Part shown: positions 1-64,000 of the stretch, in pieces | How positions within the stretch are numbered: position 1 is the stretch's first letter | Layout: each line of letters starts with the position of its first letter | Made by a program: the position numbers and the translations under genes | DNA from: Verrucomicrobiota bacterium | GTDB taxonomy: Bacteria > Verrucomicrobiota > Kiritimatiellia > CAJWTS01 | Assembly: GCA_027623315.1 (NCBI GenBank) | Contig: JAQBYD010000006.1 | Location: forward strand, 27,209 to 91,208 | Direction of reading: 5' to 3' | Length of the DNA: 64,000 bases | The notes under the pieces: model-generated | The model's database searches: none | What the model was told of the DNA's origin: nothing | What the model saw: the letters and a program-made list of their open reading frames with translations, nothing else

Positions 1-232
1 CGCCAAGCGGGCGACGCTCTCGAAGTGCTGCACGCTGAAGTCATCGTCGGCGACGACGATTCCGAATTCCTCTTCAAGACCGACGACCAACTCGAGAAGA
101 CTAACCGAGTCCACGTCGTAGTCTTCCACCAGCGACTTATCGGATTCCAGTTCTTCCGGCTGTATTCTCATGAAGAGGCGCTCTACGATCATGGCCTTGA
201 GGCGCGATTCTGTGTCGTCTGTCATGGATCCA
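1..232 (-). CDS. Acyl carrier protein, 5' part complete, 3' end cut by window edge
   Basis: My own translation of the minus strand from the ATG at 232-230: MTDDTESRLKAMIVERLFMRIQPEELESDKSLVEDYDVDSVSLLELVVGLEEEFGIVVADDDFSVQHFESVARLA. ACP size, acidic helix II and a DxDS(V)S phosphopantetheine-site-like motif. Not in the ORF track because it reaches the window edge. Confidence 0.75.
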
Positions 233-240
233 TTCTCCTT

Positions 241-1113
241 TCACACAATGGGCAGTTCGGTCACGCTGTCAAACGCCGGCGTGCAGATCTCGCGCCACTG
301 CGTCTCCTCATCGGGAGGTCCTTCTTCGTTCTCAAAGAGATGGCGCCAGCGCTGCTTGAACAGCATGCCGTGTTTGATGATCAGGTACGTATTCGGTAGA
401 GAATCCGTATTGGCCGTCGTGACGCTTTCAAAGTGATACATCTCCACGGTTGGGAGGTAGTGAGCCGTGTGGCCGCGCGAGCGCGCGCGATACACCAGAT
501 CAAAATCTTCGAACTCGACGGGATTGAAGGCCTCGTCGAACCCGCGGCACTCATCGAGCACGGCGCGTTTGAACATGACGCAGGCGCTGATCAGGCATTG
601 CACCTCTACGGTCTGGTTGAAGGCCGGGGCATCGCGGGCCTCGCCACGGCCGCGAAACTGCACGCGGCCGGACCTTGAGATGCCGACGCCGGCGCACTGG
701 ATGTGATGCGGTGGGTAGGGGTAGATTAGTTTGGGCCCGACCATGCCGCGCGCGGGTTCGGCGTCGAGCGCGTCCATCAAGTCCTGCAGCCAGGATCGCG
801 TGCACAGGGCCACGTCATTGTCGATGAACACGATGTGGGACCCATGCGCCCGTTCGATGCCCTGGTTGCGCGCGGTCGAGCAGCCGATGTTGGAGTCGTT
901 GTGGTGGACCGTCACCTTGACCCCGCTGGATTCCGCCCGGCTCGAGAACTCTTCGAGCCACTCCGACGTGCCATCGGTTGAACCATTGTCGATGATGATC
1001 ATTTCCCAGCTGGGATAATCCGTCTGCAGCAACGTCTGGAGGCAACGTGCAGTCACCTCCAGCTTGTTATGCGTCAGCGCGATGATGGAGATTAGAGGGG
1101 GCATAGCTATCAT
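241..1113 (-). CDS. Family 2 glycosyltransferase (GT-A)
   Basis: 290 aa. N-terminal IIALTHNKLEVTARCLQTLL...IIIDNGSTDGT and FIDNDV (DxD) are typical of GT2. Lies 8 nt upstream of the ACP gene on the same strand. Confidence 0.8.
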   Translation of the reverse strand: MIAMPPLISIIALTHNKLEVTARCLQTLLQTDYPSWEMIIIDNGSTDGTSEWLEEFSSRAESSGVKVTVHHNDSNIGCSTARNQGIERAHGSHIVFIDNDVALCTRSWLQDLMDALDAEPARGMVGPKLIYPYPPHHIQCAGVGISRSGRVQFRGRGEARDAPAFNQTVEVQCLISACVMFKRAVLDECRGFDEAFNPVEFEDFDLVYRARSRGHTAHYLPTVEMYHFESVTTANTDSLPNTYLIIKHGMLFKQRWRHLFENEEGPPDEETQWREICTPAFDSVTELPIV

Positions 1114-1143
1114 TCAGAACTATCCGTTACACGCACCCGCGCA

Positions 1144-2121
1144 TTATCCTGTTAACTCCCTGGCGGCTCGAACGATGTCCGCGCGGCCCGGCAGCGCTGC
1201 ATCTTCGAGGATCGGGCTGGCCGGGATGGGAACGTCGGGTGTCGTGACGCGCTTGATCGGAGCGTCAAGGTAGTCGAATACGTCTTCGAAGATGCGGCAT
1301 CCGATCTCGGAGCTGACGCTGCAGACGCGCGGCGATTCGTCTGTGATGATTACGCGACCCGTCTTGCGCACAGACTCGGCGATCGTCTGCATGTCGAGCG
1401 GCTTGAGCGTTCGCAGGTCGAGAACTTCGGCCCGGATGCCGTCCTCCTCGAGTTGCGCAGCGGCGGCCTCGGCCTCGATGGCCCCACGGCCCCATCCGAT
1501 GATGGTGATGTCTTCACCCTCGACGGCGATCCGGGCCTTCCCGATGGGGATCGTCGTGCGTGACGTCTTGGGGACGGGCCCGCGTGTGGAGTAAAGCGAC
1601 TTCTGTTCGATGAAAATGACAGGGTTGTCGTCCCGGATCGCGGACTTCAGAAGGCCCTTGGCGTCGGCGGGGGTCGCGGGAGCGACCACCGTGAGTCCCG
1701 GCGTATGCATGAACCACGATTCGAACGTCTGGGAATGCGTCGGTCCGTAACGACGACCGCCACCGGCTGCGGCACGAATCACAATCGGGCATTTGGCCTG
1801 CGGACCGTACACGTACCTCAGTTTCGCGGCCTGGTTAACGATCGGATCCATCGCCAGGGGGATGAAGTCCATGAACATGATCTCAACCACCGGGCGCGAC
1901 CCCATCAGCGATGCGCCGACGGCGATTCCCACAAATCCTGCCTCGGAGATCGGGGTGTCGATAACGCGCTGCGGGCCGAAGGTGTCGAGCATGCCGCGCG
2001 TCACGCCGAAAGCCCCGCCATAGGGGCCGATGTCTTCGCCCATCACGAAGACGTTACCGTCGCGGCGTAGTTCCTCGGTCAAAGCCTCGCGCAGGGCATC
2101 GCTGTAGCTGATGGTTCTCAT
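1144..2121 (-). CDS. 2-oxoacid (pyruvate/acetoin/branched-chain) dehydrogenase E1 component, beta subunit
   Basis: 325 aa, transketolase-like fold. Motifs MGEDIG...GGAFGVTRG, IDTPISEAGFVG. Overlaps the E1-alpha stop by 4 nt. Confidence 0.85.
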   Translation of the reverse strand: MRTISYSDALREALTEELRRDGNVFVMGEDIGPYGGAFGVTRGMLDTFGPQRVIDTPISEAGFVGIAVGASLMGSRPVVEIMFMDFIPLAMDPIVNQAAKLRYVYGPQAKCPIVIRAAAGGGRRYGPTHSQTFESWFMHTPGLTVVAPATPADAKGLLKSAIRDDNPVIFIEQKSLYSTRGPVPKTSRTTIPIGKARIAVEGEDITIIGWGRGAIEAEAAAAQLEEDGIRAEVLDLRTLKPLDMQTIAESVRKTGRVIITDESPRVCSVSSEIGCRIFEDVFDYLDAPIKRVTTPDVPIPASPILEDAALPGRADIVRAARELTG

Positions 2122-3077
2122 ACGGTGACCCCATCGAGTAACGTGGCGGGGTCGGGGTCCGGGCTCTGCTTGGCGAATTTTACGGCGGCGCTGACGATGC
2201 GCCGCACGTTGGCCTTGATCTCCTGATCAACTTCCGACGACAGGATGCCTTCGCGGCGAAGGGTTTTGGCCAGTGCCGCGATGGGGTCACGGCGGGCCCA
2301 CGCCTGTTCTTCTTCACGGGAACGGTACTTTCGCGGGTCGCCGCGGGAATGCCCGGAACGTCGATACGTCTTGCATTCGATCAGGGTCGGGCCTTCGCCG
2401 TCGCGTGCGCGGCGACAAGCCTTGCGCGTAACGTCCAGCACCGCGCGGAGGTCGTTGCCGTCGACCGCCGTGCCGGGAATGCCATAGCTGTCCGCGCGCC
2501 GCGCGATGTCGGTGATCGCCATCGAGTCCTCCACGTTCATCGACATGGCGTAGCGGTTGTTCTCGCAGACGAAGAGGACCGGCACTTTCCAGATCGCTGC
2601 CATGTTCAACGACTCGTGAAAGCTGCCCTGGTTGGCTGCACCATCTCCGAAGAAACACACGACGAGCCCTTGCGTGCCCTTCTGCTTGAGGGAGAGGGCT
2701 GCGCCCGTGGCCAGCGCGATGCTGCCGCCGGTGATGCCGTTGGCACCGAGAAATCCAAGTTTGAAATCAGCCATGACCTGGCTGCCACCGCGTCCGCGGG
2801 AGTAACCGGTTTCCTTGCCGAACAATTCGGCCATGATGCGTGACGGATCGCCGCCGCAAGCGATGAAGTGCCCGTGACCCCGATGCGTGCTGGTCACGTA
2901 GTCTCCCTTTCGCAGAGAGTCGCATACACCCACGGCCGTGGCTTCCTGCCCGATCGCGGGATGCGCGGTTCCTGCGATCAGGCCTTTGCTAAAGAGCTCT
3001 TCGACGCGTTCTTCAAAGCGCCTGATCACCAGCATCGTTTGGTACTGTTTGAGACTTTTCTTCACATTAGGTGTCAC
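2118..3077 (-). CDS. 2-oxoacid dehydrogenase E1 component, alpha subunit (TPP-dependent)
   Basis: 319 aa. TPP-binding GDGAANQG...NN motif, HRGHGH and YRxxGHS motifs typical of PdhA/AcoA/BkdA. Confidence 0.85.
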   Translation of the reverse strand: MTPNVKKSLKQYQTMLVIRRFEERVEELFSKGLIAGTAHPAIGQEATAVGVCDSLRKGDYVTSTHRGHGHFIACGGDPSRIMAELFGKETGYSRGRGGSQVMADFKLGFLGANGITGGSIALATGAALSLKQKGTQGLVVCFFGDGAANQGSFHESLNMAAIWKVPVLFVCENNRYAMSMNVEDSMAITDIARRADSYGIPGTAVDGNDLRAVLDVTRKACRRARDGEGPTLIECKTYRRSGHSRGDPRKYRSREEEQAWARRDPIAALAKTLRREGILSSEVDQEIKANVRRIVSAAVKFAKQSPDPDPATLLDGVTV

Positions 3078-4266
3078 TTTTACACAGAGACAGGGTGGCG
3101 ACTGTACCGCCGGGATCGGCCGTCGTCACGAGCATGTTTTCCAACGGCGCCCCGCGTGTGGAGTCCGTAATCGGCGCAACCCTGGCCGCCGGGTCCGGGT
3201 TATCCGCATGGAGTGTAGCTGGAAGCACGCCTGATTCCATAATCAGGATTGCAGCGGCACTTTGAAGGGCCGAGGCGCATCCGCCCGTGTTGCCGAATAT
3301 CGGTACCAGGCTCGTGACCGGAATGGGGTTAGGCTGCTCGTCGAGGAATGCACCGATCCCGGCGCCCAACCAGAGGTCTTGCTCCACGCTTCCGTTGCCC
3401 CCGGCGCAGATCGCATGCGGCGTTCGCGTGGTCGCGGCGGCAAGGGAATGATGCACGGTCGCGGCATATCCGCTCGACTCGACGCCGGCGGCCAGCGAGG
3501 CGCCGGTGATCTCGCCGAGGATCGCGGCTCCGCGCGCGCGCGCGTGGTCGCGCGACTCCAGGACCAAGGTTACCGCGCCTTCGCCGAGCACCGTGCCGTT
3601 GCGGTGAGCCGAGAAGGGGGCGCAACACTCGTCTCCACCGTCGCCCGGCGACAGCTCTCCGAGTTCGCTAAGCCCTTCATAGGCCGCCAGGCTGAGAGCG
3701 TCGACGCCCCCCGCCAGGGCCAGGTCGCAGCGTCCGGTCCGGATCCGGTCGTATGCGTCGATGATGGCGCAGCCGGATGCCACGTTTCCCGACGCGTAGT
3801 TGGCATGGTAACCGCAAATGCCGAACTCTATGGCGATCAGGCTGATCGGCGTGTTGGAGTAGGTATGTGGGAAGAGAAACGGTTTCACCAGCCGGGGGCC
3901 CTTGGCCACAAGGTCCTCGAAGAACAGCGCCATGGTGTCCATGCATCCGAAAGCGGAACCGTAGAAGAGTGCCGCGTTCGCTACGTCCTCCCGGGACAGG
4001 CCCGCGTCGTCGAGGGCGAGTTGGGTGGCGCCCAGGGCAAACTGCGAGGCGCGGTCGAGATAGGTCTGACGCGTCTGCAGGATCTGCTCGAGATCGAAGT
4101 CGCGAATCTCCGCGGCGCGCCGCGTCGGCATGCCTTCGACGTCGAACAAGGTGATGTCGTGGATGCCCGATGTCGCGCTCTCGAGAGCCTGCCGCGTGGC
4201 CACGCGGCCCGTGCCGATCGCGGAGACGGGGCCGATTCCGGTGATGACGACGTCACGTGTGCTCAT
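3067..4266 (-). CDS. Beta-ketoacyl synthase-like protein, KS-beta/CLF-like partner with degenerate active site
   Basis: 399 aa, thiolase/KAS fold. Aligns to FabF but the position of the second catalytic His (KSMTGHLLG) reads FGNTGGCAS, and the Cys position is ambiguous (GNVASGCAII). Overlaps the downstream KS by 4 nt (ATGA). Confidence 0.65.
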   Translation of the reverse strand: MSTRDVVITGIGPVSAIGTGRVATRQALESATSGIHDITLFDVEGMPTRRAAEIRDFDLEQILQTRQTYLDRASQFALGATQLALDDAGLSREDVANAALFYGSAFGCMDTMALFFEDLVAKGPRLVKPFLFPHTYSNTPISLIAIEFGICGYHANYASGNVASGCAIIDAYDRIRTGRCDLALAGGVDALSLAAYEGLSELGELSPGDGGDECCAPFSAHRNGTVLGEGAVTLVLESRDHARARGAAILGEITGASLAAGVESSGYAATVHHSLAAATTRTPHAICAGGNGSVEQDLWLGAGIGAFLDEQPNPIPVTSLVPIFGNTGGCASALQSAAAILIMESGVLPATLHADNPDPAARVAPITDSTRGAPLENMLVTTADPGGTVATLSLCKSDT

Positions 4267-5465
4267 CGACTTCTGGCCTCACGAAGTACGAGCGCGGCAT
4301 TGGTCCCACCGATCCCGGCCGAATTGGAAAGCACGCAACGCGTGGTGTGCTCACGCGGTTGATCACGAACGAGATCGATGTCGCAAGCCGGATCCGGTTG
4401 ATCCGCGTTGAGGGTCGGCGGGATCAGGCCGCTACGGATAGTCATGATGGAGGCGATCGCCTCGGCACTTCCCGCGGCTCCCATCATGTGGCCCGTGGCG
4501 GACTTGTTGGCGGTGACGGGCAGGGACGAAGCGCGCGCACCGAAGACTTCATGAATTGCGGTCGATTCGGCGACGTCGTTATGGGGCGTCGCCGTTCCAT
4601 GCGCATTGACGTGGTCGATCGCGTCGGCTGCCATGCCGGCGTCCGCGAGTGCCATGCGCATGACGTCGGTCGTGCCTTTGCTATCCTTGGACGGTGCGGT
4701 GAGATGATAGGCGTTGTTGTTCAGCGCGTACCCGCTGAGTTCCGCGTATATCGGCGCGCCACGCTGGTGGGCATGGTCTTCGCTCTCCACGATCAGAACG
4801 CCGGCTCCTTCGCTGAAAATGGTGCCGTCTCGCCGGGCGTCGAACGGGCGCACCGCGTCGTGGGACATGGCGCGCAGGGCGCTCAGACCGCTCCACGCGA
4901 AACGGGAGAGCACGTCGTAGCCGCCGGTGAGAACCATCTCGGCCCGCCCGGCCCGAATCCAGTCGGCGGCCAGTCCCATCGCGGCTGTGCCGGAGCTACA
5001 CGAGAGCGACAGAACGCTGCGCGGGCCGGTGAAGCACCACGTGTTGGCGACGTGGTCGGCGCTGCGCAGAAAGCCGTACTCGCTGAAGTCCTCCAGGCCC
5101 GATGCTTCGCTGGACTCGCCGAGCAGATGCTCCGCCGAGGTGATGCCGCCGAAGTTGGAGGCGGCGATGACAGCGACCCTGGCGAGGTCGACGTTCGCGG
5201 TGGCGAGCTGCGCGTCGGCGACGGCCTCGTCTGCAGCGGTCAGTAGGAACTGTGTTGCCAGGTTCGCATGACGGCCCGCGGCCGCGATGTGGGCCGGAAG
5301 TTCAAAAGAGGAGATCTCGCCACCACGCGTAAAGGGAAACCCTTCAGTATCGAAGCGCGTGATCTCTCGAATTCCGCACTGCCCTTCGAGCAGGGCGGTC
5401 CAGAACGCATCGACGCCATTGCCGATCGGCGAGACGATTCCCATTCCGGTTACGACAACAGACAC
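4263..5465 (-). CDS. Beta-ketoacyl-ACP synthase II-like (KS-alpha) with complete Cys-His-His triad
   Basis: 400 aa. LSLSCSSGTAAM (Cys), HVNAHGTATPHND (His) and KSATGHMMGAAG (His) match the FabF/KAS II catalytic motifs. Confidence 0.85.
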   Translation of the reverse strand: MSVVVTGMGIVSPIGNGVDAFWTALLEGQCGIREITRFDTEGFPFTRGGEISSFELPAHIAAAGRHANLATQFLLTAADEAVADAQLATANVDLARVAVIAASNFGGITSAEHLLGESSEASGLEDFSEYGFLRSADHVANTWCFTGPRSVLSLSCSSGTAAMGLAADWIRAGRAEMVLTGGYDVLSRFAWSGLSALRAMSHDAVRPFDARRDGTIFSEGAGVLIVESEDHAHQRGAPIYAELSGYALNNNAYHLTAPSKDSKGTTDVMRMALADAGMAADAIDHVNAHGTATPHNDVAESTAIHEVFGARASSLPVTANKSATGHMMGAAGSAEAIASIMTIRSGLIPPTLNADQPDPACDIDLVRDQPREHTTRCVLSNSAGIGGTNAALVLREARSR

Positions 5466-5509
5466 GAATGATCTCCTCTTGAACTACCTAATCTACTAAG
5501 CCTGATCCA

Positions 5510-6253
5510 TTACATCACCATGCCGCCATCGACCGACAAGACCTGGCCGGTAATGTAACCCGATCGATCCGAGGCGAGAAAGATCGCGGCCCGGGCGACA
5601 TCGTCGGGTTCGCCGAAGTGTCCGAGTGGTACTCGCTCGAGCAGGGCGGCGCGCTTAGCGTCGCTAAGCGCTTTGATCATATCGGTTTCGATCACCCCGG
5701 GAGCGATCGCATTCGCGGTAACGCCAGACGTCGCAAACTCGCGCGCGGCGGCCTTGGTCAGGCCGATCATGCCGGCCTTTGCTGCCACGTAGCTGGCGCG
5801 CATTGCGTCTCCCGTGATGCCCGCTGCAGAACTGATATTGATAATGCGGCCGTAGCGTGCGCGCATCATGTCCCGGCCGACGGCCTTGATGCAGGTAAAC
5901 GCGCCGCGAAGATTGATGTCCACCACGTCGTCCCACTCCTGGTCGCTCATAAACGTGATCGGCTTGTCGCGAAGGACGCCGGCGTTGTTCACGAGGATTC
6001 CGACAGGACCGAGTGCAGCTCGGACCTCGGCAACCATTTTCGCGACTGCCTCGGTGTCGCGCACATCGGTTCGGACGGCAACCGCGCTCCCACCCGCCTC
6101 GTCAATCTCGCGCACGGTGTCGGCCGCCGCGTCGGCATCGTTCACGTAGTTGATACCGACGGCTGCCCCGGCTCGGGCAAGTGCCATGGCTATGGCGCGG
6201 CCGATACCGCGTGATCCGCCGGTGACGAGCGCTGTCCGGCCCGCGAGGGTCAT
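5510..6253 (-). CDS. fabG: 3-oxoacyl-ACP reductase (SDR family, FabG-like)
   Basis: 247 aa. TGGSRGIGRAIA Rossmann motif, NNAG, S...YxxxK (SYVAAK) catalytic motif. Closest general match is FabG. Confidence 0.85.
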   Translation of the reverse strand: MTLAGRTALVTGGSRGIGRAIAMALARAGAAVGINYVNDADAAADTVREIDEAGGSAVAVRTDVRDTEAVAKMVAEVRAALGPVGILVNNAGVLRDKPITFMSDQEWDDVVDINLRGAFTCIKAVGRDMMRARYGRIINISSAAGITGDAMRASYVAAKAGMIGLTKAAAREFATSGVTANAIAPGVIETDMIKALSDAKRAALLERVPLGHFGEPDDVARAAIFLASDRSGYITGQVLSVDGGMVM

Positions 6254-6732
6254 GGCTTGGCCGCTGTGCGAACCATTTCTTCACTGACGATCTCGCTATC
6301 GCCGGCAGCCGCGACATCCGTGAGATCGATCCCGAGTTCGCGGGCGAGTCGTCGCGCTGCCGGCGTAGCGCGGACCCGCGCGCGTGGTCCGCTCGAGCGC
6401 TTTTTGGGTTGGGTCTTGCGCGATGTCTCGGCGCGCGCACGATGCTCTGTCATGAGCGTCTTGTTCTCCGGGTCGACATCGGGCAGTGGATCCGATGCGC
6501 TCCCGATGAGCGCAATCACGTAGTGCACGGGGACGTTGCTTTTCACAGGGGCAACGATTCTGCGAAGGGTCCCTGCCTTCGGCGATTCGAACTCGAAGGC
6601 GGTCTTGTCGGTAGTGACCTCGGCGATGGGTTCCTCTTTGCGGACCTTGTCGCCCTCGTTCTTCAGCCAGGCCGTTATCGTGGCCTCCTCGATATTAGCG
6701 CTTAGCTTGGGCATTCGTATCTTTGCGATCAT
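6250..6732 (-). CDS. Lipoyl-domain plus E3/E1-binding (PSBD) protein lacking the E2 acyltransferase catalytic domain
   Basis: 160 aa. N-terminal MPKLSANIEEATITAWLKNEGDKV...EVTTDKTAFEFESPKAGTL is a canonical lipoyl domain with the lipoyl-lysine in TDKT. An Ala/Pro-rich linker follows, then ATPAARRLARELGIDLTDV, a peripheral-subunit-binding domain. It stops there, with no CAT domain. Confidence 0.75.
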   Translation of the reverse strand: MIAKIRMPKLSANIEEATITAWLKNEGDKVRKEEPIAEVTTDKTAFEFESPKAGTLRRIVAPVKSNVPVHYVIALIGSASDPLPDVDPENKTLMTEHRARAETSRKTQPKKRSSGPRARVRATPAARRLARELGIDLTDVAAAGDSEIVSEEMVRTAAKP

Positions 6733-6764
6733 GTCTCGACGGTCCTCAACGTGCTGGAGCGGCC

Positions 6765-9700
6765 TCAGCCGCCCTGCTTGTCCGGCGCGGCCTTAATCGA
6801 CGCGGTCTCACTCGCGTCCGGACGGAGGCCGGGGACGGTGCCGCCCGGCAGCGGCAGACGAAACGGCGGCGAAGCGTTACCGGCCTTGTCACGCACCTCG
6901 ACGCTGATCCAGCTGCCTTTCGCGGGTGCAACCTGCGCCTGCGCCGGAGCAACGCTCAGCGAATCGGTTTCGTTCGCGACCCACCATCTGACGCCCGCCA
7001 CACCGCTCGCGTCATACGCGTCCAGGGTCACTTCGTCGGTCTCCTTCCATTCTCGCATCACGAAGAATGACTCGATGTCCAATGGGGAGATCTTATTCGT
7101 ACTGGCCTGGTGTAGAGATAGGCTGGTGATGGGCCGTTTGAGCAGGAGTTCGATCGGCTCCGCCTCGTCTTTTTCTTTAGCGGCGACGATGTTGTTCATC
7201 AATTCTTCGAACTCATCTTCTTCTGCCTGTGACTCGAGCAGCTTCTTCAGATCGACGATGACGGGTTGCCACTGCCCCGCCTTCCATGTGACGGGGTGAT
7301 CGAGTGCCAGGGCCCCTTTGCGCGGCGTCGGACCGGACAGGTGAACGGTGTAGTTGAGGTCCTTTCCCATCGTGAACGTCATCTCGATATTCGTCTCGTC
7401 GTCTTCTGCCACGGATGGCCTGCGCAGGCGCATCGCGATCAAGGGATGCTCCCCCGCTCGCCATATGTTGGGTTTGGCGAATGCCTGCGTCACCCACGCG
7501 TTGGTCATGGCTTCCGCGGCCGAGAAACGGGCGAAGGGGATCGGCCCATTGGTGCGAATGAGCGAGACGGTCGCGCCCTTGATGCCCGGTTCGAAAGTCG
7601 ATTTGAGAATCGCCGTGTTTTCGTACCCGGCGCTCCAGAGGATGTTGGAGGGATACGCGATCGAGAGAAGTGTTGGAGGCATCTTGTCTTTCGAGTAGTC
7701 GGAGGCAAACGGTACGCGCAGGTCCTCGACCGGGTTCCCTGCGCCGTCGCGAATATCGGAGAGAACCATCCAGTTGGTCACGCCATCCGTCGATGCTCGC
7801 AATGGTTGTCGGAAGCAGTAGGCCCAGGAGATCCCGAGCGTGTCCTTGTCCGGCGAATGGGCAAAGGTTGAACGCTCCAGGGGAAAGCTGAGAACGTCCT
7901 CGTTCCAACGCGCCTTCACGGTGGAGTAGTCCAGCGGAGCTCCAGAGCCCTGGAAGAAGTGAATCGCGATCTGGCCATCATTGGAGTAGGCCTTGCTGGC
8001 CTCGTCGAAGCGATAGTTACGACGCGGTGGCTCGCGATCCAGCAGGAATGGAATATCGGTAACCGACGACGATGTTCCCTTGGTGTCGGCCGCTCTAAAG
8101 AGGATGTGATGCCGGCCGTCTTCAAGACCGGCGAGGTCGGGGGTGGCCTGGTCGGCATTGGGAATTGCACGCCAGGGAAGGGCGGCGATGGCCGAGGCGT
8201 CGAGGTCCGCCGCCGGGGTCGCGCCGGGCAGAACGGCGATGGAGACCGAGGCGATCCCGTCAGGATCGGAGTAGTTCGGGGTCATGGCAAGTTGGGCGGC
8301 CTCGCGCACGGCTGGACCAAAGACGAGATCGTCGATCTCCCACCGGGTATAGAGTCCGGACTGGTCGACCGCGTGCTTGGAGCCGAAATTAACACTCGGC
8401 ATCAGGTAGTGCTCGTGATCGAACTTCGGATCCAGGGCGGCGCGACTGACGGGGCCGTGCCAGGTGTGCCACTGATCGTCGAGGGTCAGCGAGTCTCCTA
8501 CGACCTGACCGGTTTTGTCCTCGCTCAGGTGCACCACGTACGTGCCGAGCGCGAGAGATACGCGCCCCAGGCGCGGTGCGCGGTAACGAAACTGGAAGAT
8601 GGGAAACCGGGCCAGGTTGATCTTGCGGTTGATGCCGGCCGCCAGCCGGTGCGCGGCGCCAAAGTTGCGAACTCGCAACGCTCGTCCCTGCAGAGGGTCG
8701 TCGTGCTGGAGCGTGATTCGCGGGGGCGTTATGGCCAGACCTTGCGGTGGTGTGTCGGCTTCGAAGTTGATGAATAGCAACGACTCGTTGGCTAGTTCGG
8801 TCAACTCCGGGCGCTCGGGTAGGGGGCGTTCACTCCATTGGAGTTTGATTGCGTACGGACGCTGCCCCGCTTTGAATGTCCCTTCGAGAATGGGGGACTC
8901 TGCGTCCGTGAATGGCGAGCCTCGCGGGATTGTGGCCATGCGGCTGAACCCCGGCCCACGGACCAGCGGGACCGGAACTTTGGCGAGGGCCAACGTTCCC
9001 ATGATGAAACGCGGATCGGGATAATCCCCATCGTGTTGGATCAGGATGGTGCCCGTCCGATTGGTGGACCATGCGGCCGAAACGGCCAGCGACTCCGGCA
9101 GGTGAATCCACGCGATCGGGACGCGGTGCAGGCCGTTCGAGGACGCGTACTCCAAACGGTGATGTTGCAGGGCGGGATATGTCTGGGCCACGGTCCACGT
9201 GTTCAACTTCTCAAGCGTCTTGAACTCATGCGACGGCCCGCCCGCCTCGGGAGTGGTTTTGAACGGGGCGGTTGCGGTCCCGGACTTCGCGATCTCGAAC
9301 GCGGGCGGCACGTAGCGAACTTCGCGCAGGCCCTTGACGGCATAGGCGGCGCTGGGCCCGTTTCCGTGGAGGCCCTGCGCGACGAAGCTGGGTTGTAGAT
9401 TCCCGAATCCGGCGATTTGAACCACGAGGCCTGCGCGCTCGTCCTGACGAAGTTCAAGCTCTGGAAGCCAGACCTTGACGCGCTGCCAGTCTTCATTCTG
9501 GTGCCATCGGTCCCCGGACATGCTGACCGGGTCAACCGGCGAGCTGCCGGCCGCCGCGAACGTCTTGTCCGGGTTCTCCGATCCTGAGAGGTGGTGAAAG
9601 TACCGCCGCGCCACCACGAACCTGTTCGAAGGGGATAGCGTTCCGACGTCAAGATGGAAATTGAACTGGGCGCCGGGCGTGCGTTTGACGTCGAACTCCA

Positions 9701-12700
9701 GCCCGGCCAGATCCTTTAACGCTACGGGGGGAGCCTGACCAACCGCCGCCATGCTGCCGCCGCCCAGAGTGTTTCGTAACACGAAATACGGCTCACCATC
9801 GGCGGTCGTGTGCCAATCGAGCAGTGCTCTTCCCGCATCGGTCGTTGACGTCCAATACGCAGGCTGCATCAGGTCCGCGCTCGCGCCGCTGATGACCAGA
9901 CCGCCGTCGTCCCGTGTGAGTGTCTCCGCAACGGCCTCGGCCTTTTCGTCGAGCGAGACAGCGCGGAAGGATCGCGTTGCGGGGCGAATATCTTCAGCCG
10001 CAATCTTGACGCGCGCGATGACCATGGAATTGAGGTAGGTCCAGATCCCGAGCGACCCGGACTGGAGCGGTTCATGGTCGTCCACGGCGAAAACGAGCTC
10101 GTTATCGAAGTAGTACTCGAGGCGCTCACCGACGCGGCGAAGCTTCACGTAGTACCAGGCTCCGTGCACGGGGCGTCCGTCGGCGACCAGGGGGGTCAAA
10201 CCGTGCCGTGTGCTTCCTTCGCGAACGCGCGGCACGAGGTACTTGTCGGATTCGGTGAAGGTCTTCCCGTTGCGGTACAGCCGGGTATAGAGCTGCGAGT
10301 GATCGAAATCCCATCCGCTGCAGGTGACCGTGTATCCCTGGCTGGGGGCACCCGACGCACTGTGTACGGTCAGGTTCAGATCGCCGGGGCGCGCGTACCA
10401 GCCGTGGCGAGTCCCGGCGTACATCTCCACGCAAAAATCGCCGCTAAACTGGTACTTCGACCAGAGCGACGCGACGCCGTCTCGGGATTGCCCGTTCATG
10501 TGCGACCAACGCGGGTCGCACTGGAAGCGATTGACGATCTCCCACCGCCCACCGTTGACCGTCCAATCGTGGAGCGACTCCGTGAACAGGTAGTCTTTCA
10601 CCTGGTACCGCTCCGCCAGTGTATGCACCAGTTGCTGGACGGTGAACCCGGCGATGCGCACGCGCCGTCCCTCCAGGACGTGCGGCAGGGCGTGGGAGAT
10701 CAGGACGTTGTCGCCGCTGCTGATCCATGTCCAGTAGCCCTCGTGATGAATCGAGTAGAGCTTCACCTTCCCGTCCGGCGCGACCAGGTTTGTGGTCGTC
10801 GTATCAGCGACGACGCGGAACCCGCCGTCTTTCGGATCGCGCACCGCCAGGCGTATGGCGTCGGCATCAGCGATTATGCGAATGGCACCGTTCGTCTCAC
10901 CTTCTTTGACACCGAGATGTATTTCCGAGCCGTCAACCAGGGGCATTTGGAGTTTGAAGCGTCCGAAGAAGTCGCCCTTATGCCACATGGTCTTATTCGT
11001 ATGGGTGAACCATTCACCTTCGGGCGATGACCAGTGACGCATGAACTTGTCGTCCGCGAAAATGCGGTTCTTCTCATATTGGTTGTGGTGAAGGTCGTCC
11101 CGGTGAAAGTCGTATCGCACATCCCGGACCTGGGCGGCGCTATTGGGGCCGACGTAGATACCCGATGCGCCGCGCGGCTCCTCGGTGGGATGGTGGATCA
11201 GGACGAGGGTGTCGTTGTCGTACATGCGCATCTCTCGCGGATTGCCGGCGTCGATCATCAGGGAGCGCCACATGTCGCGGACGCGCGATTGCCCGCCGGG
11301 CTGCGTGAATTCCGTGATCACTTCGGGCTCCGAGTGGTTCACGCGCTCCAGCTTGTAGACAACGCGGTCCGGTTCCTGGCGGCGCGTGAAGCGGTAGTAG
11401 GGCTTGTCCGCAGCCGTATACCCCGCAAGAAGCCCGATATGGCTCTCGGCTTGATGGGGCTGGAAGTGAGCCGAGAAGATATGCGCGGCGTCGGCCGGCG
11501 AACCGACGACGATCCATTGCTCGGAGCTGCTGGACCCGACCTTCAGCGCGTCCCACTCGCGCCGCGGGATAAATAGCCCGGATAAGGGCCCGCGTGGAAA
11601 GATGCGCCCCTCTTCGGCGATGGTGTGGTAGCGCAGTTCGTGGATGTCGCCGAGGTCCAGGCCGTGATTGCTCGCGGCGTCAACATCGTCGAAGCGAGTT
11701 CCGGCGTCACCGTGGGCATACAGTCCCAGCAGCCCGCCGTCGGGTAACTCGTGCCGAATATCGAAGACCTTGACGTTGTCCAGGTAGCACTCGATGCGGT
11801 TGAAGTAGGTCTTCACGCCTAGCTTTACCCATTGCTCACGGCCGACATCGGTGTCGGCCACCGCCAACACGGTGGGGGTTCCTTCGTCGTCGGGAGAGGC
11901 CTTCTTCAGCCGCAGCCGGCTTTCGCCTCCGCCGCGAAGGGGTTCGGCCGTGAATGCAAAGTAGTCGTTCGAGCCACGATGCAGGAACACCAGCCCGGCC
12001 TCGATGGGCATAATTTGCATGGATGCTTCGTAGGTGAAGGCGTCGTAGAAGGTGTGGCCGGTCGTGATCACGGCGTTGGTTCCGGACCCGTGCAGGCTGT
12101 AGAAGTTCGGGCTGTGCTCCGCCTTGAGGCCCGTTCCCCCCTCCAGTTTGTCCTGCACCGTGATGTGATCGAGGACGGTGTGAAGTCGCCACGTACCCGA
12201 CTCGATCTCCCATGCGTCGAGCTGATTCTCGTCGCCCTCGGGGACCAGGAAGTCGTCGTGAAAGACAAAGTCTTCGATTTTCTGGTACCGCGCGTCGGTC
12301 TCTCCCGATGTCGGGAACTGGTCGGCAGGCATCGAGAGGCTGCCGGGTGGGACGAAAGGAGATGGAAACGCCGCGACCGGCCGGCCCTGCAGATAGATGG
12401 CCCACATTTCGTTGCGGATCTTCAGAACCACCTCTGCGTCCTCGATCGATTCCGTCGGCAGAGCGTTCAGATGAAAGCGACTTCCGGCTTGCAGGGCGCG
12501 GGGGAAAGCGGATGCCGGGACGGGGGTTATGGTCCCGCGAGTTCGCTCAAGTCGCACGAGAATGGCGGCTTCTCGATCACCCTGCGCGATTCGCAGGCTC
12601 AGCCCGGCGTCCGGGTTCCACCGTGCCCGGAAAGAAAGGTTTCCGGTGGGAGTGTCGAATCCCAGCACGTCCGTAGATTCCGCATCGGCATAGGCCAACT

Positions 12701-12761
12701 GTGCCGCTGCCATCAGCAGCACGAAACCCCTTGTCAAAATAGAGAATTTGGATCGTCCCAT
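6765..12761 (-). CDS. Giant secreted protein (~1998 aa) with repeated concanavalin-A-like lectin/LamG/DUF1080-like beta-sandwich segments
   Basis: The track ORF runs 6765..13463, but its first 234 aa are low-complexity read-through. A convincing start is the ATG at 12761-12759, giving MGRSKFSILTRGFVLLMAAAQLAYA, a signal peptide. Internal segments such as DWTVNGGRWEI...GDFCVEMYAG...SGSLGIWTYLNSMVIARVKI resemble DUF1080/LamG folds. The domain call rests on motif resemblance only. Confidence 0.6.
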   Translation of the reverse strand: MGRSKFSILTRGFVLLMAAAQLAYADAESTDVLGFDTPTGNLSFRARWNPDAGLSLRIAQGDREAAILVRLERTRGTITPVPASAFPRALQAGSRFHLNALPTESIEDAEVVLKIRNEMWAIYLQGRPVAAFPSPFVPPGSLSMPADQFPTSGETDARYQKIEDFVFHDDFLVPEGDENQLDAWEIESGTWRLHTVLDHITVQDKLEGGTGLKAEHSPNFYSLHGSGTNAVITTGHTFYDAFTYEASMQIMPIEAGLVFLHRGSNDYFAFTAEPLRGGGESRLRLKKASPDDEGTPTVLAVADTDVGREQWVKLGVKTYFNRIECYLDNVKVFDIRHELPDGGLLGLYAHGDAGTRFDDVDAASNHGLDLGDIHELRYHTIAEEGRIFPRGPLSGLFIPRREWDALKVGSSSSEQWIVVGSPADAAHIFSAHFQPHQAESHIGLLAGYTAADKPYYRFTRRQEPDRVVYKLERVNHSEPEVITEFTQPGGQSRVRDMWRSLMIDAGNPREMRMYDNDTLVLIHHPTEEPRGASGIYVGPNSAAQVRDVRYDFHRDDLHHNQYEKNRIFADDKFMRHWSSPEGEWFTHTNKTMWHKGDFFGRFKLQMPLVDGSEIHLGVKEGETNGAIRIIADADAIRLAVRDPKDGGFRVVADTTTTNLVAPDGKVKLYSIHHEGYWTWISSGDNVLISHALPHVLEGRRVRIAGFTVQQLVHTLAERYQVKDYLFTESLHDWTVNGGRWEIVNRFQCDPRWSHMNGQSRDGVASLWSKYQFSGDFCVEMYAGTRHGWYARPGDLNLTVHSASGAPSQGYTVTCSGWDFDHSQLYTRLYRNGKTFTESDKYLVPRVREGSTRHGLTPLVADGRPVHGAWYYVKLRRVGERLEYYFDNELVFAVDDHEPLQSGSLGIWTYLNSMVIARVKIAAEDIRPATRSFRAVSLDEKAEAVAETLTRDDGGLVISGASADLMQPAYWTSTTDAGRALLDWHTTADGEPYFVLRNTLGGGSMAAVGQAPPVALKDLAGLEFDVKRTPGAQFNFHLDVGTLSPSNRFVVARRYFHHLSGSENPDKTFAAAGSSPVDPVSMSGDRWHQNEDWQRVKVWLPELELRQDERAGLVVQIAGFGNLQPSFVAQGLHGNGPSAAYAVKGLREVRYVPPAFEIAKSGTATAPFKTTPEAGGPSHEFKTLEKLNTWTVAQTYPALQHHRLEYASSNGLHRVPIAWIHLPESLAVSAAWSTNRTGTILIQHDGDYPDPRFIMGTLALAKVPVPLVRGPGFSRMATIPRGSPFTDAESPILEGTFKAGQRPYAIKLQWSERPLPERPELTELANESLLFINFEADTPPQGLAITPPRITLQHDDPLQGRALRVRNFGAAHRLAAGINRKINLARFPIFQFRYRAPRLGRVSLALGTYVVHLSEDKTGQVVGDSLTLDDQWHTWHGPVSRAALDPKFDHEHYLMPSVNFGSKHAVDQSGLYTRWEIDDLVFGPAVREAAQLAMTPNYSDPDGIASVSIAVLPGATPAADLDASAIAALPWRAIPNADQATPDLAGLEDGRHHILFRAADTKGTSSSVTDIPFLLDREPPRRNYRFDEASKAYSNDGQIAIHFFQGSGAPLDYSTVKARWNEDVLSFPLERSTFAHSPDKDTLGISWAYCFRQPLRASTDGVTNWMVLSDIRDGAGNPVEDLRVPFASDYSKDKMPPTLLSIAYPSNILWSAGYENTAILKSTFEPGIKGATVSLIRTNGPIPFARFSAAEAMTNAWVTQAFAKPNIWRAGEHPLIAMRLRRPSVAEDDETNIEMTFTMGKDLNYTVHLSGPTPRKGALALDHPVTWKAGQWQPVIVDLKKLLESQAEEDEFEELMNNIVAAKEKDEAEPIELLLKRPITSLSLHQASTNKISPLDIESFFVMREWKETDEVTLDAYDASGVAGVRWWVANETDSLSVAPAQAQVAPAKGSWISVEVRDKAGNASPPFRLPLPGGTVPGLRPDASETASIKAAPDKQGG

Positions 12762-13104
12762 CGGTTGCCCTGAACCTGCTCCGCGAGCATGATGTGTTCC
12801 ATGATTACGCATTATACAAGACTTCCGCGCCCGAATCGCGCTCGCCGTGGGGCCGGTAGCCAAGACTTCACGCTTAGACTCGCCTATAACATCCGAAAAG
12901 CCAAGTGTTTTGGGATAAAAGCGAGCTTCGATCGCCCTGTCCCGGCCGCCTGGATCGCCGTTCAAGCCCCATTTCGGGCTCAACTTTCTTTCGACTGGGG
13001 CCAGCGCGGACCCCGCCCGGCCCGTGCATGCGTCCCCCGGTACCCATTCCACGAGCAGATGCGATTTCTTGTATGCATTTGTAACCTTGCGGTCCCCATG
13101 GACG

Positions 13105-13482
13105 ATGTACCGTATAGAGGCCGCCGTAGTGCCGCTCAAGGTGAGAATCGTGAAGCAGATTCTCGAGCAAGAGTATGATGAGGCGGCGGTGCGTGCTGCC
13201 AGCGAGGAGATTGCAGACCAGATCCAGACGGCTGCTTTGACGCTCTCGACGGCCGTCGGTGAGGTGCGAGACGTCCTCACGGACGAACAGATCGCCAAGC
13301 TGGAGACGATGAAGAAGAAAGCGATCGCCCGGCACGAGCAGCGCTTGGGCGCCATGGTCGAGATCATCGATACGTTGAAGGATGGATCCCGCTCCGTTAC
13401 GATGCAGCATTGGGCCGGCGTGGAACGCATCCGCGTCCGGCCTGTCTGCTGGAATGAATGCATCCGAGGATATCACCGATGA
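13105..13482 (+). CDS. Small LTXXQ-motif (Spy/CpxP-like) protein, no obvious signal peptide
   Basis: In frame with track ORF 13024..13482. ATG at 13105 gives MYRIEAAVVPLKVRIVKQ...LTDEQIAKLETMKKK. The start is uncertain and the ORF overlaps the sigma-factor start by 29 nt. Confidence 0.4.
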   Translation: MYRIEAAVVPLKVRIVKQILEQEYDEAAVRAASEEIADQIQTAALTLSTAVGEVRDVLTDEQIAKLETMKKKAIARHEQRLGAMVEIIDTLKDGSRSVTMQHWAGVERIRVRPVCWNECIRGYHR

Positions 13483-14041
13483 CTGGGCTGTCATTCAGCG
13501 CGTGCGGGATGGTGACGTCGATTCGTTCGAGGAGCTTGTGACCGCCTACCAGGAACTCGTGTTCGGAATCGTGGCCCGGCGCGTTGCCGGCCCGGACGTG
13601 GAGAGCGTGGCGCAGGACATCTTCGTCTCCGCGTTTCAATCGTTAAAGGCCTATCATCCACGTGAACCTTTTCGCCGATGGCTCAGCACGATCGCGGTCC
13701 GTCGTTGCGTTGATCACTGGCGCAAGAAGGGTCGGATCCGGGAGATGACGGGGTCCGAGTTGAGCCCGGCGCAGTCCGATTGGCTCGAGCAGGCGGCTTC
13801 GTCGCTTTCACGCGACGAGTTCGAGAAGGCCCTGGTGCACGAAGAGGCGGCGGAAGTACTTGACCTCGCGCTACGCAGGATGGATCCTGAAGGGAGAGCG
13901 CTGATCGAACTGGTTTACTTCGAGGATCAACCGATGAAGGACGTGGCACGCTTCCTGGATATCAGCGTCTCGAACGCGAAGGTTAGATCTCATCGCGCGC
14001 GCCAGAAGTTGCGCAAGATTGTCGAGGACATGCTATCGTGA
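13454..14041 (+). CDS. ECF-type RNA polymerase sigma-70 factor (sigma-24 family)
   Basis: Start revised to ATG 13454 (MNASEDITDDWAVIQRVRDGDVDSFEELV...). Region 2 (YxxLVFGIVARRV, DIFVSAF) and region 4 (YFEDQPMKDVARFLDISVSNAKVRSHRARQKLR, an HTH) are recognisable. Confidence 0.85.
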   Translation: MNASEDITDDWAVIQRVRDGDVDSFEELVTAYQELVFGIVARRVAGPDVESVAQDIFVSAFQSLKAYHPREPFRRWLSTIAVRRCVDHWRKKGRIREMTGSELSPAQSDWLEQAASSLSRDEFEKALVHEEAAEVLDLALRRMDPEGRALIELVYFEDQPMKDVARFLDISVSNAKVRSHRARQKLRKIVEDMLS

Positions 14042-14343
14042 GTGACCGCGCAAAACAGACGGAAAAGGCGCTCAAGGAGGCCTATCTTCGCCGGGAGAGT
14101 CCGGTGCTGCCCGAGGACTTCTCGAGCCGCGTGATGGCGGCCGTACACGACCAGCATCGGCAGTCCCAAGTCGTTGATTTTCCCGCCGGTGATGGAGGGC
14201 TGTGGATGTTCGCCCGTTTCGCCGCGGCCGCGGCCACCATGGCGATCGTGTTCGGTTACTCACAATACGCGTATGGAGATTTGCTCCCGTCAATTTGGTC
14301 GTCGGACATGATTGGTCTGACGTCCATGATGTCGGGGTTCTGA
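14038..14343 (+). CDS. Putative anti-sigma factor (small, single C-terminal TM segment)
   Basis: 101 aa. ATGA overlap with the ECF sigma gene. Hydrophobic stretch MFARFAAAAATMAIVFGY. Position and size are typical of cognate anti-sigma factors. No sequence motif support. Confidence 0.5.
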   Translation: MSDRAKQTEKALKEAYLRRESPVLPEDFSSRVMAAVHDQHRQSQVVDFPAGDGGLWMFARFAAAAATMAIVFGYSQYAYGDLLPSIWSSDMIGLTSMMSGF

Positions 14344-14344
14344 T

Positions 14345-14713
14345 ATGAAGAACATGCGAACGTGGCTAGGTCTTCTGCTGATCTTTTTCAGCGGGGTTGT
14401 CATCGGAGGTGTCGGTGGCATGGCCATGACCGGAAAGATGATCCGGTCGAGGTTACATGGCGATCCAGGAATCATTCAGAAGCACGCCGTGCGGCGACTC
14501 GGCCGCACACTTGACCTGAACGAGGAGCAGCGAGCGGCCGCACAGCAAATCGTGGGCAATGCCGTCCAGCAGGCGCATGACCTGCATCGCGAGGTTAAAC
14601 CGCGCTTCAAGAAGATTGTCTCCGGAGCTGTAACCAATTTGCACGAGCACCTCACGCCCGAGCAACGGGTGAAGCTGGATGAGATGCACGAACACTGGCA
14701 AGGACGGCACTGA
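14345..14713 (+). CDS. Periplasmic LTXXQ-motif protein (Spy/CpxP/ZraP family)
   Basis: 122 aa. N-terminal signal/anchor MKNMRTWLGLLLIFFSGVVIGGVGG. Two LTXXQ-type motifs (LNEEQRAAAQQI, LTPEQRVKLDEM). Starts 1 nt after the anti-sigma stop. Confidence 0.7.
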   Translation: MKNMRTWLGLLLIFFSGVVIGGVGGMAMTGKMIRSRLHGDPGIIQKHAVRRLGRTLDLNEEQRAAAQQIVGNAVQQAHDLHREVKPRFKKIVSGAVTNLHEHLTPEQRVKLDEMHEHWQGRH

Positions 14714-15152
14714 CGGTTATTGGTTGTTGGTGTGTCGCCTTGAAATGGGTTGTCCCCCTATGCCGGGGCGAGAACTATCTGATACGATGGCATACGAGCA
14801 AGAGCTTACTGAACTGGAAGAACACGTGGCTACGGCAAAGAGTTTCGTGGCCAAGCTGCCGAAGAAATAGCGTGCAACGCTTTGGAGTGCGGCGACCCGG
14901 CGCCGCTCTGGCACGGCTCGCGTGGATCGCGCCGGAGGAAATACACGCCATCGCTTAGGCATGACGCTGAAGCGTTCGTGGTGGCACCCGCGCAATACGC
15001 AGAGCGGCGCCAGGTCGCCGCACTCCAGGGAGTCGCTGGCGCGGCTCGCACTTGATCCGACGCCACCCGGACCCATTCCACGACCGGCTGCCGATTGTAA
15101 TATCCCGCCGACCCCGACTTCTTTACGATGTCCACAATCAAAGGAGGTTGAA

Positions 15153-15707
15153 ATGACGAAGTGCCCGGTCTGCAAGAGACAAGGAATGACTAGAGTGGCG
15201 ACTGGTGATGGACTGTCCGTGCTCGCGTGCGATGCGTGTGGCGGCCAGTGGCTGTCGCGCAAAGATTACGAAGCGTGGCTCTCCGCCCACGGGGAGACCT
15301 TGCCGGAGAAGGCGTACTCCGAGGTGAAATTCGATATCGAGGACGTCCACGATGCAAAGGTCTGTCCAGACTGTTCGCGCTTTCTCCTGAAGTATCGCGT
15401 GGGTCACGGCCTGGACTTCTATGTGGACCACTGCGGGTCGTGCGGCGGTGTTTGGCTCGACAAGCATGAGTGGAACGCGCTGAAGGATAAGAATCTTCAT
15501 GACGAGATTCATCGCGTATTCTCGACGCACTGGCAGGCCGACGTGCGGAAGGAGCAGATGAGCGACTGTCTTGACAGCGTATACCGTTCCCGCTTTGGCG
15601 AGAAGGACTACGAGATGGCCCGCCAGGTACGTAGCTGGATTCAGGCGAGCGAAGATCGTGACGCACTCATCCGGTTTCTGGCGGATGACGATCCGTACGC
15701 GGTCTAG
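15153..15707 (+). CDS. Tandem zinc-ribbon (zf-TFIIB-like) domain protein
   Basis: Start revised to ATG 15153, preceded by AAAGGAGG 8 nt upstream. Two repeats of CPxC...CxxCGGxWL (CPVCK..CDACGGQWL and CPDCS..CGSCGGVWLD). Confidence 0.7.
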   Translation: MTKCPVCKRQGMTRVATGDGLSVLACDACGGQWLSRKDYEAWLSAHGETLPEKAYSEVKFDIEDVHDAKVCPDCSRFLLKYRVGHGLDFYVDHCGSCGGVWLDKHEWNALKDKNLHDEIHRVFSTHWQADVRKEQMSDCLDSVYRSRFGEKDYEMARQVRSWIQASEDRDALIRFLADDDPYAV

Positions 15708-15727
15708 AGCTCGAAATCCGATTAGAT

Positions 15728-16282
15728 ATGAGACTTCTTTTCATAGCGACGTACATCGTGGCGATGGGCATCAGTATCGTCGGCTATTCGATGTCGCCCG
15801 AGCACGTGGCGACACACTTTGGGATCGGAGGTCAGCCGGACGGCTGGATGTCGAAGGAGGTCAGCCTCGGCTTCTTTCTTGTGCTGAAGACAATGCTCTT
15901 TCTCCTGATGTGGTTTACGCCTGTGCTCGTAACGAGAATTCCGTCGCGCTGGGTGAATCTTCCCAACAAGGACTATTGGCTCACGGAGTCCAGGATGCCG
16001 CAGACGAAAGCGAAAATGGACCGGTCGATGTCGGAGTTCGGCGCGGCCATCATGGTGTTCTTCATCTTCGTGGAGCTCGTCGTGCTTGAGGCTAATCTGT
16101 TCGATCCTGCGCAGCTTGACGAAAGGATCTTTCTGACGGCCATGGGTCTCTACCTGGCCTATGTCGTGGTGTGGACCGTGCGACTCTATCGCGGATTTCG
16201 GAAGCCGGCCGGGGCCTGGCCGCCGGTTGGATCTCCTGCGACGAAGGGGCGATCGACAATGGGGCCCGACGAAGGGATTTGA
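15728..16282 (+). CDS. DUF1648 (SdpI/YhfL-like) integral membrane protein
   Basis: 184 aa, 4 predicted TM helices. HFGIGGQPDGWMSK resembles the DUF1648 signature. Confidence 0.55.
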   Translation: MRLLFIATYIVAMGISIVGYSMSPEHVATHFGIGGQPDGWMSKEVSLGFFLVLKTMLFLLMWFTPVLVTRIPSRWVNLPNKDYWLTESRMPQTKAKMDRSMSEFGAAIMVFFIFVELVVLEANLFDPAQLDERIFLTAMGLYLAYVVVWTVRLYRGFRKPAGAWPPVGSPATKGRSTMGPDEGI

Positions 16283-16395
16283 TTTAGGTCCCGGAGAAGC
16301 CTTAAGCTGTGTCGATTTCAGGACCGGGCACGGTCCGCTCCGTTGAACCATCGGAAGACGCTATGCACAGTCCATCCGAAATCGCGGCCGCGTGA

Positions 16396-16941
16396 ATGAC
16401 GCGCCAGCCGGAAACGCATCGCTCTCGAGTCGGAATCTCGAGCTGCCTGCTGGGTAACTCCGTGCGATACGACGGCGGCCACAAGCGGGACGCCTGTTGC
16501 ACGGATGTACTCTCAGACCACTTCGAGTGGGTTTCGGTGTGTCCCGAGGTCGAAATCGGGATGGGCACGCCGCGCGAAGCCGTGCGCCTCGTGGGCGGCC
16601 CTGCCCAGCCGCGAATGATCGGTAGCGAGACGGGACACGACTGGACGGATGAGATGATCCAGTACGCCCGGATGCGGGTGCAGGAGCTCGTGCGGCTGGA
16701 TCTCGATGGATACGTGCTCAAGAGTAAATCGCCAAGTTGCGGCATGCAGCGGGTCGCCATCGACTGGGGAGAGGGTGCGCCACCGGGGGCGGGGGCAGGA
16801 CTCTTCGCGCGTGAGCTGATGGCCGCCTGCCCGGATCTGCCGGTGGTGGAAGAGACCTTCTTGCGGGATCCGAAGCGGCGGGAGAGCTTCGTGGCGCAGG
16901 TGGCTTCTCGCCGTCTCCGGCGGACGCAGAGCGGCGCTTGA
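16396..16941 (+). CDS. DUF523 (YbbK/TudS-like, 2-thiouracil desulfurase family) protein
   Basis: 181 aa. ISSCLLGNSVRYDGGHK...CPEVEIGMGTPRE...SPSCGM is a Cys pattern typical of DUF523 Fe-S proteins. Confidence 0.65.
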   Translation: MTRQPETHRSRVGISSCLLGNSVRYDGGHKRDACCTDVLSDHFEWVSVCPEVEIGMGTPREAVRLVGGPAQPRMIGSETGHDWTDEMIQYARMRVQELVRLDLDGYVLKSKSPSCGMQRVAIDWGEGAPPGAGAGLFARELMAACPDLPVVEETFLRDPKRRESFVAQVASRRLRRTQSGA

Positions 16942-17160
16942 GAGGCGAGCCCTGCGTGGATGTTTCAATCTCCACCGAAGCTCACGAGATATCCGGGCTA
17001 AGAGCGGACCGGCTGAAGCCGGAACTACAAACCTTACGATTCGCTCGAGGACCAGTTCGTAGTTCCGCAACGAGTTCGGACGTGTCTCCGGACTGCAGAT
17101 CGAAGACTGGACGGTGAGTTGAAACTGCGTGAGTTTCTTGAGTGACTTTGCTGGAACAAG

Positions 17161-17189
17161 GGTAGAGGCGGCGAGACGCCGCTTCTACC
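17161..17189. terminator. GC-rich hairpin between convergent genes (possible bidirectional terminator)
   Basis: ggtagaggcggcg-aga-cgccgcttctacc, a 13-bp stem with one G-U pair, between the DUF523 gene (+, ends 16941) and the esterase gene (-, ends 17185). Weak U-tract only. Confidence 0.3.
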
Positions 17190-18051
17190 GGCACTGTTCA
17201 TCCACATACGCGCGCATGCGCTCGATGATATCGATGTCCAGGGCGTGCGTCCCGCCCGGGAGGATTGAGCCCGTATGCGGCACTTCATGCTTCTCGAGAA
17301 AATCGAGGAAGACCTGCGTGGCCTCCTTCTCGACGAGCGTGTCGGCGGCGTGATGCAGGATCACGGGTGCGATCTTGTGCTGCTTCATGGATTCCGCGAC
17401 AGCCTCCGTTCGAAATTCCTCAGGATAGTGGCCGGCGTACGCGAAATAGGAACGCACCAGAGATGGATGATGCACCGCCACCTTGTGCGCCCAGGCGGCG
17501 CCCTGCGAATGCCCAACGACGACAACCTTGCGGTCGTCGGTCCGATAGCGCTTCGTAACGTCCCGAATGCAGTCGGCGATCCAGTCCGAGTGAAGTCGCT
17601 CCAGGTCGATGTCGCCAAGGTGCTCGAGGGGATAGTCCGCGCCGGTAAAGTCACCCCAGGCTTCCGGGTAGGTGGGCCAGGCGGTCCATCCCGGTTCGCC
17701 GCGGCGCATAAAGACGCCTTCGTGCGGGTACGCCGCTCGCGGCGCGATGTAGATGACGCCGTCGCGACCGAGGGGGTCCGATAGGCTGCCATGTCCCGTT
17801 TCGGTGGATCCGTGGCCATGCAGAATGACGCAGACGGGATAGCGTTTGTCGCGCGCTTCCGCATGCGTGTAGTCCGGTGGAAGGTACACGGCGTAGAAGC
17901 CCAGCTTCTTTTGCACGAGGCCGTGGTGCAGCGGAGGTGCCGATGGCGCGCGCGCGACCGGTTCCGCGGCGCTCCGCGGGGCAAGCTCGGCAGCAGCGTT
18001 CGACGTGATCAGGATAGCCGCGAGAAGGGGGATGTACGTGCGTGTGTTCAA
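17185..18051 (-). CDS. Secreted alpha/beta-hydrolase fold esterase (phospholipase/carboxylesterase family)
   Basis: 288 aa. Signal peptide MNTRTYIPLLAAILITSNAAA, nucleophile elbow VVGHSQGAAWA (GxSxG), ILHGHGS oxyanion region. Confidence 0.75.
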   Translation of the reverse strand: MNTRTYIPLLAAILITSNAAAELAPRSAAEPVARAPSAPPLHHGLVQKKLGFYAVYLPPDYTHAEARDKRYPVCVILHGHGSTETGHGSLSDPLGRDGVIYIAPRAAYPHEGVFMRRGEPGWTAWPTYPEAWGDFTGADYPLEHLGDIDLERLHSDWIADCIRDVTKRYRTDDRKVVVVGHSQGAAWAHKVAVHHPSLVRSYFAYAGHYPEEFRTEAVAESMKQHKIAPVILHHAADTLVEKEATQVFLDFLEKHEVPHTGSILPGGTHALDIDIIERMRAYVDEQCR

Positions 18052-18075
18052 TGATTTCGATTTTCCGTTGGTTCT

Positions 18076-18945
18076 TCAGTGGAACTGGGCGTGCGGATGT
18101 TCGAGTGGTGCACCACGCGGGCCGTGCGAATGACCGGGCAAGCGCTCGAGTCCGACGGCGATCAGGACGCCTGCCAGCAGGGCCGTCGATAGGACGAGGC
18201 GATCGTGCCGGTGAAAGTGGACCTCCGGAAGAAGGTCGCCAAGTGAGATGCAGAGGAAGACGCCCGCCGAGAAGGCCAGTGCGCCTCCCAGCAGGTAGTC
18301 CTGCCACGCCTCAAAGTGACCCAGGCCGACCCAGACCAGCAGGGCCCCGAGTGGACACATCATAGCGAACCCGCAGTTCACCATGAGTTGCTTGCCGGTT
18401 GGCCAGCCGCGCGCGGCCATGAGCGACGTGATCGACAGAGCATCCAGCGGCTTGTGGAGTAGAATCGCCAGGAAGATCGCGAGCGAAACGGTCAGCGTGC
18501 CTGCAGCAGGCTCAGCCTTGACCGACGCGCCCAGGGCAACGCCGTCCATCAGCGTATGCACGCTCAATCCAATCGCCAGGCCGAGCCAGCTCAGCTGGTG
18601 TCCATGCGCGTGGTCATGCGAATCGTCGTGATGATGATCATGCTCCGTATCGTCGGCGCGCTCTGCCGGGCCATGAACGTGAAAGTGGAACGTGCGAATC
18701 AGGAAGAAGGTGGCCAGGAGTCCGATCAGCGTCCAGCCGGCGGCCGACTGATGCGACGGCAATCGACGAGCGGCCTCGGGAAGCAGGTGCAGCAGCGCGA
18801 CCCCGAGCATCAGACCCGCCACGAGGCTCATAATAATCTGCATGCGCAGGTGAGTCAGGCGCACGCGGGACGGAATCCAGCCTCCAAACATCGACGCGAG
18901 GACGATGAGCAGGCAATAGATCAGGATTAATGAGAGGGATGACAT
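18076..18945 (-). CDS. ZIP family metal (Zn/Fe) transporter with His-rich cytoplasmic loop
   Basis: The track start at 18993 is TTG. The ATG at 18945 gives MSSLSLILIYCLL... Eight TM helices, loop HFHVHGPAERADDTEHDHHHDDSHDHAHGH, conserved HxxxDG/ GxAxG-like TM motifs (HTLMDGVALGAS). Confidence 0.8.
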   Translation of the reverse strand: MSSLSLILIYCLLIVLASMFGGWIPSRVRLTHLRMQIIMSLVAGLMLGVALLHLLPEAARRLPSHQSAAGWTLIGLLATFFLIRTFHFHVHGPAERADDTEHDHHHDDSHDHAHGHQLSWLGLAIGLSVHTLMDGVALGASVKAEPAAGTLTVSLAIFLAILLHKPLDALSITSLMAARGWPTGKQLMVNCGFAMMCPLGALLVWVGLGHFEAWQDYLLGGALAFSAGVFLCISLGDLLPEVHFHRHDRLVLSTALLAGVLIAVGLERLPGHSHGPRGAPLEHPHAQFH

Positions 18946-19143
18946 CTTGAGAATCGACTGGGCGATGGTGCTGGAACGGACACCGAATGGCAAGGCGGGA
19001 TGAAGCGGTTACTCCGGGGAGAGTTACGGTTTTCGCGGGCAGAATCGTATCGGCCCGGGCTCCCTGATTCACAGACTGATGGCACGAGTCCTGCTCTTCA
19101 TCTATAGTAGAGGTGCTCTGGGGTCACCGCTGCGGGTTTGGGT

Positions 19144-22100
19144 ATGAGAATCGAAGATTTCACGGCACGAGTCATTGCGGTTGTTGTTGCATTGTTGGGC
19201 GTCGTCGGCCCAGATGTGTGCGCTGCTATGGAGAGGTCCGCTCGCGGGGAGTGGGTGCGACTGGATCGCGTGCCCGTTCGCAAGGAGCGGCTTCGCCCCT
19301 GGGTTCGTCCGGAGCATTTCGTGCCCTACAGACTCGACGCCCAGGCATTGCGGCGAACGCTGTTGAAGGTGCCCGGCCCCCCTGTCGCGGTCAGGAAATC
19401 CCCGGCGTTCGTGATTGAACTCCCCACGCCCCAAGGCGGGTTCGCGCGATACCGGATTACCGAGACGGCGCTCATGCATCCCGACCTTGCGCGGAAGTTC
19501 CCGGAGATCAAGACGTACGCGGGGCGTGGAATCGATGACCCACAGGCGTCGATCAGAATGGACTTCACCCCGCAGGGCTTTCACGCGCAGGTGCTTTCGC
19601 CCCGTGGCGCCTGCTACATCGATCCCTACTCGCACGGTGATACGACCACGTATGCCTGTTACTACAAGCGAAACTATCGCGCTCTCGGTAAACAATTTCA
19701 GTGTTTAGTCGACGAGGGCCAGGACGTTGCGGGGCGCGCACCCGTCGCGGCTCGGACCGACAACGGAGACACATTGCGCACCTTTCGTCTCGCGTGTGCG
19801 GCCACGGGTGAATACACCGCCTTCCACGGCGGAACGGTCGCTGCAGGGCTTGCGGCAATCGTCACGACGGTGAATCGGGTCGTCGGGATCTACGAGCTCG
19901 AGGTGGCGGTCAGCATGCAGTTGGTAGCGAACAACAACTTGATCGTGTACACGGGCTCCGGCACGGACCCCTACACCAACAACAACGGCATTGCCATGCT
20001 CGGGGAAAACCAGTCGAACCTGGACTCGGTAATTGGAAGTGCGAACTACGATATCGGGCACGTGTTCAGCACTGGCGGCGGAGGAATTGCTGGATTGGGA
20101 GTTGTCTGTAACAACAGCCGCAAAGCGGAGGGCGTGACCGGATTGCCGAGCCCGGTCGGGGACTCTTTCGACGTGGACTTCGTGGCGCACGAGATGGGGC
20201 ATCAGTTTAACGGTAGCCATACCTTCAACGGCTCGCAGGGAAACTGCAGCGGCGAAAATCGTACCGGATCGACGGCCTACGAACCCGGCAGTGGATCGAC
20301 CATCATGGCGTATGCTGGAATCTGCGGCACCGACAACCTGCAGGCCCACAGCGATCCCTACTTTCACTTCGCGAGCCTCGATCAGATCACTTCGTTTGTA
20401 TCGTCTGGCGGCGGTTCCGGTTGCGCGTCCAATAGCGTGACCGGTAACACGGTCCCGACGGCCGGCGCGGGCGCCGACTACACGATACCGCGGAGTACGC
20501 CGTTTGAGTTGACGGCATCCGGCAGCGATCCCAACGGAGACACGTTGACGTATGCGTGGGAAGAACGCGATCTCGGGGCCGCACAACAAGTGGGCGACGC
20601 GGATAACGGGGCAAGTCCCATTTTCCGGACATGGGATCCGACAAGTGATCCCGTTCGAACATTTCCGCGGCTACAGGATCTGCTCAACAACACGCTGTCG
20701 ACCGGCGAGAAGCTTCCAACCACAAGCCGCTCGCTGAATTTCAGGATTACGGTTCGTGACAACCGTTCCGGTGGCGGCGGATTCGATATGGACGACATGC
20801 TGGTGACGGTTGATGCAACTACCGGTCCGTTCACGGTGACGGCTCCGAACACCGCCGTGAACTGGTCCGGTGCGCGGACCGTCACGTGGAGCGTGGGGGG
20901 CACCGCTGGTGGCGCAGTGAACGCCACGAACGTCGATATCATGCTCTCGACCAACGGCGGAATGTCCTTCGATATCGCCCTTGCATCCGCCGTACCCAAC
21001 GATGGCTCGCATGGCGTGGTCCTGCCGGCCATCTCCAATACCCAGGCGCGGATCAAGGTGCAAGGGTCCGGGAACATCTTCTTCGACGTGTCGGACGCGA
21101 ACTTCACGGTTGAGTTCTCAGACGATCTGGCGGTGACACCGTTCGGCGGATTCTCGTCCACGGGAGAGGAGGGCGGGCCCTTCGCCCCGGCGTGCCGGGT
21201 CTATTCGCTATCCAACACTGGAGGTTCGAGTCTGACCTGGACCTCCGTCTATGCGGCGACGTGGCTTGACGTCTCGCCGCGGAGCGGCGTGTTGACTGGC
21301 GGGGGGACGACGAATATCGACGTCTGCGTCGCGAATTCGGCCACCGGCCTCACGGCCGCGACCTATTCGGATACGCTCACCTTCAGCAACGCAAGCAGTG
21401 GAGTCGCCCAGGACCGGGGCATATCCTTGCAGGTGGATCCATTCGTGCCGGGCGCGTTCGAGTTTACGACGACCGGATACTCGGTGCTGGAGTCGACCGC
21501 CAGTGCCACGGTGAGCGTGGCACGCGTCGGGGGGGCCTCAGGCGCGGTCTCGGTTCGATTTTCGACAAGCAACGGAACGGCGAGCGCCGGAACGGACTAC
21601 ACCACCAGCACGGGGACCCTTTCATGGGCAGCAAGCGATTCATCGAACCAGGTATTTACGGTGCCGATCACGGACGACTCGGATATCGAGGGCTCTGAAA
21701 CGATTAGCCTGTTCCTTAGTGAACCGACTGGAAATGCATCCCTCGCGGCCCCCAGCAATGCAACGCTAACGATCCTGGACGACGACGCAACCGTGATCGT
21801 GGCCGATGGGGCGACGCTGCTTGTAGAGGGGTGTTTTCCGACCAACGGCCTGATCGATCCCGGCGAGACCGTTACCGTGGATTTCTCCGTGCGCAGTACC
21901 AGCGGACCGAATACATCAAATCTTGTCGCTACGCTCGAGACGCACGGCGGTGTAACGTTTCCCGGCACCCCACAATCGTACGGGGTTCTGACCGCTGGCG
22001 GGGCCGCCGTGGCGCGCGGTTTTGCTTTTACACCAACAGGTACATGCGGCGGAACCGTGACGGCCCGGCTCGCACTGCAGGACGGCGCCCTCGACCTCGG

Positions 22101-25100
22101 GACGGTCGACTTTCTGCTGGATATGCCGGGCCGCGGCGCCACGACCCAGGAGTTTAACTATGCCGGATCGCCCGTCTCGATTCCGGACGCCAATGCGAAC
22201 GGCGTGGATATCCTGATCACTGTCAGCAATCTCTTCGGCTTGATCTCGGATCTCGATTTCAATATCGGCGGCAGCAGTTGCAGCAGCAGTCCGAATGCGA
22301 CCGGTAATGGAATCAACCATACCTGGGTCGGCGATCTCACTATTACGCTGGAGTCGCCAGAAGGAACGGTCGTCACCCTCATGCAGAAACCGGGGCCGGA
22401 TGCGGCGGGATCGAGCGGGAATCATTTCTGTAACACCGTTCTGGACGATGACAACGGAGTCAACTCGATCCAGAGCATCGCAAAGAGCGGGGCGCCTCCG
22501 CTCGGTCCACCGTACACGGGAGTTTTCACGCCGCTGCAGGCCTTGAGCGCATTCGACGGCGAGAATCCAAACGGCACGTGGACCGTCAACATCTCTGACG
22601 ATGCGGCCGGAGAGACGGGCGATGCGCGCGACCTTTCGGTGATCATTACCGCTGACGGTGGCGAATGCTGTGTGTCGTCGAACGCGGCCGACATTGCGAT
22701 CGGCAAGACCGCGAGCCAGTTGACGCCCCTCGAAGGGGCGTCGGTCGACTACACGATTGTCGTGACCAATCTGGGGCCAAACCTCGCAAGCGGTGTGGTG
22801 GCAACCGACGCCGTACCGGCTGGAGTGACCTACATTTCTTCCAGCAGTACAAATTATAGCCAGGCATCAGGGGAATGGGTCATTGGCAGCCTCGCCGTGG
22901 GGGCATCGACCTCGCTGGTCATTAGCGTAAGCGTGGACGGCGGGACCGCCGGAAACACGATTACGAATACAGCCACAGTGTCGTCCGCGAATCCACCCGA
23001 CCCGGTAACCGCCAACAATACGGCGACCGCCACATTCACCGTGCCGCTCGTGGATATCAACGTCACGAAGAGCGTCGACAATGCCACGCCGGGCGAAGAT
23101 GACGCGATCGTATATACGATCGCCGTTAGTAACCGCGGGCCGAGCGCCGCCAGCGGCGTTATCATCACCGATAGCGTGCCGGTCGGCGTGACGTACGTTT
23201 CCGACAACAGCGCGGACTACGCTCCCTCCAACGGGCTATGGAATGTCGGGGCGCTGGCTTCCGGGAGCGGGACGTCGTTGACGATTACCGTTACGGTGAA
23301 TGCGGCGACGCTCGGCCAAAGCATAACCAACCAGGCATCCGTGCTCGCCGTGGACCAATCGGATCAAACGCCCGGGAATGACAGTGATATCGCGACTATA
23401 CTCGTGTCCGGCATCGACGTTGGGATCACTAAACTGGTTGACGACGCAACTCCTGGTGCCGGCGACACGATTAACTATACGCTGATCGTCACTAATCTCG
23501 GCCCCGGTAATGCTTCCGGGGTTGTCGTCACGGATGCCGTTCCAGCCGGGGTGACGTTCCAGGGCGCGAGTAGTCCGGGATACAACCCGGGGTCAGGCCT
23601 CTGGAGCGTGGGCGACGTTGATGCCGGGTCCGGAGACACGCTGACGATCACCGTGACGGTCGATTCCGGCAGCGGCGGACTCGCAATCACGAATCGCGCC
23701 GCCATCAGCGCCACGGATCAATCGGACCTGTCATCGACCAACGATGCCGACACCGCGACGATTCAGGTATCGCTAATCGACGTTTCGATATCCAAATCGG
23801 TCGATAACGCGACACCGAATCCGGGCGCTACGATTATGTATACGGTGTTGGCGACCAACGTCGGTACGGACACGGCGGGCGGCGTCGAGGTAACCGATGC
23901 CGTGCCGGGAGGCGTCACCTTCGTCTTCGCGAATAACCCCGGCTACAATTCGTCCTCGGGGCTCTGGGTGGTCGGATCACTTGCGGTGGGCGAAGGCGCG
24001 ATCCTGGAAATCACGGTCACCGTCGATTCGGGAAGCGCCGGAAAAGCGATTACGAATTTCGCCGCGCTGAGCGCGATTGACCAGGTGGATGCCAATGTGT
24101 CGAATAATGAAGACATCGCCGTCATTTCCGTTCCCGGTGTCGATCTCGTAGATGTCGAAATCGCCAAGTCGGTGAATACAGCCGTCGCGAACGAAGGCGA
24201 CACCGTTATCTATACGATTGCCGCAACCAATGCGGGACCGGATGACGCGACGGGCCTGGTCGTGACAGACCTGCTGCCGGCCGGGGTGACCTATGTCTCG
24301 AGCGGTGGCGGAACGTATAATGAGACCAACGGCCTCTGGGCGATCGGCAGTTTGAACGCGGACGCTGTGACCAGCCTGGTCGTAACTGCCACGGTTGACG
24401 GTGGAACAGGAGGCACCGCGATCACGAACCTCGCTGCCGTCAGTGCGCTCGACCAGGCCGATTCGAATTCTGGCAACGATTCAGACACGGCCGTCGTCGC
24501 CGTGACGCTGGTCGACATCGGGATTGCAAAAACCGTCGATAAGCTGGTCGTGAACGAGGGCGACACCGTCGTCTACACAATCACGGTTACGAACGCAGGT
24601 CCAGATGCGGCGAGTGGGCTCGTTGTCACCGATGCCGTGCCGGCCGGCGTGTCGTTCATCTCCTCCGATAGCGCGACCTACAACGAGACGAATGGCTTAT
24701 GGGCGATCGGCAATCTCGCCGCCGGTTCGACGACTAGCCTGGTGGTCACGGCAACCATAGACGGCGGGACGGGTGGCACGTCGATCACCAACGTAGCGAC
24801 TGTGAGTGCACTCGATCAGGCGGACTCGAACGGTGGCAATGACAGCGATACCGTCGTCATCGCCGTAACCCTGGTCGATATCGCGGTTGCAAAATCGGTT
24901 GATCAAACCGTGGTGGATGAGGGTGATACGATCATCTACATAATTACCGTCACCAATGCGGGACCGGACGGCGCGACGGGCCTGGTCGTGACGGATCTCC
25001 TGCCGGCGGGGGTGACCTATGTCTCAAGCGGTGGCGGAACGTATAATGAGACCAATGGACTGTGGACGATCGGCGGCCTCGCCGAGAGTTCTGCGACGAG

Positions 25101-27105
25101 TTTGACCGTGACCGTGACCGTGGATGGTGGGATCGGTGGTGCCGTGATCACAAATGTCGCCGAAGTCAGCGCCGTTGATCAGGCCGACGCAAGCGCTGGA
25201 AACGACTCCGACGACGCCGTGGTCGCCGTTACTCTAGTTGATATCAGAGTCACCAAGACCTCCGACCAGGCGACCGTCGATGAAGGCGACACGGTCGTGT
25301 TCACGATTGCCGCAACCAATGCGGGACCGGACGATGCGACGGGCCTGGCCGTGACCGATCTGCTGCCGGTGGGCGTGACCTATGTGTCCAGCGCTGGCGG
25401 AACGTATAATGAGACCAACGGCCTCTGGGCAATCGGCAGTTTGAGCGCGGGCGCTGTGACCAGCCTGGTCGTAGCTGCCACGGTTGACGGTGGAACAGGA
25501 GGCACCGCGATTACAAACCTCGCTGCCGTCAGCGCGCTGGACCAGGCTGATTCCAGTGCCGGTAACGATTCCGATCAGGCCGCGGTTGCGATCACACTCG
25601 TGGATATCGGCGTGACAAAAACAGCCGACAGCTCGTTCGCGGACGAGAGCGACACGATCGTGTATACAATCGCGGCCACGAACGCCGGGCCGGACAACGC
25701 AACGGGGCTGGTCGTGGCGGACTTGTTGCCGGCGGGAGTCACGTTTGTCTCGGCGACAGGCGGAACGTATAACGAGACCAACGGACTTTGGACGATCGGC
25801 GGCTTAAGCGCGAGTTCCGTGACGAGTCTGGTCGTGACCGTGACCATCGACGGTGGTACCGGCGGGTCGGGTATTACGAACATCGCCACGGTGAATGCTG
25901 TGGACCAGGCGGACTCGAGCGCGGGTAATGATTCGGACAGCGCGGTGGTGGTGGTGACGCTCGTGGACATTGTCGTCACAAAGACCGTAGACCAGTCTAC
26001 GGTGGACGAGGGCGACACGATTGTTTTCACGATAGTGGCGACCAACGCCGGGCCGGACAGCGCGACGGGGTTGATTGTGAGCGACGTACTTCCGGTCGGG
26101 TTGACTTTCGCTTCCAGTGCGGGCGGTTCATACAATCACACAAACGGCCAGTGGACGATTGGCGGCCTTGCCGCGGGGGCCGTCACAAATCTCAGCATCA
26201 CCGTCGCGGTCGATGGCGGGACAGGCGGTACATCGATTACCAACACCGCTGCCGTCAGTGCGCTCGATCAGGCCGACTCAAATTCCACAAATGATTCCGA
26301 TTTTGCCGGGATCACGGTTCTCGCAGTCGATCTCGCCCTCGAGAAAACAGATCTCGTGGACCCGGTTGTGAGCAACAACGTCGTGATCTACACTTTGGCG
26401 GTGACGAATTTGGGGCCGGGGCAAGCGACATCGGTGGCCGTCGAGGACCCTTTGCCGGCCGGGATGACGTTCAATCCCACGGGGAGTGATCCGGGTTGCT
26501 CTTCGACCGGCGGCGTCGTGACATGTACGATCGGCACGCTCGCCTCGGGTGCAAGTACGAGTATTGTTGTCGTCGTTAATGTCAGCACCTCGCTGGTTGG
26601 CGTGGTCACGAATGCTGCGTCCGTGTCGACTGCCTCTACGGACGCATCTCCGGGTAACAATGTTGCCGCCGAAGATACCACCATCGCCGACTTTGACGGC
26701 GACGGCTCTCCGGACTTCCACGACCCGGACGACGATAACGATCTAGTTCCCGACTTCTGGGAGTTGCTCTATTCGCTCGATCCCTATGATGCGAGCGACG
26801 CCGCGCTGGATGGTGATGGCGATGGCTTCTCGAACGGGGATGAATACGTCGCGCAGACGGATCCCGGGGATCCTGATTCCTTCTTCAAAATCGAGCGAAT
26901 TACGATCATGAGCCCGGTAGAAATTCATTATCAGTCGCAGAGCGGAAGGGTCTATACGCTCCAGTACACGGACGATCTGATGCTCGTTCCGTTTACGAAT
27001 CATCCGTTCTATATCGAGATTCCGGGCACCGGCGGCCCAGGTCTGTTCATCGACAGCAACGGGCCGCCACGCCGCTTCTATATGATGGGAGTGGATCTTC
27101 CCTGA
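19144..27105 (+). CDS. Giant secreted multidomain protein: reprolysin/pappalysin-like zinc metalloprotease + Calx-beta + proprotein-convertase P-domain + 11 DUF11 repeats + Ca-binding TSP3-like repeats
   Basis: The track start 19138 is TTG. ATG at 19144 gives MRIEDFTARVIAVVVALLGVVG, a signal. Zincin motif HEMGHQFNGSH. Calx-beta segment: YSVLESTASATVSVARVGGASGAVSVRFSTSNGTASAGTDYTTSTGTLSWAA...SETISLFLSEP. P-domain-like segment: GDLTITLESPEGTVVTLMQKPG. Eleven ~121-aa repeats (...VTNLGP..ASGV.VTDAVPAGVTYVS...) are DUF11-like. C-terminal DFDGDGSPDFHDPDDDNDLVPD...DGDGDGFSNGDE are aspartate-rich Ca-binding repeats. Confidence 0.8.
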   Translation: MRIEDFTARVIAVVVALLGVVGPDVCAAMERSARGEWVRLDRVPVRKERLRPWVRPEHFVPYRLDAQALRRTLLKVPGPPVAVRKSPAFVIELPTPQGGFARYRITETALMHPDLARKFPEIKTYAGRGIDDPQASIRMDFTPQGFHAQVLSPRGACYIDPYSHGDTTTYACYYKRNYRALGKQFQCLVDEGQDVAGRAPVAARTDNGDTLRTFRLACAATGEYTAFHGGTVAAGLAAIVTTVNRVVGIYELEVAVSMQLVANNNLIVYTGSGTDPYTNNNGIAMLGENQSNLDSVIGSANYDIGHVFSTGGGGIAGLGVVCNNSRKAEGVTGLPSPVGDSFDVDFVAHEMGHQFNGSHTFNGSQGNCSGENRTGSTAYEPGSGSTIMAYAGICGTDNLQAHSDPYFHFASLDQITSFVSSGGGSGCASNSVTGNTVPTAGAGADYTIPRSTPFELTASGSDPNGDTLTYAWEERDLGAAQQVGDADNGASPIFRTWDPTSDPVRTFPRLQDLLNNTLSTGEKLPTTSRSLNFRITVRDNRSGGGGFDMDDMLVTVDATTGPFTVTAPNTAVNWSGARTVTWSVGGTAGGAVNATNVDIMLSTNGGMSFDIALASAVPNDGSHGVVLPAISNTQARIKVQGSGNIFFDVSDANFTVEFSDDLAVTPFGGFSSTGEEGGPFAPACRVYSLSNTGGSSLTWTSVYAATWLDVSPRSGVLTGGGTTNIDVCVANSATGLTAATYSDTLTFSNASSGVAQDRGISLQVDPFVPGAFEFTTTGYSVLESTASATVSVARVGGASGAVSVRFSTSNGTASAGTDYTTSTGTLSWAASDSSNQVFTVPITDDSDIEGSETISLFLSEPTGNASLAAPSNATLTILDDDATVIVADGATLLVEGCFPTNGLIDPGETVTVDFSVRSTSGPNTSNLVATLETHGGVTFPGTPQSYGVLTAGGAAVARGFAFTPTGTCGGTVTARLALQDGALDLGTVDFLLDMPGRGATTQEFNYAGSPVSIPDANANGVDILITVSNLFGLISDLDFNIGGSSCSSSPNATGNGINHTWVGDLTITLESPEGTVVTLMQKPGPDAAGSSGNHFCNTVLDDDNGVNSIQSIAKSGAPPLGPPYTGVFTPLQALSAFDGENPNGTWTVNISDDAAGETGDARDLSVIITADGGECCVSSNAADIAIGKTASQLTPLEGASVDYTIVVTNLGPNLASGVVATDAVPAGVTYISSSSTNYSQASGEWVIGSLAVGASTSLVISVSVDGGTAGNTITNTATVSSANPPDPVTANNTATATFTVPLVDINVTKSVDNATPGEDDAIVYTIAVSNRGPSAASGVIITDSVPVGVTYVSDNSADYAPSNGLWNVGALASGSGTSLTITVTVNAATLGQSITNQASVLAVDQSDQTPGNDSDIATILVSGIDVGITKLVDDATPGAGDTINYTLIVTNLGPGNASGVVVTDAVPAGVTFQGASSPGYNPGSGLWSVGDVDAGSGDTLTITVTVDSGSGGLAITNRAAISATDQSDLSSTNDADTATIQVSLIDVSISKSVDNATPNPGATIMYTVLATNVGTDTAGGVEVTDAVPGGVTFVFANNPGYNSSSGLWVVGSLAVGEGAILEITVTVDSGSAGKAITNFAALSAIDQVDANVSNNEDIAVISVPGVDLVDVEIAKSVNTAVANEGDTVIYTIAATNAGPDDATGLVVTDLLPAGVTYVSSGGGTYNETNGLWAIGSLNADAVTSLVVTATVDGGTGGTAITNLAAVSALDQADSNSGNDSDTAVVAVTLVDIGIAKTVDKLVVNEGDTVVYTITVTNAGPDAASGLVVTDAVPAGVSFISSDSATYNETNGLWAIGNLAAGSTTSLVVTATIDGGTGGTSITNVATVSALDQADSNGGNDSDTVVIAVTLVDIAVAKSVDQTVVDEGDTIIYIITVTNAGPDGATGLVVTDLLPAGVTYVSSGGGTYNETNGLWTIGGLAESSATSLTVTVTVDGGIGGAVITNVAEVSAVDQADASAGNDSDDAVVAVTLVDIRVTKTSDQATVDEGDTVVFTIAATNAGPDDATGLAVTDLLPVGVTYVSSAGGTYNETNGLWAIGSLSAGAVTSLVVAATVDGGTGGTAITNLAAVSALDQADSSAGNDSDQAAVAITLVDIGVTKTADSSFADESDTIVYTIAATNAGPDNATGLVVADLLPAGVTFVSATGGTYNETNGLWTIGGLSASSVTSLVVTVTIDGGTGGSGITNIATVNAVDQADSSAGNDSDSAVVVVTLVDIVVTKTVDQSTVDEGDTIVFTIVATNAGPDSATGLIVSDVLPVGLTFASSAGGSYNHTNGQWTIGGLAAGAVTNLSITVAVDGGTGGTSITNTAAVSALDQADSNSTNDSDFAGITVLAVDLALEKTDLVDPVVSNNVVIYTLAVTNLGPGQATSVAVEDPLPAGMTFNPTGSDPGCSSTGGVVTCTIGTLASGASTSIVVVVNVSTSLVGVVTNAASVSTASTDASPGNNVAAEDTTIADFDGDGSPDFHDPDDDNDLVPDFWELLYSLDPYDASDAALDGDGDGFSNGDEYVAQTDPGDPDSFFKIERITIMSPVEIHYQSQSGRVYTLQYTDDLMLVPFTNHPFYIEIPGTGGPGLFIDSNGPPRRFYMMGVDLP
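24130..26290 (+). repeat. Six near-identical ~363-bp tandem DNA repeats (DUF11 repeat units 5-10) inside the giant metalloprotease gene
   Basis: Strings such as accaatgcgggaccggacg.tgcgacgggcctggtcgtgac recur at 24228, 24952 and 25314. ggaacgtataatgagaccaa(c/t)gg also recurs. The encoded repeats (LVDI.V.KTVDQ..VDEGDT..YTI.ATNAGPD.ATGL.VTD...) are more than 80% identical to each other. Confidence 0.75.
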
Positions 27106-27343
27106 GAAGGCCGGTGTTCACGACCCGCGCGCCAGGGCCCACCAGCGTAGTCAAACTTGACCCATACGGTGGCGCCAGCCGGGGTCCACACTTTATAAAG
27201 TGTGGACCGCTCGCCGCGGGCGATTCGGGACTGTAGGCGCAACATCATGTGCACTTTGAGGAGGCCGGGTTACGCCCGGTAGAGGTCGAGGCGCATCTGC
27301 CCCTTTTTCGCCTTGATCCTGTCCAAATCATCTGTGGCGCCCG

Positions 27344-29755
27344 CTACTTCGATCCCACCCCGCGGCGCTCCATTACTTCGAGGATCAGGATCAGGGTCTC
27401 CTTTTCCGTGTCCTTGGAAATGGCGTTGGGGTCGAGTCCGGTCTGCTCAACCAATTTGCGGGTCCAGTCGAAGCCGGAGGCCTGTTGCTGGAAGCCCATG
27501 CCGGTGCGCCACGAGAGGTCGCGCAGGTTGTTGAGTAGCTGTTTGGCGATCTCGTCCTTGCCGGCGATCTCTGCGGCAAGGAGCCAGCAGGTGAGGTTGC
27601 GCGTCATGCTGATGGCCTCGGGCGCCGCCCACCGGTAACGCGGGAGATAGAGGGCACCGCCCTCCCAGGGGAAACCCTTTGCGAGGCGCTCGGTGGAATA
27701 TTTCAGCTCTGCCGCGAGAACCTTGCGCACGATGCCCCCGCGCAGGCGCTGCTCGAGCGTACCCAGCCACGCGGTGGCACGCTGCCTGTCGGCGTTGGTC
27801 TCTCCGCGCAGGGCGAGTTCGGTCAGCGGACGCACTGCGCTCGCGCGCATTCCGAGCAAGAGCGCGGCGACCGCCTCGCGCTTGGACGGATCGGCCGCCT
27901 CCTGCCTGAGCAGGTCCTTGATGGCTTCGGCGCCGCGAATGCGCATCAGTGCCGCGCCGGCCCACATCTTGACCAGGTTGGGCGCGGTCTTGTCGTCGAC
28001 GATCTGCTGCAAAGGCTTGACCGCCGTCTTGGTCCCGATGTCGGCCAGGCAGACGATCGCCCAGCCACGGCGGGTGTAGTCGGTTCCTTCGACCGCTTCG
28101 CCAACCAGTTGAGGGACGACCGTGTCACCGCGCGCGATCAACGTCGCCGCTGCATCTTGCGACGTCTTCGGATCGCCCAACGCATCCAGCAGTTTACTGA
28201 TGTCGCCGAGGTCCCTGGCGGATACAACCGTGCCGAAGCTTGCGATCGCAAGAATCAGGAAGAGGCGTGAGTGACGGGAGTAAACGACGAGGCCCATGAG
28301 GCAGACACAGCCCACAATGGTGCCCGAGATCCGGGAGGAGAGTTGTGACAAGCCGAAGCCTTTGAACACTCGATGGAACCATGAGCTCTGCTTTCTCTCC
28401 AGATCGCCACGTTTCAGGTCGTGCGCCGCGTACTTTTCGAAGGTCAGGTTCTGCTTGGCGATCACATCGCGCGGGAAGTCGCCCTCAATTACGGTCAGGC
28501 TCAATCCAGCAAAATCTTTGCCGATGGCTTCGAACGCACTGGCGCGTTCCTCGTCGATGACCTCACCGATGAGTTCGTCGACATTCTCGCCGCGCAGACC
28601 AAGGCGCTCGCCGAGCAGGAGAAGTTCTTTCTCACGCTCCTCGAACGGATGGGTCAGCTTCCCGGTGCGCAGAGCAAGGAGATCTGAGCTCATCAGGTCC
28701 AGGGCATGCCCGTTGTGGGGTGAGGGGTCGCGATCGTATTCGGGGCGTTTGAAGTAGCCCGCTTTCTCGGCCTGCTCGATCGTGCCACCGAGTACCTTTA
28801 CGGGCAACGGCTCGGTCATATGCTTGTAGAGCTGCGCGCCGGCGATGCGGCCTTTCACGAACTTTTCGGGCAACTCTTTGATTCGGACCGCCTGATCGCT
28901 GAAGAAGTATACAATGTTGAAGAGTTCGCCTTCGTTGAATGCCGAGAGCCGCATCGGCACGACCGGCTCCTTGACACGGAACCTGAAGCCCATGGCCTGA
29001 ACGGCCCCTTCGAATCCAGCGCCCGGCGTGCTCGCATCGGCTTTGCGCATCCCCGGCTTGGGCTCGACCGCCGCCTGGCTGCCGACGTTGGCCTTGACGG
29101 CCACGAAGCACCAGTCCTCTTCAATGTATTCTCTGCAGACGTCATCCATGCCGGTGGGATAGACGTAGCCGTGTTGCGACATCCAGCGCTGCAGGGCCCG
29201 CGGATCCGTCGCTGCGAGGACGGCGACCTGGTACATGCCGACGGCTTCCTCCTTCAGGACGGTGACGGTCCCGAGCGAGAGCTCTTCGGCTTCTGACATG
29301 TCGGCCATTGCCGATTTGAGCATGCGTCTCGCCATCATCGGCCGTGGCCGCATATCGATCACGATTTCCGGCGGTTCGATCGCTTTCTCGATATGAGCGA
29401 AAATCGGGTCGGGCACCTTGCGAATATCGGGTGGGGTGGGGAACGGGATCAGCATGCCGAAGTCGTTGAGCTTTCCCTTGAAGCCCGGCCGCAGCGCGAT
29501 GTCTTCAACGCCGTCCTTGAAGAAGACGTAGGTGAGTTGATCACCGACACGCATCAGTTCGGGAGTCCCGCTGGTCAATGCGATAGGAGGTACCATCCCG
29601 CAAGGGTCTGCGTGGGCGCCGGATGTGATGGCGATGGCCGCCAGGCAGATCGCCACGATCGACGTCCGGTGACGTAGACCCCGGAAGATGAATCGGCCAG
29701 GTTTACGATGAGGTTGGGCTCTTTTCATATGCATTGAATCTCTACGCGGTTTCAT
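27344..29755 (-). CDS. DUF2330-like secreted/membrane protein with C-terminal HEAT/PBS-lyase-like repeat region
   Basis: 803 aa. The ATG at 29755 is preceded by GAAGGAG on the minus strand. N-terminal anchor plus ...ADPCGMVPP. A central TM segment (GTIVGCVCLMGLVVY). The C-terminal ~330 aa are alpha-helical repeats (LLDALGDP...AAATLIARGD...) resembling HEAT/PBS lyase repeats. Confidence 0.55.
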   Translation of the reverse strand: MKPRRDSMHMKRAQPHRKPGRFIFRGLRHRTSIVAICLAAIAITSGAHADPCGMVPPIALTSGTPELMRVGDQLTYVFFKDGVEDIALRPGFKGKLNDFGMLIPFPTPPDIRKVPDPIFAHIEKAIEPPEIVIDMRPRPMMARRMLKSAMADMSEAEELSLGTVTVLKEEAVGMYQVAVLAATDPRALQRWMSQHGYVYPTGMDDVCREYIEEDWCFVAVKANVGSQAAVEPKPGMRKADASTPGAGFEGAVQAMGFRFRVKEPVVPMRLSAFNEGELFNIVYFFSDQAVRIKELPEKFVKGRIAGAQLYKHMTEPLPVKVLGGTIEQAEKAGYFKRPEYDRDPSPHNGHALDLMSSDLLALRTGKLTHPFEEREKELLLLGERLGLRGENVDELIGEVIDEERASAFEAIGKDFAGLSLTVIEGDFPRDVIAKQNLTFEKYAAHDLKRGDLERKQSSWFHRVFKGFGLSQLSSRISGTIVGCVCLMGLVVYSRHSRLFLILAIASFGTVVSARDLGDISKLLDALGDPKTSQDAAATLIARGDTVVPQLVGEAVEGTDYTRRGWAIVCLADIGTKTAVKPLQQIVDDKTAPNLVKMWAGAALMRIRGAEAIKDLLRQEAADPSKREAVAALLLGMRASAVRPLTELALRGETNADRQRATAWLGTLEQRLRGGIVRKVLAAELKYSTERLAKGFPWEGGALYLPRYRWAAPEAISMTRNLTCWLLAAEIAGKDEIAKQLLNNLRDLSWRTGMGFQQQASGFDWTRKLVEQTGLDPNAISKDTEKETLILILEVMERRGVGSK

Positions 29756-30100
29756 TCTCTTCTCCTTCTACTAGTTCCAGTCTAATTTCTACCGTCGCCG
29801 GAATGCTCTGCTTGCCGTTGCTTAGGAACAGGATTCCAAGGTTCTTCCACTCGCCCGTTTTCTGAACCGTGAACCACGGTCCGGCCGCGAAGTGGCGGCC
29901 CTCAATTCATATGCGTGACCAGAGGTGGTACAGGCCCACGCGCTGAACGGTGAAGCTGAGTTCGGGCGGGGTGATGTCGGTGGCGTTGTCCGCGTGGGTG
30001 GTCAGAAGTGAGCAGTGAGAACCGGGTAGTGATAAGTTGGGGCTGTGCGCGCTACCCACTAATCACCCCGCCTGCGGCGGGGCAAGCTTCTCACTGACCA

Positions 30101-31201
30101 CTACTTCTCAAAGGCCAGGAGTTCAATCACGGGCGCGGGCGTGTCGCTTCGCTTGGAAGCGCGGACGATGAGCTTAATGGCTTCGCGTCTGCCGATCGGG
30201 TCAACGCCCCGCACCACGCGCCGGACGGACACCGACACGCCGTGCACGTATTCGTTGACGGTGACGGGTCTGGCTCCGGGTGTGCCCACGGTGGCCCGGC
30301 GGTGCGTCCAGCGTCCCCAGATGCTGGCGATCGCGGGCAATGCCTTGATGGCGGCCTCAATGTAGGGCTCTCTGAGGTGCGGGCAGATGCGTGCGGCTTC
30401 CAGGTTGGCATGAAGCTTCTCGAGGATCGCGTCGCGGTCGAATTCGAAGGTGGAATCGTCACGCCACGCGCCGAGTTCGAACCACTCGGCGTCGATCTCC
30501 CAGTCCATCTTCGCAAGCCGGCAACCCCAGGTGTTGATGGAATCGCTGCCCGCGCCGAAGCAGTACGAGTCCGACTCGTCGCTGGCGTCATGCGCGCGGA
30601 TGCATGCCTCGACGCCGGCTGCTTCAGCCATGATCGCGGTGATCTCTTCTGGCGGCTCTTCCTTCTCAACCTCGTCAGGATCCGGCCTTGAGGGAGTTTC
30701 CAGAGCAGGAGGTTCGGGCGGCGTCTCCGGCTCGAGCGGAGGCAAGGGCGGCGGCGCCGGGGAGGCCTCTATTGCGCCCGGCGAATCGAAGGGATGCCTG
30801 GACGTGGATTCCCCGGCGCGGGTCAGCACACGGTCAAGGTCCTTCCGAGCGCCTTCCACCAGCGCGTCCATGTCGGCCTGGCTGACCTGGAGCTGTGCCG
30901 CGAAACTCTCGATCGGTTTGCTTTCCGCTGCATCGATGGTCCCGTCCGCCAGCGCGATCATGACCATGTCGTGGACGTTGTCCAGCCGGCGCTGGCGGGA
31001 GTGAACGTAGCCGAGGCTGTAGGTACCCTGGCCGAGCAGGCTCCGCGCGGCCATGAAGTGGCGTTGCTCCGCACCAATTCGTTCAGCAATCGCCTGGAAC
31101 ACGAGCGCTTCTTCGCGCGCATCCTTGCCGTCAGCCTTCGCCACGCTGAGCACGTTGGCGAGATACGTGGCCTTGTCTGCATGCGTGAAAGAGTCTTTCA
31201 T
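30101..31201 (-). CDS. TerB-like N-terminal domain protein with Pro/Glu-rich linker and uncharacterised C-terminal domain
   Basis: Start taken at ATG 31201 (MKDSFTHADKATYLANVLSVAKADGKDAREEALVFQAIAERIG...MIALADGTIDAAESKPIESFAAQLQVSQADMDAL). The track start at 31240 is GTG. Two amphipathic pairs with conserved D/E match the TerB/DjlA-N tellurite-resistance fold. Linker PPLPPLEPETPPEPPALETPSRP. Confidence 0.55.
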   Translation of the reverse strand: MKDSFTHADKATYLANVLSVAKADGKDAREEALVFQAIAERIGAEQRHFMAARSLLGQGTYSLGYVHSRQRRLDNVHDMVMIALADGTIDAAESKPIESFAAQLQVSQADMDALVEGARKDLDRVLTRAGESTSRHPFDSPGAIEASPAPPPLPPLEPETPPEPPALETPSRPDPDEVEKEEPPEEITAIMAEAAGVEACIRAHDASDESDSYCFGAGSDSINTWGCRLAKMDWEIDAEWFELGAWRDDSTFEFDRDAILEKLHANLEAARICPHLREPYIEAAIKALPAIASIWGRWTHRRATVGTPGARPVTVNEYVHGVSVSVRRVVRGVDPIGRREAIKLIVRASKRSDTPAPVIELLAFEK

Positions 31202-31252
31202 AGGCTTGGGCGGCGACGGCACGGCGATGCCGTGCGTCACCGTGCGCCGGCG

Positions 31253-32749
31253 TTACTCGCCGGCTGGTTTCTTGTCCTCGGGCTGCGGCCCACTCGAGGT
31301 TTTGCCAAGGAAGTCCGGCAGATCGAGCCCAAGTTGTGCTGCCAGTTCGTGCATCGGAGGCAGCGCGCCCATCAGGCGTTGACCCAGCCCGGACATGCCC
31401 TGGTTATCGCCGCCGCTATCCCAGACGAAGATCTTGTCGATCGGCAGATCCTGAATGGCCTGGGCCTGCACACGAGCGACCTCCAGCAGTTTTTCGATCA
31501 GCAGGAGCGAAGCCGCTTGCTCGCCTGACGAGCAGGCTTCAACCAGCTTGTTGTAACCTTCGGCTTTGCCGGTGAGGATCGCTTGCACGCCTTTGGCCTC
31601 GGCGCTCATCTTGGCCAGGATCGCTTCGGCCTCGCCCTGCGCGACGCGAATCGACTGCTCCCGGTTGGCATCGGCCGCGATCATGACCCGCTCGCGGTCC
31701 GCGTCGGCGGGTACCACGATCTCGGCTTTCAATCTCGCGGTCTCGCGCTCGGAACGAGCTTCCTCGGCTAGCTTCTGGGCGACTTCCTGTGCAACGCGAA
31801 TCGCGCCGTCAGCCGCACGCTCGGCGGATTGACCCCGGTTTCTCGCCTCCTCCTCGGCCACTTTCTGGTTGGCGCGGAAGCCCGCCTTGTCGGAGTCGGC
31901 CTTGGTTTCACCCGATACGGCTTCGGCATCGAGGATCGCGGACTGCTGCCGGCGGTCGCGGTCTGCGCGGGCTTCGCCGATCTCCGCGTCCGCGTTCGCG
32001 GCGGCTACGGCCACGCGCTGGTCACGGCTTCGCTCGGCAACACCGGTCTGTCCCGTTTTTTCCTGCTCGGCGACGTCGACATTGGCCTGGTTGATCGCCT
32101 CGGCCGCGGCGCGGCGCCCGAGGGCCACGATGTAACCGGATTCGTCTTCGATATCGCGAATGTTGACGTTGATCAGGGACAAACCAATCTTTTCGAGTTC
32201 GCCCGAGACCGCCTCGTTCACCTTTTTCAGGAACGCCTGTCGGTCCTGGTTAATCTCCTCGATCTTCATCGTCGCGATCACTGCACGCATCTGGCCGAGG
32301 ATGATGTCCTGCGCCTGTCCTTCGATATCTTTGGCCGGCAACCCCAGCAGGCGAATCGCCGCGTTCTCCATCACGCCTTTTTGCGTGGAGATAGCGGCGG
32401 TAACCGTGGTGGGGACCGTGACGCGGATATTCTCAAACGAGAGTGCATTCTTGAGGTCGATCGGAACCACGAAAGGCTCCAGGTCGAGGTAATCGTATGC
32501 CTGGAACAACGGCCACACGAATGCGGCGCCGCCGTGGATGCACTTGGCCACTCCCTGGTTCGTCTTTCCGTAGATCACCAGGATCCTGTTCGACGGACAG
32601 CGCCGGTAGCGCGTCATAAAGCTGAATAGAAGCACGATGATGATCGCACCAAACAGCAGCGATAGAATTAACCCGACCGGGATCTGGCCGGCCGCCGCGA
32701 GTATGATTGGAAATTGTGCTGTGCTCATTTGTGTTGCTAATGCCTCCAT
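31253..32749 (-). CDS. Flotillin-like SPFH/band-7 protein (YqiK/FloT-like)
   Basis: 498 aa. N-terminal TM (IILAAAGQIPVGLILSLLFGAIIIVLLF), SPFH core, and a long Ala/Glu/Arg-rich coiled-coil flotillin repeat region (AEAEIGEARADRDRRQQ...). Confidence 0.8.
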   Translation of the reverse strand: MEALATQMSTAQFPIILAAAGQIPVGLILSLLFGAIIIVLLFSFMTRYRRCPSNRILVIYGKTNQGVAKCIHGGAAFVWPLFQAYDYLDLEPFVVPIDLKNALSFENIRVTVPTTVTAAISTQKGVMENAAIRLLGLPAKDIEGQAQDIILGQMRAVIATMKIEEINQDRQAFLKKVNEAVSGELEKIGLSLINVNIRDIEDESGYIVALGRRAAAEAINQANVDVAEQEKTGQTGVAERSRDQRVAVAAANADAEIGEARADRDRRQQSAILDAEAVSGETKADSDKAGFRANQKVAEEEARNRGQSAERAADGAIRVAQEVAQKLAEEARSERETARLKAEIVVPADADRERVMIAADANREQSIRVAQGEAEAILAKMSAEAKGVQAILTGKAEGYNKLVEACSSGEQAASLLLIEKLLEVARVQAQAIQDLPIDKIFVWDSGGDNQGMSGLGQRLMGALPPMHELAAQLGLDLPDFLGKTSSGPQPEDKKPAGE

Positions 32750-32768
32750 TGTTCTTCTCCTTTTCTAA

Positions 32769-33413
32769 CTATTTCGGCACGGGAGTGACCTCAATCGTGA
32801 GATCGTCCAAAACCCGCATTACTTTAACCGACGATCCGGCTTTCAGAGCGCTACCGTCAGACGTCTTCGCCTTAACATTCGATAAGATACCACTCACCAA
32901 CACGCGCACTTCGCCGCTTCCGTTCTCGGGGATATCGAGATAGATCGAGCCGAGAGACCCGACGCACGAAGCGATCTGCTGGGTTCCGGTATGCGTAAGT
33001 TTTCGTAAGAGGTAGAGGATGCCCGCGACGCTGCCCATTCCGGCAAGGCCCCAGAGGGTCGAGAGGGTCATCGCGCGGCCCATCTCGACACCATTGTTCA
33101 GGTAGAGCGCACCGCCCCAGGTGAAGAGGGTAAAGAATGCGATCAGCGAGCGCACGCTCAGCACTTTGAAAGCCGCTACGGTTGCCGTGGCATCGGTTTC
33201 GGCGCCGTGCTCGAAGTCGTCATACGTGTGATCCACTTCGGCATCACCGATTCCGCCCGTATCGACGTCCACATCGGTGTCGAGGTCGACATCGCTATCA
33301 CCGAGGCCGATCATCGCCGAGATCATCTGCCACGTGAAAAAGACACTGCAGAACGCCGCGGCGCAATAGAACCCGCGGTTCACCTGGCTTAGTTCCTGCC
33401 ACCATTCCGACAT
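32769..33413 (-). CDS. NfeD-like (YqiJ-like) membrane protein, flotillin partner
   Basis: 214 aa. N-terminal TM helices, acidic D/V-rich loop, C-terminal OB-fold-like beta region (EVRVLVSGILSNVKAKTSDGSALKAGSSVKVMRVLDDLTIEV). Gene order NfeD then flotillin matches the conserved yqiJK arrangement. Confidence 0.65.
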   Translation of the reverse strand: MSEWWQELSQVNRGFYCAAAFCSVFFTWQMISAMIGLGDSDVDLDTDVDVDTGGIGDAEVDHTYDDFEHGAETDATATVAAFKVLSVRSLIAFFTLFTWGGALYLNNGVEMGRAMTLSTLWGLAGMGSVAGILYLLRKLTHTGTQQIASCVGSLGSIYLDIPENGSGEVRVLVSGILSNVKAKTSDGSALKAGSSVKVMRVLDDLTIEVTPVPK

Positions 33414-33691
33414 CGTTCGCCTCCTCGTTATCTGCGCCCCGGTGCAACCCGTCGCGCCCGGGCCAGTCGTTTATCAACCCTTCTACTTGACGCGTGGATC
33501 AACCTAGAACAACGGGCATTCCACCGCCATTACAAAAGCCCACATGGTTTGTAACGCCGGCCCTCTTGGGGACGGCGCCTCGAGATGCGGGATGTTAGGC
33601 GTGTGGTGCCCTGTTCGCCGCTCGAAGGTATGGATGTTTTCATCATATCTCCTCTCGTGGTTCGCTATGGGGGGGGCCAGGGGCGCGACAT

Positions 33692-34717
33692 CTACTTGCT
33701 CTGCTTGTTCTCCTGGGTCGCCTCGCCCGGCGGAATCGCGTCTATTGCGTTCAAGACCGCGTGCATGTTGCTTCCGCGCGCGATCCGTTTTCGACCACCG
33801 CCAGGTTCAATCAGCAGCGCGCGGAAGTATTCGGCAACCACATTGTTTTGCTCGATCTCGACGGTTCGGATGGTGCCGTCGATGCGGCACGGTACGCGCC
33901 AGACTTTGTTCCACCAGAGCTCTCCATCCCCGACGGGTGTCGCCATGTTGATGCCGGATCGGCCGTCCAGCACGAGGCCCTCCTTGTAGAGAGACATGTA
34001 GGCAATCGCCACGGCCAGTTGTGAGTAATCGATGTGTACGCCGACACCCTTATGGGTGTGGGTGCATGAGACCGCGTAGTTTTCGAAGAGGCCGGTGTCA
34101 TCGAAGCCATGCAAGCCTCCGGCGGCCATGCGGTTCATGAAGCTGAAGGAAGTCTGGTGCACGATATCCCATCGCGGCGAGTGATAGTTGGAAATCTTCA
34201 AGTCGGGCGGGAGGCGCGCCTTATCCAGCGTGGTGTCCCGGGTCATGGCGGCCCCGAGGAAGTACACGCCGCGCAGGTGGTCGAGCTTGCCGTTCGAATG
34301 ATCAAGCGCTCGCAGGAGCACCCTCGATCCGATGCTGAAGCCGACCAGGACATAGGGCGTCTGTTCTCGCTCCAGCCGGTCGAGAACGGTGGAGGTGAAC
34401 CCGACAGACTCCTCATCGGCGCGAACCTCGGCTTCCTGCCAGGACGCCCCGGCTTTCAAGACCTCGATCCGGACGGAGTCCCACTCGTAATTGATAATTC
34501 GGTTAGAGAGCTTCTCATCATCCAGGAACGCCTGAAGATTCGCGCAGAAGCGCGGTCTTTTCTTGGCCCCTCCGAATCCATGGATGTAGACGAATACGAG
34601 GTCGCTCGCCCGCTGCGGGGCGGGCACGTCCGCCGCGCAAGCGGGAAGCATTGACGCGGCGAGGATGACTGCCGCGATTCGCGCGAGGACGTGAGGTGGC
34701 TCGGAGAGATGGGTCAC
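33692..34717 (-). CDS. Putative lipoprotein with alpha/beta-hydrolase-like domain
   Basis: 341 aa. Signal plus lipobox-like AASMLPAC, FVYIHGFGG, nucleophile elbow VGFSIGSRVLL (GxSxG). Confidence 0.5.
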   Translation of the reverse strand: MTHLSEPPHVLARIAAVILAASMLPACAADVPAPQRASDLVFVYIHGFGGAKKRPRFCANLQAFLDDEKLSNRIINYEWDSVRIEVLKAGASWQEAEVRADEESVGFTSTVLDRLEREQTPYVLVGFSIGSRVLLRALDHSNGKLDHLRGVYFLGAAMTRDTTLDKARLPPDLKISNYHSPRWDIVHQTSFSFMNRMAAGGLHGFDDTGLFENYAVSCTHTHKGVGVHIDYSQLAVAIAYMSLYKEGLVLDGRSGINMATPVGDGELWWNKVWRVPCRIDGTIRTVEIEQNNVVAEYFRALLIEPGGGRKRIARGSNMHAVLNAIDAIPPGEATQENKQSK

Positions 34718-35001
34718 GGCGTGTCCTTGCGCAACGCGGCGAGGAACCCCGCGGACTCAACTTTCAAGTCAAGCAGGAGTCTGCCGCCGGCGGGTACGAC
34801 ATGCAGCGCATCGTCCAAGGTGCGTTTGTCCGTCACTTTACGTCACGCTAAACCTTGACATCGATAGAGGGGCCATTAGAACGTGGGCGACGGATCCAAT
34901 CTAATTCGAAATGACACGGAGGCCCATACATTGATTCGCAAGATTACAGAACCCCTTGCGACACGCGAGCCTCGATCCGGGACGCGCTCGAGGTCGGAGT
35001 C

Positions 35002-35898
35002 TTAGTCTTCTCGCGACCCGGAGAAGCGCTCGTACAGGACATCGGCAATCTGTTGCATGCCTTCCCTGGAGAAATGTTTCCTGTCATCTTTGAGATAGAA
35101 GTTCTGTCTCGTGACGGCATCATGGTCTTTCCATAGCAGCATGAAGTCGATGCTTGCTACCCCGTTGTCGCGGGCATACGTCTCGATGGTTTCCTGCTGT
35201 GCGCGCCACTTTGGTTTGTACTCCTCAAGGGACGTAAAGTGGTAGGGGAAATTCAGTACGATGGGCTCGAAGCCTTGTCGCTCCCCGAGTTGCTTCGCCG
35301 TGGCGAACAGGTGGTTGATCTGCGTAAAGTCCTTGCGTCTCCTGGCGCTGCTCCGCTCCCAGCGGTTAAGCATGGTGGAGACCAAGCGGCTGTGCAGCCG
35401 GCTTCCCCATGCCTTCGGGTGCATCTGGCGGGCCAGTTCGCCCAGGCCGTCGGATTGGGTCTCGTCGTTCAGGCAGACTCCGATCAGAAGGTAGTCCGGC
35501 TCGAAAGGCAGCACCTTGTCCTTTAGTACGATTTCCTCCTGGCGGGAGTTGTAGCCGACGACGGAGAAGTTCAAGACTTCGAAGTGAACATCGCTCGTTG
35601 CGTTCAGCTTATCCTCCAGGAGATGTTCAAACGTGTCTTCGACGGGGATCTGGTGACCGAAGGCAACGGAATCTCCGATCACGGCGATTCGGATCGTGTT
35701 GGCCGGCTTCTGGAGGGCGTATTCCTGATCGCGCATGCCAAAGCGGTTGATCTTGTAGGGTTTGTCACGGCTCTCAGCGGAGGGTTTAAGTTCGTAGACC
35801 AGATCCAGGTTCTCGGCGTACTGATGTACCACACCGTCGCTCAGCGGGCGGGGGTGTACGCTACCGCGTCGAGACGGATCAGTCCCCGGAGGATGCAT
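35002..35898 (-). CDS. SGNH/GDSL-family hydrolase (frameshifted relative to its N-terminal signal anchor, see findings)
   Basis: 298 aa with IAVIGDSVAFG (GDS block I) and C-terminal DxxH-like region. A stop lies immediately upstream. A 44-codon ORF (35841-35975, minus) in the -1 frame encodes MRSGHILGYRILVFSVTIVATLLGAECILRGLIRLD, a signal anchor. Confidence 0.6.
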   Translation of the reverse strand: MHPPGTDPSRRGSVHPRPLSDGVVHQYAENLDLVYELKPSAESRDKPYKINRFGMRDQEYALQKPANTIRIAVIGDSVAFGHQIPVEDTFEHLLEDKLNATSDVHFEVLNFSVVGYNSRQEEIVLKDKVLPFEPDYLLIGVCLNDETQSDGLGELARQMHPKAWGSRLHSRLVSTMLNRWERSSARRRKDFTQINHLFATAKQLGERQGFEPIVLNFPYHFTSLEEYKPKWRAQQETIETYARDNGVASIDFMLLWKDHDAVTRQNFYLKDDRKHFSREGMQQIADVLYERFSGSRED

Positions 35899-36097
35899 TC
35901 AGCGCCAAGGAGAGTCGCCACGATAGTGACGGAAAACACCAGGATCCTATAGCCAAGTATGTGTCCAGATCTCATGTCTACTCCTGCGCCTCGCGGGCGG
36001 TTGCGGATGAACGCCGAGCATACCTAAATCACGCCGACGAACAAGGAGTTTCGGAATCCATCGGCCGTCTCTTGCACGGCTATCGCCGGAAGGCCGA

Positions 36098-36811
36098 TCA
36101 GGAGCAGTTCCGCGTCGGCGCGGTGGTTTCGTATCCGAAAGCCTCAAAGTCTTCGCGGTAGAACGCCCGGACGATCTCGGCGGACTCGGGGCAATAGTAC
36201 TCCGAGTAGTCGTTGCGTTCGATTTGGTTGAGGTGCAGCGGGGCCGTGTGTGGGAGTTTGAGTTCTTCGAAGAGGCGTTTCAGGTCTGCCTCGAGCGTCT
36301 CAACGCTGCCGAGAAAGTCGAGTCGCGTGTGCTCGATCCAGCGCACCTGCGGATTGCACTGACTGGTTCCGTTGACGTTGAAGAGCCCGATTGGATCGCA
36401 GCCGCGCTCGCCGAGTTCACGGCAGAAAGCCAGGAAGGATTCCTGGCCGGCGCCGGGACACTTTGCAGCTCTCAGGTAGAAATAGAGAGACACCGCCCGG
36501 GCATAGGGATTGCGAGAGAATGCAAACTTGAAGGCAGATCTATCAAAGCGCCGCGATACGTGGCCCTGGCTGACCAGTTCTGCGTAGTCCATATGTGTGA
36601 ACGTGACCGTCCCGCGTTGGGCGAAGCGGTACTTGGCGTGGTAGGCCGTTTTGAATTGCGGCGCGTTCAGCATGTTGAAGATACTCGTGCCGGCGTTCTT
36701 CGGAATCCATATGAATACGGCGTTTCGTCCACGCGCGGAGAAATACTCCTTGAGAAAGCGCAGACCCGTGACGTCGAAGAGGCGTTTCGTCGTGCGATGC
36801 AGGTCGATCAC
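36098..36811 (-). CDS. Sulfotransferase (PAPS-dependent, Sulfotransfer_2-like)
   Basis: 237 aa. 5'-PSB motif FIWIPKNAGTSIFNML and a 3'-PB-like region (RNPYARAVSLY). Confidence 0.7.
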   Translation of the reverse strand: MIDLHRTTKRLFDVTGLRFLKEYFSARGRNAVFIWIPKNAGTSIFNMLNAPQFKTAYHAKYRFAQRGTVTFTHMDYAELVSQGHVSRRFDRSAFKFAFSRNPYARAVSLYFYLRAAKCPGAGQESFLAFCRELGERGCDPIGLFNVNGTSQCNPQVRWIEHTRLDFLGSVETLEADLKRLFEELKLPHTAPLHLNQIERNDYSEYYCPESAEIVRAFYREDFEAFGYETTAPTRNCS

Positions 36812-36990
36812 GCAGCCATTCAGACACCCGACCGGGTTTCCATCAACTTTTTTCGGTCGTTAATGACGCTTTCGTCTGTGACGCGTGCCCGGGGCGAGGG
36901 GTGCTGCTCCACGGTTGCAATTCACGGCCGAAAGTCTGATAGTTGGAGGCTCTCAACCCGGTAGAATTAACGCAACGAGGAGACCTCAGA

Positions 36991-38283
36991 ATGACTTTTA
37001 TTCCCGCACCCACAAAAGAAACGGTTATGGACGCGTATGGACCGGCCAAGGCTCGATACTCCGAGTTCGGCGTCGATGCAGATGCCGCGATCGATCAAGC
37101 GCTGGCGATTCCCATTTCGCTGCATTGCTGGCAGACCGATGATGTCGGGGGCTTGGAGAGCCTGAGTGCGGACATTTCCGGAGCCGGGATCATGGCGACC
37201 GGCAATTACCCCGGTAAAGCCCGCAGCGGCGATGAAGTTCGCGCGGATCTGGCCAAGGCGATCGAGTTGCTGCCCGGCGTGCAACGCGTGAACATCCACG
37301 CCAACTATGCCGAGTTGGAGGGCGATACGGTCGACCGCGACGAGTACGCCCCGAAGCACTTCGCCAAGTGGATAGCCTGGGCGAAAGAGCTGGGAATCGG
37401 TCTGGATTTTAATACGACCTTCTTTGCGCACCCGAAAGCGGACGACGGCTATACGCTATCGCATTCCGATCCGGCGATCCGCGACTTCTGGATTCGTCAC
37501 GGAATCACGTGCCGCCGCATCGCCGAGCAGATCGGTCGGGAACTGAAGAGCCCCTGTGTCCTGAACCACTGGATACCCGATGGCTGTAAGGACTATCCCG
37601 CGGACCGCTGGGCCGCGCGCCAGCGGCTTGTCGAAGCCTACGATGAGATGCTCGATGAACGACACGGGATCGACACCGCGCTGTGCATCGATGCGGTCGA
37701 GAGCAAGCTTTTCGGGATCGGCAGCGAAGAGTACGTCGTCGGATCGGCGGAGTTCTACAGCAACTATGCGTTGTCGCGCGATACGGTGCTGTGCCTGGAC
37801 ATGGGGCACTTTCACCCGACGGAGACCATCCACGACAAGATTTCAGCGCATCTAAGCTTCCACAAGAAGCTCTTGCTGCATACGAGCCGCCCGATTCGCT
37901 GGGACAGTGACCACGTCGTGGTCTTCAGCGACGACGTACGCAACGTGTTCCTTGAGATCGCGCGCGGGCACGCGTGGGATCGCACCATCATCGCACTCGA
38001 CTTCTTCGATGCCAGTATCAACCGCGTGGGGGCCTACGTGATCGGCACGCGCGCGACGCGCAAAGCGATTCTCTATGCGTTACTGGATCCGACGGCATCC
38101 CTGATCAGTCTCGAGAGTGCGGGCAAGAATGCGCAGCGTCTCGCGTTGATGGAAGAGTTCAAAACCATGCCGTTTGGCGCTGTGTGGGATATGGCCTGCG
38201 TCCGTTCAGGAGTCCCGCCGGCGTGCGGCTGGATTCTTCCCATGGAGTCCTATGAAGCAAAGATTCTCGGAGAGCGTTCGTAG
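36991..38283 (+). CDS. rhaA: L-rhamnose isomerase
   Basis: Start revised to ATG 36991 with AGGAG upstream. About 430 aa. Full-length similarity pattern to RhaA (IPISLHCWQ, VNIHANYAE, DMGHFHPTE metal-site region). Confidence 0.75.
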   Translation: MTFIPAPTKETVMDAYGPAKARYSEFGVDADAAIDQALAIPISLHCWQTDDVGGLESLSADISGAGIMATGNYPGKARSGDEVRADLAKAIELLPGVQRVNIHANYAELEGDTVDRDEYAPKHFAKWIAWAKELGIGLDFNTTFFAHPKADDGYTLSHSDPAIRDFWIRHGITCRRIAEQIGRELKSPCVLNHWIPDGCKDYPADRWAARQRLVEAYDEMLDERHGIDTALCIDAVESKLFGIGSEEYVVGSAEFYSNYALSRDTVLCLDMGHFHPTETIHDKISAHLSFHKKLLLHTSRPIRWDSDHVVVFSDDVRNVFLEIARGHAWDRTIIALDFFDASINRVGAYVIGTRATRKAILYALLDPTASLISLESAGKNAQRLALMEEFKTMPFGAVWDMACVRSGVPPACGWILPMESYEAKILGERS

Positions 38284-38292
38284 TCTGGTCGA

Positions 38293-41200
38293 ATGACGCA
38301 CCTGGCGAAAGAGGCCGCAGTGGACGGTTTGAGCCCTCACCCCCTTCGACGGCGAAACAGCCCGGGTGAGGCGACGTCGAATTACGCCAGGGCGCATGGT
38401 CTTGTGTTTGCCATGGCGCTGGTCGCGGCGTCGATTCGTGCCGAGGACGAGGGTTTTCGGATGAATCCGCGTGCGGTCATGCCGGCCGGTTGGGAAGCGT
38501 TGGCCGCCGAACCTTATGATTCCGGTGAATGGGCCGGGCCCGAACGCGACCGTCAGCCCGGCCGCACGCAGCAGCGGCTTCTCTATAGTTTCGAAAATCG
38601 TGAAGCTGGGAGTGAGGTCCTGAATCCAGGCGGTGAGCGCGTCGTGGTCACGATTTCTTCCGAGCACGCCGTGACCCACGGGGAGAGCGCTGCACGGGTC
38701 ATCGCCCCCAAGGGTCGAGACTACTCCGAACTCGTCTTCGGTGCGGAGGAGATCAGGGACTGGGCCGACTTCGATTATCTCGCCGTCGATCTCTACAATC
38801 CCGAAGATCACGCGCACTCGATACAGTTCGAGCTGTGGGACGACGCCACCGAAGATTATTACGGTCGCTACACCGTAGGTACGCGCACGCGCAAGGGGAT
38901 TCAGACGCTCCTATTCCCCATTCACCACGCCAGGCGCAACGGAAAACAGGGCATGATATGGAGTGAGCTGCGTCCCGAGGACAAGATCGATAAGAACCGG
39001 CTGCGTGTCGCCAAGCTCTTTTTCCAGACGCGCAAGGACCGCGGCGCCGTCTTCTGGATCGACAACATCCGCTTGCTGCAGGAGGACGCCGCGATGCCGA
39101 AGATAGCCGTAGAGCTTCCCGGTGCCGTGGTGGCGGCCTACGACTTCGGGGCGCCCGGGACAGCGGCTCGCGGATTTTCGCCGGTCTCACACGCTGATCG
39201 TTACGAGGGCCGCTACGGATTCACCGGGAGGGTGGCGCTCGAGGATGGCGGGCGCGGATGGCCGGATCCGCTCAGCGGCACCTTCGTCCGCCCGACCGGC
39301 AGCGGCCTGATGCAGTTCAGTGCGACCATCGCCAAGGGCGGCTACCAGGTGTGGCTGTGCGGTGGGCCGATCATCAGTCATCGGAACCCGGACACGCGCT
39401 ATCTTCTGAAGCTGAACGACGAGGTCATCTATGAAGATGATCCTGCGCCCGAGGTATTTGACGGCGAGACCTACCTGCATCGGTTTATGTGGACGCAGTA
39501 CTCGGCGCGCCCGCACGCGCTGTGGCTTGATTACATCCAACCGATGTACCCGGTGTTCAAGCGGAAGATCAAAGTCACCGATGGATTGCTGAAGCTGGAT
39601 ACGCGCAACTTCTTCGTCTCGTCAATCATCGTCGTTTCGGATAAGTCCGAGGCCGACTTCAACAGAATGAGCGCTCGCCTGGTGCAGCGCCGGGTGCGTG
39701 CCTTCGAACACGCCACCACGCCGCCCGAACCCCAGGCGCGTCCGGCTTGGGCGGGCTCGTCGGACTTTACGCTGTACGTGCCCCTCGCCGACAGCAAGAT
39801 GGGGCCGCGTGCGCGGCCGAACGAAGCGGAGCGCGTTGCGCCGCGCTTGCGGGGCTCTGGCGCGCGCGGGCAGAATGTATTCGTGAGATTGGCCCTGCTG
39901 CCGCACGTGGATCTCGGCCGTTGCTCGTTGCGCCTGGGTGATTTGCGAGGCGCGGGCGGCCGGCGTATTCCAATCGAAGCCATGCGGGGGCACGTCACAA
40001 ACTGGCGATACGGCGAGCGGCACACGTCGGAGATGGCGCTGTTGCCGACGCATTCGCTTTGGGGTGAGGCCGGCGTGACGCAGTGTTTCTGGCTCTGGGT
40101 GAAGATCCCGGATGATGCGGTCGCAGGGGTCTACAGCGGAATCGTATCGTTCGACCAGGATCGCGTCGCGACTTCCGGGGCCGCGGTTACACCCAATCCT
40201 CCCGCGGTTCCGCTGGAAATCGAAGTCTTCCCGTTTCGTCTCGAGCCGAAGCTGCCGCTCGCGTTGGGCATGTACTACGCAGGCCGTCAATATCCGCGTC
40301 CCTCGCCCGCAGACGCACGCATCGCGATGCGCGCACAGATGAAGTGGATGCGTGGCCTGGGATTCACGGCGTCCAGTATCCCGGCTCCGATTGAGCTGAC
40401 GGGATTGGATATACGCGCCGGCAAGGCGCAGATGCGGTTCGATCCGGAGCCTTTCCAGATCGCGATGGAGGAAGGGCTCGGGCAGTTGCCGCAGCAGACG
40501 TTCGTGGTCAGCCAACTTGGCCTCGCGCGCGGCCTCGCGCGCAAGCTCCCCCAGATCAGTGGAGCGGCCGTGGACCACGATCCGGGGGTGGAACTTCGCC
40601 AACCAGAGTTCAAGGGGCTTTGGCGTCACGCGCTTGGCCAGTACAAGGCGTTTCTAGAGGCCTACAAGATTCCATATGCCATGGAGATTGTGGATGAGCC
40701 GCGAGAGGTCCCGAACCCTTGGAACCGTAATCTGGCCGACACGATGATCTATGGAAAGTGGCTCGGTGAGCTGAAGCTGAACCGGTTTGTGACGCTAATG
40801 TCGGACTATAATGACGGCGTCGACTACAGTCGCGTGGTGGAGCAGGCTGACATCGTATCCATCCACGGCCACAAGGGCGCTCCGCGTATCTTCGGCAGGG
40901 CACGCGTGCTGGGGCGTCGTACTTGGTTTTACAATATTGGGATGAGCCGCCGGGACTGGGGCTTCTACCCCTGGGCGTACGACGCGACAGGGCGCTTCGA
41001 GTGGCACTGGTGCTTTGTGGATGGATGGAAGGTCGCACGCGGCGGATATCCGGGACGTGAGTGGCATAATCCGTTTACGCCGATGGAGGCGTCGGCGCCG
41101 AATGCGCCAATCTCCGTAGAAAATCCAGGAGGCTTCGTCTACACGTCGGCATTGCTTAACGCGTCGGAGGGGATCGCCGACTTCGCGTACCTGGTGACTC

Positions 41201-41367
41201 TGCAGCGACTGATCATCGCGAGCAGCGGCGACGATGAGAAGCAGGATGCGGCGCAGGCGGCGCGTGAGTTGCTGCAGGCGTTGCGCACCGAGATTCGCGC
41301 GGGAAAACCAGTCGACCTGGATCGTCGTCGCCGAGATCTCGCCGAGCGGATCATCGCGCTGCAGTAA
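38293..41367 (+). CDS. Large hypothetical protein (1024 aa), possibly a carbohydrate-active enzyme
   Basis: Long ORF with protein-like composition. No motif I can assign with confidence. The C-terminal region WFYNIGMSRRDWGFYPWAYDATGRFEWHWCF is vaguely reminiscent of DUF4091/GH-like folds. Confidence 0.45.
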   Translation: MTHLAKEAAVDGLSPHPLRRRNSPGEATSNYARAHGLVFAMALVAASIRAEDEGFRMNPRAVMPAGWEALAAEPYDSGEWAGPERDRQPGRTQQRLLYSFENREAGSEVLNPGGERVVVTISSEHAVTHGESAARVIAPKGRDYSELVFGAEEIRDWADFDYLAVDLYNPEDHAHSIQFELWDDATEDYYGRYTVGTRTRKGIQTLLFPIHHARRNGKQGMIWSELRPEDKIDKNRLRVAKLFFQTRKDRGAVFWIDNIRLLQEDAAMPKIAVELPGAVVAAYDFGAPGTAARGFSPVSHADRYEGRYGFTGRVALEDGGRGWPDPLSGTFVRPTGSGLMQFSATIAKGGYQVWLCGGPIISHRNPDTRYLLKLNDEVIYEDDPAPEVFDGETYLHRFMWTQYSARPHALWLDYIQPMYPVFKRKIKVTDGLLKLDTRNFFVSSIIVVSDKSEADFNRMSARLVQRRVRAFEHATTPPEPQARPAWAGSSDFTLYVPLADSKMGPRARPNEAERVAPRLRGSGARGQNVFVRLALLPHVDLGRCSLRLGDLRGAGGRRIPIEAMRGHVTNWRYGERHTSEMALLPTHSLWGEAGVTQCFWLWVKIPDDAVAGVYSGIVSFDQDRVATSGAAVTPNPPAVPLEIEVFPFRLEPKLPLALGMYYAGRQYPRPSPADARIAMRAQMKWMRGLGFTASSIPAPIELTGLDIRAGKAQMRFDPEPFQIAMEEGLGQLPQQTFVVSQLGLARGLARKLPQISGAAVDHDPGVELRQPEFKGLWRHALGQYKAFLEAYKIPYAMEIVDEPREVPNPWNRNLADTMIYGKWLGELKLNRFVTLMSDYNDGVDYSRVVEQADIVSIHGHKGAPRIFGRARVLGRRTWFYNIGMSRRDWGFYPWAYDATGRFEWHWCFVDGWKVARGGYPGREWHNPFTPMEASAPNAPISVENPGGFVYTSALLNASEGIADFAYLVTLQRLIIASSGDDEKQDAAQAARELLQALRTEIRAGKPVDLDRRRRDLAERIIALQ

Positions 41368-42516
41368 CTACGGGTCCAATGCAATCGAACGCAGCGCGTC
41401 AACCGTTGCGGCGGCGGTTTTCTGCCAGCTGAAGCCGCGTGCGCGCTCGCGGGCAGCGGAGACGATCGCGTCGAGTTGTGCGGGGGCCATATCGAGTACC
41501 GTGTTGAGCATCCGCTCGAGATCTCCCGGGGTGTTTGGGTCAAAGTAGGTGATCGAGTCGCCGCCGACTTCGGGGATGGATGCTTCTCGCGCCGCGATCA
41601 CGGGCGTCCCCGCGGTCATGGCTTCGAGCACGGGTAACCCGAATCCTTCATAGAGGGACGGAAACGCGAAAAGCGCCGCGCCCTGGTAGAGCAGAACGAG
41701 GTCCTCGAACGCTACGTCCGAAAGCCGGACGACGCGGTCGGTATGCTTCGCGTTTCGCAACGCCTCTTGCAGCCGGGGCTCGCCCAGTCGCGCTTTGCCG
41801 ACGATGACCAGGCGGTGTTCGCGCGACTCGCAGATCGCATCGAATGCCTCGACGAGGGCGTGCAGGTTCTTGTGGGGATAGCTGTGTCCGATCGTCAGGA
41901 CATAGGGCCCCGCTCCGTTCAGCAGAGCAGCGAGGCGAGTTGAGCTTCCCGGCCCTGCTGGCGGTGTTGCCGCGAACGCCGGGTCGGCCGCTTCGGGGGT
42001 GACGCGCAACCTGTCCGGATTCGCGCCGGTGAACTGCGCTACCTCCTGGCGGGCAAACTTCGAGGGTGTCAGGATGACTTTGCAACGCCGTACCCCGGCC
42101 TGCACGAGGAGGTGTGTCGTGAGGCGTGCCAGCCAGGTGAGGTCCTCGGGAAATCGCTTGTACTGCATGTCATGAATGGTGAGTACCTGGGGGCATGGCG
42201 CCATCACCGCCGCCGTGTATCCGGGTGACCACAAGATGTCGCATCCCGATTTCGTGACGCGTCGCGGCAGCTCGGTCTGTTCGCGGATAATCCGGGCGTA
42301 GCGGTTGGTTGCCCTGAAGTTCAGGCGCTCGAAACGGGTTTCGGTGTAATCGGAGAGGAGTTCTCGCATCGAGGCATCGTTCTCGAGATTCGTAAAGAGG
42401 GTGAGGCGGATATCGGAATGATGCTTTGCGATGGCACGTACCGTTTCGCGGAAATAGGTTTCCGAACCGCCGACTTCGCCGGGGATCAGGAAGAGTGTGT
42501 TGATTGCGAGGTGCAT
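41368..42516 (-). CDS. Family 4 glycosyltransferase (GT-B, retaining)
   Basis: 382 aa. C-terminal E-x7-E motif region FAFPSLYEGFGLPVLEAMTAGTPVIA. Confidence 0.8.
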   Translation of the reverse strand: MHLAINTLFLIPGEVGGSETYFRETVRAIAKHHSDIRLTLFTNLENDASMRELLSDYTETRFERLNFRATNRYARIIREQTELPRRVTKSGCDILWSPGYTAAVMAPCPQVLTIHDMQYKRFPEDLTWLARLTTHLLVQAGVRRCKVILTPSKFARQEVAQFTGANPDRLRVTPEAADPAFAATPPAGPGSSTRLAALLNGAGPYVLTIGHSYPHKNLHALVEAFDAICESREHRLVIVGKARLGEPRLQEALRNAKHTDRVVRLSDVAFEDLVLLYQGAALFAFPSLYEGFGLPVLEAMTAGTPVIAAREASIPEVGGDSITYFDPNTPGDLERMLNTVLDMAPAQLDAIVSAARERARGFSWQKTAAATVDALRSIALDP

Positions 42517-42525
42517 CTCACGCGT

Positions 42526-43320
42526 TCACTCCCCATTCCTCCGCAGCCACTGCATTGCCGAGTACGAACCGACGATGCCCCACCAGACGCCGGTATGCAG
42601 AAACGCCTGCGGGCTGAACGCCCCGGAATCGGCCCGGGCGACGTCCCACTCTTCCCTGAATTGCGTGCAAAACTGTTGTCCGCTGATCGATTGTTTGTGC
42701 CAGCGGAATGATGCAAGCGCAGGTGCTTCGATGCGTACGGCACCCCCGTATCGCCACAATCGCAGCCACAAGTCGTAATCCCAGGCGGCGGTCAGGTCTT
42801 CGCGAAGCGGCCCGGCCACGTCGTAGGCGGCCCTTCGGAAGAACGTGGCCGGCTGCGAGATATAGTTGATGCATTGGATCGTGAAGCGCCCGGAGATTGG
42901 GAAGAAGCACTCCTTGAAGCGGGTGATTCCGCGCCGGATCTCTCGTTCCTGCTCGTCGATGATGGGGCAGTGACCGAAGGAAAGTGCGCGGTCGGGATGC
43001 GACTGCATGGTCCGCGCGACGCGCGTGAGCGCTCCAGGTGCCAGCAGGTCATCCGCGTTCAGCCAACACAGAATCTCGCCCGAAGCGCGCGACAAACCCT
43101 TGTTGATCGCGTCGGCCGGGCCACTATCCGGTTCGCTGACGAATTCGCTAATCTGATCGCGGTGCCGCTCGACGATCGCGTGCGACTCGTCCGAGCTTCC
43201 CCCGTCGATCACGATATGCTCGATGTCGAGATCTTCGGACCGTTGGGCCCCAACGCTCTGAAGGCACTGCTCCAGGAAGCGAGCGCCGTTGTAGTTCGGC
43301 GTGATCACACTGATTTTCAT
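42526..43320 (-). CDS. Family 2 glycosyltransferase
   Basis: 264 aa. ISVITPNYNGARFLEQCLQSV...HIVIDGGSSD and LNADD (DxD). Confidence 0.8.
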   Translation of the reverse strand: MKISVITPNYNGARFLEQCLQSVGAQRSEDLDIEHIVIDGGSSDESHAIVERHRDQISEFVSEPDSGPADAINKGLSRASGEILCWLNADDLLAPGALTRVARTMQSHPDRALSFGHCPIIDEQEREIRRGITRFKECFFPISGRFTIQCINYISQPATFFRRAAYDVAGPLREDLTAAWDYDLWLRLWRYGGAVRIEAPALASFRWHKQSISGQQFCTQFREEWDVARADSGAFSPQAFLHTGVWWGIVGSYSAMQWLRRNGE

Positions 43321-44522
43321 ATGTTAAGCTCTGCCAGCTCGTCGTCCGTCGCTCCCATGTGGCTCATCGCCGCAGCGATAATGTGCCTGCCGAGCGCATC
43401 GGGGGCAAGATGCCGGTCGAACGCGGTCTGGTTCTTGAGACGAATCTCCGCCCATCGCGAATCGGTAATCGAGGCGAGGAGATCCGGGATCTCGCGCCAT
43501 TCGCCCTCCGTGAACCAGATCTCAAAATCGTCCAGGCCGCAGTAGGGCATGAACTTCGGGCGGTCCATAAGGATGGGCGTGCCGCATACCATGGAGAGAA
43601 AACAGATCTCGCGCCAGCCCCAGTGCTTTCCGACGGCGTGAACATTTAGCCTGGACGATGCAAGCATCTGCTCGAAAGGCTCTTCGAAGGTCGCGCGTGA
43701 TTGAAGTAACGGCTCCGCGCGCCGCCACGATTCCGGTGAAAGCTGGTCGCGCAGCCATGCACGGTCGTAGTCATCGGTCACCTCGTTCAGTTCCCGTTCG
43801 ACGCGCCGATCGTCCGTGAGTGCCTCGACCACGTCGTGGAGCTGGGCCCGGTGTGCGGGTGAGGCCCAGAAGGTGTCCCGGACCACGATGTCGTATCGGA
43901 TCGGCAGGGAGCGATACGATTCGACCAAACGGTACCGAAGGTCGAAGCGCCTGTGTTCGGCATCACCGAGCGTAATCGTACGCGATCCCCGGCGCATGCT
44001 CCGCGCAAGAAGTCGTGACTTGAGCCACGATCCGAAATTCCGCCTATGCCGTGGAAAGTCGAGGGACATAGGCATGGGAATATAGGGCTGGACTTTACTG
44101 AACCACGCTCCGCAACTTTCGAGCGTGCTCTCGAAGCGACTCCTGAGCGTATCGACGGATTCCGTGTTCTGCCATGAATAGGGCTCGGGAAACTGCCGAT
44201 CATGGAACATCGAGGGATGATACGCGCTGCACAGGTAGAGGTCGACGTGCTGCATCGCCGGGGAGACAAAGAAAAAGCCTTCCGCAACGTCGACGATCAG
44301 AGTGCAGCGTCGCCCCTCCCATTCCACGACGATGAGACCGTGGCAACCGCGCAGAGACGAATCGATGTCGGGCGGCATGCCAAAATCGGGGGCGTCATCG
44401 GTGGCGATCTGCTTGAGCGGGATCCCGCGCCCCGCGGCGGCACGCGCGAGAGCATACTTGCTGTACCACGCGAGGCGTCCGGTCTCTCCGACCCAGGTAA
44501 TCGTTGGTGTCGATGACCGCAT
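43317..44522 (-). CDS. Hypothetical protein within the glycan locus (401 aa)
   Basis: Overlaps neighbours by 4 nt (operon context). No recognisable motif. Confidence 0.45.
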   Translation of the reverse strand: MRSSTPTITWVGETGRLAWYSKYALARAAAGRGIPLKQIATDDAPDFGMPPDIDSSLRGCHGLIVVEWEGRRCTLIVDVAEGFFFVSPAMQHVDLYLCSAYHPSMFHDRQFPEPYSWQNTESVDTLRSRFESTLESCGAWFSKVQPYIPMPMSLDFPRHRRNFGSWLKSRLLARSMRRGSRTITLGDAEHRRFDLRYRLVESYRSLPIRYDIVVRDTFWASPAHRAQLHDVVEALTDDRRVERELNEVTDDYDRAWLRDQLSPESWRRAEPLLQSRATFEEPFEQMLASSRLNVHAVGKHWGWREICFLSMVCGTPILMDRPKFMPYCGLDDFEIWFTEGEWREIPDLLASITDSRWAEIRLKNQTAFDRHLAPDALGRHIIAAAMSHMGATDDELAELNI

Positions 44523-44535
44523 GGCGATCAGCCGT

Positions 44536-45126
44536 TCAGCGTTGCCGACCGCCCTTGAACTGTCGGGTCAAGTTGCGCGCCGTGGATTTGACGCGGCTTA
44601 CCAGATCGGAGCGTCGTTGATTCGCGTGCGGAAACGGGTCCTCCGGAACGGGAAGATCGAGAAATGGGCACAGCTCGTCCCAGCCGTCTCCCGTCGTGAG
44701 GTTCAGCTCCAGAAGGTCGTCCGGTCGGTCCCGAAAGTAGCGATTCACATCGTCGTGGTGGCGGTGGTACGCAGCGGTAAATTTCTCCCGGTCGAAATAG
44801 ACGCTCTCGTAAAGCATCATACGACGCATCATGACGACGTCTTCTGCTTGTTCGTCGATCAGGTCGGTATGCATGTACTCGATCGATGCGAGCCACGCTT
44901 CCAGGTCGCGCATGAGAAGGATGAACTTTGATCCGGGAAAGCGGACGTCGAGATACTTGTAGAAAATGGTGCATCCGTTATCGGCTGCCCCGTCCAGATC
45001 TTTGAGTTCCTCGAAGGGCGGATTGTGCCGGACATTCTGGTAGCCCAGAATCTCCAGTGCCTTGCAAAAGGAATTGGTTCCTGTGCGTCCTAACCCAATG
45101 GCCCACGCCTTGTGTTTGATGCTCAT
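44536..45126 (-). CDS. Sulfotransferase family protein
   Basis: 196 aa. P-loop-like PAPS 5'-phosphate binding motif IGLGRTGTNSF. Size and motif fit bacterial Stf/Sulfotransfer_3-like enzymes. Confidence 0.6.
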   Translation of the reverse strand: MSIKHKAWAIGLGRTGTNSFCKALEILGYQNVRHNPPFEELKDLDGAADNGCTIFYKYLDVRFPGSKFILLMRDLEAWLASIEYMHTDLIDEQAEDVVMMRRMMLYESVYFDREKFTAAYHRHHDDVNRYFRDRPDDLLELNLTTGDGWDELCPFLDLPVPEDPFPHANQRRSDLVSRVKSTARNLTRQFKGGRQR

Positions 45127-46034
45127 TTTCGCTCTCCTGCCGCGTCCCGGGATTTCTTTTCGTCCGCAGCCAATCGCGACCAGACGCCGGCGTGATAGCT
45201 AACGCGGGCGTCGATCACGAACGGAAGGTACAAAATATACCTTGGATTGGCGCGCATAAACTCGGGGATCAGCGCCAATGAGACGATGAATGCGTAGGGC
45301 AGAATAAGAACCCAGTAGAAGCCGGGGTGTCGGAGCAAGATGGAGAGTTTCGCCAGCGCAGACATTTGGTCGCGGTGACGTGTCTGAACGATGAGACCCG
45401 AGCGAAAGCCGAAGTCCCACGCTGAGCGCATGATGCTTCGGTAGCGGTCGCGACCGTGATGATGGCGCACGGTGACGGCCGGCTCGAAGAGTGTGGCCCA
45501 GCCGCAGGCGTGCAAGCGGAAACAGAACTCCCAATCCTCCGATGCGCGCAGATCTTCGTCGAACCCGCCCGCTTCATCAAATGCCCTGCGCCGCACCGCC
45601 AGGGCCGCGGAGCCGAGATCCCGTCGGCCTCGCGTGACGAACTGGTATGGCGCGAATAGGGAAAAGTCCGCGCAACGGGACCAGAAGCCGGGAGGTCCGA
45701 CGACGCGGCAACCGACCGCACCCACATCGTCGGCATCATCCAGTGCCGCCGTGAGCGCGGCCGACCAGCCGTCGGGAACGACGCAGTCGTCGTCGACGAA
45801 ACAGATCGTCTCACCTTGGGCTGCCGCGACGCCCAGGTTGCGCATACGCCCGGGCGGGTAGACCGTATCGGTCTCGACAACGACAATCACGGCGCGGGTC
45901 TCGGGATCAAGCTCATCCGAGTATGGTGTAACGATCACGATCTCCTGCTCGACGCCTGCGTTTCCGGCGATCAACGACGCAACCGTCTGGCCAACCCGGC
46001 CGGGGCGGGTGGTGGGTATAATGACGCTGATCAC
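45123..46034 (-). CDS. Family 2 glycosyltransferase
   Basis: 303 aa. ISVIIPTTRPG..., FVDDDCVV (DxD), EDWEF. Confidence 0.8.
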   Translation of the reverse strand: MISVIIPTTRPGRVGQTVASLIAGNAGVEQEIVIVTPYSDELDPETRAVIVVVETDTVYPPGRMRNLGVAAAQGETICFVDDDCVVPDGWSAALTAALDDADDVGAVGCRVVGPPGFWSRCADFSLFAPYQFVTRGRRDLGSAALAVRRRAFDEAGGFDEDLRASEDWEFCFRLHACGWATLFEPAVTVRHHHGRDRYRSIMRSAWDFGFRSGLIVQTRHRDQMSALAKLSILLRHPGFYWVLILPYAFIVSLALIPEFMRANPRYILYLPFVIDARVSYHAGVWSRLAADEKKSRDAAGERK

Positions 46035-46050
46035 GGTAGACGCTTCAGGT

Positions 46051-47094
46051 TTACTCCGGAGACACCGCCGGAGCAGCCGCGCCGACGGTAGCGTGTTTTA
46101 CGAACGCGGCGGCGAGGGCAAGGCGCCGGCCCCGTGATGTCTCGACCTGCGGCGCGATTCTCGAATTGCTGTAGGCTGCGAGAATGTCGCGACCCAACGC
46201 AAGATTGTGAAAGCAGAGGCGGTACCACGCATCCGCGAGTTGCTGGTCAAACGCTGGTCCTGACTCCCCGGAGACATTCTTGCGCACCGTGATGAGGCGG
46301 CGCAGATGGGTTGTCGCCGCTTCGAATTCTTCGCGTGTCTTACATCGGTATCCCGGTCCCCGGCCCACGCGGCGGTGCCACAGCGCATCGTCGCCGGTCG
46401 GCCGTAGGCCCAGGCGCTCCAACTGGCGCTGATGAATTCGCGTGGCCTGGGTGTCCATTTCCGAACCGTCGCCCGTTGTCATGCTTCCGGCTCGAACGCG
46501 ATATGCGAGCAAGACGGCGGGGATGTTTGCGCATCGCACCTGGGGCACCAGGCGGTCCCAGAGGTCGTAGTCTTCAGCAGGGCAGAAACTCCCATCGTAA
46601 CGCATGCTATTCGGGTCAAGCGTTGCGCTCCTCCACATGACGCCAGGGTGGACAAACGGGCAGTCGAAGTAGACCGCCGCCTGGATGGCCGCATGGCTGA
46701 CGGGTGGCCGCAGTTGCGACGGTCTGCCGAGTCCGAAGGTGCGGGCCCAGGTTCCACAGAGCGCCACGTCGGGGTTCGCGTCCATAAAGGCGACTTGCTC
46801 GGCGAGGCGGCCGGGCAGGCTCACGTCGTCGGCATCCATACGGGCGACCAGGTCGCCCGTCGCCGCCCCGATGCCGTGATTCAGGGCACCGGCGAAGTGC
46901 ATCCGTGCTTCCGGTCGGAGCAGGCGAATGCGCGTGTCCTCGTAGGCCGCGACGATGGCGGCGCTGTCGTCGTCAGAGCGATCGTCAATGACCAGCAGTT
47001 CCCACTGCTGGTGCGTCTGCGCGAGGATGCTGTTGACCGCATCGCGCACGGTCTCGTGCGCGTTGCGCATCGGCATGATGATGGAGACTTGCAT
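46051..47094 (-). CDS. Family 2 glycosyltransferase
   Basis: The track ORF extends to 47517, but its N-terminal 141 aa are Arg/Pro-rich junk. ATG at 47094 gives MQVSIIMPMRNAHETVRDAVNSILAQT...LLVIDDRSDDDS...RMDADD, a canonical GT2. Confidence 0.75.
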   Translation of the reverse strand: MQVSIIMPMRNAHETVRDAVNSILAQTHQQWELLVIDDRSDDDSAAIVAAYEDTRIRLLRPEARMHFAGALNHGIGAATGDLVARMDADDVSLPGRLAEQVAFMDANPDVALCGTWARTFGLGRPSQLRPPVSHAAIQAAVYFDCPFVHPGVMWRSATLDPNSMRYDGSFCPAEDYDLWDRLVPQVRCANIPAVLLAYRVRAGSMTTGDGSEMDTQATRIHQRQLERLGLRPTGDDALWHRRVGRGPGYRCKTREEFEAATTHLRRLITVRKNVSGESGPAFDQQLADAWYRLCFHNLALGRDILAAYSNSRIAPQVETSRGRRLALAAAFVKHATVGAAAPAVSPE

Positions 47095-47102
47095 GGATCG
47101 GA

Positions 47103-47939
47103 TCACGCCTCTTCGGCGTTGCCGTGCCGCAGGCGCGTAAGCTTTGCCTGCAGTCCTTTGGGGAGGTGCTCGAAGACGCGATCCGCGATCGCCCCGAGGG
47201 CCGGGCGCATGGTGACCAGATCTCCGGAAAAGCGTCGCAGCGGGCTGTGTACGACGGCGCGGTAGCGGGTGCTGCGGTTGAGTCGTGCGGCCGAACCCGC
47301 GACATCGCCGACGCTTCCGTGGATGACCTTGACGCGTGCGCCATTTCCGAGGAATCCCGGCGCCAGTGTGCGCAGATTGTATTCCATCGGCAGGATCAGG
47401 AAGCGCAGCTCCGAGCGATAGAGCGCCTCGCGAAACGCATGCTGATCGTGGCGCGGAGTCTCGGGGCGAGTCATCTGGTCGGCATAGGTGCGCGGCCAAT
47501 CCTCGAGAAAGTCCCATACCGCATCGCTGCGACGGTAGCCAATGACGCCCGTGTTCGGCTCAGGAAAGGCATCGGGACAGTCCGCCACGGGATACGGATA
47601 CCGATTGGGTGCATAGGCGACGGTCACATCGAAGCGGAGCAGCGCTTCAAAAACATCGGCGATGCTTTCGCATACGTAGGTGTCGGTATCGAGCATGATC
47701 GTGCGCTCGTAGGGGGTTTCGCGCAGGGCGTGCATCTTGTCGAGGCAGGATCGCGTCACGTCGCGCAGGAGGACCGCGCTGTGAAAGGGACGGGGCGGGT
47801 CTTGCGCCGCGGACACATCGTCTGTGAAGAGCGTCAGCGGGGTCTCCGGCATCACGCGCATCACCGATTGCGCCGAGTCGATGGCTTCCTGGAGATGCCG
47901 CGGGCCGGTGGCGATGTAGATGATGCCCGTTTCAGTCAT
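47103..47939 (-). CDS. Putative nucleotide-diphospho-sugar transferase (GT-A-like, DxD)
   Basis: ATG at 47939 (MTETGIIYIATGPRHLQEAIDSAQSV...). IMLDTDTYV DxD-type motif. 8-nt overlap with the upstream gene. The family is not resolved. Confidence 0.45.
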   Translation of the reverse strand: MTETGIIYIATGPRHLQEAIDSAQSVMRVMPETPLTLFTDDVSAAQDPPRPFHSAVLLRDVTRSCLDKMHALRETPYERTIMLDTDTYVCESIADVFEALLRFDVTVAYAPNRYPYPVADCPDAFPEPNTGVIGYRRSDAVWDFLEDWPRTYADQMTRPETPRHDQHAFREALYRSELRFLILPMEYNLRTLAPGFLGNGARVKVIHGSVGDVAGSAARLNRSTRYRAVVHSPLRRFSGDLVTMRPALGAIADRVFEHLPKGLQAKLTRLRHGNAEEA

Positions 47940-48747
47940 CTTGCGCAGTCTCCAGCTCGGTCTCCCCGCGCGCATCGCGAACCCGTTTCTGAACGTCCTT
48001 TTCCAAGGCGTAGAGGTCTGGCGGCGGCCCGACCGACTTCTTGCCGGGCCGGGATTCGTTGACGCGATTGCGATGGTACACCAGGTACTGCAACCATCCG
48101 CGCAGGGACGGCCCAGGCAGCTCCAATTGTTTGATCAGAAATCGAAATCCACGCAGGCGCGAAATCCCGGCAAGCGTCACGCGCACGTAACGGCAACCCT
48201 GTTCGCGACAGAGGGTTTCGTAGACATCCGTACGCCTGGCCATTTCCAGGCAGTACCAGTAACAGACCTGGTAGTCATTCAACTCCCCGCCGCCACGGAT
48301 GGGCAGCACGTTCGGGTCATCCGGAGACAGGTAGAAGCGCAGCCCCTTGTCTGAGCGCCCGGGGATGGTGCCCAGTCCGACCATACTCAGCGCGACCTCG
48401 CGCGCGGGCCGCGAGAGCGCGACGATGTCCGGCCGCAGGCCAAGGTTCAGCATCGGCTCGAGGAATCCCTTGCAAAAGAGGTGGCTGGTTTCGACGTAGG
48501 TCGGCATGGGGGAGGCTGCCACACCGGTCAGCTTGCGTGAGAGGAGGAACTGCGTTGCTTCGGCCGGCGAACGTAGCGCGCTACGCATCACGTCCGCGAA
48601 CTCTGGAGCCGGCTCGTGGTGACTGTCGATGTGCGGTAAGAATTTGAAAAGTTCGGCCAGGTACGCCGTGCCACAGCGGCCGGTGGCCACACTGAAAATC
48701 AGCCTTTTGCCGGTGAGCCCTTCCGGCAGATCGGGGTGAGAGGTCAT
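47932..48747 (-). CDS. Sulfotransferase-like protein
   Basis: ATG at 48747 in ATGA overlap with the upstream GT4 stop (MTSHPDLPEGLTGKRLIFSVATGRCGTAYLAELF). The RCGT P-loop-like 5'-PSB motif matches Sulfotransfer_3-type enzymes. Confidence 0.55.
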   Translation of the reverse strand: MTSHPDLPEGLTGKRLIFSVATGRCGTAYLAELFKFLPHIDSHHEPAPEFADVMRSALRSPAEATQFLLSRKLTGVAASPMPTYVETSHLFCKGFLEPMLNLGLRPDIVALSRPAREVALSMVGLGTIPGRSDKGLRFYLSPDDPNVLPIRGGGELNDYQVCYWYCLEMARRTDVYETLCREQGCRYVRVTLAGISRLRGFRFLIKQLELPGPSLRGWLQYLVYHRNRVNESRPGKKSVGPPPDLYALEKDVQKRVRDARGETELETAQDD

Positions 48748-49868
48748 CGGGCTTCGTTTGCCAGTTCTGAGAAGAGCACGGCGTGTCGCTGCAGCCACTC
48801 TCGCACGTCAAAGAGCTCCATAGCGCGTGCGCGTGCGCGGGTCGAGTATCCCTCATAGTCCTCCATGATATTGCGCATCGCGTGTGCGAGAAGAATCGGG
48901 TCCGGAGGGGTGTCCACCGCAAAGTCGATGATTCCGGGGACGGCGAGCCCTGCGTCACGTCCGACCAGTTCGGGGACCCCACCGGTATCCGAATAGACCA
49001 CCGGCAGGCCGCACGACATGGCTTCTACCACAAGTCGCGGAGATGGGTCGTTGACCTTCGTGTGCAGGAGTAGATGGGAGTTCGACAGGACGGAGGCCGC
49101 GGCTTGTTGGGTATAGGGACCGATGATGGTGATATGGCCCTCCAGTTCAAGGTCGTTGATCATGGCGTCCAATTCACCGCGCGCCACGGACTCATCGCGG
49201 TGCCAGCACAGGCGCCCCGCGATCGTGAGGTGGATCTTTCCCCGGCCACGCAGGATGGATCGCGTGGCCTGCAGGGCACAGTCGAGGCGATAGCGACTCC
49301 AAAAACTTCCGGCGCACAGGACGCGCAGGCCGTCCGAGAGAGGTGGCCGGTCATCTGAGGGGAGGAAACGATCGGTGGGGACCGGATTGTGCCAGATCTG
49401 CCAGCCACAGGTCGGCGTGCAGAGGAACTCCTCGGCGGACAGTTTGCAGAATTCACTCTGGTATACCACGTGATCCGCGAGTTGAAGGAGTTCGCGCATC
49501 GGCGCGTTGGCTTCGTGCCAGCCTTTCCCGTACCAGCCCGGGTAGTGCACGCCGTTTTGGTTAATCACGATCTTCGCGCCCGCCTCCTTGGCCCAGGTCG
49601 CCATGCGCACCGGAAAGTAGGGCAGGGCACTGCTAACCAGGTAGAGGATATTTGCGCCGCATGGCGTGTTGGGAAACCGTTCGGCGAGATCCTGAAGTTT
49701 GATCAAGCCTCCGCCCGCAATCTCATCCACACCCGGAATCGTATCGTGTCCATAGAAGATATGGGGTTGACCGTCTCGCTGGATTTGCGACCAGCGCCGG
49801 CGTTCGCCGGCATGCGTCGTCAGTTTGATCCGGACAAGGTTGAGGCGGTCGAGCAACGTCTGTTTCAT
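48744..49868 (-). CDS. Family 4 glycosyltransferase
   Basis: 374 aa. C-terminal LLHTKVNDPSPRLVVEAMSCGLPVVYSDTGGVPELV (GT4 EX7E region). Confidence 0.8.
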   Translation of the reverse strand: MKQTLLDRLNLVRIKLTTHAGERRRWSQIQRDGQPHIFYGHDTIPGVDEIAGGGLIKLQDLAERFPNTPCGANILYLVSSALPYFPVRMATWAKEAGAKIVINQNGVHYPGWYGKGWHEANAPMRELLQLADHVVYQSEFCKLSAEEFLCTPTCGWQIWHNPVPTDRFLPSDDRPPLSDGLRVLCAGSFWSRYRLDCALQATRSILRGRGKIHLTIAGRLCWHRDESVARGELDAMINDLELEGHITIIGPYTQQAAASVLSNSHLLLHTKVNDPSPRLVVEAMSCGLPVVYSDTGGVPELVGRDAGLAVPGIIDFAVDTPPDPILLAHAMRNIMEDYEGYSTRARARAMELFDVREWLQRHAVLFSELANEAR

Positions 49869-51583
49869 GTCGATTCCTCCAGTAGACGACGGGCAAGATC
49901 AACGTACTGCATGGTGACTTCCTGAAAAGTTCGAACGTAGATCATCCGTCGGTAGACGCCGACCCGGTCGGCCATACGGTCGAGTTGGCCGAGTATATCC
50001 GATTCGTCGGTAAAGGGAAGCCCGGCGAACCCGACCAGCGTCGCATTGCCGCCTGTGTCACGGTAGAGCGCGGGGCAACCGCATGCCATGGCTTCCAGGA
50101 GTGCGTTGGAACAGGGCTCGTTCATGCTGGCCGATATGAAGATGTCGTGTTGTCGAAGCAGGGCCGCGAGACGTCGTGACGACACGGCGGGGACGTGCCG
50201 GATATTCTCGAACGTCTCCTGGGTCCGTCCGACAAAGGTGTAGTCGAAGCGATCCCAGTCCAGGTGTTGATCGAGCCACTTCAGCAGGGGTCCGCCCTTC
50301 AAGGGGTTTGGGGACCACGCAGAGGTAATCAGACGAATCTTGTCTCCGGTCCGTGTGGGCTTTCGTCCGTTCTGGTTGAAAATCACGTTGTCGACGCCGT
50401 TGATCAGAATCACCGGTCGAACGGCATCATATCCGATCTCGTGATGTTTCTGCATGCAGTACGGTGACTGGTAGACGGTGGCGTCGGCGTACTTCTGGTT
50501 GAAAGCGTGGATTTTGTGGTCTGCTTCGAAGTCGGCGTCGCGGTAGAACGCAACCGGGCCATCCACGCGATGGATCAGCTTGGGCTGGTGCTTGTCCAAT
50601 AGTTTTTCGAGCCGATCCGCGTTGAAGTTCGCCGAGTTGCAGATCACGACCGAGGACGGCCCGGCGAGGCGATTCGTGAGCACGCGCGCACCGAGGCGGG
50701 TCAGTTCTTTTCGTAGTGCGTTCATGAACTGATTCCCGCCGCCCCACGGAGGTCGATGGAACTCGTGCCATAGTGAGAACGTGAGCCCGAATCCCGGGCG
50801 ATGGGCAACCAGGGCGCGGCGCGCGCGATTCACGAACTGCCCGAGCGCTGCGGGGGACGCCCCGGCACGGGTGGCCGGCGCGCGTCGCGCTTGAACGGGC
50901 GGTACTCGGTCGAGTTCGGACAGCAATTTGCGCAGCGGACCGATCGCTGCACTTGGCGTGTGGAGCTCGCGGATGCGGGCCAGGTGCGCTGCGCAGGTTT
51001 GCGCCAGGTCGCCCGGACGCTCACAGAATGCATGAAGCTTTGCGAGGCCGTCTTCGAAACTGTCGAAGAAGCAGGTCTCATCGAGGATGTCGAGTGCGGC
51101 GCCGACGCGCGTGCAGAGGATTGGCGTCTGCGTCGCTGCGGATTCGAGCGCCGAGCGCGGTCCGCCCTCCCACCGACTGCTAATCAGGTGCAGGTCGGAG
51201 GCGTGGTAGAGCAAGTTCATCGTCTTGGCAGCGAGTACATTAAGCGGCATGTCATCATGCGTAGTCTCTTCGCCGACGAAAGTGAACGGGACGCCGCGGT
51301 CGCGCAGGCGTTCGCGAATCCAGTGCCTGCGAGGTCCCGCGAGCAGAACGTGGATCGGGTGCCCGGCCTCGAAGCACGCGGCGAGGAGTTCAAGCAGAAG
51401 CTCCGTGGCTTTCTGTTCCTTGGGGCGAGAGAGATCCGATCCCAGAGTGTCTCGCATGAAGTTACTGATAACGATTCGGTTCGGTGGAATGTCAAAGCGC
51501 TCACACAGCGCTTCGCGAGTCAATCCGTCCGGCGGTTGCGCGGTGAAGTGAGTCGGGTCAACGCAATAGTAGATGCGAAGCAT
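49865..51583 (-). CDS. Two-module glycosyltransferase (tandem GT-B/GT4-like halves)
   Basis: 572 aa. The first half ends with a GT4-like C-terminal region ([38 protein letters not shown]). The second half holds another one ([32 protein letters not shown]). Confidence 0.65.
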
Positions 51584-51589
51584 CGGCTT

Positions 51590-51802
51590 GCCCAGGTCGC
51601 TCAGGATCCTCGCCGCCTCGTCAAGCTGGGCAAGCAGTCACGCCCCAAAATAAAACTGGGCATCTGCGGCGAACACGGTGGCGACCCCAAGTCCGTGGAG
51701 TTCTGCCACCACGTCGGTCTGAACTACGTGTCCTGCAGCCCCTACCGCGTGCCGATCGCACGACTCGCCGCTGCGCACGCCGCGCTGAAGAGCACGAAAT
51801 AG
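51590..51802 (+). pseudogene. ppdK: 3'-terminal remnant (~65-70 codons) of pyruvate phosphate dikinase gene
   Basis: The + frame reads ...[62 protein letters not shown]. This matches the conserved PPDK C-terminus ([19 protein letters not shown].[24 protein letters not shown]). Everything upstream in this frame is antisense to the GT gene. The 5' boundary is approximate. Confidence 0.7.
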
Positions 51803-51823
51803 CCCCAGTCCCACAGGATTGCA

Positions 51824-51860
51824 AAAGCGCACGAGGTATACGCGCCTCGTGCGCTTTTTT
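51824..51860 (+). terminator. Rho-independent terminator downstream of the ppdK remnant
   Basis: aaaGCGCACGAGG-tatacgcg-CCTCGTGCGC followed by TTTTTT, 22 nt after the TAG stop. A perfect 10-bp GC-rich stem. Confidence 0.75.
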
Positions 51861-52256
51861 GTGTGCCGGTCCAAGCCCCTGCTGACCGTCGCGTGGGGTT
51901 GACTCGCAAACTTTTGTCTGCAATGGATGATCTGCGCCGAAAACTTCGTGCGATCACAGGTCGTTGCGTCACGATCTTGCGCTGCAGACCGCGGTTGATC
52001 GCGACCGGGATTTGAGCAGCGGCTGGTCAAAGCAGAATGCAAGCGTACCAAACCCGTCTGTTTTTCCCACAACCACAAAGCCCGAACAAGGCCATTTCAA
52101 TCCACTGAAGCTGTAGCACATATCCACGCATCGCGCTTAATGTGCGGCACTGCAGCGCTATAAAGCGATGAGTAGGCCCACGGTGCTGTCCGTCATGAGG
52201 ATAGGTAGAGCGTGGTCCGCTTTTCTTTTGGAGGAAAATGGTAACTACTCAGGTAG

Positions 52257-52271
52257 GCAGGGTTCAGGGTT
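52257..52271. repeat. Left arm of 15-bp perfect inverted repeat (cagggttcagggttc)
   Basis: Tandem heptamer agggttc x2. The exact reverse complement occurs at 52671-52685. Confidence 0.8.
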
Positions 52272-52283
52272 CGGGAGGAAGAG

Positions 52284-52676
52284 ATGGAAACGTATCGACG
52301 CTTAGAAGACTGGGTCGTCGATCAGAAACTTTGTCGTCTGCCCATTGAGATAGGCGCACTTACCCACCGGTGGCCAGCGGAGGAGAAGTACGATGATCGG
52401 CACGTTCGCAACACGATCGAGGGAGTCAACAGAAGCCGGGGAGAGGCGGCGGAGACTGTGCATCACCTGTACATGGCCCACCTCAAAGGATATGAAACTC
52501 AGACGACGCACGAGGAGTATCGCGTTCGATATCAGGAGTGCATCCGGATGCTCAACGATATGGAACGTACTCTTGAAAAGCAATTGCCGGAGTCCGAGCG
52601 TCGCTGGCCCAATGTGTCCGTGCGGGAAGATGGCGAAACCTATGGAGCCTCCGCTTTTGGATTTCCTGAACCCTGA
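52284..52676 (+). CDS. Small hypothetical protein (130 aa) bracketed by the inverted repeats
   Basis: ATG 52284 preceded by GGGAGGAAGAG, a strong SD. Charged helical protein METYRRLEDWVVDQKL... The stop codon TGA lies inside the right IR. Confidence 0.5.
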   Translation: METYRRLEDWVVDQKLCRLPIEIGALTHRWPAEEKYDDRHVRNTIEGVNRSRGEAAETVHHLYMAHLKGYETQTTHEEYRVRYQECIRMLNDMERTLEKQLPESERRWPNVSVREDGETYGASAFGFPEP

Positions 52677-52685
52677 ACCCTGAGT
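52671..52685. repeat. Right arm of 15-bp perfect inverted repeat (gaaccctgaaccctg)
   Basis: Reverse complement of 52257-52271. The two arms are 399 bp apart. Confidence 0.8.
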
Positions 52686-53013
52686 AGTTGCGGAAAATGT
52701 ATGCAAACGACATACCCGTGGCCGGCCAACAGACTCGCTCAGTTATTTAAAACCATTGCCCAAAATGAAAGTCTCAACGCAATCAACCTGATGAACAAGG
52801 GCAACGTAAACCTGATCCTGAATCGACCCAGCGGCACGGCAGCCTGTATTGCCAAAGTCAAAATGCGTTCGGAGGCTATATGGCGCAGTCTTCCGATTAT
52901 CATTACCGGGCCCGCGGCGCGAGCCGCTATTGATGCCAGTGGCTTTGTCCGGAAAAACGACGGGGTGTTTCCCGCATCCGGGAATACCTTGTTAGTCCTT
53001 AAAGGGTTCGGAC

Positions 53014-54195
53014 TTGTTCTTGCGGTCATGCATCGCAGGCACTATTTTAGACTCCGTGAATATCCTGACCGCATATGCATGGTTTAAGCCCACGGGCATG
53101 GGTTCACGCATGCACCGTACTATGGAGCTGCTGGCCGAGTACGGTCATGACGTGGATTGGGTCGGCGTGTCCCCGCCTCCGATAAAAAGCCGTCAACTGC
53201 ACTTCCACCGTTTGTTTGAATGGCATGACAGCCCCAATCACCGGAAGCTCTATTTCTGGTTCAGGTACCATGCCGCCGCGATCAATGCCTGCAACCGGCT
53301 CTCCCGATCGAAACCCTATGCCGGCTTTGTATCTTTTACGGTAAGCGCGGCCTTTCCTCTAATCCGTGCAGTCAAACGGTCTGACAAGCCGTTCATTGTA
53401 TTCATCCGGTCGAATGAGATGGTCGAAAACAGGATAAAAGGGGTGACGGCTCCTCTCCAGTGGCTGGTAAACAAAGCTTCGAAAAAGGTTATTGAAGCCG
53501 CCTCCACGCTTGTATTCGTGAATCAGACCCTGCTTGATCGCTACTGTGAAGCCTATGGACCCCACATACGAAAGCGGTCTTTGGTCCTGTACAATGATCT
53601 GCCTGAAGTTCCGTTAGCCGCGTCTTCCCACACATCTATACCGGAGGTTAAAAAGGCACCCCTTGCTGTCGTCTGCGGACGGCTTGATAAAAATAAAAAT
53701 ATCGCCCTGGTGCTGCGCGCTATGACGGGCGATATCGCCAATGCATGGCACCTGCTGATTGTTGGAGACGGACCTGAGCGCAGCGGACTGGAGGAGTTGG
53801 TTCAGTCATTGAACTTAGCGGAAAGGGTCAAGTTTGCGGGATGGAGCAATGATGCCCCTGGCCTGACGGCACAGGCTGACTGCTTTATTCTGCCTTCGTA
53901 CAGCGAGGGTGTTTCCAATGCGCTTCTGGAAGCGCTGGCATGCAAAAAACCCTGTCTCGTCAGTGACATCCCCGAACACCGGGAGCTTTTCCCTGACGGA
54001 GAGAACCTGTTCAATCCAGATCAACCCGAAACACTTTCCCGCATGCTGGCCGCCCTTTTTAGCGACGACCCATTGGCGGATCGAATCAGAGCCGCATGTC
54101 GGGAGGCTGAACTGTTATTCCCGACCGACTGGGATTCGGAAGCCTATCGCATTATTACCACGGCGATGAATTGCACTGAGAGTCATGGGATATGA
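53014..54195 (+). CDS. Family 4 glycosyltransferase
   Basis: The track start 53014 is TTG. Alternative starts are GTG 53056 or ATG 53098. The start is uncertain. C-terminal FILPSYSEGVSNALLEALACKKPCLVSDIPEHRELF (EX7E region). Confidence 0.7.
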   Translation: MFLRSCIAGTILDSVNILTAYAWFKPTGMGSRMHRTMELLAEYGHDVDWVGVSPPPIKSRQLHFHRLFEWHDSPNHRKLYFWFRYHAAAINACNRLSRSKPYAGFVSFTVSAAFPLIRAVKRSDKPFIVFIRSNEMVENRIKGVTAPLQWLVNKASKKVIEAASTLVFVNQTLLDRYCEAYGPHIRKRSLVLYNDLPEVPLAASSHTSIPEVKKAPLAVVCGRLDKNKNIALVLRAMTGDIANAWHLLIVGDGPERSGLEELVQSLNLAERVKFAGWSNDAPGLTAQADCFILPSYSEGVSNALLEALACKKPCLVSDIPEHRELFPDGENLFNPDQPETLSRMLAALFSDDPLADRIRAACREAELLFPTDWDSEAYRIITTAMNCTESHGI

Positions 54196-55343
54196 AGATT
54201 CTATATTTTCATACAGGCCGGGTAGAGGCGCGGCAGGCCAATCTTACTCAAACGCTACAGATGGTTACCGCGTTCACGGAACTGGGCCACGCAGTGACAT
54301 TAGCGTTGAACACATCGCGCTGCACCCAGGCAGAGGGTGAACAGATAGTGAAGGAGCAGCTCAATCTCACCGAACTGCCATTTCTGATCAAAATCTACAA
54401 AGGGCGGTCTCTATGTGGGCGGTTTCGATCTCTGGGCGCCGCGGATGCAGCCCTCAAGCTAAGCCAAGAGACCCGCTATGATTTCATTTTTGTTCGAAAC
54501 CCGCTTCCCTTGCCCCTTTTAAAGAAGGCCGCCTGCCCGGTGATATTTGAGGCGCACCATACAGACTGCTTCGATAAGCTCCCGTTTTTTGATTGGTGGT
54601 GGCGCCGTCGAATCGTCGCCCTGGCGTGCTCGGATCAAATGCCCGTTATGATTGCCATATCGCAGGCCCTTGCAAATTGGTGGACCGCGGCGGGTGTGCC
54701 GTCCAGTAAAGTGCTGGCGCTGCATGATGCCGTCAATCCGACCTTTATCCCGGCCGGTCTGGATCAGATGTCGGCCCGCAAAGAACTCGAACTTGCCGCT
54801 GAGCGACCTGTTGTGCTTTACGCCGGCAGTTTATATGCCGATCGGGGGGCTGACACAATTCTGCGTCTTGCGGATATGCGCAGGGATGCCTTGTTTGTTG
54901 TGGTGGGTGGACCTGAGGAAACAGCGAAAGCGTTAGCGGCGAAAGCGGAAAAGACACAAATTGAGAATATCCGTTTTGAGGGGCGTGTTCCTCATTACCG
55001 TATCGCGCACTATCTTGCGGCCGCCGATATTCTGCTCATGGTCTGGTCATGGAAGGTCAAAACCATTCATTACTGCAGCCCATTGAAATTATTCGAATAT
55101 ATGCTGGCTGAGCGTGAGATAGTCGGGCAGGCATTCCCGACTATTCTGGAGGTCATAGAGGACGGTGTGCATGCGCGACTTGCGGATCCGGACTCCTTCG
55201 AGGATTTAGTGGATAAGCTGAGCGGAGCGCTAGACCATCCGAATCCGGAATTAGCCCGGGCGGCACGCGTGCTGGTAATTCGGGAATATACCTGGCAAAA
55301 CCGTTGCAGGCAGATTATTGAAGCGTTTGAAGGACCCCTATGA
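54192..55343 (+). CDS. Family 4 glycosyltransferase
   Basis: 383 aa. MKILYFH... N-terminus, C-terminal GT-B region. ATGA overlap with the previous GT4. Confidence 0.8.
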   Translation: MKILYFHTGRVEARQANLTQTLQMVTAFTELGHAVTLALNTSRCTQAEGEQIVKEQLNLTELPFLIKIYKGRSLCGRFRSLGAADAALKLSQETRYDFIFVRNPLPLPLLKKAACPVIFEAHHTDCFDKLPFFDWWWRRRIVALACSDQMPVMIAISQALANWWTAAGVPSSKVLALHDAVNPTFIPAGLDQMSARKELELAAERPVVLYAGSLYADRGADTILRLADMRRDALFVVVGGPEETAKALAAKAEKTQIENIRFEGRVPHYRIAHYLAAADILLMVWSWKVKTIHYCSPLKLFEYMLAEREIVGQAFPTILEVIEDGVHARLADPDSFEDLVDKLSGALDHPNPELARAARVLVIREYTWQNRCRQIIEAFEGPL

Positions 55344-55345
55344 AA

Positions 55346-56245
55346 CTATGTCCCGGAATAGCCCAGTTTTCGATTCAGGGGGCCTGCTGTTCGCTCAAAG
55401 ACAGCTAAATCCTTTTCGGTCAGCCTGCTTTTCCATGTCTCTACATTTACGATTTTATCTTCACCGCTGAACCGCATCCTGTTTCCACCGATAAGGTGCC
55501 GCTCCCGGCCTCTTAAGTGCAGTATATCCTCTGTGTAGGGTTTTTCCAGAAAGTCTGCGAGTTCACGCATGGTACTTTCCGGGTCGCGGCAAAGATCTTC
55601 ATACCGCAGTGCTTTCAGGTTCATGGAAGGGCCGGATCTAAATATGGATCCCGCCATCCGGTTGTCGTGGAGCCATGTTTTGGCAGCACGCTCTGCCGGC
55701 ACCTCTTTACGCATGGCGGAGGCCATGACGGCGCGCCCATCCCGAATTAGATGAATCACCCGTGCATTGCGCGGGAGCCGGGTCCTCAACCATTGCGCTG
55801 TCATAATGGACTTCGATGAATCGACAACGGCCTCGGCGGGTGCCGTTTTCAGGACGGCATCATAGAGCCGGATCATATTTTTGAGGATTGCATCGCTGCC
55901 AAATCCGGCGCAGCCCTGTGGGTGAATGACCGCGGAAGCCAGCCGGGCATAAAAGCTGAGCTTCTGGAGTTGGTTGTTTCGCTCGGCTTCGAGGGAGAGG
56001 CGGAAGGCATTTATGGTTTGATCGGCCGCTGTATCCCCCGCCAGCCCCAGTTCGTCTAAAATGGGATTCCAGAAGGGGCATGTTTGCGGTGGTTTCCCGC
56101 AGGTGCAGTGTTCATGCGTTTTGAGGAACAGAGGCAGCCATTTCACTTCACCCAGCGAGACGGTGCCGGACATGTTTCCTATAAGCAAATCCAGAAGCGT
56201 GGATCCACTGTGCCCCGAACTGAAAATGTATATGTATCGAACCAT
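55346..56245 (-). CDS. Sulfotransferase (Sulfotransfer_3-like, P-loop 5'-PSB)
   Basis: ATG at 56245 gives MVRYIYIFSSGHSGSTLLDLLIGN, a PAPS 5'-phosphosulfate-binding loop. The track start at 56296 is GTG. 3'-PB-like RDGRAVMAS. Converges with the upstream GT4 (3-nt gap). Confidence 0.65.
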   Translation of the reverse strand: MVRYIYIFSSGHSGSTLLDLLIGNMSGTVSLGEVKWLPLFLKTHEHCTCGKPPQTCPFWNPILDELGLAGDTAADQTINAFRLSLEAERNNQLQKLSFYARLASAVIHPQGCAGFGSDAILKNMIRLYDAVLKTAPAEAVVDSSKSIMTAQWLRTRLPRNARVIHLIRDGRAVMASAMRKEVPAERAAKTWLHDNRMAGSIFRSGPSMNLKALRYEDLCRDPESTMRELADFLEKPYTEDILHLRGRERHLIGGNRMRFSGEDKIVNVETWKSRLTEKDLAVFERTAGPLNRKLGYSGT

Positions 56246-56317
56246 GTTCGCGTCAGTTCGAAATAGTAATGAAGTGCGTGGTCTGCTGCGGATCACTTCT
56301 TTCGAATAGCCTTTGCA

Positions 56318-58099
56318 TCATTCCGCATCAGTATCTGGTGAAGCCGGGCCGCTTTGCGCCAGCCTAAAGAAATAACCCTGTTGGGCCATAAGTTCATCAT
56401 AGGTCCCCTGCTCCACAACTTTCCCTGCATCAAAGACGAGAATCCGGTCGGCCTTGCGAACGGTTGTCAAACGATGCGCGATTACGATCGTGGTGACCTT
56501 GCCTTTAAGTTCTACGATGGCTTCCTGGATCTTTTTTTCAGAGGTCATATCCAAAGCACTGGTCGCTTCATCCAGTATAAGGATCTCGGGTTCTACCACG
56601 AGCGCCCTGGCCAGCGCAATGCGTTGACGTTCTCCCCCCGACAGACCGGCGCCATGTTCGCCCAGTACGGTTTCATATCCTTCCGGAAGGCGCTGAATAA
56701 ACGCATCCGCATGCGCCAAACGGCAGGCCTTTTGAATACGCTCCATGCTCAGGCCTTCGCTGCGGAAGTCCACATTCCGGGCGATGGAATCGTTGAGAAT
56801 GAAAGGGTCCTGCGATACGTAACCCATCTTTTTACGATAGCTGGTCATACTGAGGGTGGCCAGTTGATCGTTCCCGACCCTTATCTCGCCGCTGTTCGGC
56901 CGCAGAAGCCCCACGAGTAAATCCGCGGTTGTCGATTTTCCGGCTCCCGATCCGCCGACCAAACCGATCATGGCACCGGATGGAATATCGAAATTCAATG
57001 GGCCAATGCAATGCTCCTGCCCTCCCGATGCGTAGCGGTAAGTGACTTCCTGAAAGGAAATTCCATCGCCCACACTTTCAAAAGTGCGTCCTGCATTCTC
57101 GTCGGGATATTGATTGGATTTTAATTCGCTGATGTTTTCTTCAAAGACATCCAGAGCCGCCATGTGTCTGAGAATTTTGTAGTGCATGTTCTGAATCGTT
57201 CTCAGGGACTGATACATTCTGGCTGCCGCGACGATAAAGGCAAAAAAGATTGTGAGGTTGAAATCGAAAATGAGGTAGATCATCAGCGCCAGGACTATCA
57301 CCATTGGCTCAAAGATCGAATTGAGTGAACCTTCGGCTACAGCCAGCTTCAATTCGGTTCGACTATACCTGGACAGGGTCTTGTCCATGTGCCGCCCGAT
57401 GCCGTCTTCGCAGACGAAGCTTTTCATGACGCGGTAACCGCTGAGGCTATGATTTACGGTTTCCTGAATTTCAGCCTGGCAGGCCGCGACAGTATGCCCC
57501 CAGCGCCGTGCTGAGAGGAAAACCGATCGGATCAGGAAATAAATGACCGCAGAGAAGGCCAGTACAAAAAGAGAAAGTTCCCAGGATATCAGCACGACCA
57601 CAATAACCGAAAACAGGACATCCACGGCGGAGGTGGCATAGCGTGAGACGAAGTTCAGCAACCGGGAAATCATACGCGTTTGCGTCACGACGACATCCGT
57701 AAGTTTCCCGAAATTCCGGCTGTACAGAAAAGGAAGTTCCGCATGCAGCAGCGCATCCAGTGCGATGCGTTTCTTGTGACATTCCAGGCCTACCTCGACT
57801 GATTTCATCAGGGCATTCTGAAGCACCAACATGGCGGATCGTGCTGCGACAATGAAGAAGGTAACGATCAGGATGTTTTGAAAGGTAGGTTCAAGCCCAA
57901 TTCCGTTGAACAACCCGATGAACAGCCGCCCGAACAAGCTGTCCGGATTAGGGGCCTCGTCCATGAGTGCGGTCATCAGCGGGATAATGGCCGCAATACT
58001 CGCCCCGCCTAAAAAGCCGGTAAAAAGCAACAACAGAAAAATAATTGACAGCCTTAATCGGTAATATTTTAACCCGAGGCGAATTACATTGGCTATCAT
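56318..58099 (-). CDS. ABC transporter, fused permease/ATP-binding protein (type I exporter, MsbA/PglK-like)
   Basis: 593 aa. Six N-terminal TM helices, Walker A GGSGAGKST, signature LSGGERQRIALARAL, Walker B ILILDEATSALD, H-loop IAHRL. Confidence 0.85.
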   Translation of the reverse strand: MIANVIRLGLKYYRLRLSIIFLLLLFTGFLGGASIAAIIPLMTALMDEAPNPDSLFGRLFIGLFNGIGLEPTFQNILIVTFFIVAARSAMLVLQNALMKSVEVGLECHKKRIALDALLHAELPFLYSRNFGKLTDVVVTQTRMISRLLNFVSRYATSAVDVLFSVIVVVLISWELSLFVLAFSAVIYFLIRSVFLSARRWGHTVAACQAEIQETVNHSLSGYRVMKSFVCEDGIGRHMDKTLSRYSRTELKLAVAEGSLNSIFEPMVIVLALMIYLIFDFNLTIFFAFIVAAARMYQSLRTIQNMHYKILRHMAALDVFEENISELKSNQYPDENAGRTFESVGDGISFQEVTYRYASGGQEHCIGPLNFDIPSGAMIGLVGGSGAGKSTTADLLVGLLRPNSGEIRVGNDQLATLSMTSYRKKMGYVSQDPFILNDSIARNVDFRSEGLSMERIQKACRLAHADAFIQRLPEGYETVLGEHGAGLSGGERQRIALARALVVEPEILILDEATSALDMTSEKKIQEAIVELKGKVTTIVIAHRLTTVRKADRILVFDAGKVVEQGTYDELMAQQGYFFRLAQSGPASPDTDAE

Positions 58100-58180
58100 A
58101 TGAGTTATCTTTAACTGATGTTTACGGTCACTTGTCGTACGATCAAGCGGATGCGAAATGGCGGACTGTTTGAAAAAAAG

Positions 58181-59473
58181 TTAAAGGAGGTCTTCGGGCT
58201 TTCGTCCAGCTTTTAATATAATCTCAAGTGAGGCTAAAAAAATAAGTTGATTGGACAAATCAGCATGATTGTTCTGGTGTGTATTCCATATTTCATCCAA
58301 GTCCAACCAGTTGACAATGTTTCGTTTTTTCAAATCATTCAAATTCTCTCTCATTGAATCTCTGAGATCTTTCCTGCTTTGTATGGAGGTTTTGAAATCC
58401 AGATAGTTCAGCATCCTATTTCGAACAGCATTCGGCCTTTTTGACGGAAATTTTTTACGCAATATGTTGCCGGCATGTGCGCAGGCATAAGGCAGTTTGC
58501 CTGTCTTTAGTCCCAGGCCATAATGAGATTTAAGCGGGATGCGGCTCATTTCCGGAAAATATTCCAGAATCATACCTTTATACAGACTGCAATTTTTGCG
58601 ATGCACCCTGGGCAGGTTAGTGAAAAATGCCAGCACCTCGGGGTCTGAAAATGGCGTTTCAAAGCATAGTCCTTTATGTAGAACACTCGGCGCTATCAAC
58701 TTCGCCTGTCGGTTTGAAAAATCCCAGCATTCTTCAATTGAGAAAGTGGTACCTGTTGCATTATCCGGATAGTCGAGAAGTGAGACATACTGCTTATGCG
58801 CTAGTACGTCTAGGCGCAGATTGCTTGTTTTACGTCCCTCTTTTTCGAGAAAACGGTAAGCCGCCAGCGGCTTTGTTGGTGCTGGTGAATGAGGCATGCG
58901 TGACCCGGCGAGATAGTCACCAAGGAAACCAGACCAGACCCGAGTGTTACCATAGCGTTCAACAAGTTTTGTTACCGGAGCTCCATGATATACCTCTGTC
59001 TGTAAATCGAAAGCTTTGGCTTTTAGAACAAGAGACTCCGTATCGTAAGGGCATTCATGTAGCGATAACGGATTGTGTTCCACCCCGTAAAACCTAGCGA
59101 CCTGGGCGCCAATTTCAAAATCAAAAGATCCCGGAAGCCCATACGTGAAGGTTGTGACCTTCGCGGCGGGCACCTGCTCCATTAAAAGAGCAAGAATAAG
59201 CCTACTGTCTAATCCACCACTCAGCGGAACCGCCTGGATCTTATCGGTGTCCAGTCGTTTGTCGATGGAGTTGCGTATAAGATGAATAGCCGTCTGCTTG
59301 AGTTCCTGCGTCGTCGCATGCTGTATATCTGACCTTGGTCCATAAAAAGTTCTGAGCGCAGGCGGGCTGCAGTAATTCAGAAAATAGCCAAGCCGAAGGT
59401 AGGCGTTCAGGGAAAGACTGTTTTTGAAATCATCGGCCTGAACCGCTGGACTACCCCCATCCCATGTATTCAT
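58181..59473 (-). CDS. Asparagine synthetase-like amidotransferase (AsnB C-terminal synthetase domain only, no glutaminase domain)
   Basis: 430 aa. PP-loop SGGLDSRLILALL as in AsnB/WbpS-type enzymes. No N-terminal Cys glutaminase domain. Confidence 0.65.
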   Translation of the reverse strand: MNTWDGGSPAVQADDFKNSLSLNAYLRLGYFLNYCSPPALRTFYGPRSDIQHATTQELKQTAIHLIRNSIDKRLDTDKIQAVPLSGGLDSRLILALLMEQVPAAKVTTFTYGLPGSFDFEIGAQVARFYGVEHNPLSLHECPYDTESLVLKAKAFDLQTEVYHGAPVTKLVERYGNTRVWSGFLGDYLAGSRMPHSPAPTKPLAAYRFLEKEGRKTSNLRLDVLAHKQYVSLLDYPDNATGTTFSIEECWDFSNRQAKLIAPSVLHKGLCFETPFSDPEVLAFFTNLPRVHRKNCSLYKGMILEYFPEMSRIPLKSHYGLGLKTGKLPYACAHAGNILRKKFPSKRPNAVRNRMLNYLDFKTSIQSRKDLRDSMRENLNDLKKRNIVNWLDLDEIWNTHQNNHADLSNQLIFLASLEIILKAGRKPEDLL

Positions 59474-60492
59474 GGTGATACGGCCCCAGCATCTACAGTA
59501 CTTTCAATAAAGGTCTGCATTAAGCCGATATAATGTTCCCGATATTCTTCAAACGTATCCGGACGAACAAGGTGAGGACGTGTCCTATTCTCCGTGGGGT
59601 CCATTTCATTTGCGATAGATTTCCAAACATGTGTAAGAAAGTGCTTTCCATCATACGAGTTATCGGTGTCATAGGTCAACGCCCCTGGGGCTGAAAAATC
59701 GTAAAACTCATCCGCAATAATTGAAAGACGCCTTGCCACATGAAAAAATGATTCTTCGTTTTTGTAGTAATCCTTATATACTTCCCATGGACTTACGGGT
59801 GGAGCATAAAGAATGTAGTGTGCGTTGGGGAAAACTGAATGTAGCTCGTCATAGAGTTCCACCCATTCAATTTGATATTTTTGAGGACTAATTTTTCTGC
59901 GAAATGCTGGGCGATAAGGTTTGAGCCCGGGGATAGGCTGGCAGGCAAAGTTTTGGTCATAATATCGTTGTCCGGTTCTCGATGGAAATTGTCTGCGGAG
60001 GGTCTGTCGAGACCATTGAACAACATCCCAACTCATATAATTAGCCCATTTAGAGGGTGGTCGTTTGAACTCGTCAACCCAGTCGGGTACCTCACGCTGC
60101 GGGTCGCCATAAAAATTAAACATGGATGCTTCGACGAGAAGGACCTTGGGCTCATATCCTTTACTCTTTAAGTAGCGCGCATACGCTATAAACTCCCTGA
60201 TTCGTCCTGCACTGAATGACAAATTAAACGAATCACCACCACAGAAATCACGCTGATCAAGTAAAGTCGTTCTGGAGCTCCCAAGGATCAGGCAGGCAGG
60301 ATCGGATTTCCGGCGTTCGAAAAGATAAATTTTTGTTAGTCTCTCGTTAAAAGCAATATTGGTGTCAAAGAGCTTATTGCCGCCAAAGGCCCACAGCGGA
60401 TCCACCACCAGGTTAAACCCCACCACGGCGCCCAATCCAATGACTAGCAGTCCACATAGAACACAGGCATATACTTTGAAAGAATTACACAT
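59470..60492 (-). CDS. Membrane-anchored hypothetical protein, possible DltD/AlgJ-like O-acyltransferase partner of the MBOAT
   Basis: 340 aa. N-terminal anchor MCNSFKVYACVLCGLLVIGLGAVVGF. CLILGSSRT resembles the DltD GSS block. 1-nt gap, in line with the MBOAT gene. Assigned mainly from context. Confidence 0.4.
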   Translation of the reverse strand: MCNSFKVYACVLCGLLVIGLGAVVGFNLVVDPLWAFGGNKLFDTNIAFNERLTKIYLFERRKSDPACLILGSSRTTLLDQRDFCGGDSFNLSFSAGRIREFIAYARYLKSKGYEPKVLLVEASMFNFYGDPQREVPDWVDEFKRPPSKWANYMSWDVVQWSRQTLRRQFPSRTGQRYYDQNFACQPIPGLKPYRPAFRRKISPQKYQIEWVELYDELHSVFPNAHYILYAPPVSPWEVYKDYYKNEESFFHVARRLSIIADEFYDFSAPGALTYDTDNSYDGKHFLTHVWKSIANEMDPTENRTRPHLVRPDTFEEYREHYIGLMQTFIESTVDAGAVSP

Positions 60493-62042
60493 TAGAAATT
60501 GAAGTAGATAAATTCACTGACACGGTTTAATCGTACGAGACAATATAATAAAATAACAGCTATGAAGCAGGCCCATACAGGGCTCGGGGCCCATTGGAAC
60601 CAGCGGGGGCGTCCCGCTTCAACCTTGTATCCTGCCGTGTGCATATAGGGTCGGCAGCTTCGAAAAAGCTGCATCGAATTCGGAGCAAGAAAACAAAGGA
60701 GGAAGGCGCACAGGATTAACCGGATATCCCCGGATACCCGCACTTTACGTATTTGAGCCCATTCAGCGCCGGATAGCCATTCGGACAGCGCGGGACTTCC
60801 CGCGATCCATTCCTTCGGGATAATCATTCCGTTGGATCCAATCATGCCGTTCAGCACAGCCAGCGCTCCATCCAGCGATTCTGCCCGAAACAAAACCCAG
60901 CTGATAACCACGGCCAGAAAGGTTATCGACTGGGCCAAAATTTTCCATGCCGCATTGGTATCGGATAACAGGCCCCACTTAGGTTTGAGATGGTGCCAGC
61001 CATGGTTGATGCAAATATACAATCCATGCAGCCCCCCCCAAATGACAAAAGTCCACCCGGCTCCGTGCCATAATCCACCCAGCAGCATGGTGATCATCAG
61101 GTTTCTGTAGCGGAACAGTCGCCCTTTTCGGCTGCCGCCGAGCGGAAAATACAGGTACTCCCTCAAAAACCGTGACAAGGTCATATGCCACCGGCGCCAG
61201 AATTCGACAATGCTCCTGGACTTGTACGGGGAGTTGAAGTTGACCGGCAAGCGGATGCCGAAACATCGCCCCAATCCTATCGCCATATCGGAGTATCCGG
61301 AGAAATCAAAATAGAGTTGAAAGGTATAGCCGAGTGCACCCATCCACCCGGAAAGAAAATCTATGGGCCGTCCCAGTTCGGCACTCTGAAAGACTGGATT
61401 CGCAATGAGTGCCAGATTGTCGGCAAGAATAGATTTTTTGAAAAGGCCCAAGGCAAAAATGCTTAACCCCACGATAAGGTTTCGAAGGATCTGCTTTTTC
61501 CGGGGAGCCATACGTTCAAACTGGGGAAGCATTTCCCTGTGATGAACGATCGGGCCTGCAATTAACTGGGGGAAAAAGGAGACGAAAAGGCAGTAATGGA
61601 TGAAGTTGTATTCTTTGGTCTCGTGGCGGTAGGAGTCCACCAGATAGGTGATCTGTTGAAATGTGAAAAAGGAGATGCCAAGAGGCAGTAGAATGTCCGG
61701 GACACGCCATCCGCCATTCAGTAACGCATTGGTGTTTTCAATGAAAAAACCGGCGTACTTGTAGTAGCCGATGGTAAGGAGATTGACCCCAATCCCCAGG
61801 GCAAGCATCCGACGCGTTCGCCACTTTTCTTTCAGCATCAATCGTCCCATGCCGTAGTTGAACAGCATGGAAACGGCGATCAATATGAGATATTGAGGGT
61901 TCCACCAGGCATAAAAAAACAGGGATGCGACAGCAAGCCATGCATAACGCAGTTCCCTGTTATTAAACTGTTGAAGGCAAAGGTACACCGCGAGGGTAAT
62001 CGGAAAAAACCAGAAGATGAATTCAAAGGTGTTAAAAAGCAT
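60492..62042 (-). CDS. MBOAT-family membrane-bound O-acyltransferase (AlgI/DltB/PatA-like)
   Basis: 516 aa, polytopic. Conserved WRRWHMTLSRFLREYLYFPLGGSR and catalytic His region LGGLWHGAGWTFVIWGGLHG. Confidence 0.85.
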   Translation of the reverse strand: MLFNTFEFIFWFFPITLAVYLCLQQFNNRELRYAWLAVASLFFYAWWNPQYLILIAVSMLFNYGMGRLMLKEKWRTRRMLALGIGVNLLTIGYYKYAGFFIENTNALLNGGWRVPDILLPLGISFFTFQQITYLVDSYRHETKEYNFIHYCLFVSFFPQLIAGPIVHHREMLPQFERMAPRKKQILRNLIVGLSIFALGLFKKSILADNLALIANPVFQSAELGRPIDFLSGWMGALGYTFQLYFDFSGYSDMAIGLGRCFGIRLPVNFNSPYKSRSIVEFWRRWHMTLSRFLREYLYFPLGGSRKGRLFRYRNLMITMLLGGLWHGAGWTFVIWGGLHGLYICINHGWHHLKPKWGLLSDTNAAWKILAQSITFLAVVISWVLFRAESLDGALAVLNGMIGSNGMIIPKEWIAGSPALSEWLSGAEWAQIRKVRVSGDIRLILCAFLLCFLAPNSMQLFRSCRPYMHTAGYKVEAGRPRWFQWAPSPVWACFIAVILLYCLVRLNRVSEFIYFNF

Positions 62043-62065
62043 ATCACCGGCGACCCAATTGGAAA

Positions 62066-62815
62066 TTAATGTTTATCTTTAAATTGAATGAACGCCGCCG
62101 CGTATCTCTTTCCCAGTTCCTGCGCGGACGAATAGTCGAAATGCCAACGATCATAGGCCGTGAGCCCGTCGGAGGTAACAAAGGCGGTCCCTGGCGCTTT
62201 CTCAGTCAAATTCGCGAGTCTCCGGTTAAACTCTGGCGCATTGTGTATGCCCCCGGCAATGAAGGGGACTTCCATTTCGAGTGTGCTCCGAAATTCATAT
62301 ATAAGGCTGCAGAGTTGATCCAAGTATTCTCTATCTTCTATATTGCGCTCACCCTGATGCCAGAGAATGGCCTCGAGGTGCCCCTCATTTTGTTCAAGGG
62401 CACTGCGAATGCGGCGAATTGCCTCACTAAAATAGGGCTGCCCTTTCCGCCACTCTGTAATACTAGATCCCCCTCGTGCATTGATAACCAACCCGACCTG
62501 AATTCCCGGCTTGTACTCAAGAAGATGTTTTCCAAAAGCTTCACAGAAATTATACCGCTGAAGACCAAGACTTTTACGGATTGTCGAGTATCGGTTGTAA
62601 GGTTGCCGAGCGGTTTCCCATTTATTTTCAGCATTAAAAAGCAATATATCAGAGACTTCTCCTGATGCCTCGGGAATCGGACTCCGCCCAGCCATATTAC
62701 TTTGCCCGATACAGAGAAAAACCCATAATGCAGGCTTTTTTTGATCTTTTTCCTTCTTTATCTGAAAGACTTTACTGCACATAAAGCTTAATATAAGCCC
62801 AAGCATAAGCAGCAT
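62066..62815 (-). CDS. SASA/DUF303-type carbohydrate esterase (sialate-O-acetylesterase-like SGNH hydrolase)
   Basis: Block I CIGQSNMAGRSP, central GG, C-terminal DxxH-like (DRWHFD). The track start is 62905. I prefer ATG 62815 (MLLMLGLILSFMC, a signal), which removes the 77-nt overlap with the upstream gene. Start uncertain. Confidence 0.6.
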   Translation of the reverse strand: MLLMLGLILSFMCSKVFQIKKEKDQKKPALWVFLCIGQSNMAGRSPIPEASGEVSDILLFNAENKWETARQPYNRYSTIRKSLGLQRYNFCEAFGKHLLEYKPGIQVGLVINARGGSSITEWRKGQPYFSEAIRRIRSALEQNEGHLEAILWHQGERNIEDREYLDQLCSLIYEFRSTLEMEVPFIAGGIHNAPEFNRRLANLTEKAPGTAFVTSDGLTAYDRWHFDYSSAQELGKRYAAAFIQFKDKH

Positions 62816-62828
62816 GCCGAGCACTTTT

Positions 62829-64000
62829 TTACAACTCAACTGCTTCCATAAGAAAGGCATCGCAACCAACCTCGTTGAACTGCATAGGAGGCAGTTCGGG
62901 TTCAATAGCCCTGAGAAGTTCTACTTTTTCAGAAAGTTCCTTTTCGTGAAGGCATTCAAATTTATAGCGGGCAATCGATTGACCCCTGAAGAGAGCTCCT
63001 CCAAACTTACTTTTCCGTAAACGACCTAAGCCATTTCGGTAATTTCTTAAGAGTTCTTCTTTAGGCGTTGACGGAAAAGTTTTCACCTCAGGGGCGCATC
63101 CTGCGTAATGATTAGAGATAAGTTCGACAATTGAGCTGGTGGAAGATCCGTCAAGTTTAGCAATGACAGGCTCCAGGAGCTTTTGACGTGCCGACCGCTG
63201 TTCGGAGCTAAGTTGATAAGATCCGTCCAGTGTGCTTTTCACCCAGTTGATCAAGTCTTTGTGGTTATCAAGCGTTTCACTTATTGCCCTCGGCAGCGGC
63301 TTGCTTAGCTCTGGATGGTAAATTGGCGCGTACATAGCAACTGGCAGGCCGTGAACAAACGCTTCGACTGCCGTTGTGCAGCCATGATGAATGACGGAGG
63401 CCGCATTGATCAGCCACATTTGCACCGGCCCCTCTCGCAGGACAAAGATATTTTCAACTTGCTTGAAGGTGTGTCTGTAGAAATCAAGATTTTCGGTAGG
63501 ATGAGGGCGAATAACAATAGAGCGTGGCGCTATGGCCTTGCTGAGTGCGTGGATGGCTTCAATAAAGAAGCCGGATAAAAGGCCATGATAATGGCATAGC
63601 ATATCTTCATGGAGACTGTTGTAGGATTTTCCCTGCGCTTGATTGCGCAGGGCTTTAAGTTTTTCGGCACCGAGATAATGATGAGCACGCTGAAAGTTGG
63701 TGTTGATTAGAACGTACGGCTCATTTTTGAATCGACTGTCTTTCTGCTGTGCTTCGAAATACGAAGCAAACCTTTTAGCGCATAAATCAAATCTGGGGTT
63801 CCCAACTACATTAAATTTTTCTGGGTCATCAGATGCCTTTTCTCGGAGGAGTTCGGTTTTTTGCCATTCCCCCCATAGCAGTGTCATCAAGGAAAGACTG
63901 ACAGCGCTTGGAGGATTGCGTTGTACCAGAGCGGTGCTGTTTTCGACGTAAATTCCACCCTCCTCATCCATACGGATCAAATCACCGCCTCGTTCCTGCA
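62829..64000 (-). CDS. Putative capsule-polysaccharide biosynthesis glycosyltransferase (KpsS/KpsC-like family?), N-terminus probably beyond the window
   Basis: The frame stays open to the window edge. The track M at 63980 is TTG. Internal ATG at 63971. Motif IHHGCTTAVEAFVHGLPV. The family assignment is tentative. Confidence 0.45.
   Translation of the reverse strand, partial: QERGGDLIRMDEEGGIYVENSTALVQRNPPSAVSLSLMTLLWGEWQKTELLREKASDDPEKFNVVGNPRFDLCAKRFASYFEAQQKDSRFKNEPYVLINTNFQRAHHYLGAEKLKALRNQAQGKSYNSLHEDMLCHYHGLLSGFFIEAIHALSKAIAPRSIVIRPHPTENLDFYRHTFKQVENIFVLREGPVQMWLINAASVIHHGCTTAVEAFVHGLPVAMYAPIYHPELSKPLPRAISETLDNHKDLINWVKSTLDGSYQLSSEQRSARQKLLEPVIAKLDGSSTSSIVELISNHYAGCAPEVKTFPSTPKEELLRNYRNGLGRLRKSKFGGALFRGQSIARYKFECLHEKELSEKVELLRAIEPELPPMQFNEVGCDAFLMEAVEL

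Follow-up and report, generated by a model that had tools for sequence, protein, structure and literature searches.

The window, a stretch of 64,000 nucleotides, begins with a run of minus-strand genes in which an active ketosynthase (KS) and a partner resembling a chain length factor (CLF) lie among genes for an acyl carrier protein (ACP), a ketoreductase (KR), both subunits of a pyruvate dehydrogenase (PDH)-type E1, a lipoyl protein and a glycosyltransferase:

1..225, minus strand: ACP with a DVDSVSLLEL motif; the window start truncates it to its first 75 codons
241..1113, minus strand: family-2 glycosyltransferase (GT2), 290 aa
1144..2121, minus strand: PDH-type E1 beta, 325 aa
2118..3065, minus strand: PDH-type E1 alpha with the TPP motif GDG...NN; NCBI likewise puts the start at 3065, and the ORF is extendable to 3077
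3067..4266, minus strand: CLF-like member of the FabF family, catalytically dead, 399 aa, assigned from alignments, Pfam and an AF2 model; identical to NCBI MDA0321214.1
4263..5465, minus strand: active KS, 400 aa, GTG start, AGGAG ribosome-binding site; Cys156/His289/Lys321/His326 intact
5510..6253, minus strand: FabG-like 3-oxoacyl-ACP reductase (KR), 247 aa, Ser/Tyr/Lys triad present
6250..6732, minus strand: free-standing lipoyl domain (Lys43, TDK motif) plus peripheral-subunit/E3-binding domain (PSBD), 160 aa, without the E2 catalytic core (mini-E2)
6765..12764, minus strand: predicted secreted head protein of the cassette, about 2000 aa, signal peptide MGRSKFSILTRGFVLLMAAAQLAYA

The two ketoacyl-synthase ORFs proposed in the initial annotation at 3067-4266 and 4263-5465 are borne out by their translations and by PF00109 matches in the adjacent 399- and 400-residue products (E=3e-27 and 1e-34), and the ATGA through which the genes were said to overlap is seen in the sequence. 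The order given there, with the degenerate gene upstream, is reversed: both genes lie on the minus strand (5465..4263 and 4266..3067), and the canonical KS is therefore upstream and the degenerate partner downstream, while plus-strand frames at both sets of coordinates are riddled with stops.

On L047, which matches the window without a difference over 2362 nt, the ACP truncated by the window start is complete at 85 aa; beyond the window it is followed by two alpha/beta hydrolases with TIGR03100/TIGR03101 as best models. The hydr1-like enzyme reads G-I-C-S-G, so that a Cys stands at the aligned position of the Ser nucleophile; in the hydr2-like one this position is taken by Arg. E1 beta scores 399 bits against an NCBIfam cut-off of 321, and E1 alpha 377 against 394, slightly under; the latter is nearer human PDH E1 alpha (226 bits) than BCKDH (135 bits). 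The mini-E2 belongs to a coherent family of about 160 aa, the homologues listed (at least 120) ranging from 155 to 193 aa; since it carries no E2 acyltransferase core and the cassette holds no E3 gene, this is not a normal dehydrogenase complex. For the giant head protein the probable start is Met234 of a 2232-aa ORF extending back to 13463; a PDB sequence search gave no match at E<=1, and DUF1080/DUF6250 matches were sub-threshold only.

Catalytic residues, fold and conservation of the pair

In the canonical KS, the three catalytic motifs claimed for it were all found (LSCSSG, NAHGT and NKSATGH), and the alignment recovers the intact set Cys156/His289/Lys321/His326. In the CLF-like protein, HMMER alignments to B. 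subtilis FabF and 9s5h_B/C, together with a MAFFT alignment, place a replacement at all four of these positions (Cys to Asn161, His to Gly289, Lys to Val321 and His to Asn326); an intact Cys-His-His triad, the observation that would speak against its degeneracy, was looked for by alignment and is absent. The substitution of FGNTGGCAS for KSxTGH had been correctly recognized, with Val321 standing for the Lys and Asn326 for the second His. The string HAICAGG, read initially as a retained first His region, is present (HAICAGGNGS), but its His284 falls five residues short of the catalytic position, where the alignments put Gly289, so this region too is lost. As regards the supposedly offset Cys region, GNVASGCAII is present and Asn161 does occupy the Cys position, whereas the suggested shifted Cys does not hold, Cys166 being off the nucleophile position and not conserved in the family. 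Across the family the residue at the Cys position varies (A/V/S/G/M/F/N/C), and the Gln that marks the CLFs of aromatic polyketide synthases (PKSs) is absent from the family alignment, with Asn161 in its place here. Most members have Val/Ala at Cys, Asn/Ala at the first His and Glu at the second, from which the window protein differs (Asn161/Gly289/Asn326).

The AF2 model of the CLF-like protein shows a complete KS fold (pLDDT 92), with a TM of about 0.9 both to FabF and to Iga11, its top Foldseek match; the C-terminal Pfam domain match is barely above threshold (21.5 vs 20.8 bits). The gene is under purifying selection (dN/dS 0.22, vs 0.21 for the KS), its ORF is intact, and identities range from 37 to 93% across more than 60 proteins. 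Six of the 20 residues invariant in the family fall within positions 122-143, a segment that includes the conserved loop KPFLFPHTYSNT (residues 128-139), and KPFLFPHTY is the most conserved motif of the protein. The dN/dS value and the invariant residues indicate a gene that is functional and not decaying. More distant triad-less homologues (P0064, P0078) occur among housekeeping genes where the cassette is absent, and are for that reason uninformative on the function of the CLF-like protein here.

The KS lies directly upstream of the CLF-like gene in every locus compared, and in at least ten relatives (L011, L027, L028, L033-L035, L037, L038, L040, L041) the two are fused in one ORF. Neighbouring genes of KS fold, one with Cys-His-His(+Lys) and one without, are the generic residue pattern of KS/CLF pairs and are what is seen here; the CLF-like protein is very likely to form a heterodimer of that type with the active KS. 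The tunnel residues Phe135/Thr138/Val139 of amxFabFmut, as given in the preprint on the anammox pair, align with Phe132/Thr135/Tyr136 of the CLF-like protein, and its helix-loop-helix (KPFLFPHTY) would, like that of a chain length factor, wall the acyl tunnel of the KS on one side. On the KS side, Phe105 occupies the "back gate" position of EcFabF Ile108 and is invariant in 34/34 cassette KSs; the FabF I108F mutant stops at about C8 (PMC9006962). At the gate position of FabF Phe400 the KS has Ile385, and Ile is the gate residue of the cassette KSs, whereas in the orphan KS-CLF fusions that lack E1 the canonical Phe is retained, a co-variation that is confounded by phylogeny.

Both proteins score below the 493.75-bit cut-off of the NCBIfam fabF model TIGR03150 (KS 380.9, CLF-like partner 203.2), and canonical FabF paralogues with GFGG gates are found elsewhere in related MAGs (L007, L037, L038), in agreement with the initial view that the pair is not housekeeping FabF.

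Distribution of the cassette and relation to known systems

One cassette is common to about 27 loci in MAGs of Kiritimatiellia, Lentisphaerae and Verrucomicrobiota, in the order giant secreted protein, lipoyl+E3-binding mini-protein, FabG-like KR, KS, CLF-like protein, PDH-type E1 alpha/beta, GT2, ACP, two alpha/beta hydrolases and GT4s. The E1 genes stand between the CLF-like gene and GT2 in frames that overlap or nearly touch, and the lipoyl Lys, the PSBD, the ACP Ser, the KR triad and the TPP motif are kept across the whole family. Locus L010 reads KR-KS-CLF-GT2-ACP-hydrolase, with the E1 genes missing from between, and E1 may therefore be dispensable or encoded elsewhere. None of a FabZ-like dehydratase, an enoyl reductase, a cyclase/aromatase, a radical-SAM enzyme, a thioesterase or an aryl-polyene-type exporter was found in the window or the related loci. 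The cassette, undescribed so far and conserved among uncultured bacteria related to Verrucomicrobia, combines a PDH-like module with sugar-transferring enzymes and belongs to none of the type II PKS, aryl-polyene and ladderane cluster types. The KS-alpha/CLF pattern that the initial annotation ascribed to such clusters thus stands as regards a KS with an inactive partner, by residues and fusions, and falls as regards the cluster type, by the missing cyclase/aromatase, dehydratase, radical-SAM and thioesterase genes.

The closest solved heterodimer by sequence is PDB 9s5h_B/C, identified as the anammox pair amxFabF2/amxFabFmut only from residue numbers that match those in the preprint (bioRxiv 10.64898/2026.05.19.726425). 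The anammox pair likewise joins a FabF-derived active KS to a triad-less FabF homologue whose helix-loop-helix lines the KS tunnel, and amxFabFmut shares with most CLF-like family members, the window protein excepted, Val/Ala at Cys, Asn/Ala at the first His and Glu at the second. Both pairs come from bacteria of the PVC superphylum. The window pair differs in having Tyr for Val at the tunnel position of the CLF-like protein and, in the KS, Phe where the anammox KS has Ala110 and Ile in place of its gate Phe394. In anammox bacteria the mutant gene precedes its partner, whereas the CLF-like gene here is downstream of the KS; ladderane cluster I has radical-SAM enzymes and amxACP beside amxFabFmut-amxFabF2, whereas radical-SAM and other ladderane genes are absent here and the context is one of E1/lipoyl genes and glycosyltransferases. 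Identity to the anammox pair is about 30%, no nearer than to B. subtilis FabF. An unbootstrapped NJ tree places all triad-less proteins in one group; a specific affinity of the CLF-like family to amxFabFmut was considered and rejected, the identities being flat (31-32% to every reference), and common ancestry with amxFabFmut is accordingly not claimed.

The ishigamide (Iga11/Iga12), aryl-polyene (ApeO/ApeC) and cispentacin (AmcF/AmcG) systems also combine a heterodimeric KS, one subunit of which is inactive, with a separate ACP and a FabG-like KR, and the NCBIfam models AmcF and AmcB rank among the better matches of the cassette proteins, all with scores below the family cut-offs. In contrast to these highly reducing or non-aromatic type II PKSs, the cassette has neither dehydratases, which makes a polyene product impossible, nor an adenylating loader, and is built on glycosyltransferases and the PDH-type E1. 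The actinorhodin KS-alpha/KS-beta (1TQY) shares the active KS with an inactive, tunnel-shaping homologue, the translational coupling and the order KS then CLF, whereas its active-site Gln, cyclases and aromatases are absent here; similarity to the act KS is weak (78 bits for the CLF-like protein, 204 bits for the KS).

The acetoin and pyruvate dehydrogenase E1-E2 systems resemble the cassette in the TPP-dependent E1 alpha/beta and the lipoyl carrier, which here stand beside an ACP-dependent pathway. Among NCBIfam models the mini-E2 scores best with AcoC (PRK14875), over the N-terminal part; the lipoyl protein differs from those systems in having neither an E2 core nor a fused hydrolase domain, in a cassette without E3, and in its coupling to KS/CLF. 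That the two hydrolases replace the hydrolase-fold domain of AcoC, as a split AcoC, was considered, and with matches to that domain of just 21-23 bits it is kept as a possibility and not as a result. An E1 and a lipoyl carrier acting with an ACP-dependent pathway have a parallel in the E1/E2-like glycolicacyl-ACP loaders of quinocarcin and naphthyridinomycin. The exosortase-A-associated hydrolases 1/2 (TIGR03100/TIGR03101) of proteobacterial EPS loci are likewise a hydrolase pair beside an ACP in a glycan locus; they differ from the pair found here, whose scores are below cut-off (104-166 vs 168 and 150-174 vs 203) and which has the Cys nucleophile and the Arg described above, and the window shows neither exosortase nor PEP-CTERM genes.

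Proposed mechanism and competing explanations

Taken together, the cassette probably encodes a heterodimer of the dead subunit and the KS, primed by the PDH/lipoyl module, that makes a short 3-hydroxyacyl-ACP for a secreted glycoconjugate. E1 alpha/beta would decarboxylate pyruvate and place the acetyl group on the lipoyl-lysine of the 160-aa mini-protein, from which it would reach the KS cysteine or the ACP, with or without the Cys-nucleophile alpha/beta hydrolase beyond the window as an intermediary. KS/CLF would then condense acetyl with malonyl-ACP, the FabG-like reductase would yield a short 3-hydroxyacyl-ACP, most simply 3-hydroxybutyryl, and a hydrolase-fold transacylase with GT2/GT4 would put the acyl group into the secreted glycoconjugate. 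The chain-length argument draws on only two aligned residues, housekeeping FabZ/FabI in trans could lengthen the chains, and the KS gate Ile385 could point to alpha-branched units instead. Counting against the mechanism, a known enzyme removing acyl groups from the dihydrolipoyl arm is not present.

A more specific version is offered tentatively, in which E1 and the core-less lipoyl/PSBD carrier may be the loading module of KS/CLF: S-acyl-dihydrolipoyl would hand the acyl group to the KS or ACP, possibly via a Cys-nucleophile alpha/beta-fold transacylase paired with its dead paralogue, and the products would be 3-hydroxyacyl (or oligo-hydroxyacyl) decorations on a secreted glycoconjugate of uncultured PVC bacteria. 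In the literature, no description was found of an E1/lipoyl module coupled to a KS/CLF pair, and nothing relevant on a lipoyl- or thiamine-linked starter unit for type II PKS or on the 'exosortase A system-associated' hydrolase; for Kiritimatiell* with ladderane or BGC, only a general review was retrieved. If the lipoyl arm does prime the KS, starter units would be supplied in a new manner and the 2-oxo-acid dehydrogenase toolkit would serve a new purpose, amounting to a previously undescribed priming of polyketide/fatty-acid synthesis and glycan acylation; the product would be an acylated surface glycoconjugate, so far unknown, in a poorly studied phylum. KS/CLF pairs are usually taken as markers of aromatic polyketide, aryl-polyene and ladderane pathways; here uncultured Kiritimatiellia, Lentisphaerae and Verrucomicrobiota have the two-subunit design, with a PDH-type E1 and a core-less lipoyl carrier, in an operon of glycan type, and genome-mining rules keyed on FabF-like KS pairs could misassign the cassette. 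Chain-length and gating models derived from FabF find ready tests in the natural Phe105/Tyr136' tunnel and the Ile385 gate.

It is possible, if rather unlikely, that the KS/CLF is self-priming, as in anammox bacteria, and makes a C6-C10 3-hydroxy fatty acid via FabZ/FabI in trans for a rhamnolipid-like glycolipid, with E1/lipoyl serving otherwise, for example in supplying acetyl for O-acetylation or in acetoin or 2-oxo acid cleavage. The combination of alpha/beta hydrolases, glycosyltransferases and 3-hydroxyacyl-ACP resembles RhlA/RhlB chemistry and counts in favour of this explanation, as does L010, where the CLF-like gene and GT2 have no E1 genes between them. In the preprint, amxFabFhet decarboxylates malonyl-ACP and yields acetoacetyl-ACP with no need of a starter enzyme (bioRxiv 10.64898/2026.05.19.726425), so that a KS/CLF can do without external starter supply, and FabF I108F still gets to C8 (PMC9006962). 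It is opposed by the position of E1 alpha/beta, flanked immediately by the CLF-like gene and GT2, in the roughly 27 loci, by the mini-E2 without E2 core in a cassette without E3, and by the Ile gate of the cassette KSs, confounded by phylogeny as its contrast with the Phe of the E1-less orphan fusions is.

It is improbable that this is a KS-alpha/CLF system of conventional secondary metabolism (aromatic type II PKS, aryl polyene or ladderane). In favour of it are a KS whose partner lacks the triad, an ACP and a KR; the KS scores 238 bits against cispentacin AmcF and the L001 ACP 70 bits against AmcB, both below cut-off, and the nearest solved heterodimer, 9s5h_B/C, is taken to be the anammox pair; yet no copy of the cassette has a cyclase/aromatase, FabZ-like dehydratase, radical-SAM enzyme, thioesterase or aryl-polyene exporter, the Cys position varies and never holds Gln, the act KS reaches only 78 bits, 9s5h_C is the sole known CLF among the top PDB sequence and Foldseek matches, and the CLF-like family is 31-32% identical to amxFabFmut, amxFabF2 and FabF alike. 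Less probable still is that 3067-4266 is a functionless, decaying FabF duplicate or that the pair serves ordinary fatty-acid synthesis, as the loss of all catalytic residues and the marginal C-terminal Pfam match might suggest; decay is contradicted by the conservation of an intact ORF in more than 60 proteins, and the dN/dS of 0.22, the confident predicted fold, the invariant motifs, the fusion to KS in many relatives and the scores of both proteins under the fabF cut-off all argue in the same direction.

Partner and pairing

The two KS-type ORFs proposed in the initial annotation are present with all the motifs quoted for them, and the ATGA overlap of the KS stop with the partner start was seen; the degenerate gene had been placed upstream of the canonical KS, but both genes lie on the minus strand, so the KS gene is upstream and the CLF-like gene downstream. 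Plus-strand frames at these coordinates are stop-ridden on translation. The surrounding minus-strand operon is tightly packed (L047 is a Logan contig extending the window beyond position 1):

~12764..6765, minus strand: secreted protein, about 2000 aa
6732..6250, minus strand: lipoyl and E3-binding protein, 160 aa (mini-E2)
6253..5510, minus strand: FabG-like KR
5465..4263, minus strand: KS, 400 aa, GTG start with AGGAG in front
4266..3067, minus strand: CLF-like partner, 399-aa ORF
3065..2118, minus strand: E1 alpha
2121..1144, minus strand: E1 beta
1113..241, minus strand: GT2
225..1, minus strand: ACP, cut by the window edge
L047:2400-3236 and L047:3200-4039, outside the window: two alpha/beta hydrolases after the ACP

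The KS carries LSCSSG, NAHGT and NKSATGH, and the partner GNVASGCAII, HAICAGGNGS and FGNTGGCAS; each protein has a Pfam match to the N-terminal KS domain (E=1e-34 in the KS, 3e-27 in the partner), and the C-terminal, His-bearing domain of the partner lies just above threshold (21.5 bits vs 20.8). Aligned by HMMER with B. subtilis FabF and with both chains of PDB 9s5h, and by MAFFT with the adjacent KS, the partner consistently sets Asn161, Gly289, Val321 and Asn326 against KS Cys156, His289, Lys321 and His326; no alignment gives the partner an intact triad, and its catalytic site is degenerate, as had been claimed. Retention of the first His in HAICAGG was not upheld, since His284 falls five residues short of the catalytic position, which Gly289 occupies. 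As to the suggested nucleophile, Asn161 does stand at the Cys position, whereas Cys166 is five residues past it and unconserved in the family. Across about 65 CLF-like family members (MAFFT), the Cys position is filled by A, V, S, G, M, F, N or C, with no conserved Gln, and the first His mostly by A, N, S or G; the Lys is usually retained, and Glu replaces the second His, except in the sub-clade of the window protein, which has Asn or Asp.

The CLF-like partner is a genuine, constrained protein. Its AlphaFold model (34-sequence alignment; mean pLDDT 92, pTM 0.93) superposes at TM ~0.9 on the ishigamide KS Iga11, B. subtilis FabF and E. coli FabF (1KAS); its dN/dS against the 93%-identical homologue from the related locus L044 is 0.22, beside 0.21 for the KS and 0.24 for the KR; and six of the 20 residues invariant in the family fall within residues 122-143 (segment KGPR-VKPFLFPHTY-NT).

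In every related locus the KS gene lies immediately upstream of the CLF-like gene, frequently with a 4-nt overlap, and in at least ten (L011, L027, L028, L033, L034, L035, L037, L038, L040 and L041) KS, short linker and CLF-like half form a single ORF, as borne out by Pfam, which finds two stretches of ketoacyl-synt domain. Among these ORFs, of 640-860 aa, are:

L011:8636-11227, fused KS-CLF
L033:4676-6964, fused KS-CLF
L040:66-2036, fused KS-CLF

Such fusions are strong comparative evidence, pointing to a probable physical complex of the two proteins. The nearest solved heterodimer by sequence is formed by chains B and C of 9s5h, whose numbering, with offsets of 5 (chain B) and 1 (chain C), matches Cys165/His335/Phe394 and Phe135/Thr138/Val139 of amxFabF2/amxFabFmut, the KS and triad-less partner of the anammox ladderane cluster. 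The preprint describes this Brocadia fulgida pair as active only together, with a substrate tunnel lined by a helix-loop-helix of amxFabFmut (bioRxiv 10.64898/2026.05.19.726425). Phe135/Thr138/Val139 of amxFabFmut align with Phe132/Thr135/Tyr136 of the window partner, inside its most conserved motif. Judged by sequence, the KS and its partner are predicted to be functionally a KS/CLF-type pair.

Cassette composition and relation to known systems

On L047, 2362 nt identical to the window are followed by a full 85-aa ACP and the two hydrolases. MAGs of Kiritimatiellia, Lentisphaerae/Victivallales and Verrucomicrobiota share this gene order at about 27 loci (35-70% protein identity), and in relatives it runs on into two or three GT4 genes, with a MurJ-type flippase as well in L001; none of the 39 genome matches is a cultured organism. 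The window proteins are deposited at NCBI as MDA0321211-216 of a 'Verrucomicrobia bacterium' MAG, under generic names only. L010:1-4825, from a Lentisphaerae MAG, reads KR-KS-CLF-GT2-ACP-hydrolase and, unlike all other copies, has no E1 alpha/beta between the CLF-like gene and GT2. The giant secreted protein, a conserved first cassette gene in about 20 loci, is encoded within a 2232-aa ORF (6765-13463, minus strand) and probably begins, signal peptide included, at Met234 (~12764); no PDB sequence matches it, and Pfam gives only sub-threshold DUF1080/3-keto-disaccharide hydrolase and DUF6250, both of lectin-like fold.

E1 alpha is nearest to human PDH E1 alpha (226 bits), far above branched-chain E1 (135 bits), and holds the GDG...NN thiamine motif, while E1 beta, at 399 bits, lies above the cut-off of the PDH E1-beta subfamily (321). 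The mini-E2 combines a lipoyl domain, whose Lys belongs to a T[D/S/E]K motif, with a PSBD that hardly varies (ATPAARRLA), and lacks an E2 catalytic core; since 120 of the 120 homologues among the matches listed measure 155-193 aa, it is a distinct family and not a truncation. In NCBIfam the mini-E2 most resembles the N-terminal part of AcoC, a protein that is hydrolase-like in its C-terminal part. No E3 gene is found in the cassette. The best models of the two hydrolases are 'exosortase A system-associated' hydrolase 2 and hydrolase 1, with scores under cut-off. The L047 pair was aligned with 6 hydr1-like and 13 hydr2-like proteins from related loci, and throughout, the hydr1-like proteins have G-[IV]-C-S-G (GICSG in L047), its Cys falling where solved serine hydrolases have the nucleophilic Ser, and the hydr2-like proteins an Arg at that position (GLRLG in L047), which makes them a second, putative active/dead paralogue pair in the cassette. 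The hydr1-like Cys nucleophile would suit a transacylase.

The proposal of a KS with an inactive partner, distinct from housekeeping FabF, holds, neither of the two proteins reaching housekeeping cut-off scores. Its assignment to type II PKS, aryl-polyene or ladderane clusters does not: the Gln and cyclases that define aromatic type II PKS, the dehydratases of highly reducing and aryl-polyene systems and the radical-SAM genes of the ladderane cluster are missing, and the gene order differs from the latter; no dehydratase, enoyl reductase, cyclase, radical-SAM enzyme or thioesterase occurs in any cassette copy. In an unbootstrapped NJ tree all triad-less proteins fall together and the cassette KS clade lies near amxFabF2, apart from FabF; identities to all references are flat, about 31-32%, despite the grouping with amxFabFmut. 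A literature search of incomplete coverage returned no description of a PDH-type E1 and lipoyl carrier in association with a KS/CLF; the cassette is undescribed and well conserved in PVC bacteria. More distant triad-less FabF homologues occur among housekeeping genes, as a lone KS and partner pair (L045:6736-9161) and a single orphan gene (L046:8001-9218), so inactive FabF paralogues are widespread outside recognizable biosynthetic clusters.

Acyl pocket and proposed mechanism

KS Phe105 occupies the 'back gate' position (amxFabF2 Ala110, EcFabF Ile108), where Phe is found in 34/34 cassette KSs (motif [ST]NFGG), and Ile385 (AGIGG), Ile in all cassette copies, that of the gate Phe (EcFabF Phe400, amxFabF2 Phe394); housekeeping FabF paralogues on L007, L037 and L038 have G[IV]GG and GFGG. 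In the PDB, both KS and partner match B. subtilis FabF I108F (4ls6) best by sequence, above wild type; this substitution is reviewed as tightening the back gate and giving mainly C6 to C8 elongation (PMC9006962). Together with partner Tyr136, these peculiarities argue by inference for a short acyl pocket.

From the observed parts list, intact motifs, conservation and gene order, we infer the transfer steps, starter, chain length and acceptor as follows. E1 would decarboxylate pyruvate and the lipoyl arm of the mini-E2 carry the acetyl, which would pass to KS Cys156 or the ACP, directly or via the Cys hydrolase; KS/CLF would condense it with malonyl-ACP, the KR would yield a short 3-hydroxyacyl-ACP, and a hydrolase-fold enzyme and the GTs would attach the acyl group to a secreted glycoconjugate, with the giant head protein as a possible acceptor or scaffold.

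The gate residue bears on this mechanism in two ways. The orphan fused KS-CLF genes (L033, L034, L038, L039 and L040), without E1, lipoyl or KR neighbours, have a Phe gate, whereas cassette copies have Ile, and this co-variation counts as support, although, confined to a single clade, it may reflect phylogeny. Conversely, type I PKS KSs that accept alpha-branched units have Val or Ile in place of Phe400 (PMC9006962, a review), so the Ile gate might mean branched units instead. The mechanism is further opposed by the position of the E1 genes being empty in L010, and by self-priming of the anammox heterodimer from malonyl-ACP, as described in the preprint (bioRxiv 10.64898/2026.05.19.726425). 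In the orphan fused sub-clade, the CLF part is divergent or shortened in its C-terminal half.

Neighbouring regions of the window

Divergent from the cassette, an ECF sigma factor (13382-14041, plus strand) precedes one LTXXQ-motif and one Zn-ribbon protein (13382-15707, plus strand, for all three), possibly a regulatory unit, which is not conserved beside the cassette in L001 or L002. A 2655-aa protein (19138-27105, plus strand) has a reprolysin-like metalloprotease domain, a Calx-beta domain, a P-domain and 11 DUF11 repeats. A large glycan-biosynthesis region (36098-64000) holds about nine GT2/GT4 glycosyltransferases, an Asn-synthase-like gene and:

36098-36811 and 55346-56296: two sulfotransferases
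56318-58099: ABC exporter
60492-62042: MBOAT O-acyltransferase
62066-62905: SASA-family esterase

Past 52 kb of the window, GC drops to 0.45-0.53, compared with about 0.61 before it, suggesting acquisition of this part.

Follow-up and report, generated by a model that had tools for sequence, protein, structure and literature searches.

A free-standing lipoyl and subunit-binding protein encoded with a ketosynthase pair and a pyruvate dehydrogenase-type E1: a candidate acyl carrier without an E2 core

Lipoyl proteins are textbook parts of only a handful of complexes and, to our knowledge, the lipoyl arm of the 2-oxoacid dehydrogenases has always been viewed as part of a core-forming, acyl-CoA-making E2. 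The locus studied here raises the question of where an acyl group would go from a lipoyl arm whose gene stops before any core domain, and which is encoded together with a ketoreductase, a ketosynthase (KS) pair and both E1 subunits. The gene lies in a 64-kb stretch of DNA that was analysed as a whole and is referred to as the window; its product, with a lipoyl domain and a peripheral-subunit-binding domain (PSBD), is called Lip-PSBD, and the group of co-encoded genes the cassette (Table 1). Full-text literature searches gave no description of the cassette or of the protein family, and no curated family describing the cassette was found.

Table 1. Coordinates of the Lip-PSBD protein, its domains and the neighbouring genes in the window (AF2, AlphaFold2).
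Feature	Position	Strand	Basis and remarks
Lip-PSBD protein	6250..6732	-	160 aa; translation, Pfam, PDB sequence matches, AF2
Lipoyl domain, aa 1-77	6502..6732	-	Pfam, alignment, Foldseek
Family-specific helix, aa 87-106	6415..6474	-	AF2; preceded by the DPLPDVxxxN motif
Divergent PSBD, aa 120-158	6259..6375	-	Pfam, AF2
FabG-type 3-oxoacyl-ACP reductase	5510..6253	-	adh_short_C2 3.8e-65; intact full-length SDR
KS1, FabF-like ketosynthase	4263..5465	-	Pfam ketoacyl-synt N and C domains
KS2, inactive KS partner (predicted), chain-length-factor-like	3067..4266	-	weak Ketoacyl-synt_C match
E1 alpha, PDH type, ThDP-binding	2118..3077	-	E1_dh 8.4e-89
E1 beta, PDH type	1144..2121	-	Transket_pyr and Transketolase_C
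Soluble family-2 glycosyltransferase (GT2)	241..1113	-	Glycos_transf_2 5.5e-26
Acyl carrier protein (ACP)	1..225	-	75/85 aa; gene cut by the window edge
Giant secreted protein, lectin-like domains	6765..12761	-	1998 aa; signal peptide; gene call on contig L089

Domains, predicted fold and family of the Lip-PSBD protein

A sequence-only reading of this DNA had described an ORF of ~160 aa with a lipoyl domain and its lysine in TDKT. Its coordinates and length proved exact (ORF 6732..6250, minus strand, 160 aa), and the Pfam domain Biotin_lipoyl was matched by residues 4-76 (E 6.9e-16), with K43 in VTTDKTAF as the predicted lipoyl-lysine (codon 6604-6606). The PSBD that it had also claimed, which includes PAARRLARELGIDL (residues 124-137), was likewise confirmed: E3_binding was detected above its cut-off at residues 120-144 (E 2.6e-9; model positions 1-25 of 36 only) and a three-helix fold was predicted. 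One correction is needed, in that the canonical GTGxxGRI loop is not conserved in the alignment of 35 family members. In the AlphaFold2 model (mean pLDDT 89), residues 1-77 form a lipoyl beta-barrel, which superimposes on human PDH L2 domains with an rmsd of ~1 Å (Foldseek), followed by a confident helix at residues 87-106 (10-residue blocks with mean pLDDT 95-92), a flexible linker and the PSBD at 124-158 (helices 124-133, 137-144 and 151-158). The helix at 87-106 stands where E2s usually have an Ala/Pro-rich linker.

The closest PDB sequences are PDH E2 chains, and protein X is also among the matches (1zy8_K, 5e-10; 6h60_A, 1.1e-9). The top NCBIfam match is a partial one to the AcoC model NF011457 (profile positions 2-125 of 372; 85.6 bits, against a cut-off of 307), and the N-terminal 124 residues match the PdhB model NF008854 (E 6.6e-17). 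Pfam gave no GCV_H match in the protein, and every sequence and fold match was to an E2-type lipoyl or biotinyl domain. A dithiol/disulfide redox or sulfur shuttle, as the GcvH-type LbpA is in sulfur oxidation, thus has only a slim chance as an explanation: free-standing lipoate-binding proteins with atypical roles do exist (LbpA, PMC6067878), and some members of the family are found apart from E1 genes, but fold and sequence are E2-type and not GcvH-type, the PSBD is retained, the operon is shared with an E1 whose catalytic motifs are intact, and Pfam scans detected nothing nearby that could be a redox partner, such as an Hdr-like enzyme.

The architecture is common to >120 protein clusters (90% identity) of 155-193 aa, and the profile search gave ~80 short single-stretch representatives among the best 150 at 50% identity. 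In the aligned members K43, the RATPAARRLA of PSBD helix 1, and P84, V86 and N90 of the DPLPDVxxxN region are invariant, and the chain always ends a few residues past PSBD helix 2. A lipoyl domain, a DPLPDVxxxN helix, a RATPAARRLA PSBD and a stop shortly past PSBD helix 2 constitute a signature, present in full in the window protein, by which the short Lip-PSBD carriers of 155-193 aa are recognized as a new family. Fusions of Lip-PSBD to KS, ACP or hydrolase were absent from the longer top matches of the profile search, which are ordinary E2s or fragments. The short family is known from the PVC group, Armatimonadota and Planctomycetota; the Armatimonadota members have no cassette and adjoin a GT4 gene, and those of Planctomycetota have neither a cassette nor a constant neighbour, so that the KS line is not the sole possible partner.

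A sequencing-truncated, frameshifted or decaying E2 gene, an artefact that the sequence-only reading had itself considered in part, would account for the unusual shortness alone; its chance is negligible, since the identical sequence occurs on independent assemblies (ENA, JGI and NCBI), the >120 clusters share length and stop position, and an intact FabG follows with no remnant of an acyltransferase in any frame.

The same reading had likened the protein to the eukaryotic E3BP (protein X). The lipoyl-then-PSBD order is that of E3BP, and protein X is matched in the PDB, but the analogy does not hold, for lack of a core-forming domain: the inner domain by which E3BP integrates into the complex is absent from all 35 aligned members. 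The third basic residue of canonical PSBDs serves E3/E1 binding. In the alignment, the helix-1 arginines of the PSBD are conserved and the loop arginine, which is that third, E3-binding residue, is not, and E2 core and E3 are both absent in cis. An E3BP-like adaptor that recruits E3 (or E1) to a complex is therefore very improbable. With the GTGxxGRI loop lost, the PSBD partner could be other than E1 or E3.

The missing E2 core and the surrounding cassette

The protein ends at residue 160, where the C-terminal catalytic/core domain of an E2 enzyme is lacking; with no 2-oxoacid_dh domain, neither a 24- or 60-mer core nor acyl-CoA production is possible. The earlier statement that no such catalytic (CAT) domain follows downstream in any frame was borne out by tblastn with nine diverse E2 catalytic domains, which found none in the 64-kb window; the top match (E 0.054) fell inside a glycosyltransferase gene at ~50.3-50.5 kb. 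A frameshifted or remnant CAT in the fabG region or elsewhere in the operon, which would have spoken against that statement, was ruled out, there being no tblastn match and the region 6253..5510 encoding an intact FabG. The large window ORFs scanned with Pfam and NCBIfam contained neither a 2-oxoacid_dh domain nor an E3, and tblastn detected no CAT within +/-10 kb of the ~27 related loci that bear the cassette. Locus L040, a long co-directional cluster, was considered as a fuller version with an acyltransferase and rejected, as it holds only unrelated insertions. These encode an aminotransferase, URO-D and a phosphate transporter. Together with the E2-type matches, these results support a free-standing, carrier-only protein apparently derived from an E2.

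The search for short lipoyl proteins near KS genes in other genomes, proposed by the sequence-only reading, yielded the cassette in ~27 of 80 species-level loci, in the same order and on the same strand as in the window, in Verrucomicrobiota, Kiritimatiellia, Lentisphaerae/Victivallales and others, many of them uncultured PVC-group bacteria. In this fixed arrangement the gene for the giant secreted protein comes first, followed by those for Lip-PSBD, FabG, KS, the inactive KS partner, PDH-type E1 alpha and E1 beta, and then GT2, ACP, two alpha/beta hydrolases and GT4s. GCA_964550025.1 and GCA_030744755.1 are among the assemblies that carry it. The fabG gene is directly downstream of lip in ~27 of the 80 species loci and the giant-protein gene upstream of it in ~22; KS2 adjoins KS1 in the related cassette loci, and GT2 follows E1 beta in most of those with enough flank, the GT2-ACP-hydrolase module being missing from some. 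ATGA overlaps at lip/fabG, KS1/KS2 and E1 alpha/E1 beta are read as translational coupling; the first of these, already noticed in the earlier reading, was found as described (lip stop TGA 6252..6250, fabG ATG 6253..6251; 'tcat' on the plus strand at 6250-6253). KS2 and E1 alpha overlap by 11 nt if E1 alpha starts at 3077, although a public contig gene call sets that start at 3035. No minus-strand terminator was found between the cassette genes, nor in the 32 nt between the giant-protein gene and the lip start. There is no E3 gene nearby in cis, and neither a dehydratase nor an enoyl reductase is encoded in the cassette.

By sequence reading, KS1 has an intact triad (Cys156/His289/His326); it scored 381 bits with the fabF model, below the equivalog cut-off, and FabF proteins are its nearest PDB entries. 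KS2 has Asn for Cys and has lost both His (residue alignment to Bacillus subtilis FabF, 4ls6), and it is predicted to be catalytically inactive. The ACP, whose full gene is present on an identical contig (L090/L089), carries the PP-binding domain with the DSV phosphopantetheine-site motif and is closest in NCBIfam to AmcB-type ACP (67 bits). With an active KS (Cys-His-His), its inactive paralogue, a stand-alone ACP and a ketoreductase (KR), the cassette has the predicted components of a KS-CLF system of type II PKS/FAS. For PDB entry 9s5h, a KS heterodimer, no paper was found in the literature search.

E1 alpha scored 377 bits with TIGR03182 (cut-off 394) and has human PDH E1 alpha as its closest solved structure, while E1 beta scored 399 bits with NF006667, above the cut-off of 321. 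The E1 catalytic motifs are intact as judged from the alignments: the alpha subunit keeps the ThDP motif GDG...NN and YRxxGHS (here YRRSGHS), the beta subunit keeps the PISE Glu and the HSQ His of human E1 beta (THSQ), and the conserved positions include the histidines that act in lipoyl acylation, in YRRSGHS and THSQ.

The giant protein has faint Pfam matches to 3keto-disac_hyd and DUF6250 and no sequence relative in the PDB. The hydrolases downstream are separate TIGR03100/03101-type proteins, one with a Cys nucleophile and the other with Arg at the nucleophile position; in ABH2 the Cys of the nucleophile elbow is invariant, as is a His. Both hydrolases and one GT4 resemble XrtA-associated families. 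A PEP-CTERM/exosortase link was rejected, the giant protein lacking a PEP-CTERM tail and the window ORFs tested having no exosortase/XrtA marker, so that only the resemblance is retained. ABH2 was also considered as a split-off AcoC hydrolase domain: its likeness to the hydrolase part of AcoC (hmmscan E 1e-4; BLASTP 28% identity) is genuine but weak, as is common across the superfamily, and ABH2 is kept only as a candidate.

Could E1, Lip-PSBD and the SDR instead be an Aco-type catabolic unit that cleaves acetoin or diketones, the SDR being an acetoin/butanediol-type dehydrogenase and the KS genes mere neighbours? The partial match to the AcoC model (86 bits) comes first in NCBIfam, and lip-FabG is the most constant pair, at times without detectable KS genes (loci L031, L039 and L041). 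Several results nevertheless make this improbable: the SDR scored above the cut-off of the FabG subfamily NF009466 (265 against 222 bits); at most loci KS and KS2 separate the SDR from E1 within one translationally coupled operon; the ACP, GT2, GT4 and secreted protein suggest biosynthesis; and E1 alpha is nearest to PDH E1 alpha.

A possible route for the acyl group

The constant partners of the carrier, namely KS/inactive KS, FabG, E1 alpha/beta and usually ACP, make an arm that feeds the KS/ACP line the reading that best fits the synteny. We therefore propose, at about even odds (roughly 0.5), that Lip-PSBD is a dedicated lipoyl swinging-arm carrier that docks on E1 and hands an acyl group on to the KS/ACP line with no E2 core involved; the functional steps of this proposal rest on homology and gene neighbourhood. 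The carrier would descend from a PDH-type E2 through loss of the acyltransferase/core domain. Lys43 would be lipoylated by the LplA/LipB-LipA machinery of the cell, and the divergent PSBD, judging from its domain identity, would dock the carrier on the co-encoded heterotetrameric E1 alpha/beta. The substrate of E1 would be a 2-oxoacid, most likely pyruvate or a closely related compound, whose decarboxylation leads to reductive acylation of the lipoyl group. The S-acyl-dihydrolipoyl arm could then, as synteny suggests, deliver to the co-encoded KS/inactive-KS heterodimer with neither CoA nor an E2 core, either directly to Cys156 of the KS or to the dedicated ACP by way of the alpha/beta hydrolase that has a Cys nucleophile. 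Condensation with malonyl-ACP by the KS and reduction by FabG would give a short 3-hydroxyacyl-ACP. More speculatively, the hydrolase-fold proteins and GT2/GT4 might build or decorate a glycoconjugate with this unit, possibly one connected with the giant secreted protein. A housekeeping E3 would have to re-oxidise the dihydrolipoyl group. Within this scheme, the direct version, in which the lipoyl-Lys43 arm replaces both CoA and the E2 core and the acyl-dihydrolipoyl docks at the KS/inactive-KS pair to acylate Cys156 itself, is possible but doubtful.

The carrier might alternatively serve a canonical E2 core (and E3) encoded elsewhere: E1 alpha/beta would acylate the free carrier, from which a housekeeping E2 core would make acyl-CoA (acetyl-CoA or another), so that the cassette would be a local acyl-CoA supply for an ordinary KS/ACP pathway. 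Lipoyl domains are shared between complexes in Corynebacterium, where OdhA uses those of AceF; the closest matches of both the PSBD and the lipoyl domain are in PDH E2, and no acyltransferase is demonstrable with Pfam in the core six genes. Against it, an E2 core acts poorly on a free lipoyl domain that is not tethered to it, CAT is absent from the window and from the +/-10 kb around the ~27 cassette loci, and the operon linkage is strictly to KS/KS2 and not to a CoA-using enzyme. We consider this alternative unlikely.

On the reading of a carrier that feeds the KS/ACP line, the linkage of a widespread, conserved arm and docking module to a KS pair, a ketoreductase and an ACP implies that acyl-dihydrolipoyl has a fate independent of an E2 core, and that carbon from 2-oxoacids enters a pathway of condensing enzymes independently of CoA. 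The cassette thereby suggests an undescribed way for the acyl group of a 2-oxoacid to enter a pathway of the fatty-acid/polyketide kind, whose product is probably a 3-hydroxyacyl-decorated glycoconjugate or glycolipid. If true, a direct lipoyl to KS to ACP thioester relay would couple 2-oxoacid decarboxylation to Claisen condensation, prime FAS/PKS-like enzymes in a way not described before and give lipoyl proteins a new role. The system is compact (six to ten genes), is found in poorly studied PVC-group bacteria, and may offer enzyme engineers a new KS priming from keto acids.

Comparison with known systems

The E2p of PDH complexes of the alpha2beta2-E1 type (Geobacillus stearothermophilus 3duf_I, human 6ct0) has the same N-terminal lipoyl domain with a DK-type lysine, followed by a linker and a PSBD with the PAARRLA helix, and Lip-PSBD is likewise co-encoded with PDH-type E1 alpha and E1 beta. 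It differs in having no 2-oxoacid_dh catalytic/core domain and no GTGxxGRI loop, in the structured helix that takes the place of the Ala/Pro linker, and in the position of its gene, which is upstream and not downstream of E1, with FabG, KS and KS2 in between. E3BP of eukaryotic PDH also combines lipoyl domain and PSBD and has no acyltransferase activity, but Lip-PSBD wholly lacks the inner domain through which E3BP becomes part of the E2 core. Membership of the GCV_H fold family, to which the free-standing GcvH/LbpA lipoyl proteins belong, was not found for Lip-PSBD.

An E2 with an alpha/beta-hydrolase fold in place of CAT has a precedent in the AcoC-type E2 of acetoin dehydrogenase (NF011457; for example, Paraburkholderia, L060), composed of lipoyl domain, PSBD and hydrolase domain. 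Alpha/beta hydrolases are also encoded in the cassette, a few genes downstream of Lip-PSBD, and one weakly resembles the hydrolase part of AcoC; these are separate proteins, and no hydrolase domain is fused to Lip-PSBD. The alphaproteobacterial PdhB (NF008854), an E1 beta with an N-terminal lipoyl domain, carries the same domain off any E2 core; there it is fused to E1 beta with no PSBD, and a normal E2 is also present.

The KS/CLF heterodimers of actinorhodin (1tqy), ishigamide (6kxd) and cispentacin (AmcF/AmcG) resemble the cassette in pairing an active KS with a paralogue that is inactive, alongside a separate ACP and a KR of FabG type, although the cassette partner has Asn and not Gln at the Cys position. 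We know of none of these systems that is primed from a lipoyl protein or co-encoded with E1 alpha/beta.

A lipoyl arm that feeds an ACP has a precedent in secondary metabolism, the QncN/QncL/QncM (NapB/D) system, which forms glycolicacyl-ACP for nonribosomal peptides (PMC6335953). It differs from the cassette in that the lipoyl domain of QncL/SclQ4 is followed by a catalytic acyltransferase domain, the ThDP part resembles transketolase, and there is no KS/CLF pair (PMC6335953). In Qnc the lipoyl arm is loaded by a ThDP enzyme, and the final acceptor of the acyl unit is a dedicated ACP and not CoA (PMC6335953), as is proposed here for the cassette.

The Lip-PSBD protein and its family

Translation and Pfam searches confirmed the sequence-only reading of a 160-aa ORF with a lipoyl domain (Biotin_lipoyl, residues 4-76, E 6.9e-16) and a peripheral-subunit-binding domain, or PSBD (E3_binding, residues 120-144, E 2.6e-9, aligned to no more than positions 1-25 of a 36-position model). 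The lipoyl lysine of this protein, Lip-PSBD, is K43, within VTTDKTAF, and its PSBD helix is ATPAARRLARELGIDL; the PDB sequences matched by phmmer were those of protein X and of PDH E2 chains. AlphaFold2, given an alignment of 35 sequences, predicted (mean pLDDT 89) a beta-barrel over residues 1-77, a helix of good confidence at 87-106, a linker of low confidence at 107-120 and, between 124 and 158, three short helices. Foldseek superposed the barrel on L2 lipoyl domains of human PDH with an rmsd of about 1 A. The helix at 87-106 (window 6415-6474, minus strand) is conserved and preceded by an invariant motif, DPLPDVxxxN; it stands where ordinary E2s have a flexible Ala/Pro linker and may be a docking element for some partner.

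A protein search found 169 relatives, the best 120 of which were all 155-193 aa long, with the same two domains and 45-91% identity, and came from Verrucomicrobia, Kiritimatiellia and other metagenomic sources; those that had a name were called "E3 binding domain-containing protein" or, wrongly, E2. Invariant across 35 aligned members were K43, RATPAARRLA and the family-specific DPLPDVxxxN, located directly after the lipoyl domain, and in all 35 the stop codon lay 5-20 residues past the last helix of the PSBD, whose canonical loop, GTGxxGRI, was unconserved among them. Of 1.84 billion representatives searched with a profile, 454 matched at E <= 1e-30, the top 150 comprising about 80 short single-stretch proteins and, for the rest, multi-lipoyl E2s. 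No model in NCBIfam release 20 had a cut-off that Lip-PSBD passed. The window sequence matched an independent JGI contig at 100% identity over 16.7 kb and an ENA contig at 99.99%. Lip-PSBD is a conserved family, with no truncation; the short family and the same sequence on independent contigs refute a truncated or artefactual E2, a reading of negligible probability. Full-text literature searches found no description of this core-less, E2-derived carrier family or of its KS-linked gene cassette.

The claim that no E2 catalytic domain (CAT) follows Lip-PSBD in any frame also stood: tblastn was null, and the neighbouring gene is a complete FabG-type SDR, with the overlap of stop and start codons read as "tcat" on the plus strand at 6250-6253. 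No CAT remnant was detected in the 64-kb window by tblastn with nine divergent E2 catalytic domains (best match E 0.054, within a glycosyltransferase gene), in the large window ORFs tested by Pfam and NCBIfam scans, or in the cassette loci. A core encoded in trans, with acyl-CoA as its product, is an unlikely alternative. The suggested likeness to E3BP (protein X) did not hold, as Lip-PSBD has no inner, core-integrating domain, and an E3BP-like adaptor is highly improbable.

The operon and related loci

The operon genes are all on the minus strand, mostly overlapping or closely spaced, with no terminator-like sites on that strand between them. By its active-site residues, KS2 is predicted to be an inactive, CLF-like partner of KS1, carrying Asn at the Cys position where CLFs of type II PKS have Gln. 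The E1 subunits conserve the ThDP motif GDG...NN, alpha YRRSGHS, and beta PISE and THSQ; this intact E1 and the E2-type fold of Lip-PSBD disfavour a role as an LbpA-like redox or sulfur shuttle, which has only a slight chance of being correct. A catabolic Aco-like unit is distinctly improbable, given the assignment as FabG and the presence of KS, ACP and GT genes around it.

Features of the window and of the contig continuing beyond its edge
Feature	Position	Strand	Remarks
Secreted protein, 1998 aa	12761..6765	-	signal peptide, faint lectin-like domains
Lip-PSBD ORF	6732..6250	-	160 aa (translation)
FabG-type SDR, complete	ATG overlaps Lip-PSBD stop	-	adh_short_C2 3.8e-65; NF009466 265 bits vs 222 cut-off
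KS1, FabF-like	3' of FabG	-	Cys156/His289/His326 intact
KS2	3067-4266	-	aligned to B. subtilis FabF: Cys to Asn, both His lost
E1 alpha, PDH type	3' of KS2	-	closest human PDH E1 alpha, 226 bits, vs 167 Thermus BCKDH
E1 beta, PDH type	3' of E1 alpha	-	above PDH E1 beta subfamily cut-off
GT2, soluble	3' of E1 beta	-	
ACP	3' of GT2	-	cut by window edge
ABH1 and ABH2 (alpha/beta hydrolases)	L090 16770-18427		after ACP; L090 continues beyond window position 1
ECF sigma factor	13382-14041	+	divergent from operon
Zinc-ribbon protein	14922-15707	+	divergent from operon
ORF, 2655 aa	19138-27105	+	
ABC exporter	56318-58099		surface-polysaccharide locus
Asparagine-synthase-like, truncated-looking	58181-59473		surface-polysaccharide locus
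DltB-like MBOAT	60492-62042		surface-polysaccharide locus

Past the window edge, the identical contig holds the rest of the ACP, the two hydrolases and then two GT4 glycosyltransferases. The hydrolases resemble TIGR03101/TIGR03100 ("exosortase A system-associated hydrolase 2/1", uncharacterised families), below cut-offs, and are fused as a single 571-aa protein in one divergent relative (locus L092). ABH2 has an invariant Gly-x-Cys-Ser-Gly elbow (GICSG) and an invariant His; in ABH1 the nucleophile position is an invariant Arg (GLRLGA). The 1998-aa protein showed faint matches to DUF1080/3keto-disac_hyd and DUF6250, lectin-like, and no sequence relatives in the PDB. The sigma factor and zinc-ribbon protein are possible regulators of the operon. 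Positions 35000-64000 form a large surface-polysaccharide locus with many GT2/GT4 genes, four sulfotransferase-family genes and a GDSL lipase.

Look-up of the encoding contigs revealed the same gene order in divergent members (47-54% identity). A scan of species-representative genomes gave 80 loci, which a census by ORF calling and BLAST divided into three groups. ORF boundaries in the census are mechanical, and upstream extension accounts for several of the "long" lip ORFs; the related loci with the short gene are all from MAGs or metagenomes. In about 27 of the 80 a short Lip-PSBD gene precedes FabG, with KS, KS2, E1 alpha and E1 beta next where the flank allows. A protein of the 1998-aa type is encoded upstream in about 22 of these, directly so, as here, and often overlapping the lip gene, and GT2-ACP-hydrolase genes lie downstream in most with enough flank. 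Linkage of Lip-PSBD with the cassette is tight, across phyla.

Another group (about 27/80) contains canonical E2s of 400-490 aa with E1 alpha-E1 beta upstream, and about 25/80 carry the short gene without the cassette, so Lip-PSBD may have partners beyond those proposed below. In cassette-less Fimbriimonadaceae/Armatimonadota loci the lip start coincides with, or lies within, the end of a GT4 gene; lip has no constant neighbour in Planctomycetota. In Fimbriimonadaceae/Armatimonadota, loci L022, L030, L036 and L037 (around 8000-10500) and L091 (7253-8017) have the short gene without KS/E1 neighbours, translationally coupled to the upstream GT4. Ca. Thermosaccharophagus has a gene of the lipoate-protein ligase family 2 kb from the Lip-PSBD gene. 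An Acidobacteriaceae locus (L085, 4723-9221) encodes E1 alpha and E1 beta, next a short Lip-PSBD in which the canonical loop is present (GTGPGGRI), and after it a transketolase split into N and C halves; this may be another kind of lipoyl system without CAT.

Proposed mechanism and comparison with known systems

We propose that Lip-PSBD would be lipoylated and that its PSBD would anchor it to E1 beta, the subunit bound by the PSBD in Gram-positive-type PDH. E1 would reductively acylate it, most likely from pyruvate because E1 is PDH-like, and the acyl group would be passed into the KS/ACP line. One candidate off-loading route is direct thioester exchange onto Cys156 of KS1; KS enzymes accept simple thioesters, e.g. 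SNAC esters. The other would run via ABH2, as a Cys-nucleophile hydrolase, and would parallel AcoC-type proteins (NF011457), which have an alpha/beta-hydrolase domain instead of CAT. Lipoyl-to-ACP transfer has a precedent in the QncN/L/M system, with an acyltransferase catalytic domain present (PMC6335953). Re-oxidation of the dihydrolipoyl group would need an E3, and none is encoded nearby. As the cassette has a KR and neither a dehydratase nor an enoyl reductase, it would be expected to make a short 3-hydroxyacyl-ACP; the GT2/GT4 genes, hydrolases and secreted giant protein suggest, speculatively, a glycoconjugate or glycolipid as end product.

CAT defines an E2, the inner domain an E3BP and the fused hydrolase an AcoC-type protein; Lip-PSBD has none of these and thus falls outside all three classes, and it belongs to a different family from GcvH/LbpA. 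Its closest functional counterpart would be the lipoyl-PSBD didomain of a PDH E2; that of the cassette would be a type II KS/CLF system with priming from a ThDP enzyme.

What the first reader, a model, noticed from the sequence alone, without database searches (positions are those of the whole stretch)
19144..27105. 2650-aa surface mega-protein: reprolysin-like Zn protease fused to Calx-beta, P-domain, 11 DUF11 repeats and Ca-binding C-terminus
The HEMGHQFNGSH zincin motif sits ~350 aa from a signal peptide, with many Cys/Gly-rich stretches as in reprolysin or pappalysin folds. A canonical Calx-beta repeat follows, then a kexin-type P-domain-like segment (GDLTITLESPEGTVVTLMQKPG), eleven ~121-aa DUF11 repeats, and an Asp-rich DxDxDG block plus a conserved ~70-aa tail. 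This is a protease-adhesin chimera. The C-terminal tail after the TSP3-like repeats may be a secretion or anchoring signal of an unrecognised type. It is not an obvious PEP-CTERM, LPXTG or T9SS CTD.
Basis: partly seen in the sequence, partly recalled or inferred. Interest (0 to 1): 0.55.

Follow-up and report, generated by a model that had tools for sequence, protein, structure and literature searches.

The report
Stalked surface zinc protease, unrecognised tail
This gene encodes a 2,653-residue secreted ADAM-like zinc protease carried on a long stalk of eleven cross-link-type repeats; the protein is otherwise ordinary, but it ends in a small, uncatalogued domain that sits at the very C-terminus of many unrelated secreted proteins of Verrucomicrobiota-group bacteria and may be an anchoring or sorting module.

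Summary
ORF 19144-27105 (+) encodes a 2,653-aa protein: signal peptide, ADAM-like prodomain and reprolysin-type catalytic domain (HEMGHQFNGSH plus Met-turn), Calx-beta, P-domain, eleven 121-aa DUF11 repeats, TSP3-type Asp-rich repeats and a ~75-aa tail.

It is not a one-off chimera. The N-terminal ~650 aa belong to a large Planctomycetota/Verrucomicrobiota family (at least 7,998 homologues, 52-63% identity among the 120 listed). The closest relative is colinear but lacks Calx-beta and has one DUF11 repeat. DUF11 is the published CLIPPER isopeptide stalk domain, and all 11 repeats keep the Lys/Asp/Asn triad.

The tail is the interesting part. It is a confidently modelled small beta-sandwich, only weakly Fn3-like, with no Pfam, NCBIfam or PDB match. 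It lies at the extreme C-terminus in 106/114 protein hits and in 94/96 genomic copies, usually ending in Pro. It follows very diverse passenger domains, occurs several times per genome, and is found almost only in Kiritimatiellia/Lentisphaerae/Verrucomicrobiota assemblies. Orthologous proteases carry dockerin-like or IPTL-CTERM signals at the same position.

An anchoring or sorting role is therefore likely but unproven. Interest is moderate.

The parts
19144..19227 (+). Sec-type signal peptide (aa 1-28: MRIEDFTAR / VIAVVVALLGVVG / PDVCA|A). There is no lipobox.
   Evidence: Read from the sequence. Modelled as a low-confidence N-terminal helix at aa 4-18.
19228..19743 (+). Prodomain-like beta-rich region (aa ~29-200), highly conserved in the family. 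Invariant Cys187 lies just before a disordered linker (aa 192-202) and is a candidate cysteine switch.
19756..20418 (+). Reprolysin/adamalysin-type (metzincin) catalytic domain, aa ~205-425.
20188..20220 (+). Zinc-binding motif HEMGHQFNGSH (aa 349-359). H349, E350, H353 and H359 are invariant. Asn356 replaces the family's near-invariant Gly.
20299..20313 (+). Met-turn T-I-M-A-Y (aa 386-390).
   Evidence: T386, I387 and Y390 are invariant; M388 is present in 49/50 homologues.
20425..21138 (+). Two conserved post-catalytic beta-sandwich domains (aa ~428-665) that complete the ~650-aa family core.
21205..21369 (+). Weak BACON-like segment (aa 688-742).
   Evidence: Pfam BACON_2, E 6.8e-4, below the gathering score.
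21451..21786 (+). Calx-beta domain (aa 770-881), an insertion relative to the closest relative.
   Evidence: Pfam 74.5 bits. The L001 homologue aligns to aa 9-767 and then resumes at aa 883.
22312..22623 (+). Proprotein-convertase-type P-domain (aa 1057-1160).
   Evidence: Pfam P_proprotein, 40.2 bits against a cutoff of 21. The domain is common in this family.
22690..26697 (+). Eleven tandem DUF11 (CLIPPER) repeats of 121-123 aa (aa 1183-2518). Each keeps Lys6, Asp40 and Asn93, the predicted isopeptide triad. This is the stalk.
   Evidence: PMC12617251. Repeats 5-10 are 61-80% identical to each other; the others are 30-58% identical.
26698..26877 (+). TSP3-type Asp-rich Ca-binding repeats (aa ~2519-2578: DFDGDGSPD..., PDFWE...LDP, DGDGDGFSNGDEYVAQTDPGDPDS).
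   Evidence: TSP3_bac, and weak hits to Amuc_1099_fam and MtsD that cover this stretch only. The block is conserved in front of the tail in other carriers.
26878..27102 (+). Strictly C-terminal ~75-aa beta-sandwich tail, ending ...RRFYMMGVDLP at the C-terminus. It belongs to an uncatalogued domain family.
27103..27105 (+). Stop codon.

Best explanation
The gene encodes a Sec-exported, cell-surface-associated zinc metalloprotease built like a fibrillar surface protein.

Head. The N-terminal head is an ADAM/adamalysin-type zymogen. A prodomain, possibly latched by the invariant Cys187, is followed by a metzincin catalytic domain with two beta-sandwich domains. Calx-beta and P-domain modules follow, probably for Ca-dependent stabilisation or substrate binding.

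Stalk. Eleven CLIPPER (DUF11) domains, each predicted to be locked by a Lys-Asn isopeptide bond, form a rigid, protease-resistant stalk. Assuming the usual ~4 nm per Ig-like domain (general knowledge, not measured here), it would be about 40-50 nm long.

Base. The C-terminal unit consists of Ca-binding TSP3 repeats and a strictly C-terminal small beta-sandwich ending in Pro. It is the envelope-proximal end. It either docks the protein onto a cell-surface partner, in the manner of a dockerin, or is recognised by an export or attachment machinery, so that the stalk holds the protease away from the cell.

What is shown: the domain identities, the catalytic residues, the family membership, the expansion of the repeats, and the positional and taxonomic behaviour of the tail.

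What is inferred: zymogen latency, isopeptide bonds, surface tethering through the tail, and the orientation of the molecule.
For: Protease:
- Pfam Reprolysin_4, E 3.7e-30.
- H349, E350, H353 and H359 are invariant and the Met-turn is conserved (I387 and Y390 invariant, M388 49/50) across 50 homologues.
- The model has pLDDT 80.7.

Family:
- At least 7,998 homologues, the 120 listed at 52-63% identity. Those that carry a source name are called reprolysin-like, M12-family or zinc-dependent metallopeptidase, or hypothetical protein, from Planctomycetota/Verrucomicrobiota.
- The closest relative, L001, is colinear with one DUF11 repeat and no Calx-beta.

Stalk:
- 11 DUF11 repeats.
- Lys6, Asp40 and Asn93 are invariant in all 11. 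The spacings are 34 and 87 residues, against 33 and 91 in crystal structure 9IFR (PMC12617251).
- That paper describes the usual layout as signal peptide, functional domains, DUF11 stalk, then sorting domain.

Tail:
- No Pfam or NCBIfam model matches it and there is no PDB sequence match.
- The model is confident, with pLDDT 87.9.
- 106/114 protein hits end within 10 aa of the C-terminus, and 91/106 of those end in Pro.
- 94/96 genomic copies end 0-4 codons before a stop codon.
- Passenger domains are diverse: LamG, FG-GAP, PKD, beta-helix, sulfatase, cadherin, DUF11.
- Up to 8 copies per MAG were seen, which is a lower bound.
- Named sources are almost all Kiritimatiellia, Lentisphaerae/Victivallales or Verrucomicrobiota.
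- Among the 120 closest protease homologues, the C-terminus is this tail in 41, dockerin-like in 10 and an IPTL-CTERM-type TM tail in 3. The IPTL-CTERM in P0044 scores 31.4 bits against a cutoff of 20.5.
Against: - There is no experimental or co-occurrence evidence for any partner or machinery.
- No gene recurs next to tail-bearing genes. The largest neighbour cluster is in 11 of 80 loci and is mostly antisense shadow ORFs.
- No sortase, exosortase or secretion genes lie in the 64-kb window.
- Occasional tandem copies exist, for example P0127 and one genomic case 110 codons before the stop, so a free C-terminus is not absolutely required.
- Asn356 replaces the near-invariant metzincin Gly, so full catalytic competence is not certain.
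- The isopeptide bonds and the Cys switch are inferred from motifs only. Model coordinates could not be inspected.
- Only about half of the carriers passed a crude signal-peptide test. Many of the rest are fragments.
Confidence: 0.6

Rival explanations
1. The protein is a freely secreted extracellular protease, exported by the Sec pathway and then, for example, type II secretion. The tail is only a terminal Fn3-like structural cap or a substrate- or glycan-binding module, with no role in sorting or anchoring. The DUF11 array acts as a spacer between catalytic and binding ends.
For: The tail fold is generic, with only weak Fn3-like similarity. No linked machinery or conserved neighbour was found. 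Rare tandem copies of the tail exist. Fn3-like and CBM-like end domains are common in secreted bacterial enzymes (general knowledge).
Against: A generic Fn3 or binding module would be expected at internal positions and in arrays. Instead 94/96 genomic copies abut the stop codon and 91/106 protein tails end in Pro. The tail follows many unrelated passenger domains, always with the TSP3 prefix. Orthologues carry bona fide sorting or anchoring signals (IPTL-CTERM, dockerin-like) at the same position.
Confidence: 0.3
2. The C-terminal unit is a type I secretion signal. Ca-binding repeats precede a C-terminal signal, as in RTX adhesins, and the protein is exported in one step by an ABC/MFP/TolC system.
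For: The layout of Ca-binding Asp-rich repeats directly followed by a C-terminal element resembles RTX/T1SS substrates (general knowledge). The protein is a giant repeat protein.
Against: The protein, and at least half of the other carriers with intact N-termini, have classical Sec signal peptides. The repeats are TSP3-type, not GGxGxD nonapeptides. The tail is a well-folded beta-sandwich. No T1SS genes flank the gene or other carriers.
Confidence: 0.04
3. The tail is a very divergent type IX secretion C-terminal domain (CTD), and the protein is a T9SS cargo like the gingipains or mirolysin.
For: The logic is the same: a Sec signal plus a ~75-aa beta-sandwich at the extreme C-terminus of diverse secreted proteins, including proteases.
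Confidence: 0.03

Closest known systems
Reprolysin-like (M12B-like, adamalysin/ADAM fold) metallopeptidases of Planctomycetota/Verrucomicrobiota. Sources name them 'reprolysin-like metallopeptidase', 'M12 family metallo-peptidase' or 'zinc-dependent metalloprotease family protein'.
   Same: The same ~650-aa core at 52-63% identity among the 120 listed homologues. The zinc ligands and Met-turn are intact. The fold matches ADAM17 prodomain plus catalytic domain. Many members add a P-domain, DUF11 and the same tail.
   Different: About twice the usual length (2,653 aa against 860-1,250). It has 11 DUF11 repeats instead of 0-1, an inserted Calx-beta domain, and Asn in place of the near-invariant Gly in HExxHxxGxxH. 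No family member has been characterised biochemically, as far as the literature searches showed.
Fibrillar adhesin-like surface proteins with CLIPPER (DUF11) isopeptide stalks (PMC12617251; PDB 9IFR)
   Same: The layout is signal peptide, functional head, tandem DUF11 stalk, C-terminal end module. The Lys/Asp/Asn triad is conserved in every repeat with matching spacing.
   Different: The head is a protease zymogen rather than an adhesive domain. The end module is none of the catalogued sorting domains. Isopeptide bonds are predicted here, not observed.
T9SS cargo proteins with a C-terminal domain (for example the gingipains and mirolysin/mirolase of Bacteroidota)
   Same: A Sec signal plus a small beta-sandwich that is strictly C-terminal, shared by many unrelated secreted proteins in one lineage. 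Several such cargos are proteases.
   Different: No sequence or specific structural similarity to T9SS CTDs. The phylum differs. The tail always has a TSP3 Ca-binding prefix and a terminal Pro.
Dockerin-type Ca-dependent anchoring modules and the IPTL-CTERM sorting signal
   Same: Both occupy the same C-terminal position in orthologous proteases (10 and 3 of 120). As in dockerins, the unit includes Ca-binding Asp-rich loops.
   Different: The tail has no transmembrane helix or basic cluster, so it is not an exosortase- or IPTL-type signal. It has no EF-hand-pair dockerin fold; it is a beta-sandwich.

Membership tests
Metzincin / M12B reprolysin-adamalysin peptidases | Zinc-binding motif HExxHxxGxxH with the three His and the catalytic Glu | tested here: met
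   HEMGHQFNGSH at aa 349-359. H349, E350, H353 and H359 are invariant in 50 homologues. The Gly position is Asn in this protein only (47/50 have Gly).
Metzincin / M12B reprolysin-adamalysin peptidases | Conserved Met-turn downstream of the zinc site | tested here: met
   T-I-M-A-Y at aa 386-390. I387 and Y390 are invariant; M388 is present in 49/50.
Metzincin / M12B reprolysin-adamalysin peptidases | Adamalysin catalytic fold, with a prodomain in the zymogen | tested here: met
Metzincin / M12B reprolysin-adamalysin peptidases | Zinc-dependent endopeptidase activity, with latency through a cysteine (or aspartate) switch | not testable with these tools
   Invariant Cys187 at the end of the prodomain is a candidate switch.
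CLIPPER (DUF11, PF01345) isopeptide stalk domains | Match to PF01345/TIGR01451 in tandem | tested here: met
   11 stretches, 954 bits in total. TIGR01451 matched 11 times.
CLIPPER (DUF11, PF01345) isopeptide stalk domains | Lys / Asp / Asn triad at the positions seen in 9IFR (Lys715, Asp748, Asn806) | tested here: met
   Lys6, Asp40 and Asn93 are invariant in all 11 repeats. The spacings are 34 and 87 residues against 33 and 91 (PMC12617251). A direct sequence alignment to 9IFR was not obtained.
CLIPPER (DUF11, PF01345) isopeptide stalk domains | Covalent Lys-Asn bond actually formed | not testable with these tools
   This needs mass spectrometry or a crystal structure.
T9SS C-terminal sorting domain | Match to the T9SS CTD profiles (Pfam/NCBIfam type A or B) | tested here: not met
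   No hit at E<=10 for this tail or at E<=1 for 54 relatives.
T9SS C-terminal sorting domain | T9SS machinery genes in the genome | not tested
   Only a 64-kb window and 6-kb flanks of other loci were available. None were seen there.
PEP-CTERM / IPTL-CTERM / LPXTG-type sorting signals | Short motif, then a hydrophobic transmembrane helix, then a basic cluster at the C-terminus | tested here: not met
   The last 25 aa (…GLFIDSNGPPRRFYMMGVDLP) have no TM helix. No NCBIfam hit. By contrast the orthologue P0044 does match IPTL-CTERM.
Type I secretion (RTX) substrates | GGxGxD nonapeptide repeats, no N-terminal signal peptide, linked ABC/MFP genes | tested here: not met
   The repeats are TSP3-type. 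A Sec signal peptide is present. No T1SS genes lie nearby.
Proposed new family: strictly C-terminal 'TSP3 + FYR...P' tail of Verrucomicrobiota-group secreted proteins | ~75-aa beta-sandwich with the consensus S-x-F-x-I...F-x-S-S-x-x-R-x-Y-T-L...W...P-G-x-G-G...R-F-Y-R-x-x-V-x-L-P, ending at the stop codon and preceded by a TSP3 motif | tested here: met
   The tail profile A2 was built with this tail as its first sequence, so the profile score is not an independent test. Independent support: the tail alone retrieved the family in the exhaustive single-sequence search (114 clusters, best E 2.3e-19). R44 and Y46 are invariant in A2. This copy has M-M where the family has R-[IVL] (FYMMGVDLP). It ends exactly at the stop codon.

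The most novel reading that the evidence does not exclude
The TSP3-plus-beta-sandwich tail would be the recognition signal of an undescribed outer-membrane export or cell-surface attachment pathway. The pathway would be specific to Kiritimatiellia, Lentisphaeria and Verrucomicrobiae, and a functional analogue of the T9SS C-terminal domain or of dockerin-cohesin docking. It would define the surface proteome, enzymes and adhesin-like proteins alike, of these polysaccharide-degrading bacteria.
Probability: 0.3. Interest if true: 0.8.

Novelty: new variant of a known kind. Interest (0 to 1): 0.45.

Why it matters
The protein itself is an enlarged member of a large but biochemically unstudied family of ADAM-like proteases in PVC bacteria.

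What could matter more is the tail. It is a lineage-restricted, strictly C-terminal domain that is absent from Pfam and NCBIfam and follows many unrelated secreted proteins. This is the same kind of pattern that led to the discovery of PEP-CTERM/exosortase and of the T9SS C-terminal domain.

If it is a sorting or docking signal, it would give a simple sequence handle for predicting the surface-exposed proteome of Kiritimatiellia, Lentisphaerae and Verrucomicrobiota. These are important degraders of sulfated glycans in marine and gut environments. It would also be a starting point for finding the machinery that recognises the tail.

The protein is also a clear example of an isopeptide-type CLIPPER stalk carrying an enzyme rather than an adhesin. 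Stalk length varies between close relatives, from 1 to 11 repeats.

Tried and rejected
- A word-indexed search with the tail alone found nothing. The exhaustive HMMER search was needed.
- The genome scan with the 54-sequence tail alignment failed for lack of conserved stretches. A 6-sequence alignment worked.
- A PDB sequence search with the protease module found nothing. The tail profile gave one chance-level hit, E 1.2.
- A PDB sequence search with one DUF11 repeat returned only spurious armadillo-repeat matches and did not retrieve 9IFR.
- Tandem Repeats Finder found no DNA-level array. The repeats are only 53-83% identical in DNA.
- The search for a conserved neighbour of tail-bearing genes gave only antisense shadow ORFs.
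- No other tail-bearing gene lies in the window.
- Exact look-up of the big protein failed. Neighbouring genes placed the window on a 93-kb metagenome scaffold, and the source genome is not among the GTDB representatives.
- Six literature searches found no description of this tail or of this protease family. They did find the CLIPPER/DUF11 paper.
- T9SS CTD, PEP-CTERM/LPXTG and T1SS readings were considered and rejected on tested features (see the membership tests).
- Co-regulation with the divergent ZIP zinc transporter was considered. Only a weak palindrome supports it, and it was not pursued.
Full report
OBSERVATION

A single ORF runs from 19138 (TTG) or 19144 (ATG) to the stop at 27103-27105 on the + strand. 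From the ATG it encodes 2,653 aa. Its GC content (~0.61) matches its surroundings.

- Reprolysin_4/2/5/3 at aa 210-407 (E 3.7e-30 to 3.1e-23).
- Calx-beta at aa 770-881 (74.5 bits).
- P_proprotein at aa 1057-1160 (40.2 bits, cutoff 21).
- DUF11 x11, 954 bits in total, and TIGR01451 x11.
- The zincin motif HEMGHQFNGSH at aa 349-359.
- Eleven repeats of 121-123 aa spanning aa 1183-2518.

The N-terminus (MRIEDFTAR-VIAVVVALLGVVG-PDVCA|A) reads as a Sec signal peptide without a lipobox. This was read from the sequence.

The Asp-rich block at aa ~2519-2578 is TSP3-type. It gives a TSP3_bac hit and weak hits to Amuc_1099_fam and MtsD that are confined to this stretch. The last ~78 aa match nothing in Pfam or NCBIfam even at E<=10.

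THE PROTEASE HEAD

The first 719 aa retrieve at least 7,998 homologues, the 120 listed at 52-63% identity. Most carry no name; those that do are called reprolysin-like, M12-family or zinc-dependent metallopeptidase, or hypothetical protein, from Planctomycetota, Phycisphaerae and Verrucomicrobiota. Their typical length is 860-1,250 aa.

In a 50-sequence alignment, H349, E350, H353 and H359 are invariant and the Met-turn is conserved (I387 and Y390 invariant, M388 in 49/50). Four Cys (187, 322, 368, 394) are invariant and C427 is present in 48/50. This protein alone has Asn356 where 47/50 homologues have the metzincin Gly.

So aa ~29-200 is a prodomain and the protein is a zymogen-type adamalysin. 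Invariant Cys187 sits just before a disordered linker (aa 192-202) and is a candidate cysteine switch. That is an inference.

Residues ~428-665 form two conserved beta-sandwich domains that belong to the family core.

NOT A ONE-OFF CHIMERA

The closest relative found is L001, a marine metagenome-assembled genome. It is colinear with this protein: aa 9-767 at 59% identity, aa 883-1304 at 50%, and aa 2395-2652 at 53%. It lacks the Calx-beta domain and has one DUF11 repeat instead of eleven.

Many family members combine the protease with a P-domain, DUF11 and the same tail. This gene is therefore an expanded member of a standard architecture.

Repeats 5-10 are 61-80% identical to one another (61-83% in DNA). 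The other repeats are 30-58% identical. This points to a fairly recent internal amplification. Tandem Repeats Finder reports no DNA-level array.

THE STALK

DUF11 has been renamed CLIPPER and shown crystallographically (PDB 9IFR) to contain a Lys-Asp-Asn intramolecular isopeptide triad. It typically forms the stalk of fibrillar surface proteins, between the functional domains and a sorting domain (PMC12617251).

All eleven repeats here keep an invariant Lys6, Asp40 and Asn93. The spacings are 34 and 87 residues, against 33 and 91 in 9IFR. I infer a covalently stabilised stalk, but bond formation was not tested. A direct sequence match to 9IFR was not obtained; that search returned only spurious armadillo-repeat hits.

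THE TAIL

The indexed search found no relatives of the 79-aa tail. An exhaustive phmmer search of 1.84 billion representatives found 114 clusters at E<=1e-3.

Position and ending:
- In 106 of the 114, the match ends within 10 residues of the protein's C-terminus. The proteins range from about 70 aa to more than 2,000 aa.
- 91 of the 106 end in Pro, and 48 end in Leu-Pro.
- The consensus is EYxADTDPTxxxSxFxI...FxSSTxRVYTL...DLxxGxWxNVPGQxxxPGxGG...RFYRxxVxLP, with an invariant Arg and Tyr.
- In 80 genomic loci read as raw DNA, independent of gene calls, 94 of 96 copies end 0-4 codons before a stop codon, and 69 end exactly at it.

Carriers and annotation:
- Full-length carriers bear very different passenger domains, including DUF11, LamG, FG-GAP, CARDB, PKD, beta-helix, PMP repeats, sulfatase and cadherin.
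- They share no Pfam family, so the tail is not in Pfam.
- None of 54 tails hits an NCBIfam model, apart from the TSP3 prefix.
- The tail profile finds no PDB sequence beyond one chance-level hit, E 1.2.

Taxonomy and copy number:
- Named sources are Kiritimatiellae/Kiritimatiellia and Pontiellaceae.
- The genome scan added Victivallales, Lentisphaerae and many 'Verrucomicrobiota' MAGs.
- Up to 8 distinct copies per MAG were seen among only the best 80 loci, so this is a lower bound.

Fold:
- The tail is modelled confidently (pLDDT 87.9) as a small beta-sandwich.
- No T9SS C-terminal domain appears among the listed matches.

Comparison within the protease family: among the 120 closest protease homologues, 41 end in this tail, always terminally, plus 3 more by motif alone. 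The 41 include a Verrucomicrobia-type variant, W.A..G..Y.VQ...L....W....RFYRV...P. Another 33 end in a different conserved tail (...YPYxGPxxCP), 10 end in dockerin-like Asp-rich repeats and 3 end in a TM-plus-basic tail. One of those three, P0044, is a bona fide IPTL-CTERM sorting domain at 31.4 bits against a cutoff of 20.5.

The tail therefore sits where this family otherwise carries known anchoring or sorting modules.

LIMITS OF THE SORTING INTERPRETATION

- No gene recurs beside tail-bearing genes. The apparent neighbour clusters are mostly antisense shadow ORFs.
- The 64-kb window holds no sortase, exosortase or secretion genes.
- No second tail-bearing gene lies in the window.
- Rare tandem copies of the tail exist.
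- My crude signal-peptide test passed only 22 of 44 carriers that begin with Met. Many of the failures look like truncated gene calls.
- Six literature searches found no description of this tail.

MECHANISM (BEST ESTIMATE)

1. The preprotein is exported by the Sec pathway.
2. The ADAM-like zymogen head folds with its Ca-binding and beta-sandwich accessory domains.
3. The eleven CLIPPER domains form an isopeptide-locked stalk. At roughly 4 nm per Ig-like domain (general knowledge, not measured here) it would be about 40-50 nm long.
4. The C-terminal unit of TSP3 repeats and beta-sandwich holds the protein on the cell envelope. It does this either by Ca-dependent docking to a surface partner or by recognition by an export or attachment system.
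5. The protease is thereby presented at a distance from the cell.

The physiological substrate cannot be deduced from the sequence.

The main rival is a freely released protease whose tail is a structural or ligand-binding end domain (confidence about 0.3). T1SS and T9SS readings fail on tested features.

CONTEXT

The window corresponds to a 93-kb metagenome scaffold (ENA ERZ23495042, sample SAMN03444948). Its genome is not among the GTDB representatives.

- Upstream, and transcribed divergently, lies a ZIP zinc-transporter gene (18076-18993).
- Downstream, and convergent, lies a DUF2330/HEAT protein gene (27344-29755).

Neither association was seen to be conserved.

VERDICT

The gene is an expanded member of a known but uncharacterised protease family, with a known stalk type. 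The uncatalogued, strictly C-terminal tail family is the part worth following up.

Noticed in passing
window 6765-13463 (-): A second giant ORF of 2,232 codons. The likely true start is at an internal signal peptide, MGRSKFSILTRGFVLLMAAAQLAYA. It has almost no recognisable domains, only a sub-threshold 3-keto-disaccharide hydrolase/DUF1080-like hit. It lies next to an ECF sigma factor gene at 13382-14041 (+).
   Followed up: no
window 18076-18993 (-) and intergenic 18994-19143: A ZIP-family zinc transporter gene is transcribed divergently from the zinc protease gene. The 150-bp shared intergenic region holds a sigma-70-like promoter match (19079-19108). An imperfect palindrome (19093-19116) overlaps its -10 element. 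Zinc-linked co-regulation is possible but untested.
   Followed up: partly
window ~52000-64000: GC content drops from ~0.61 to 0.45-0.54. The genes here encode two GT4 glycosyltransferases, a sulfotransferase, an ABC exporter, an asparagine-synthase-like protein, an MBOAT O-acyltransferase and a SASA-type esterase. This looks like a glycan synthesis or modification island, possibly acquired horizontally.
   Followed up: partly
homologues P0004, P0008, P0011, P0014, P0022 and others: 33 of the 120 closest protease homologues end in a different conserved C-terminal module...AFxGxxYPYxGPxxCP at the C-terminus. The members scanned (P0004, P0016) had no NCBIfam hit on it, and the precomputed Pfam lists show nothing beyond the reprolysin domains. 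It may be a second uncatalogued C-terminal module in Planctomycetota/Phycisphaerae.
   Followed up: no
window 20209-20211 (aa 356): This protein has Asn where 47 of 50 family members have the conserved Gly of HExxHxxGxxH, and Gly follows one position later. The effect on the zinc-site turn, and therefore on activity, is unknown.
   Followed up: partly
window 19702-19704 (aa 187): Cys187 is invariant in 50/50 homologues. It lies at the end of the ADAM17-like prodomain, just before a disordered linker, and is a candidate cysteine-switch residue.
   Followed up: partly
window 22690-26697 (DUF11 repeats): A single DUF11 repeat gives statistically 'significant' but spurious PDB sequence hits to designed armadillo-repeat proteins and importin-alpha. 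The cause is the segment LWAIGNLAAG and summed weak repeat matches. This is a caution for automated annotation.
   Followed up: yes
window 27344-29755 (-): An 803-aa protein with DUF2330 and HEAT repeats lies convergent to the protease gene. Further downstream are TerB-like and SPFH/Band-7 genes (30101-32749) and two ORFs with no family hit (32769-33413 and 33692-34717).
   Followed up: no
L049 (CAZXTL010000062.1, 2.6-kb contig): One tail-bearing locus is labelled Candidatus Marinamargulisbacteria, the only source named outside the PVC group. Because the contig is so short, this is more likely a binning contaminant than real occurrence outside the group.
   Followed up: no
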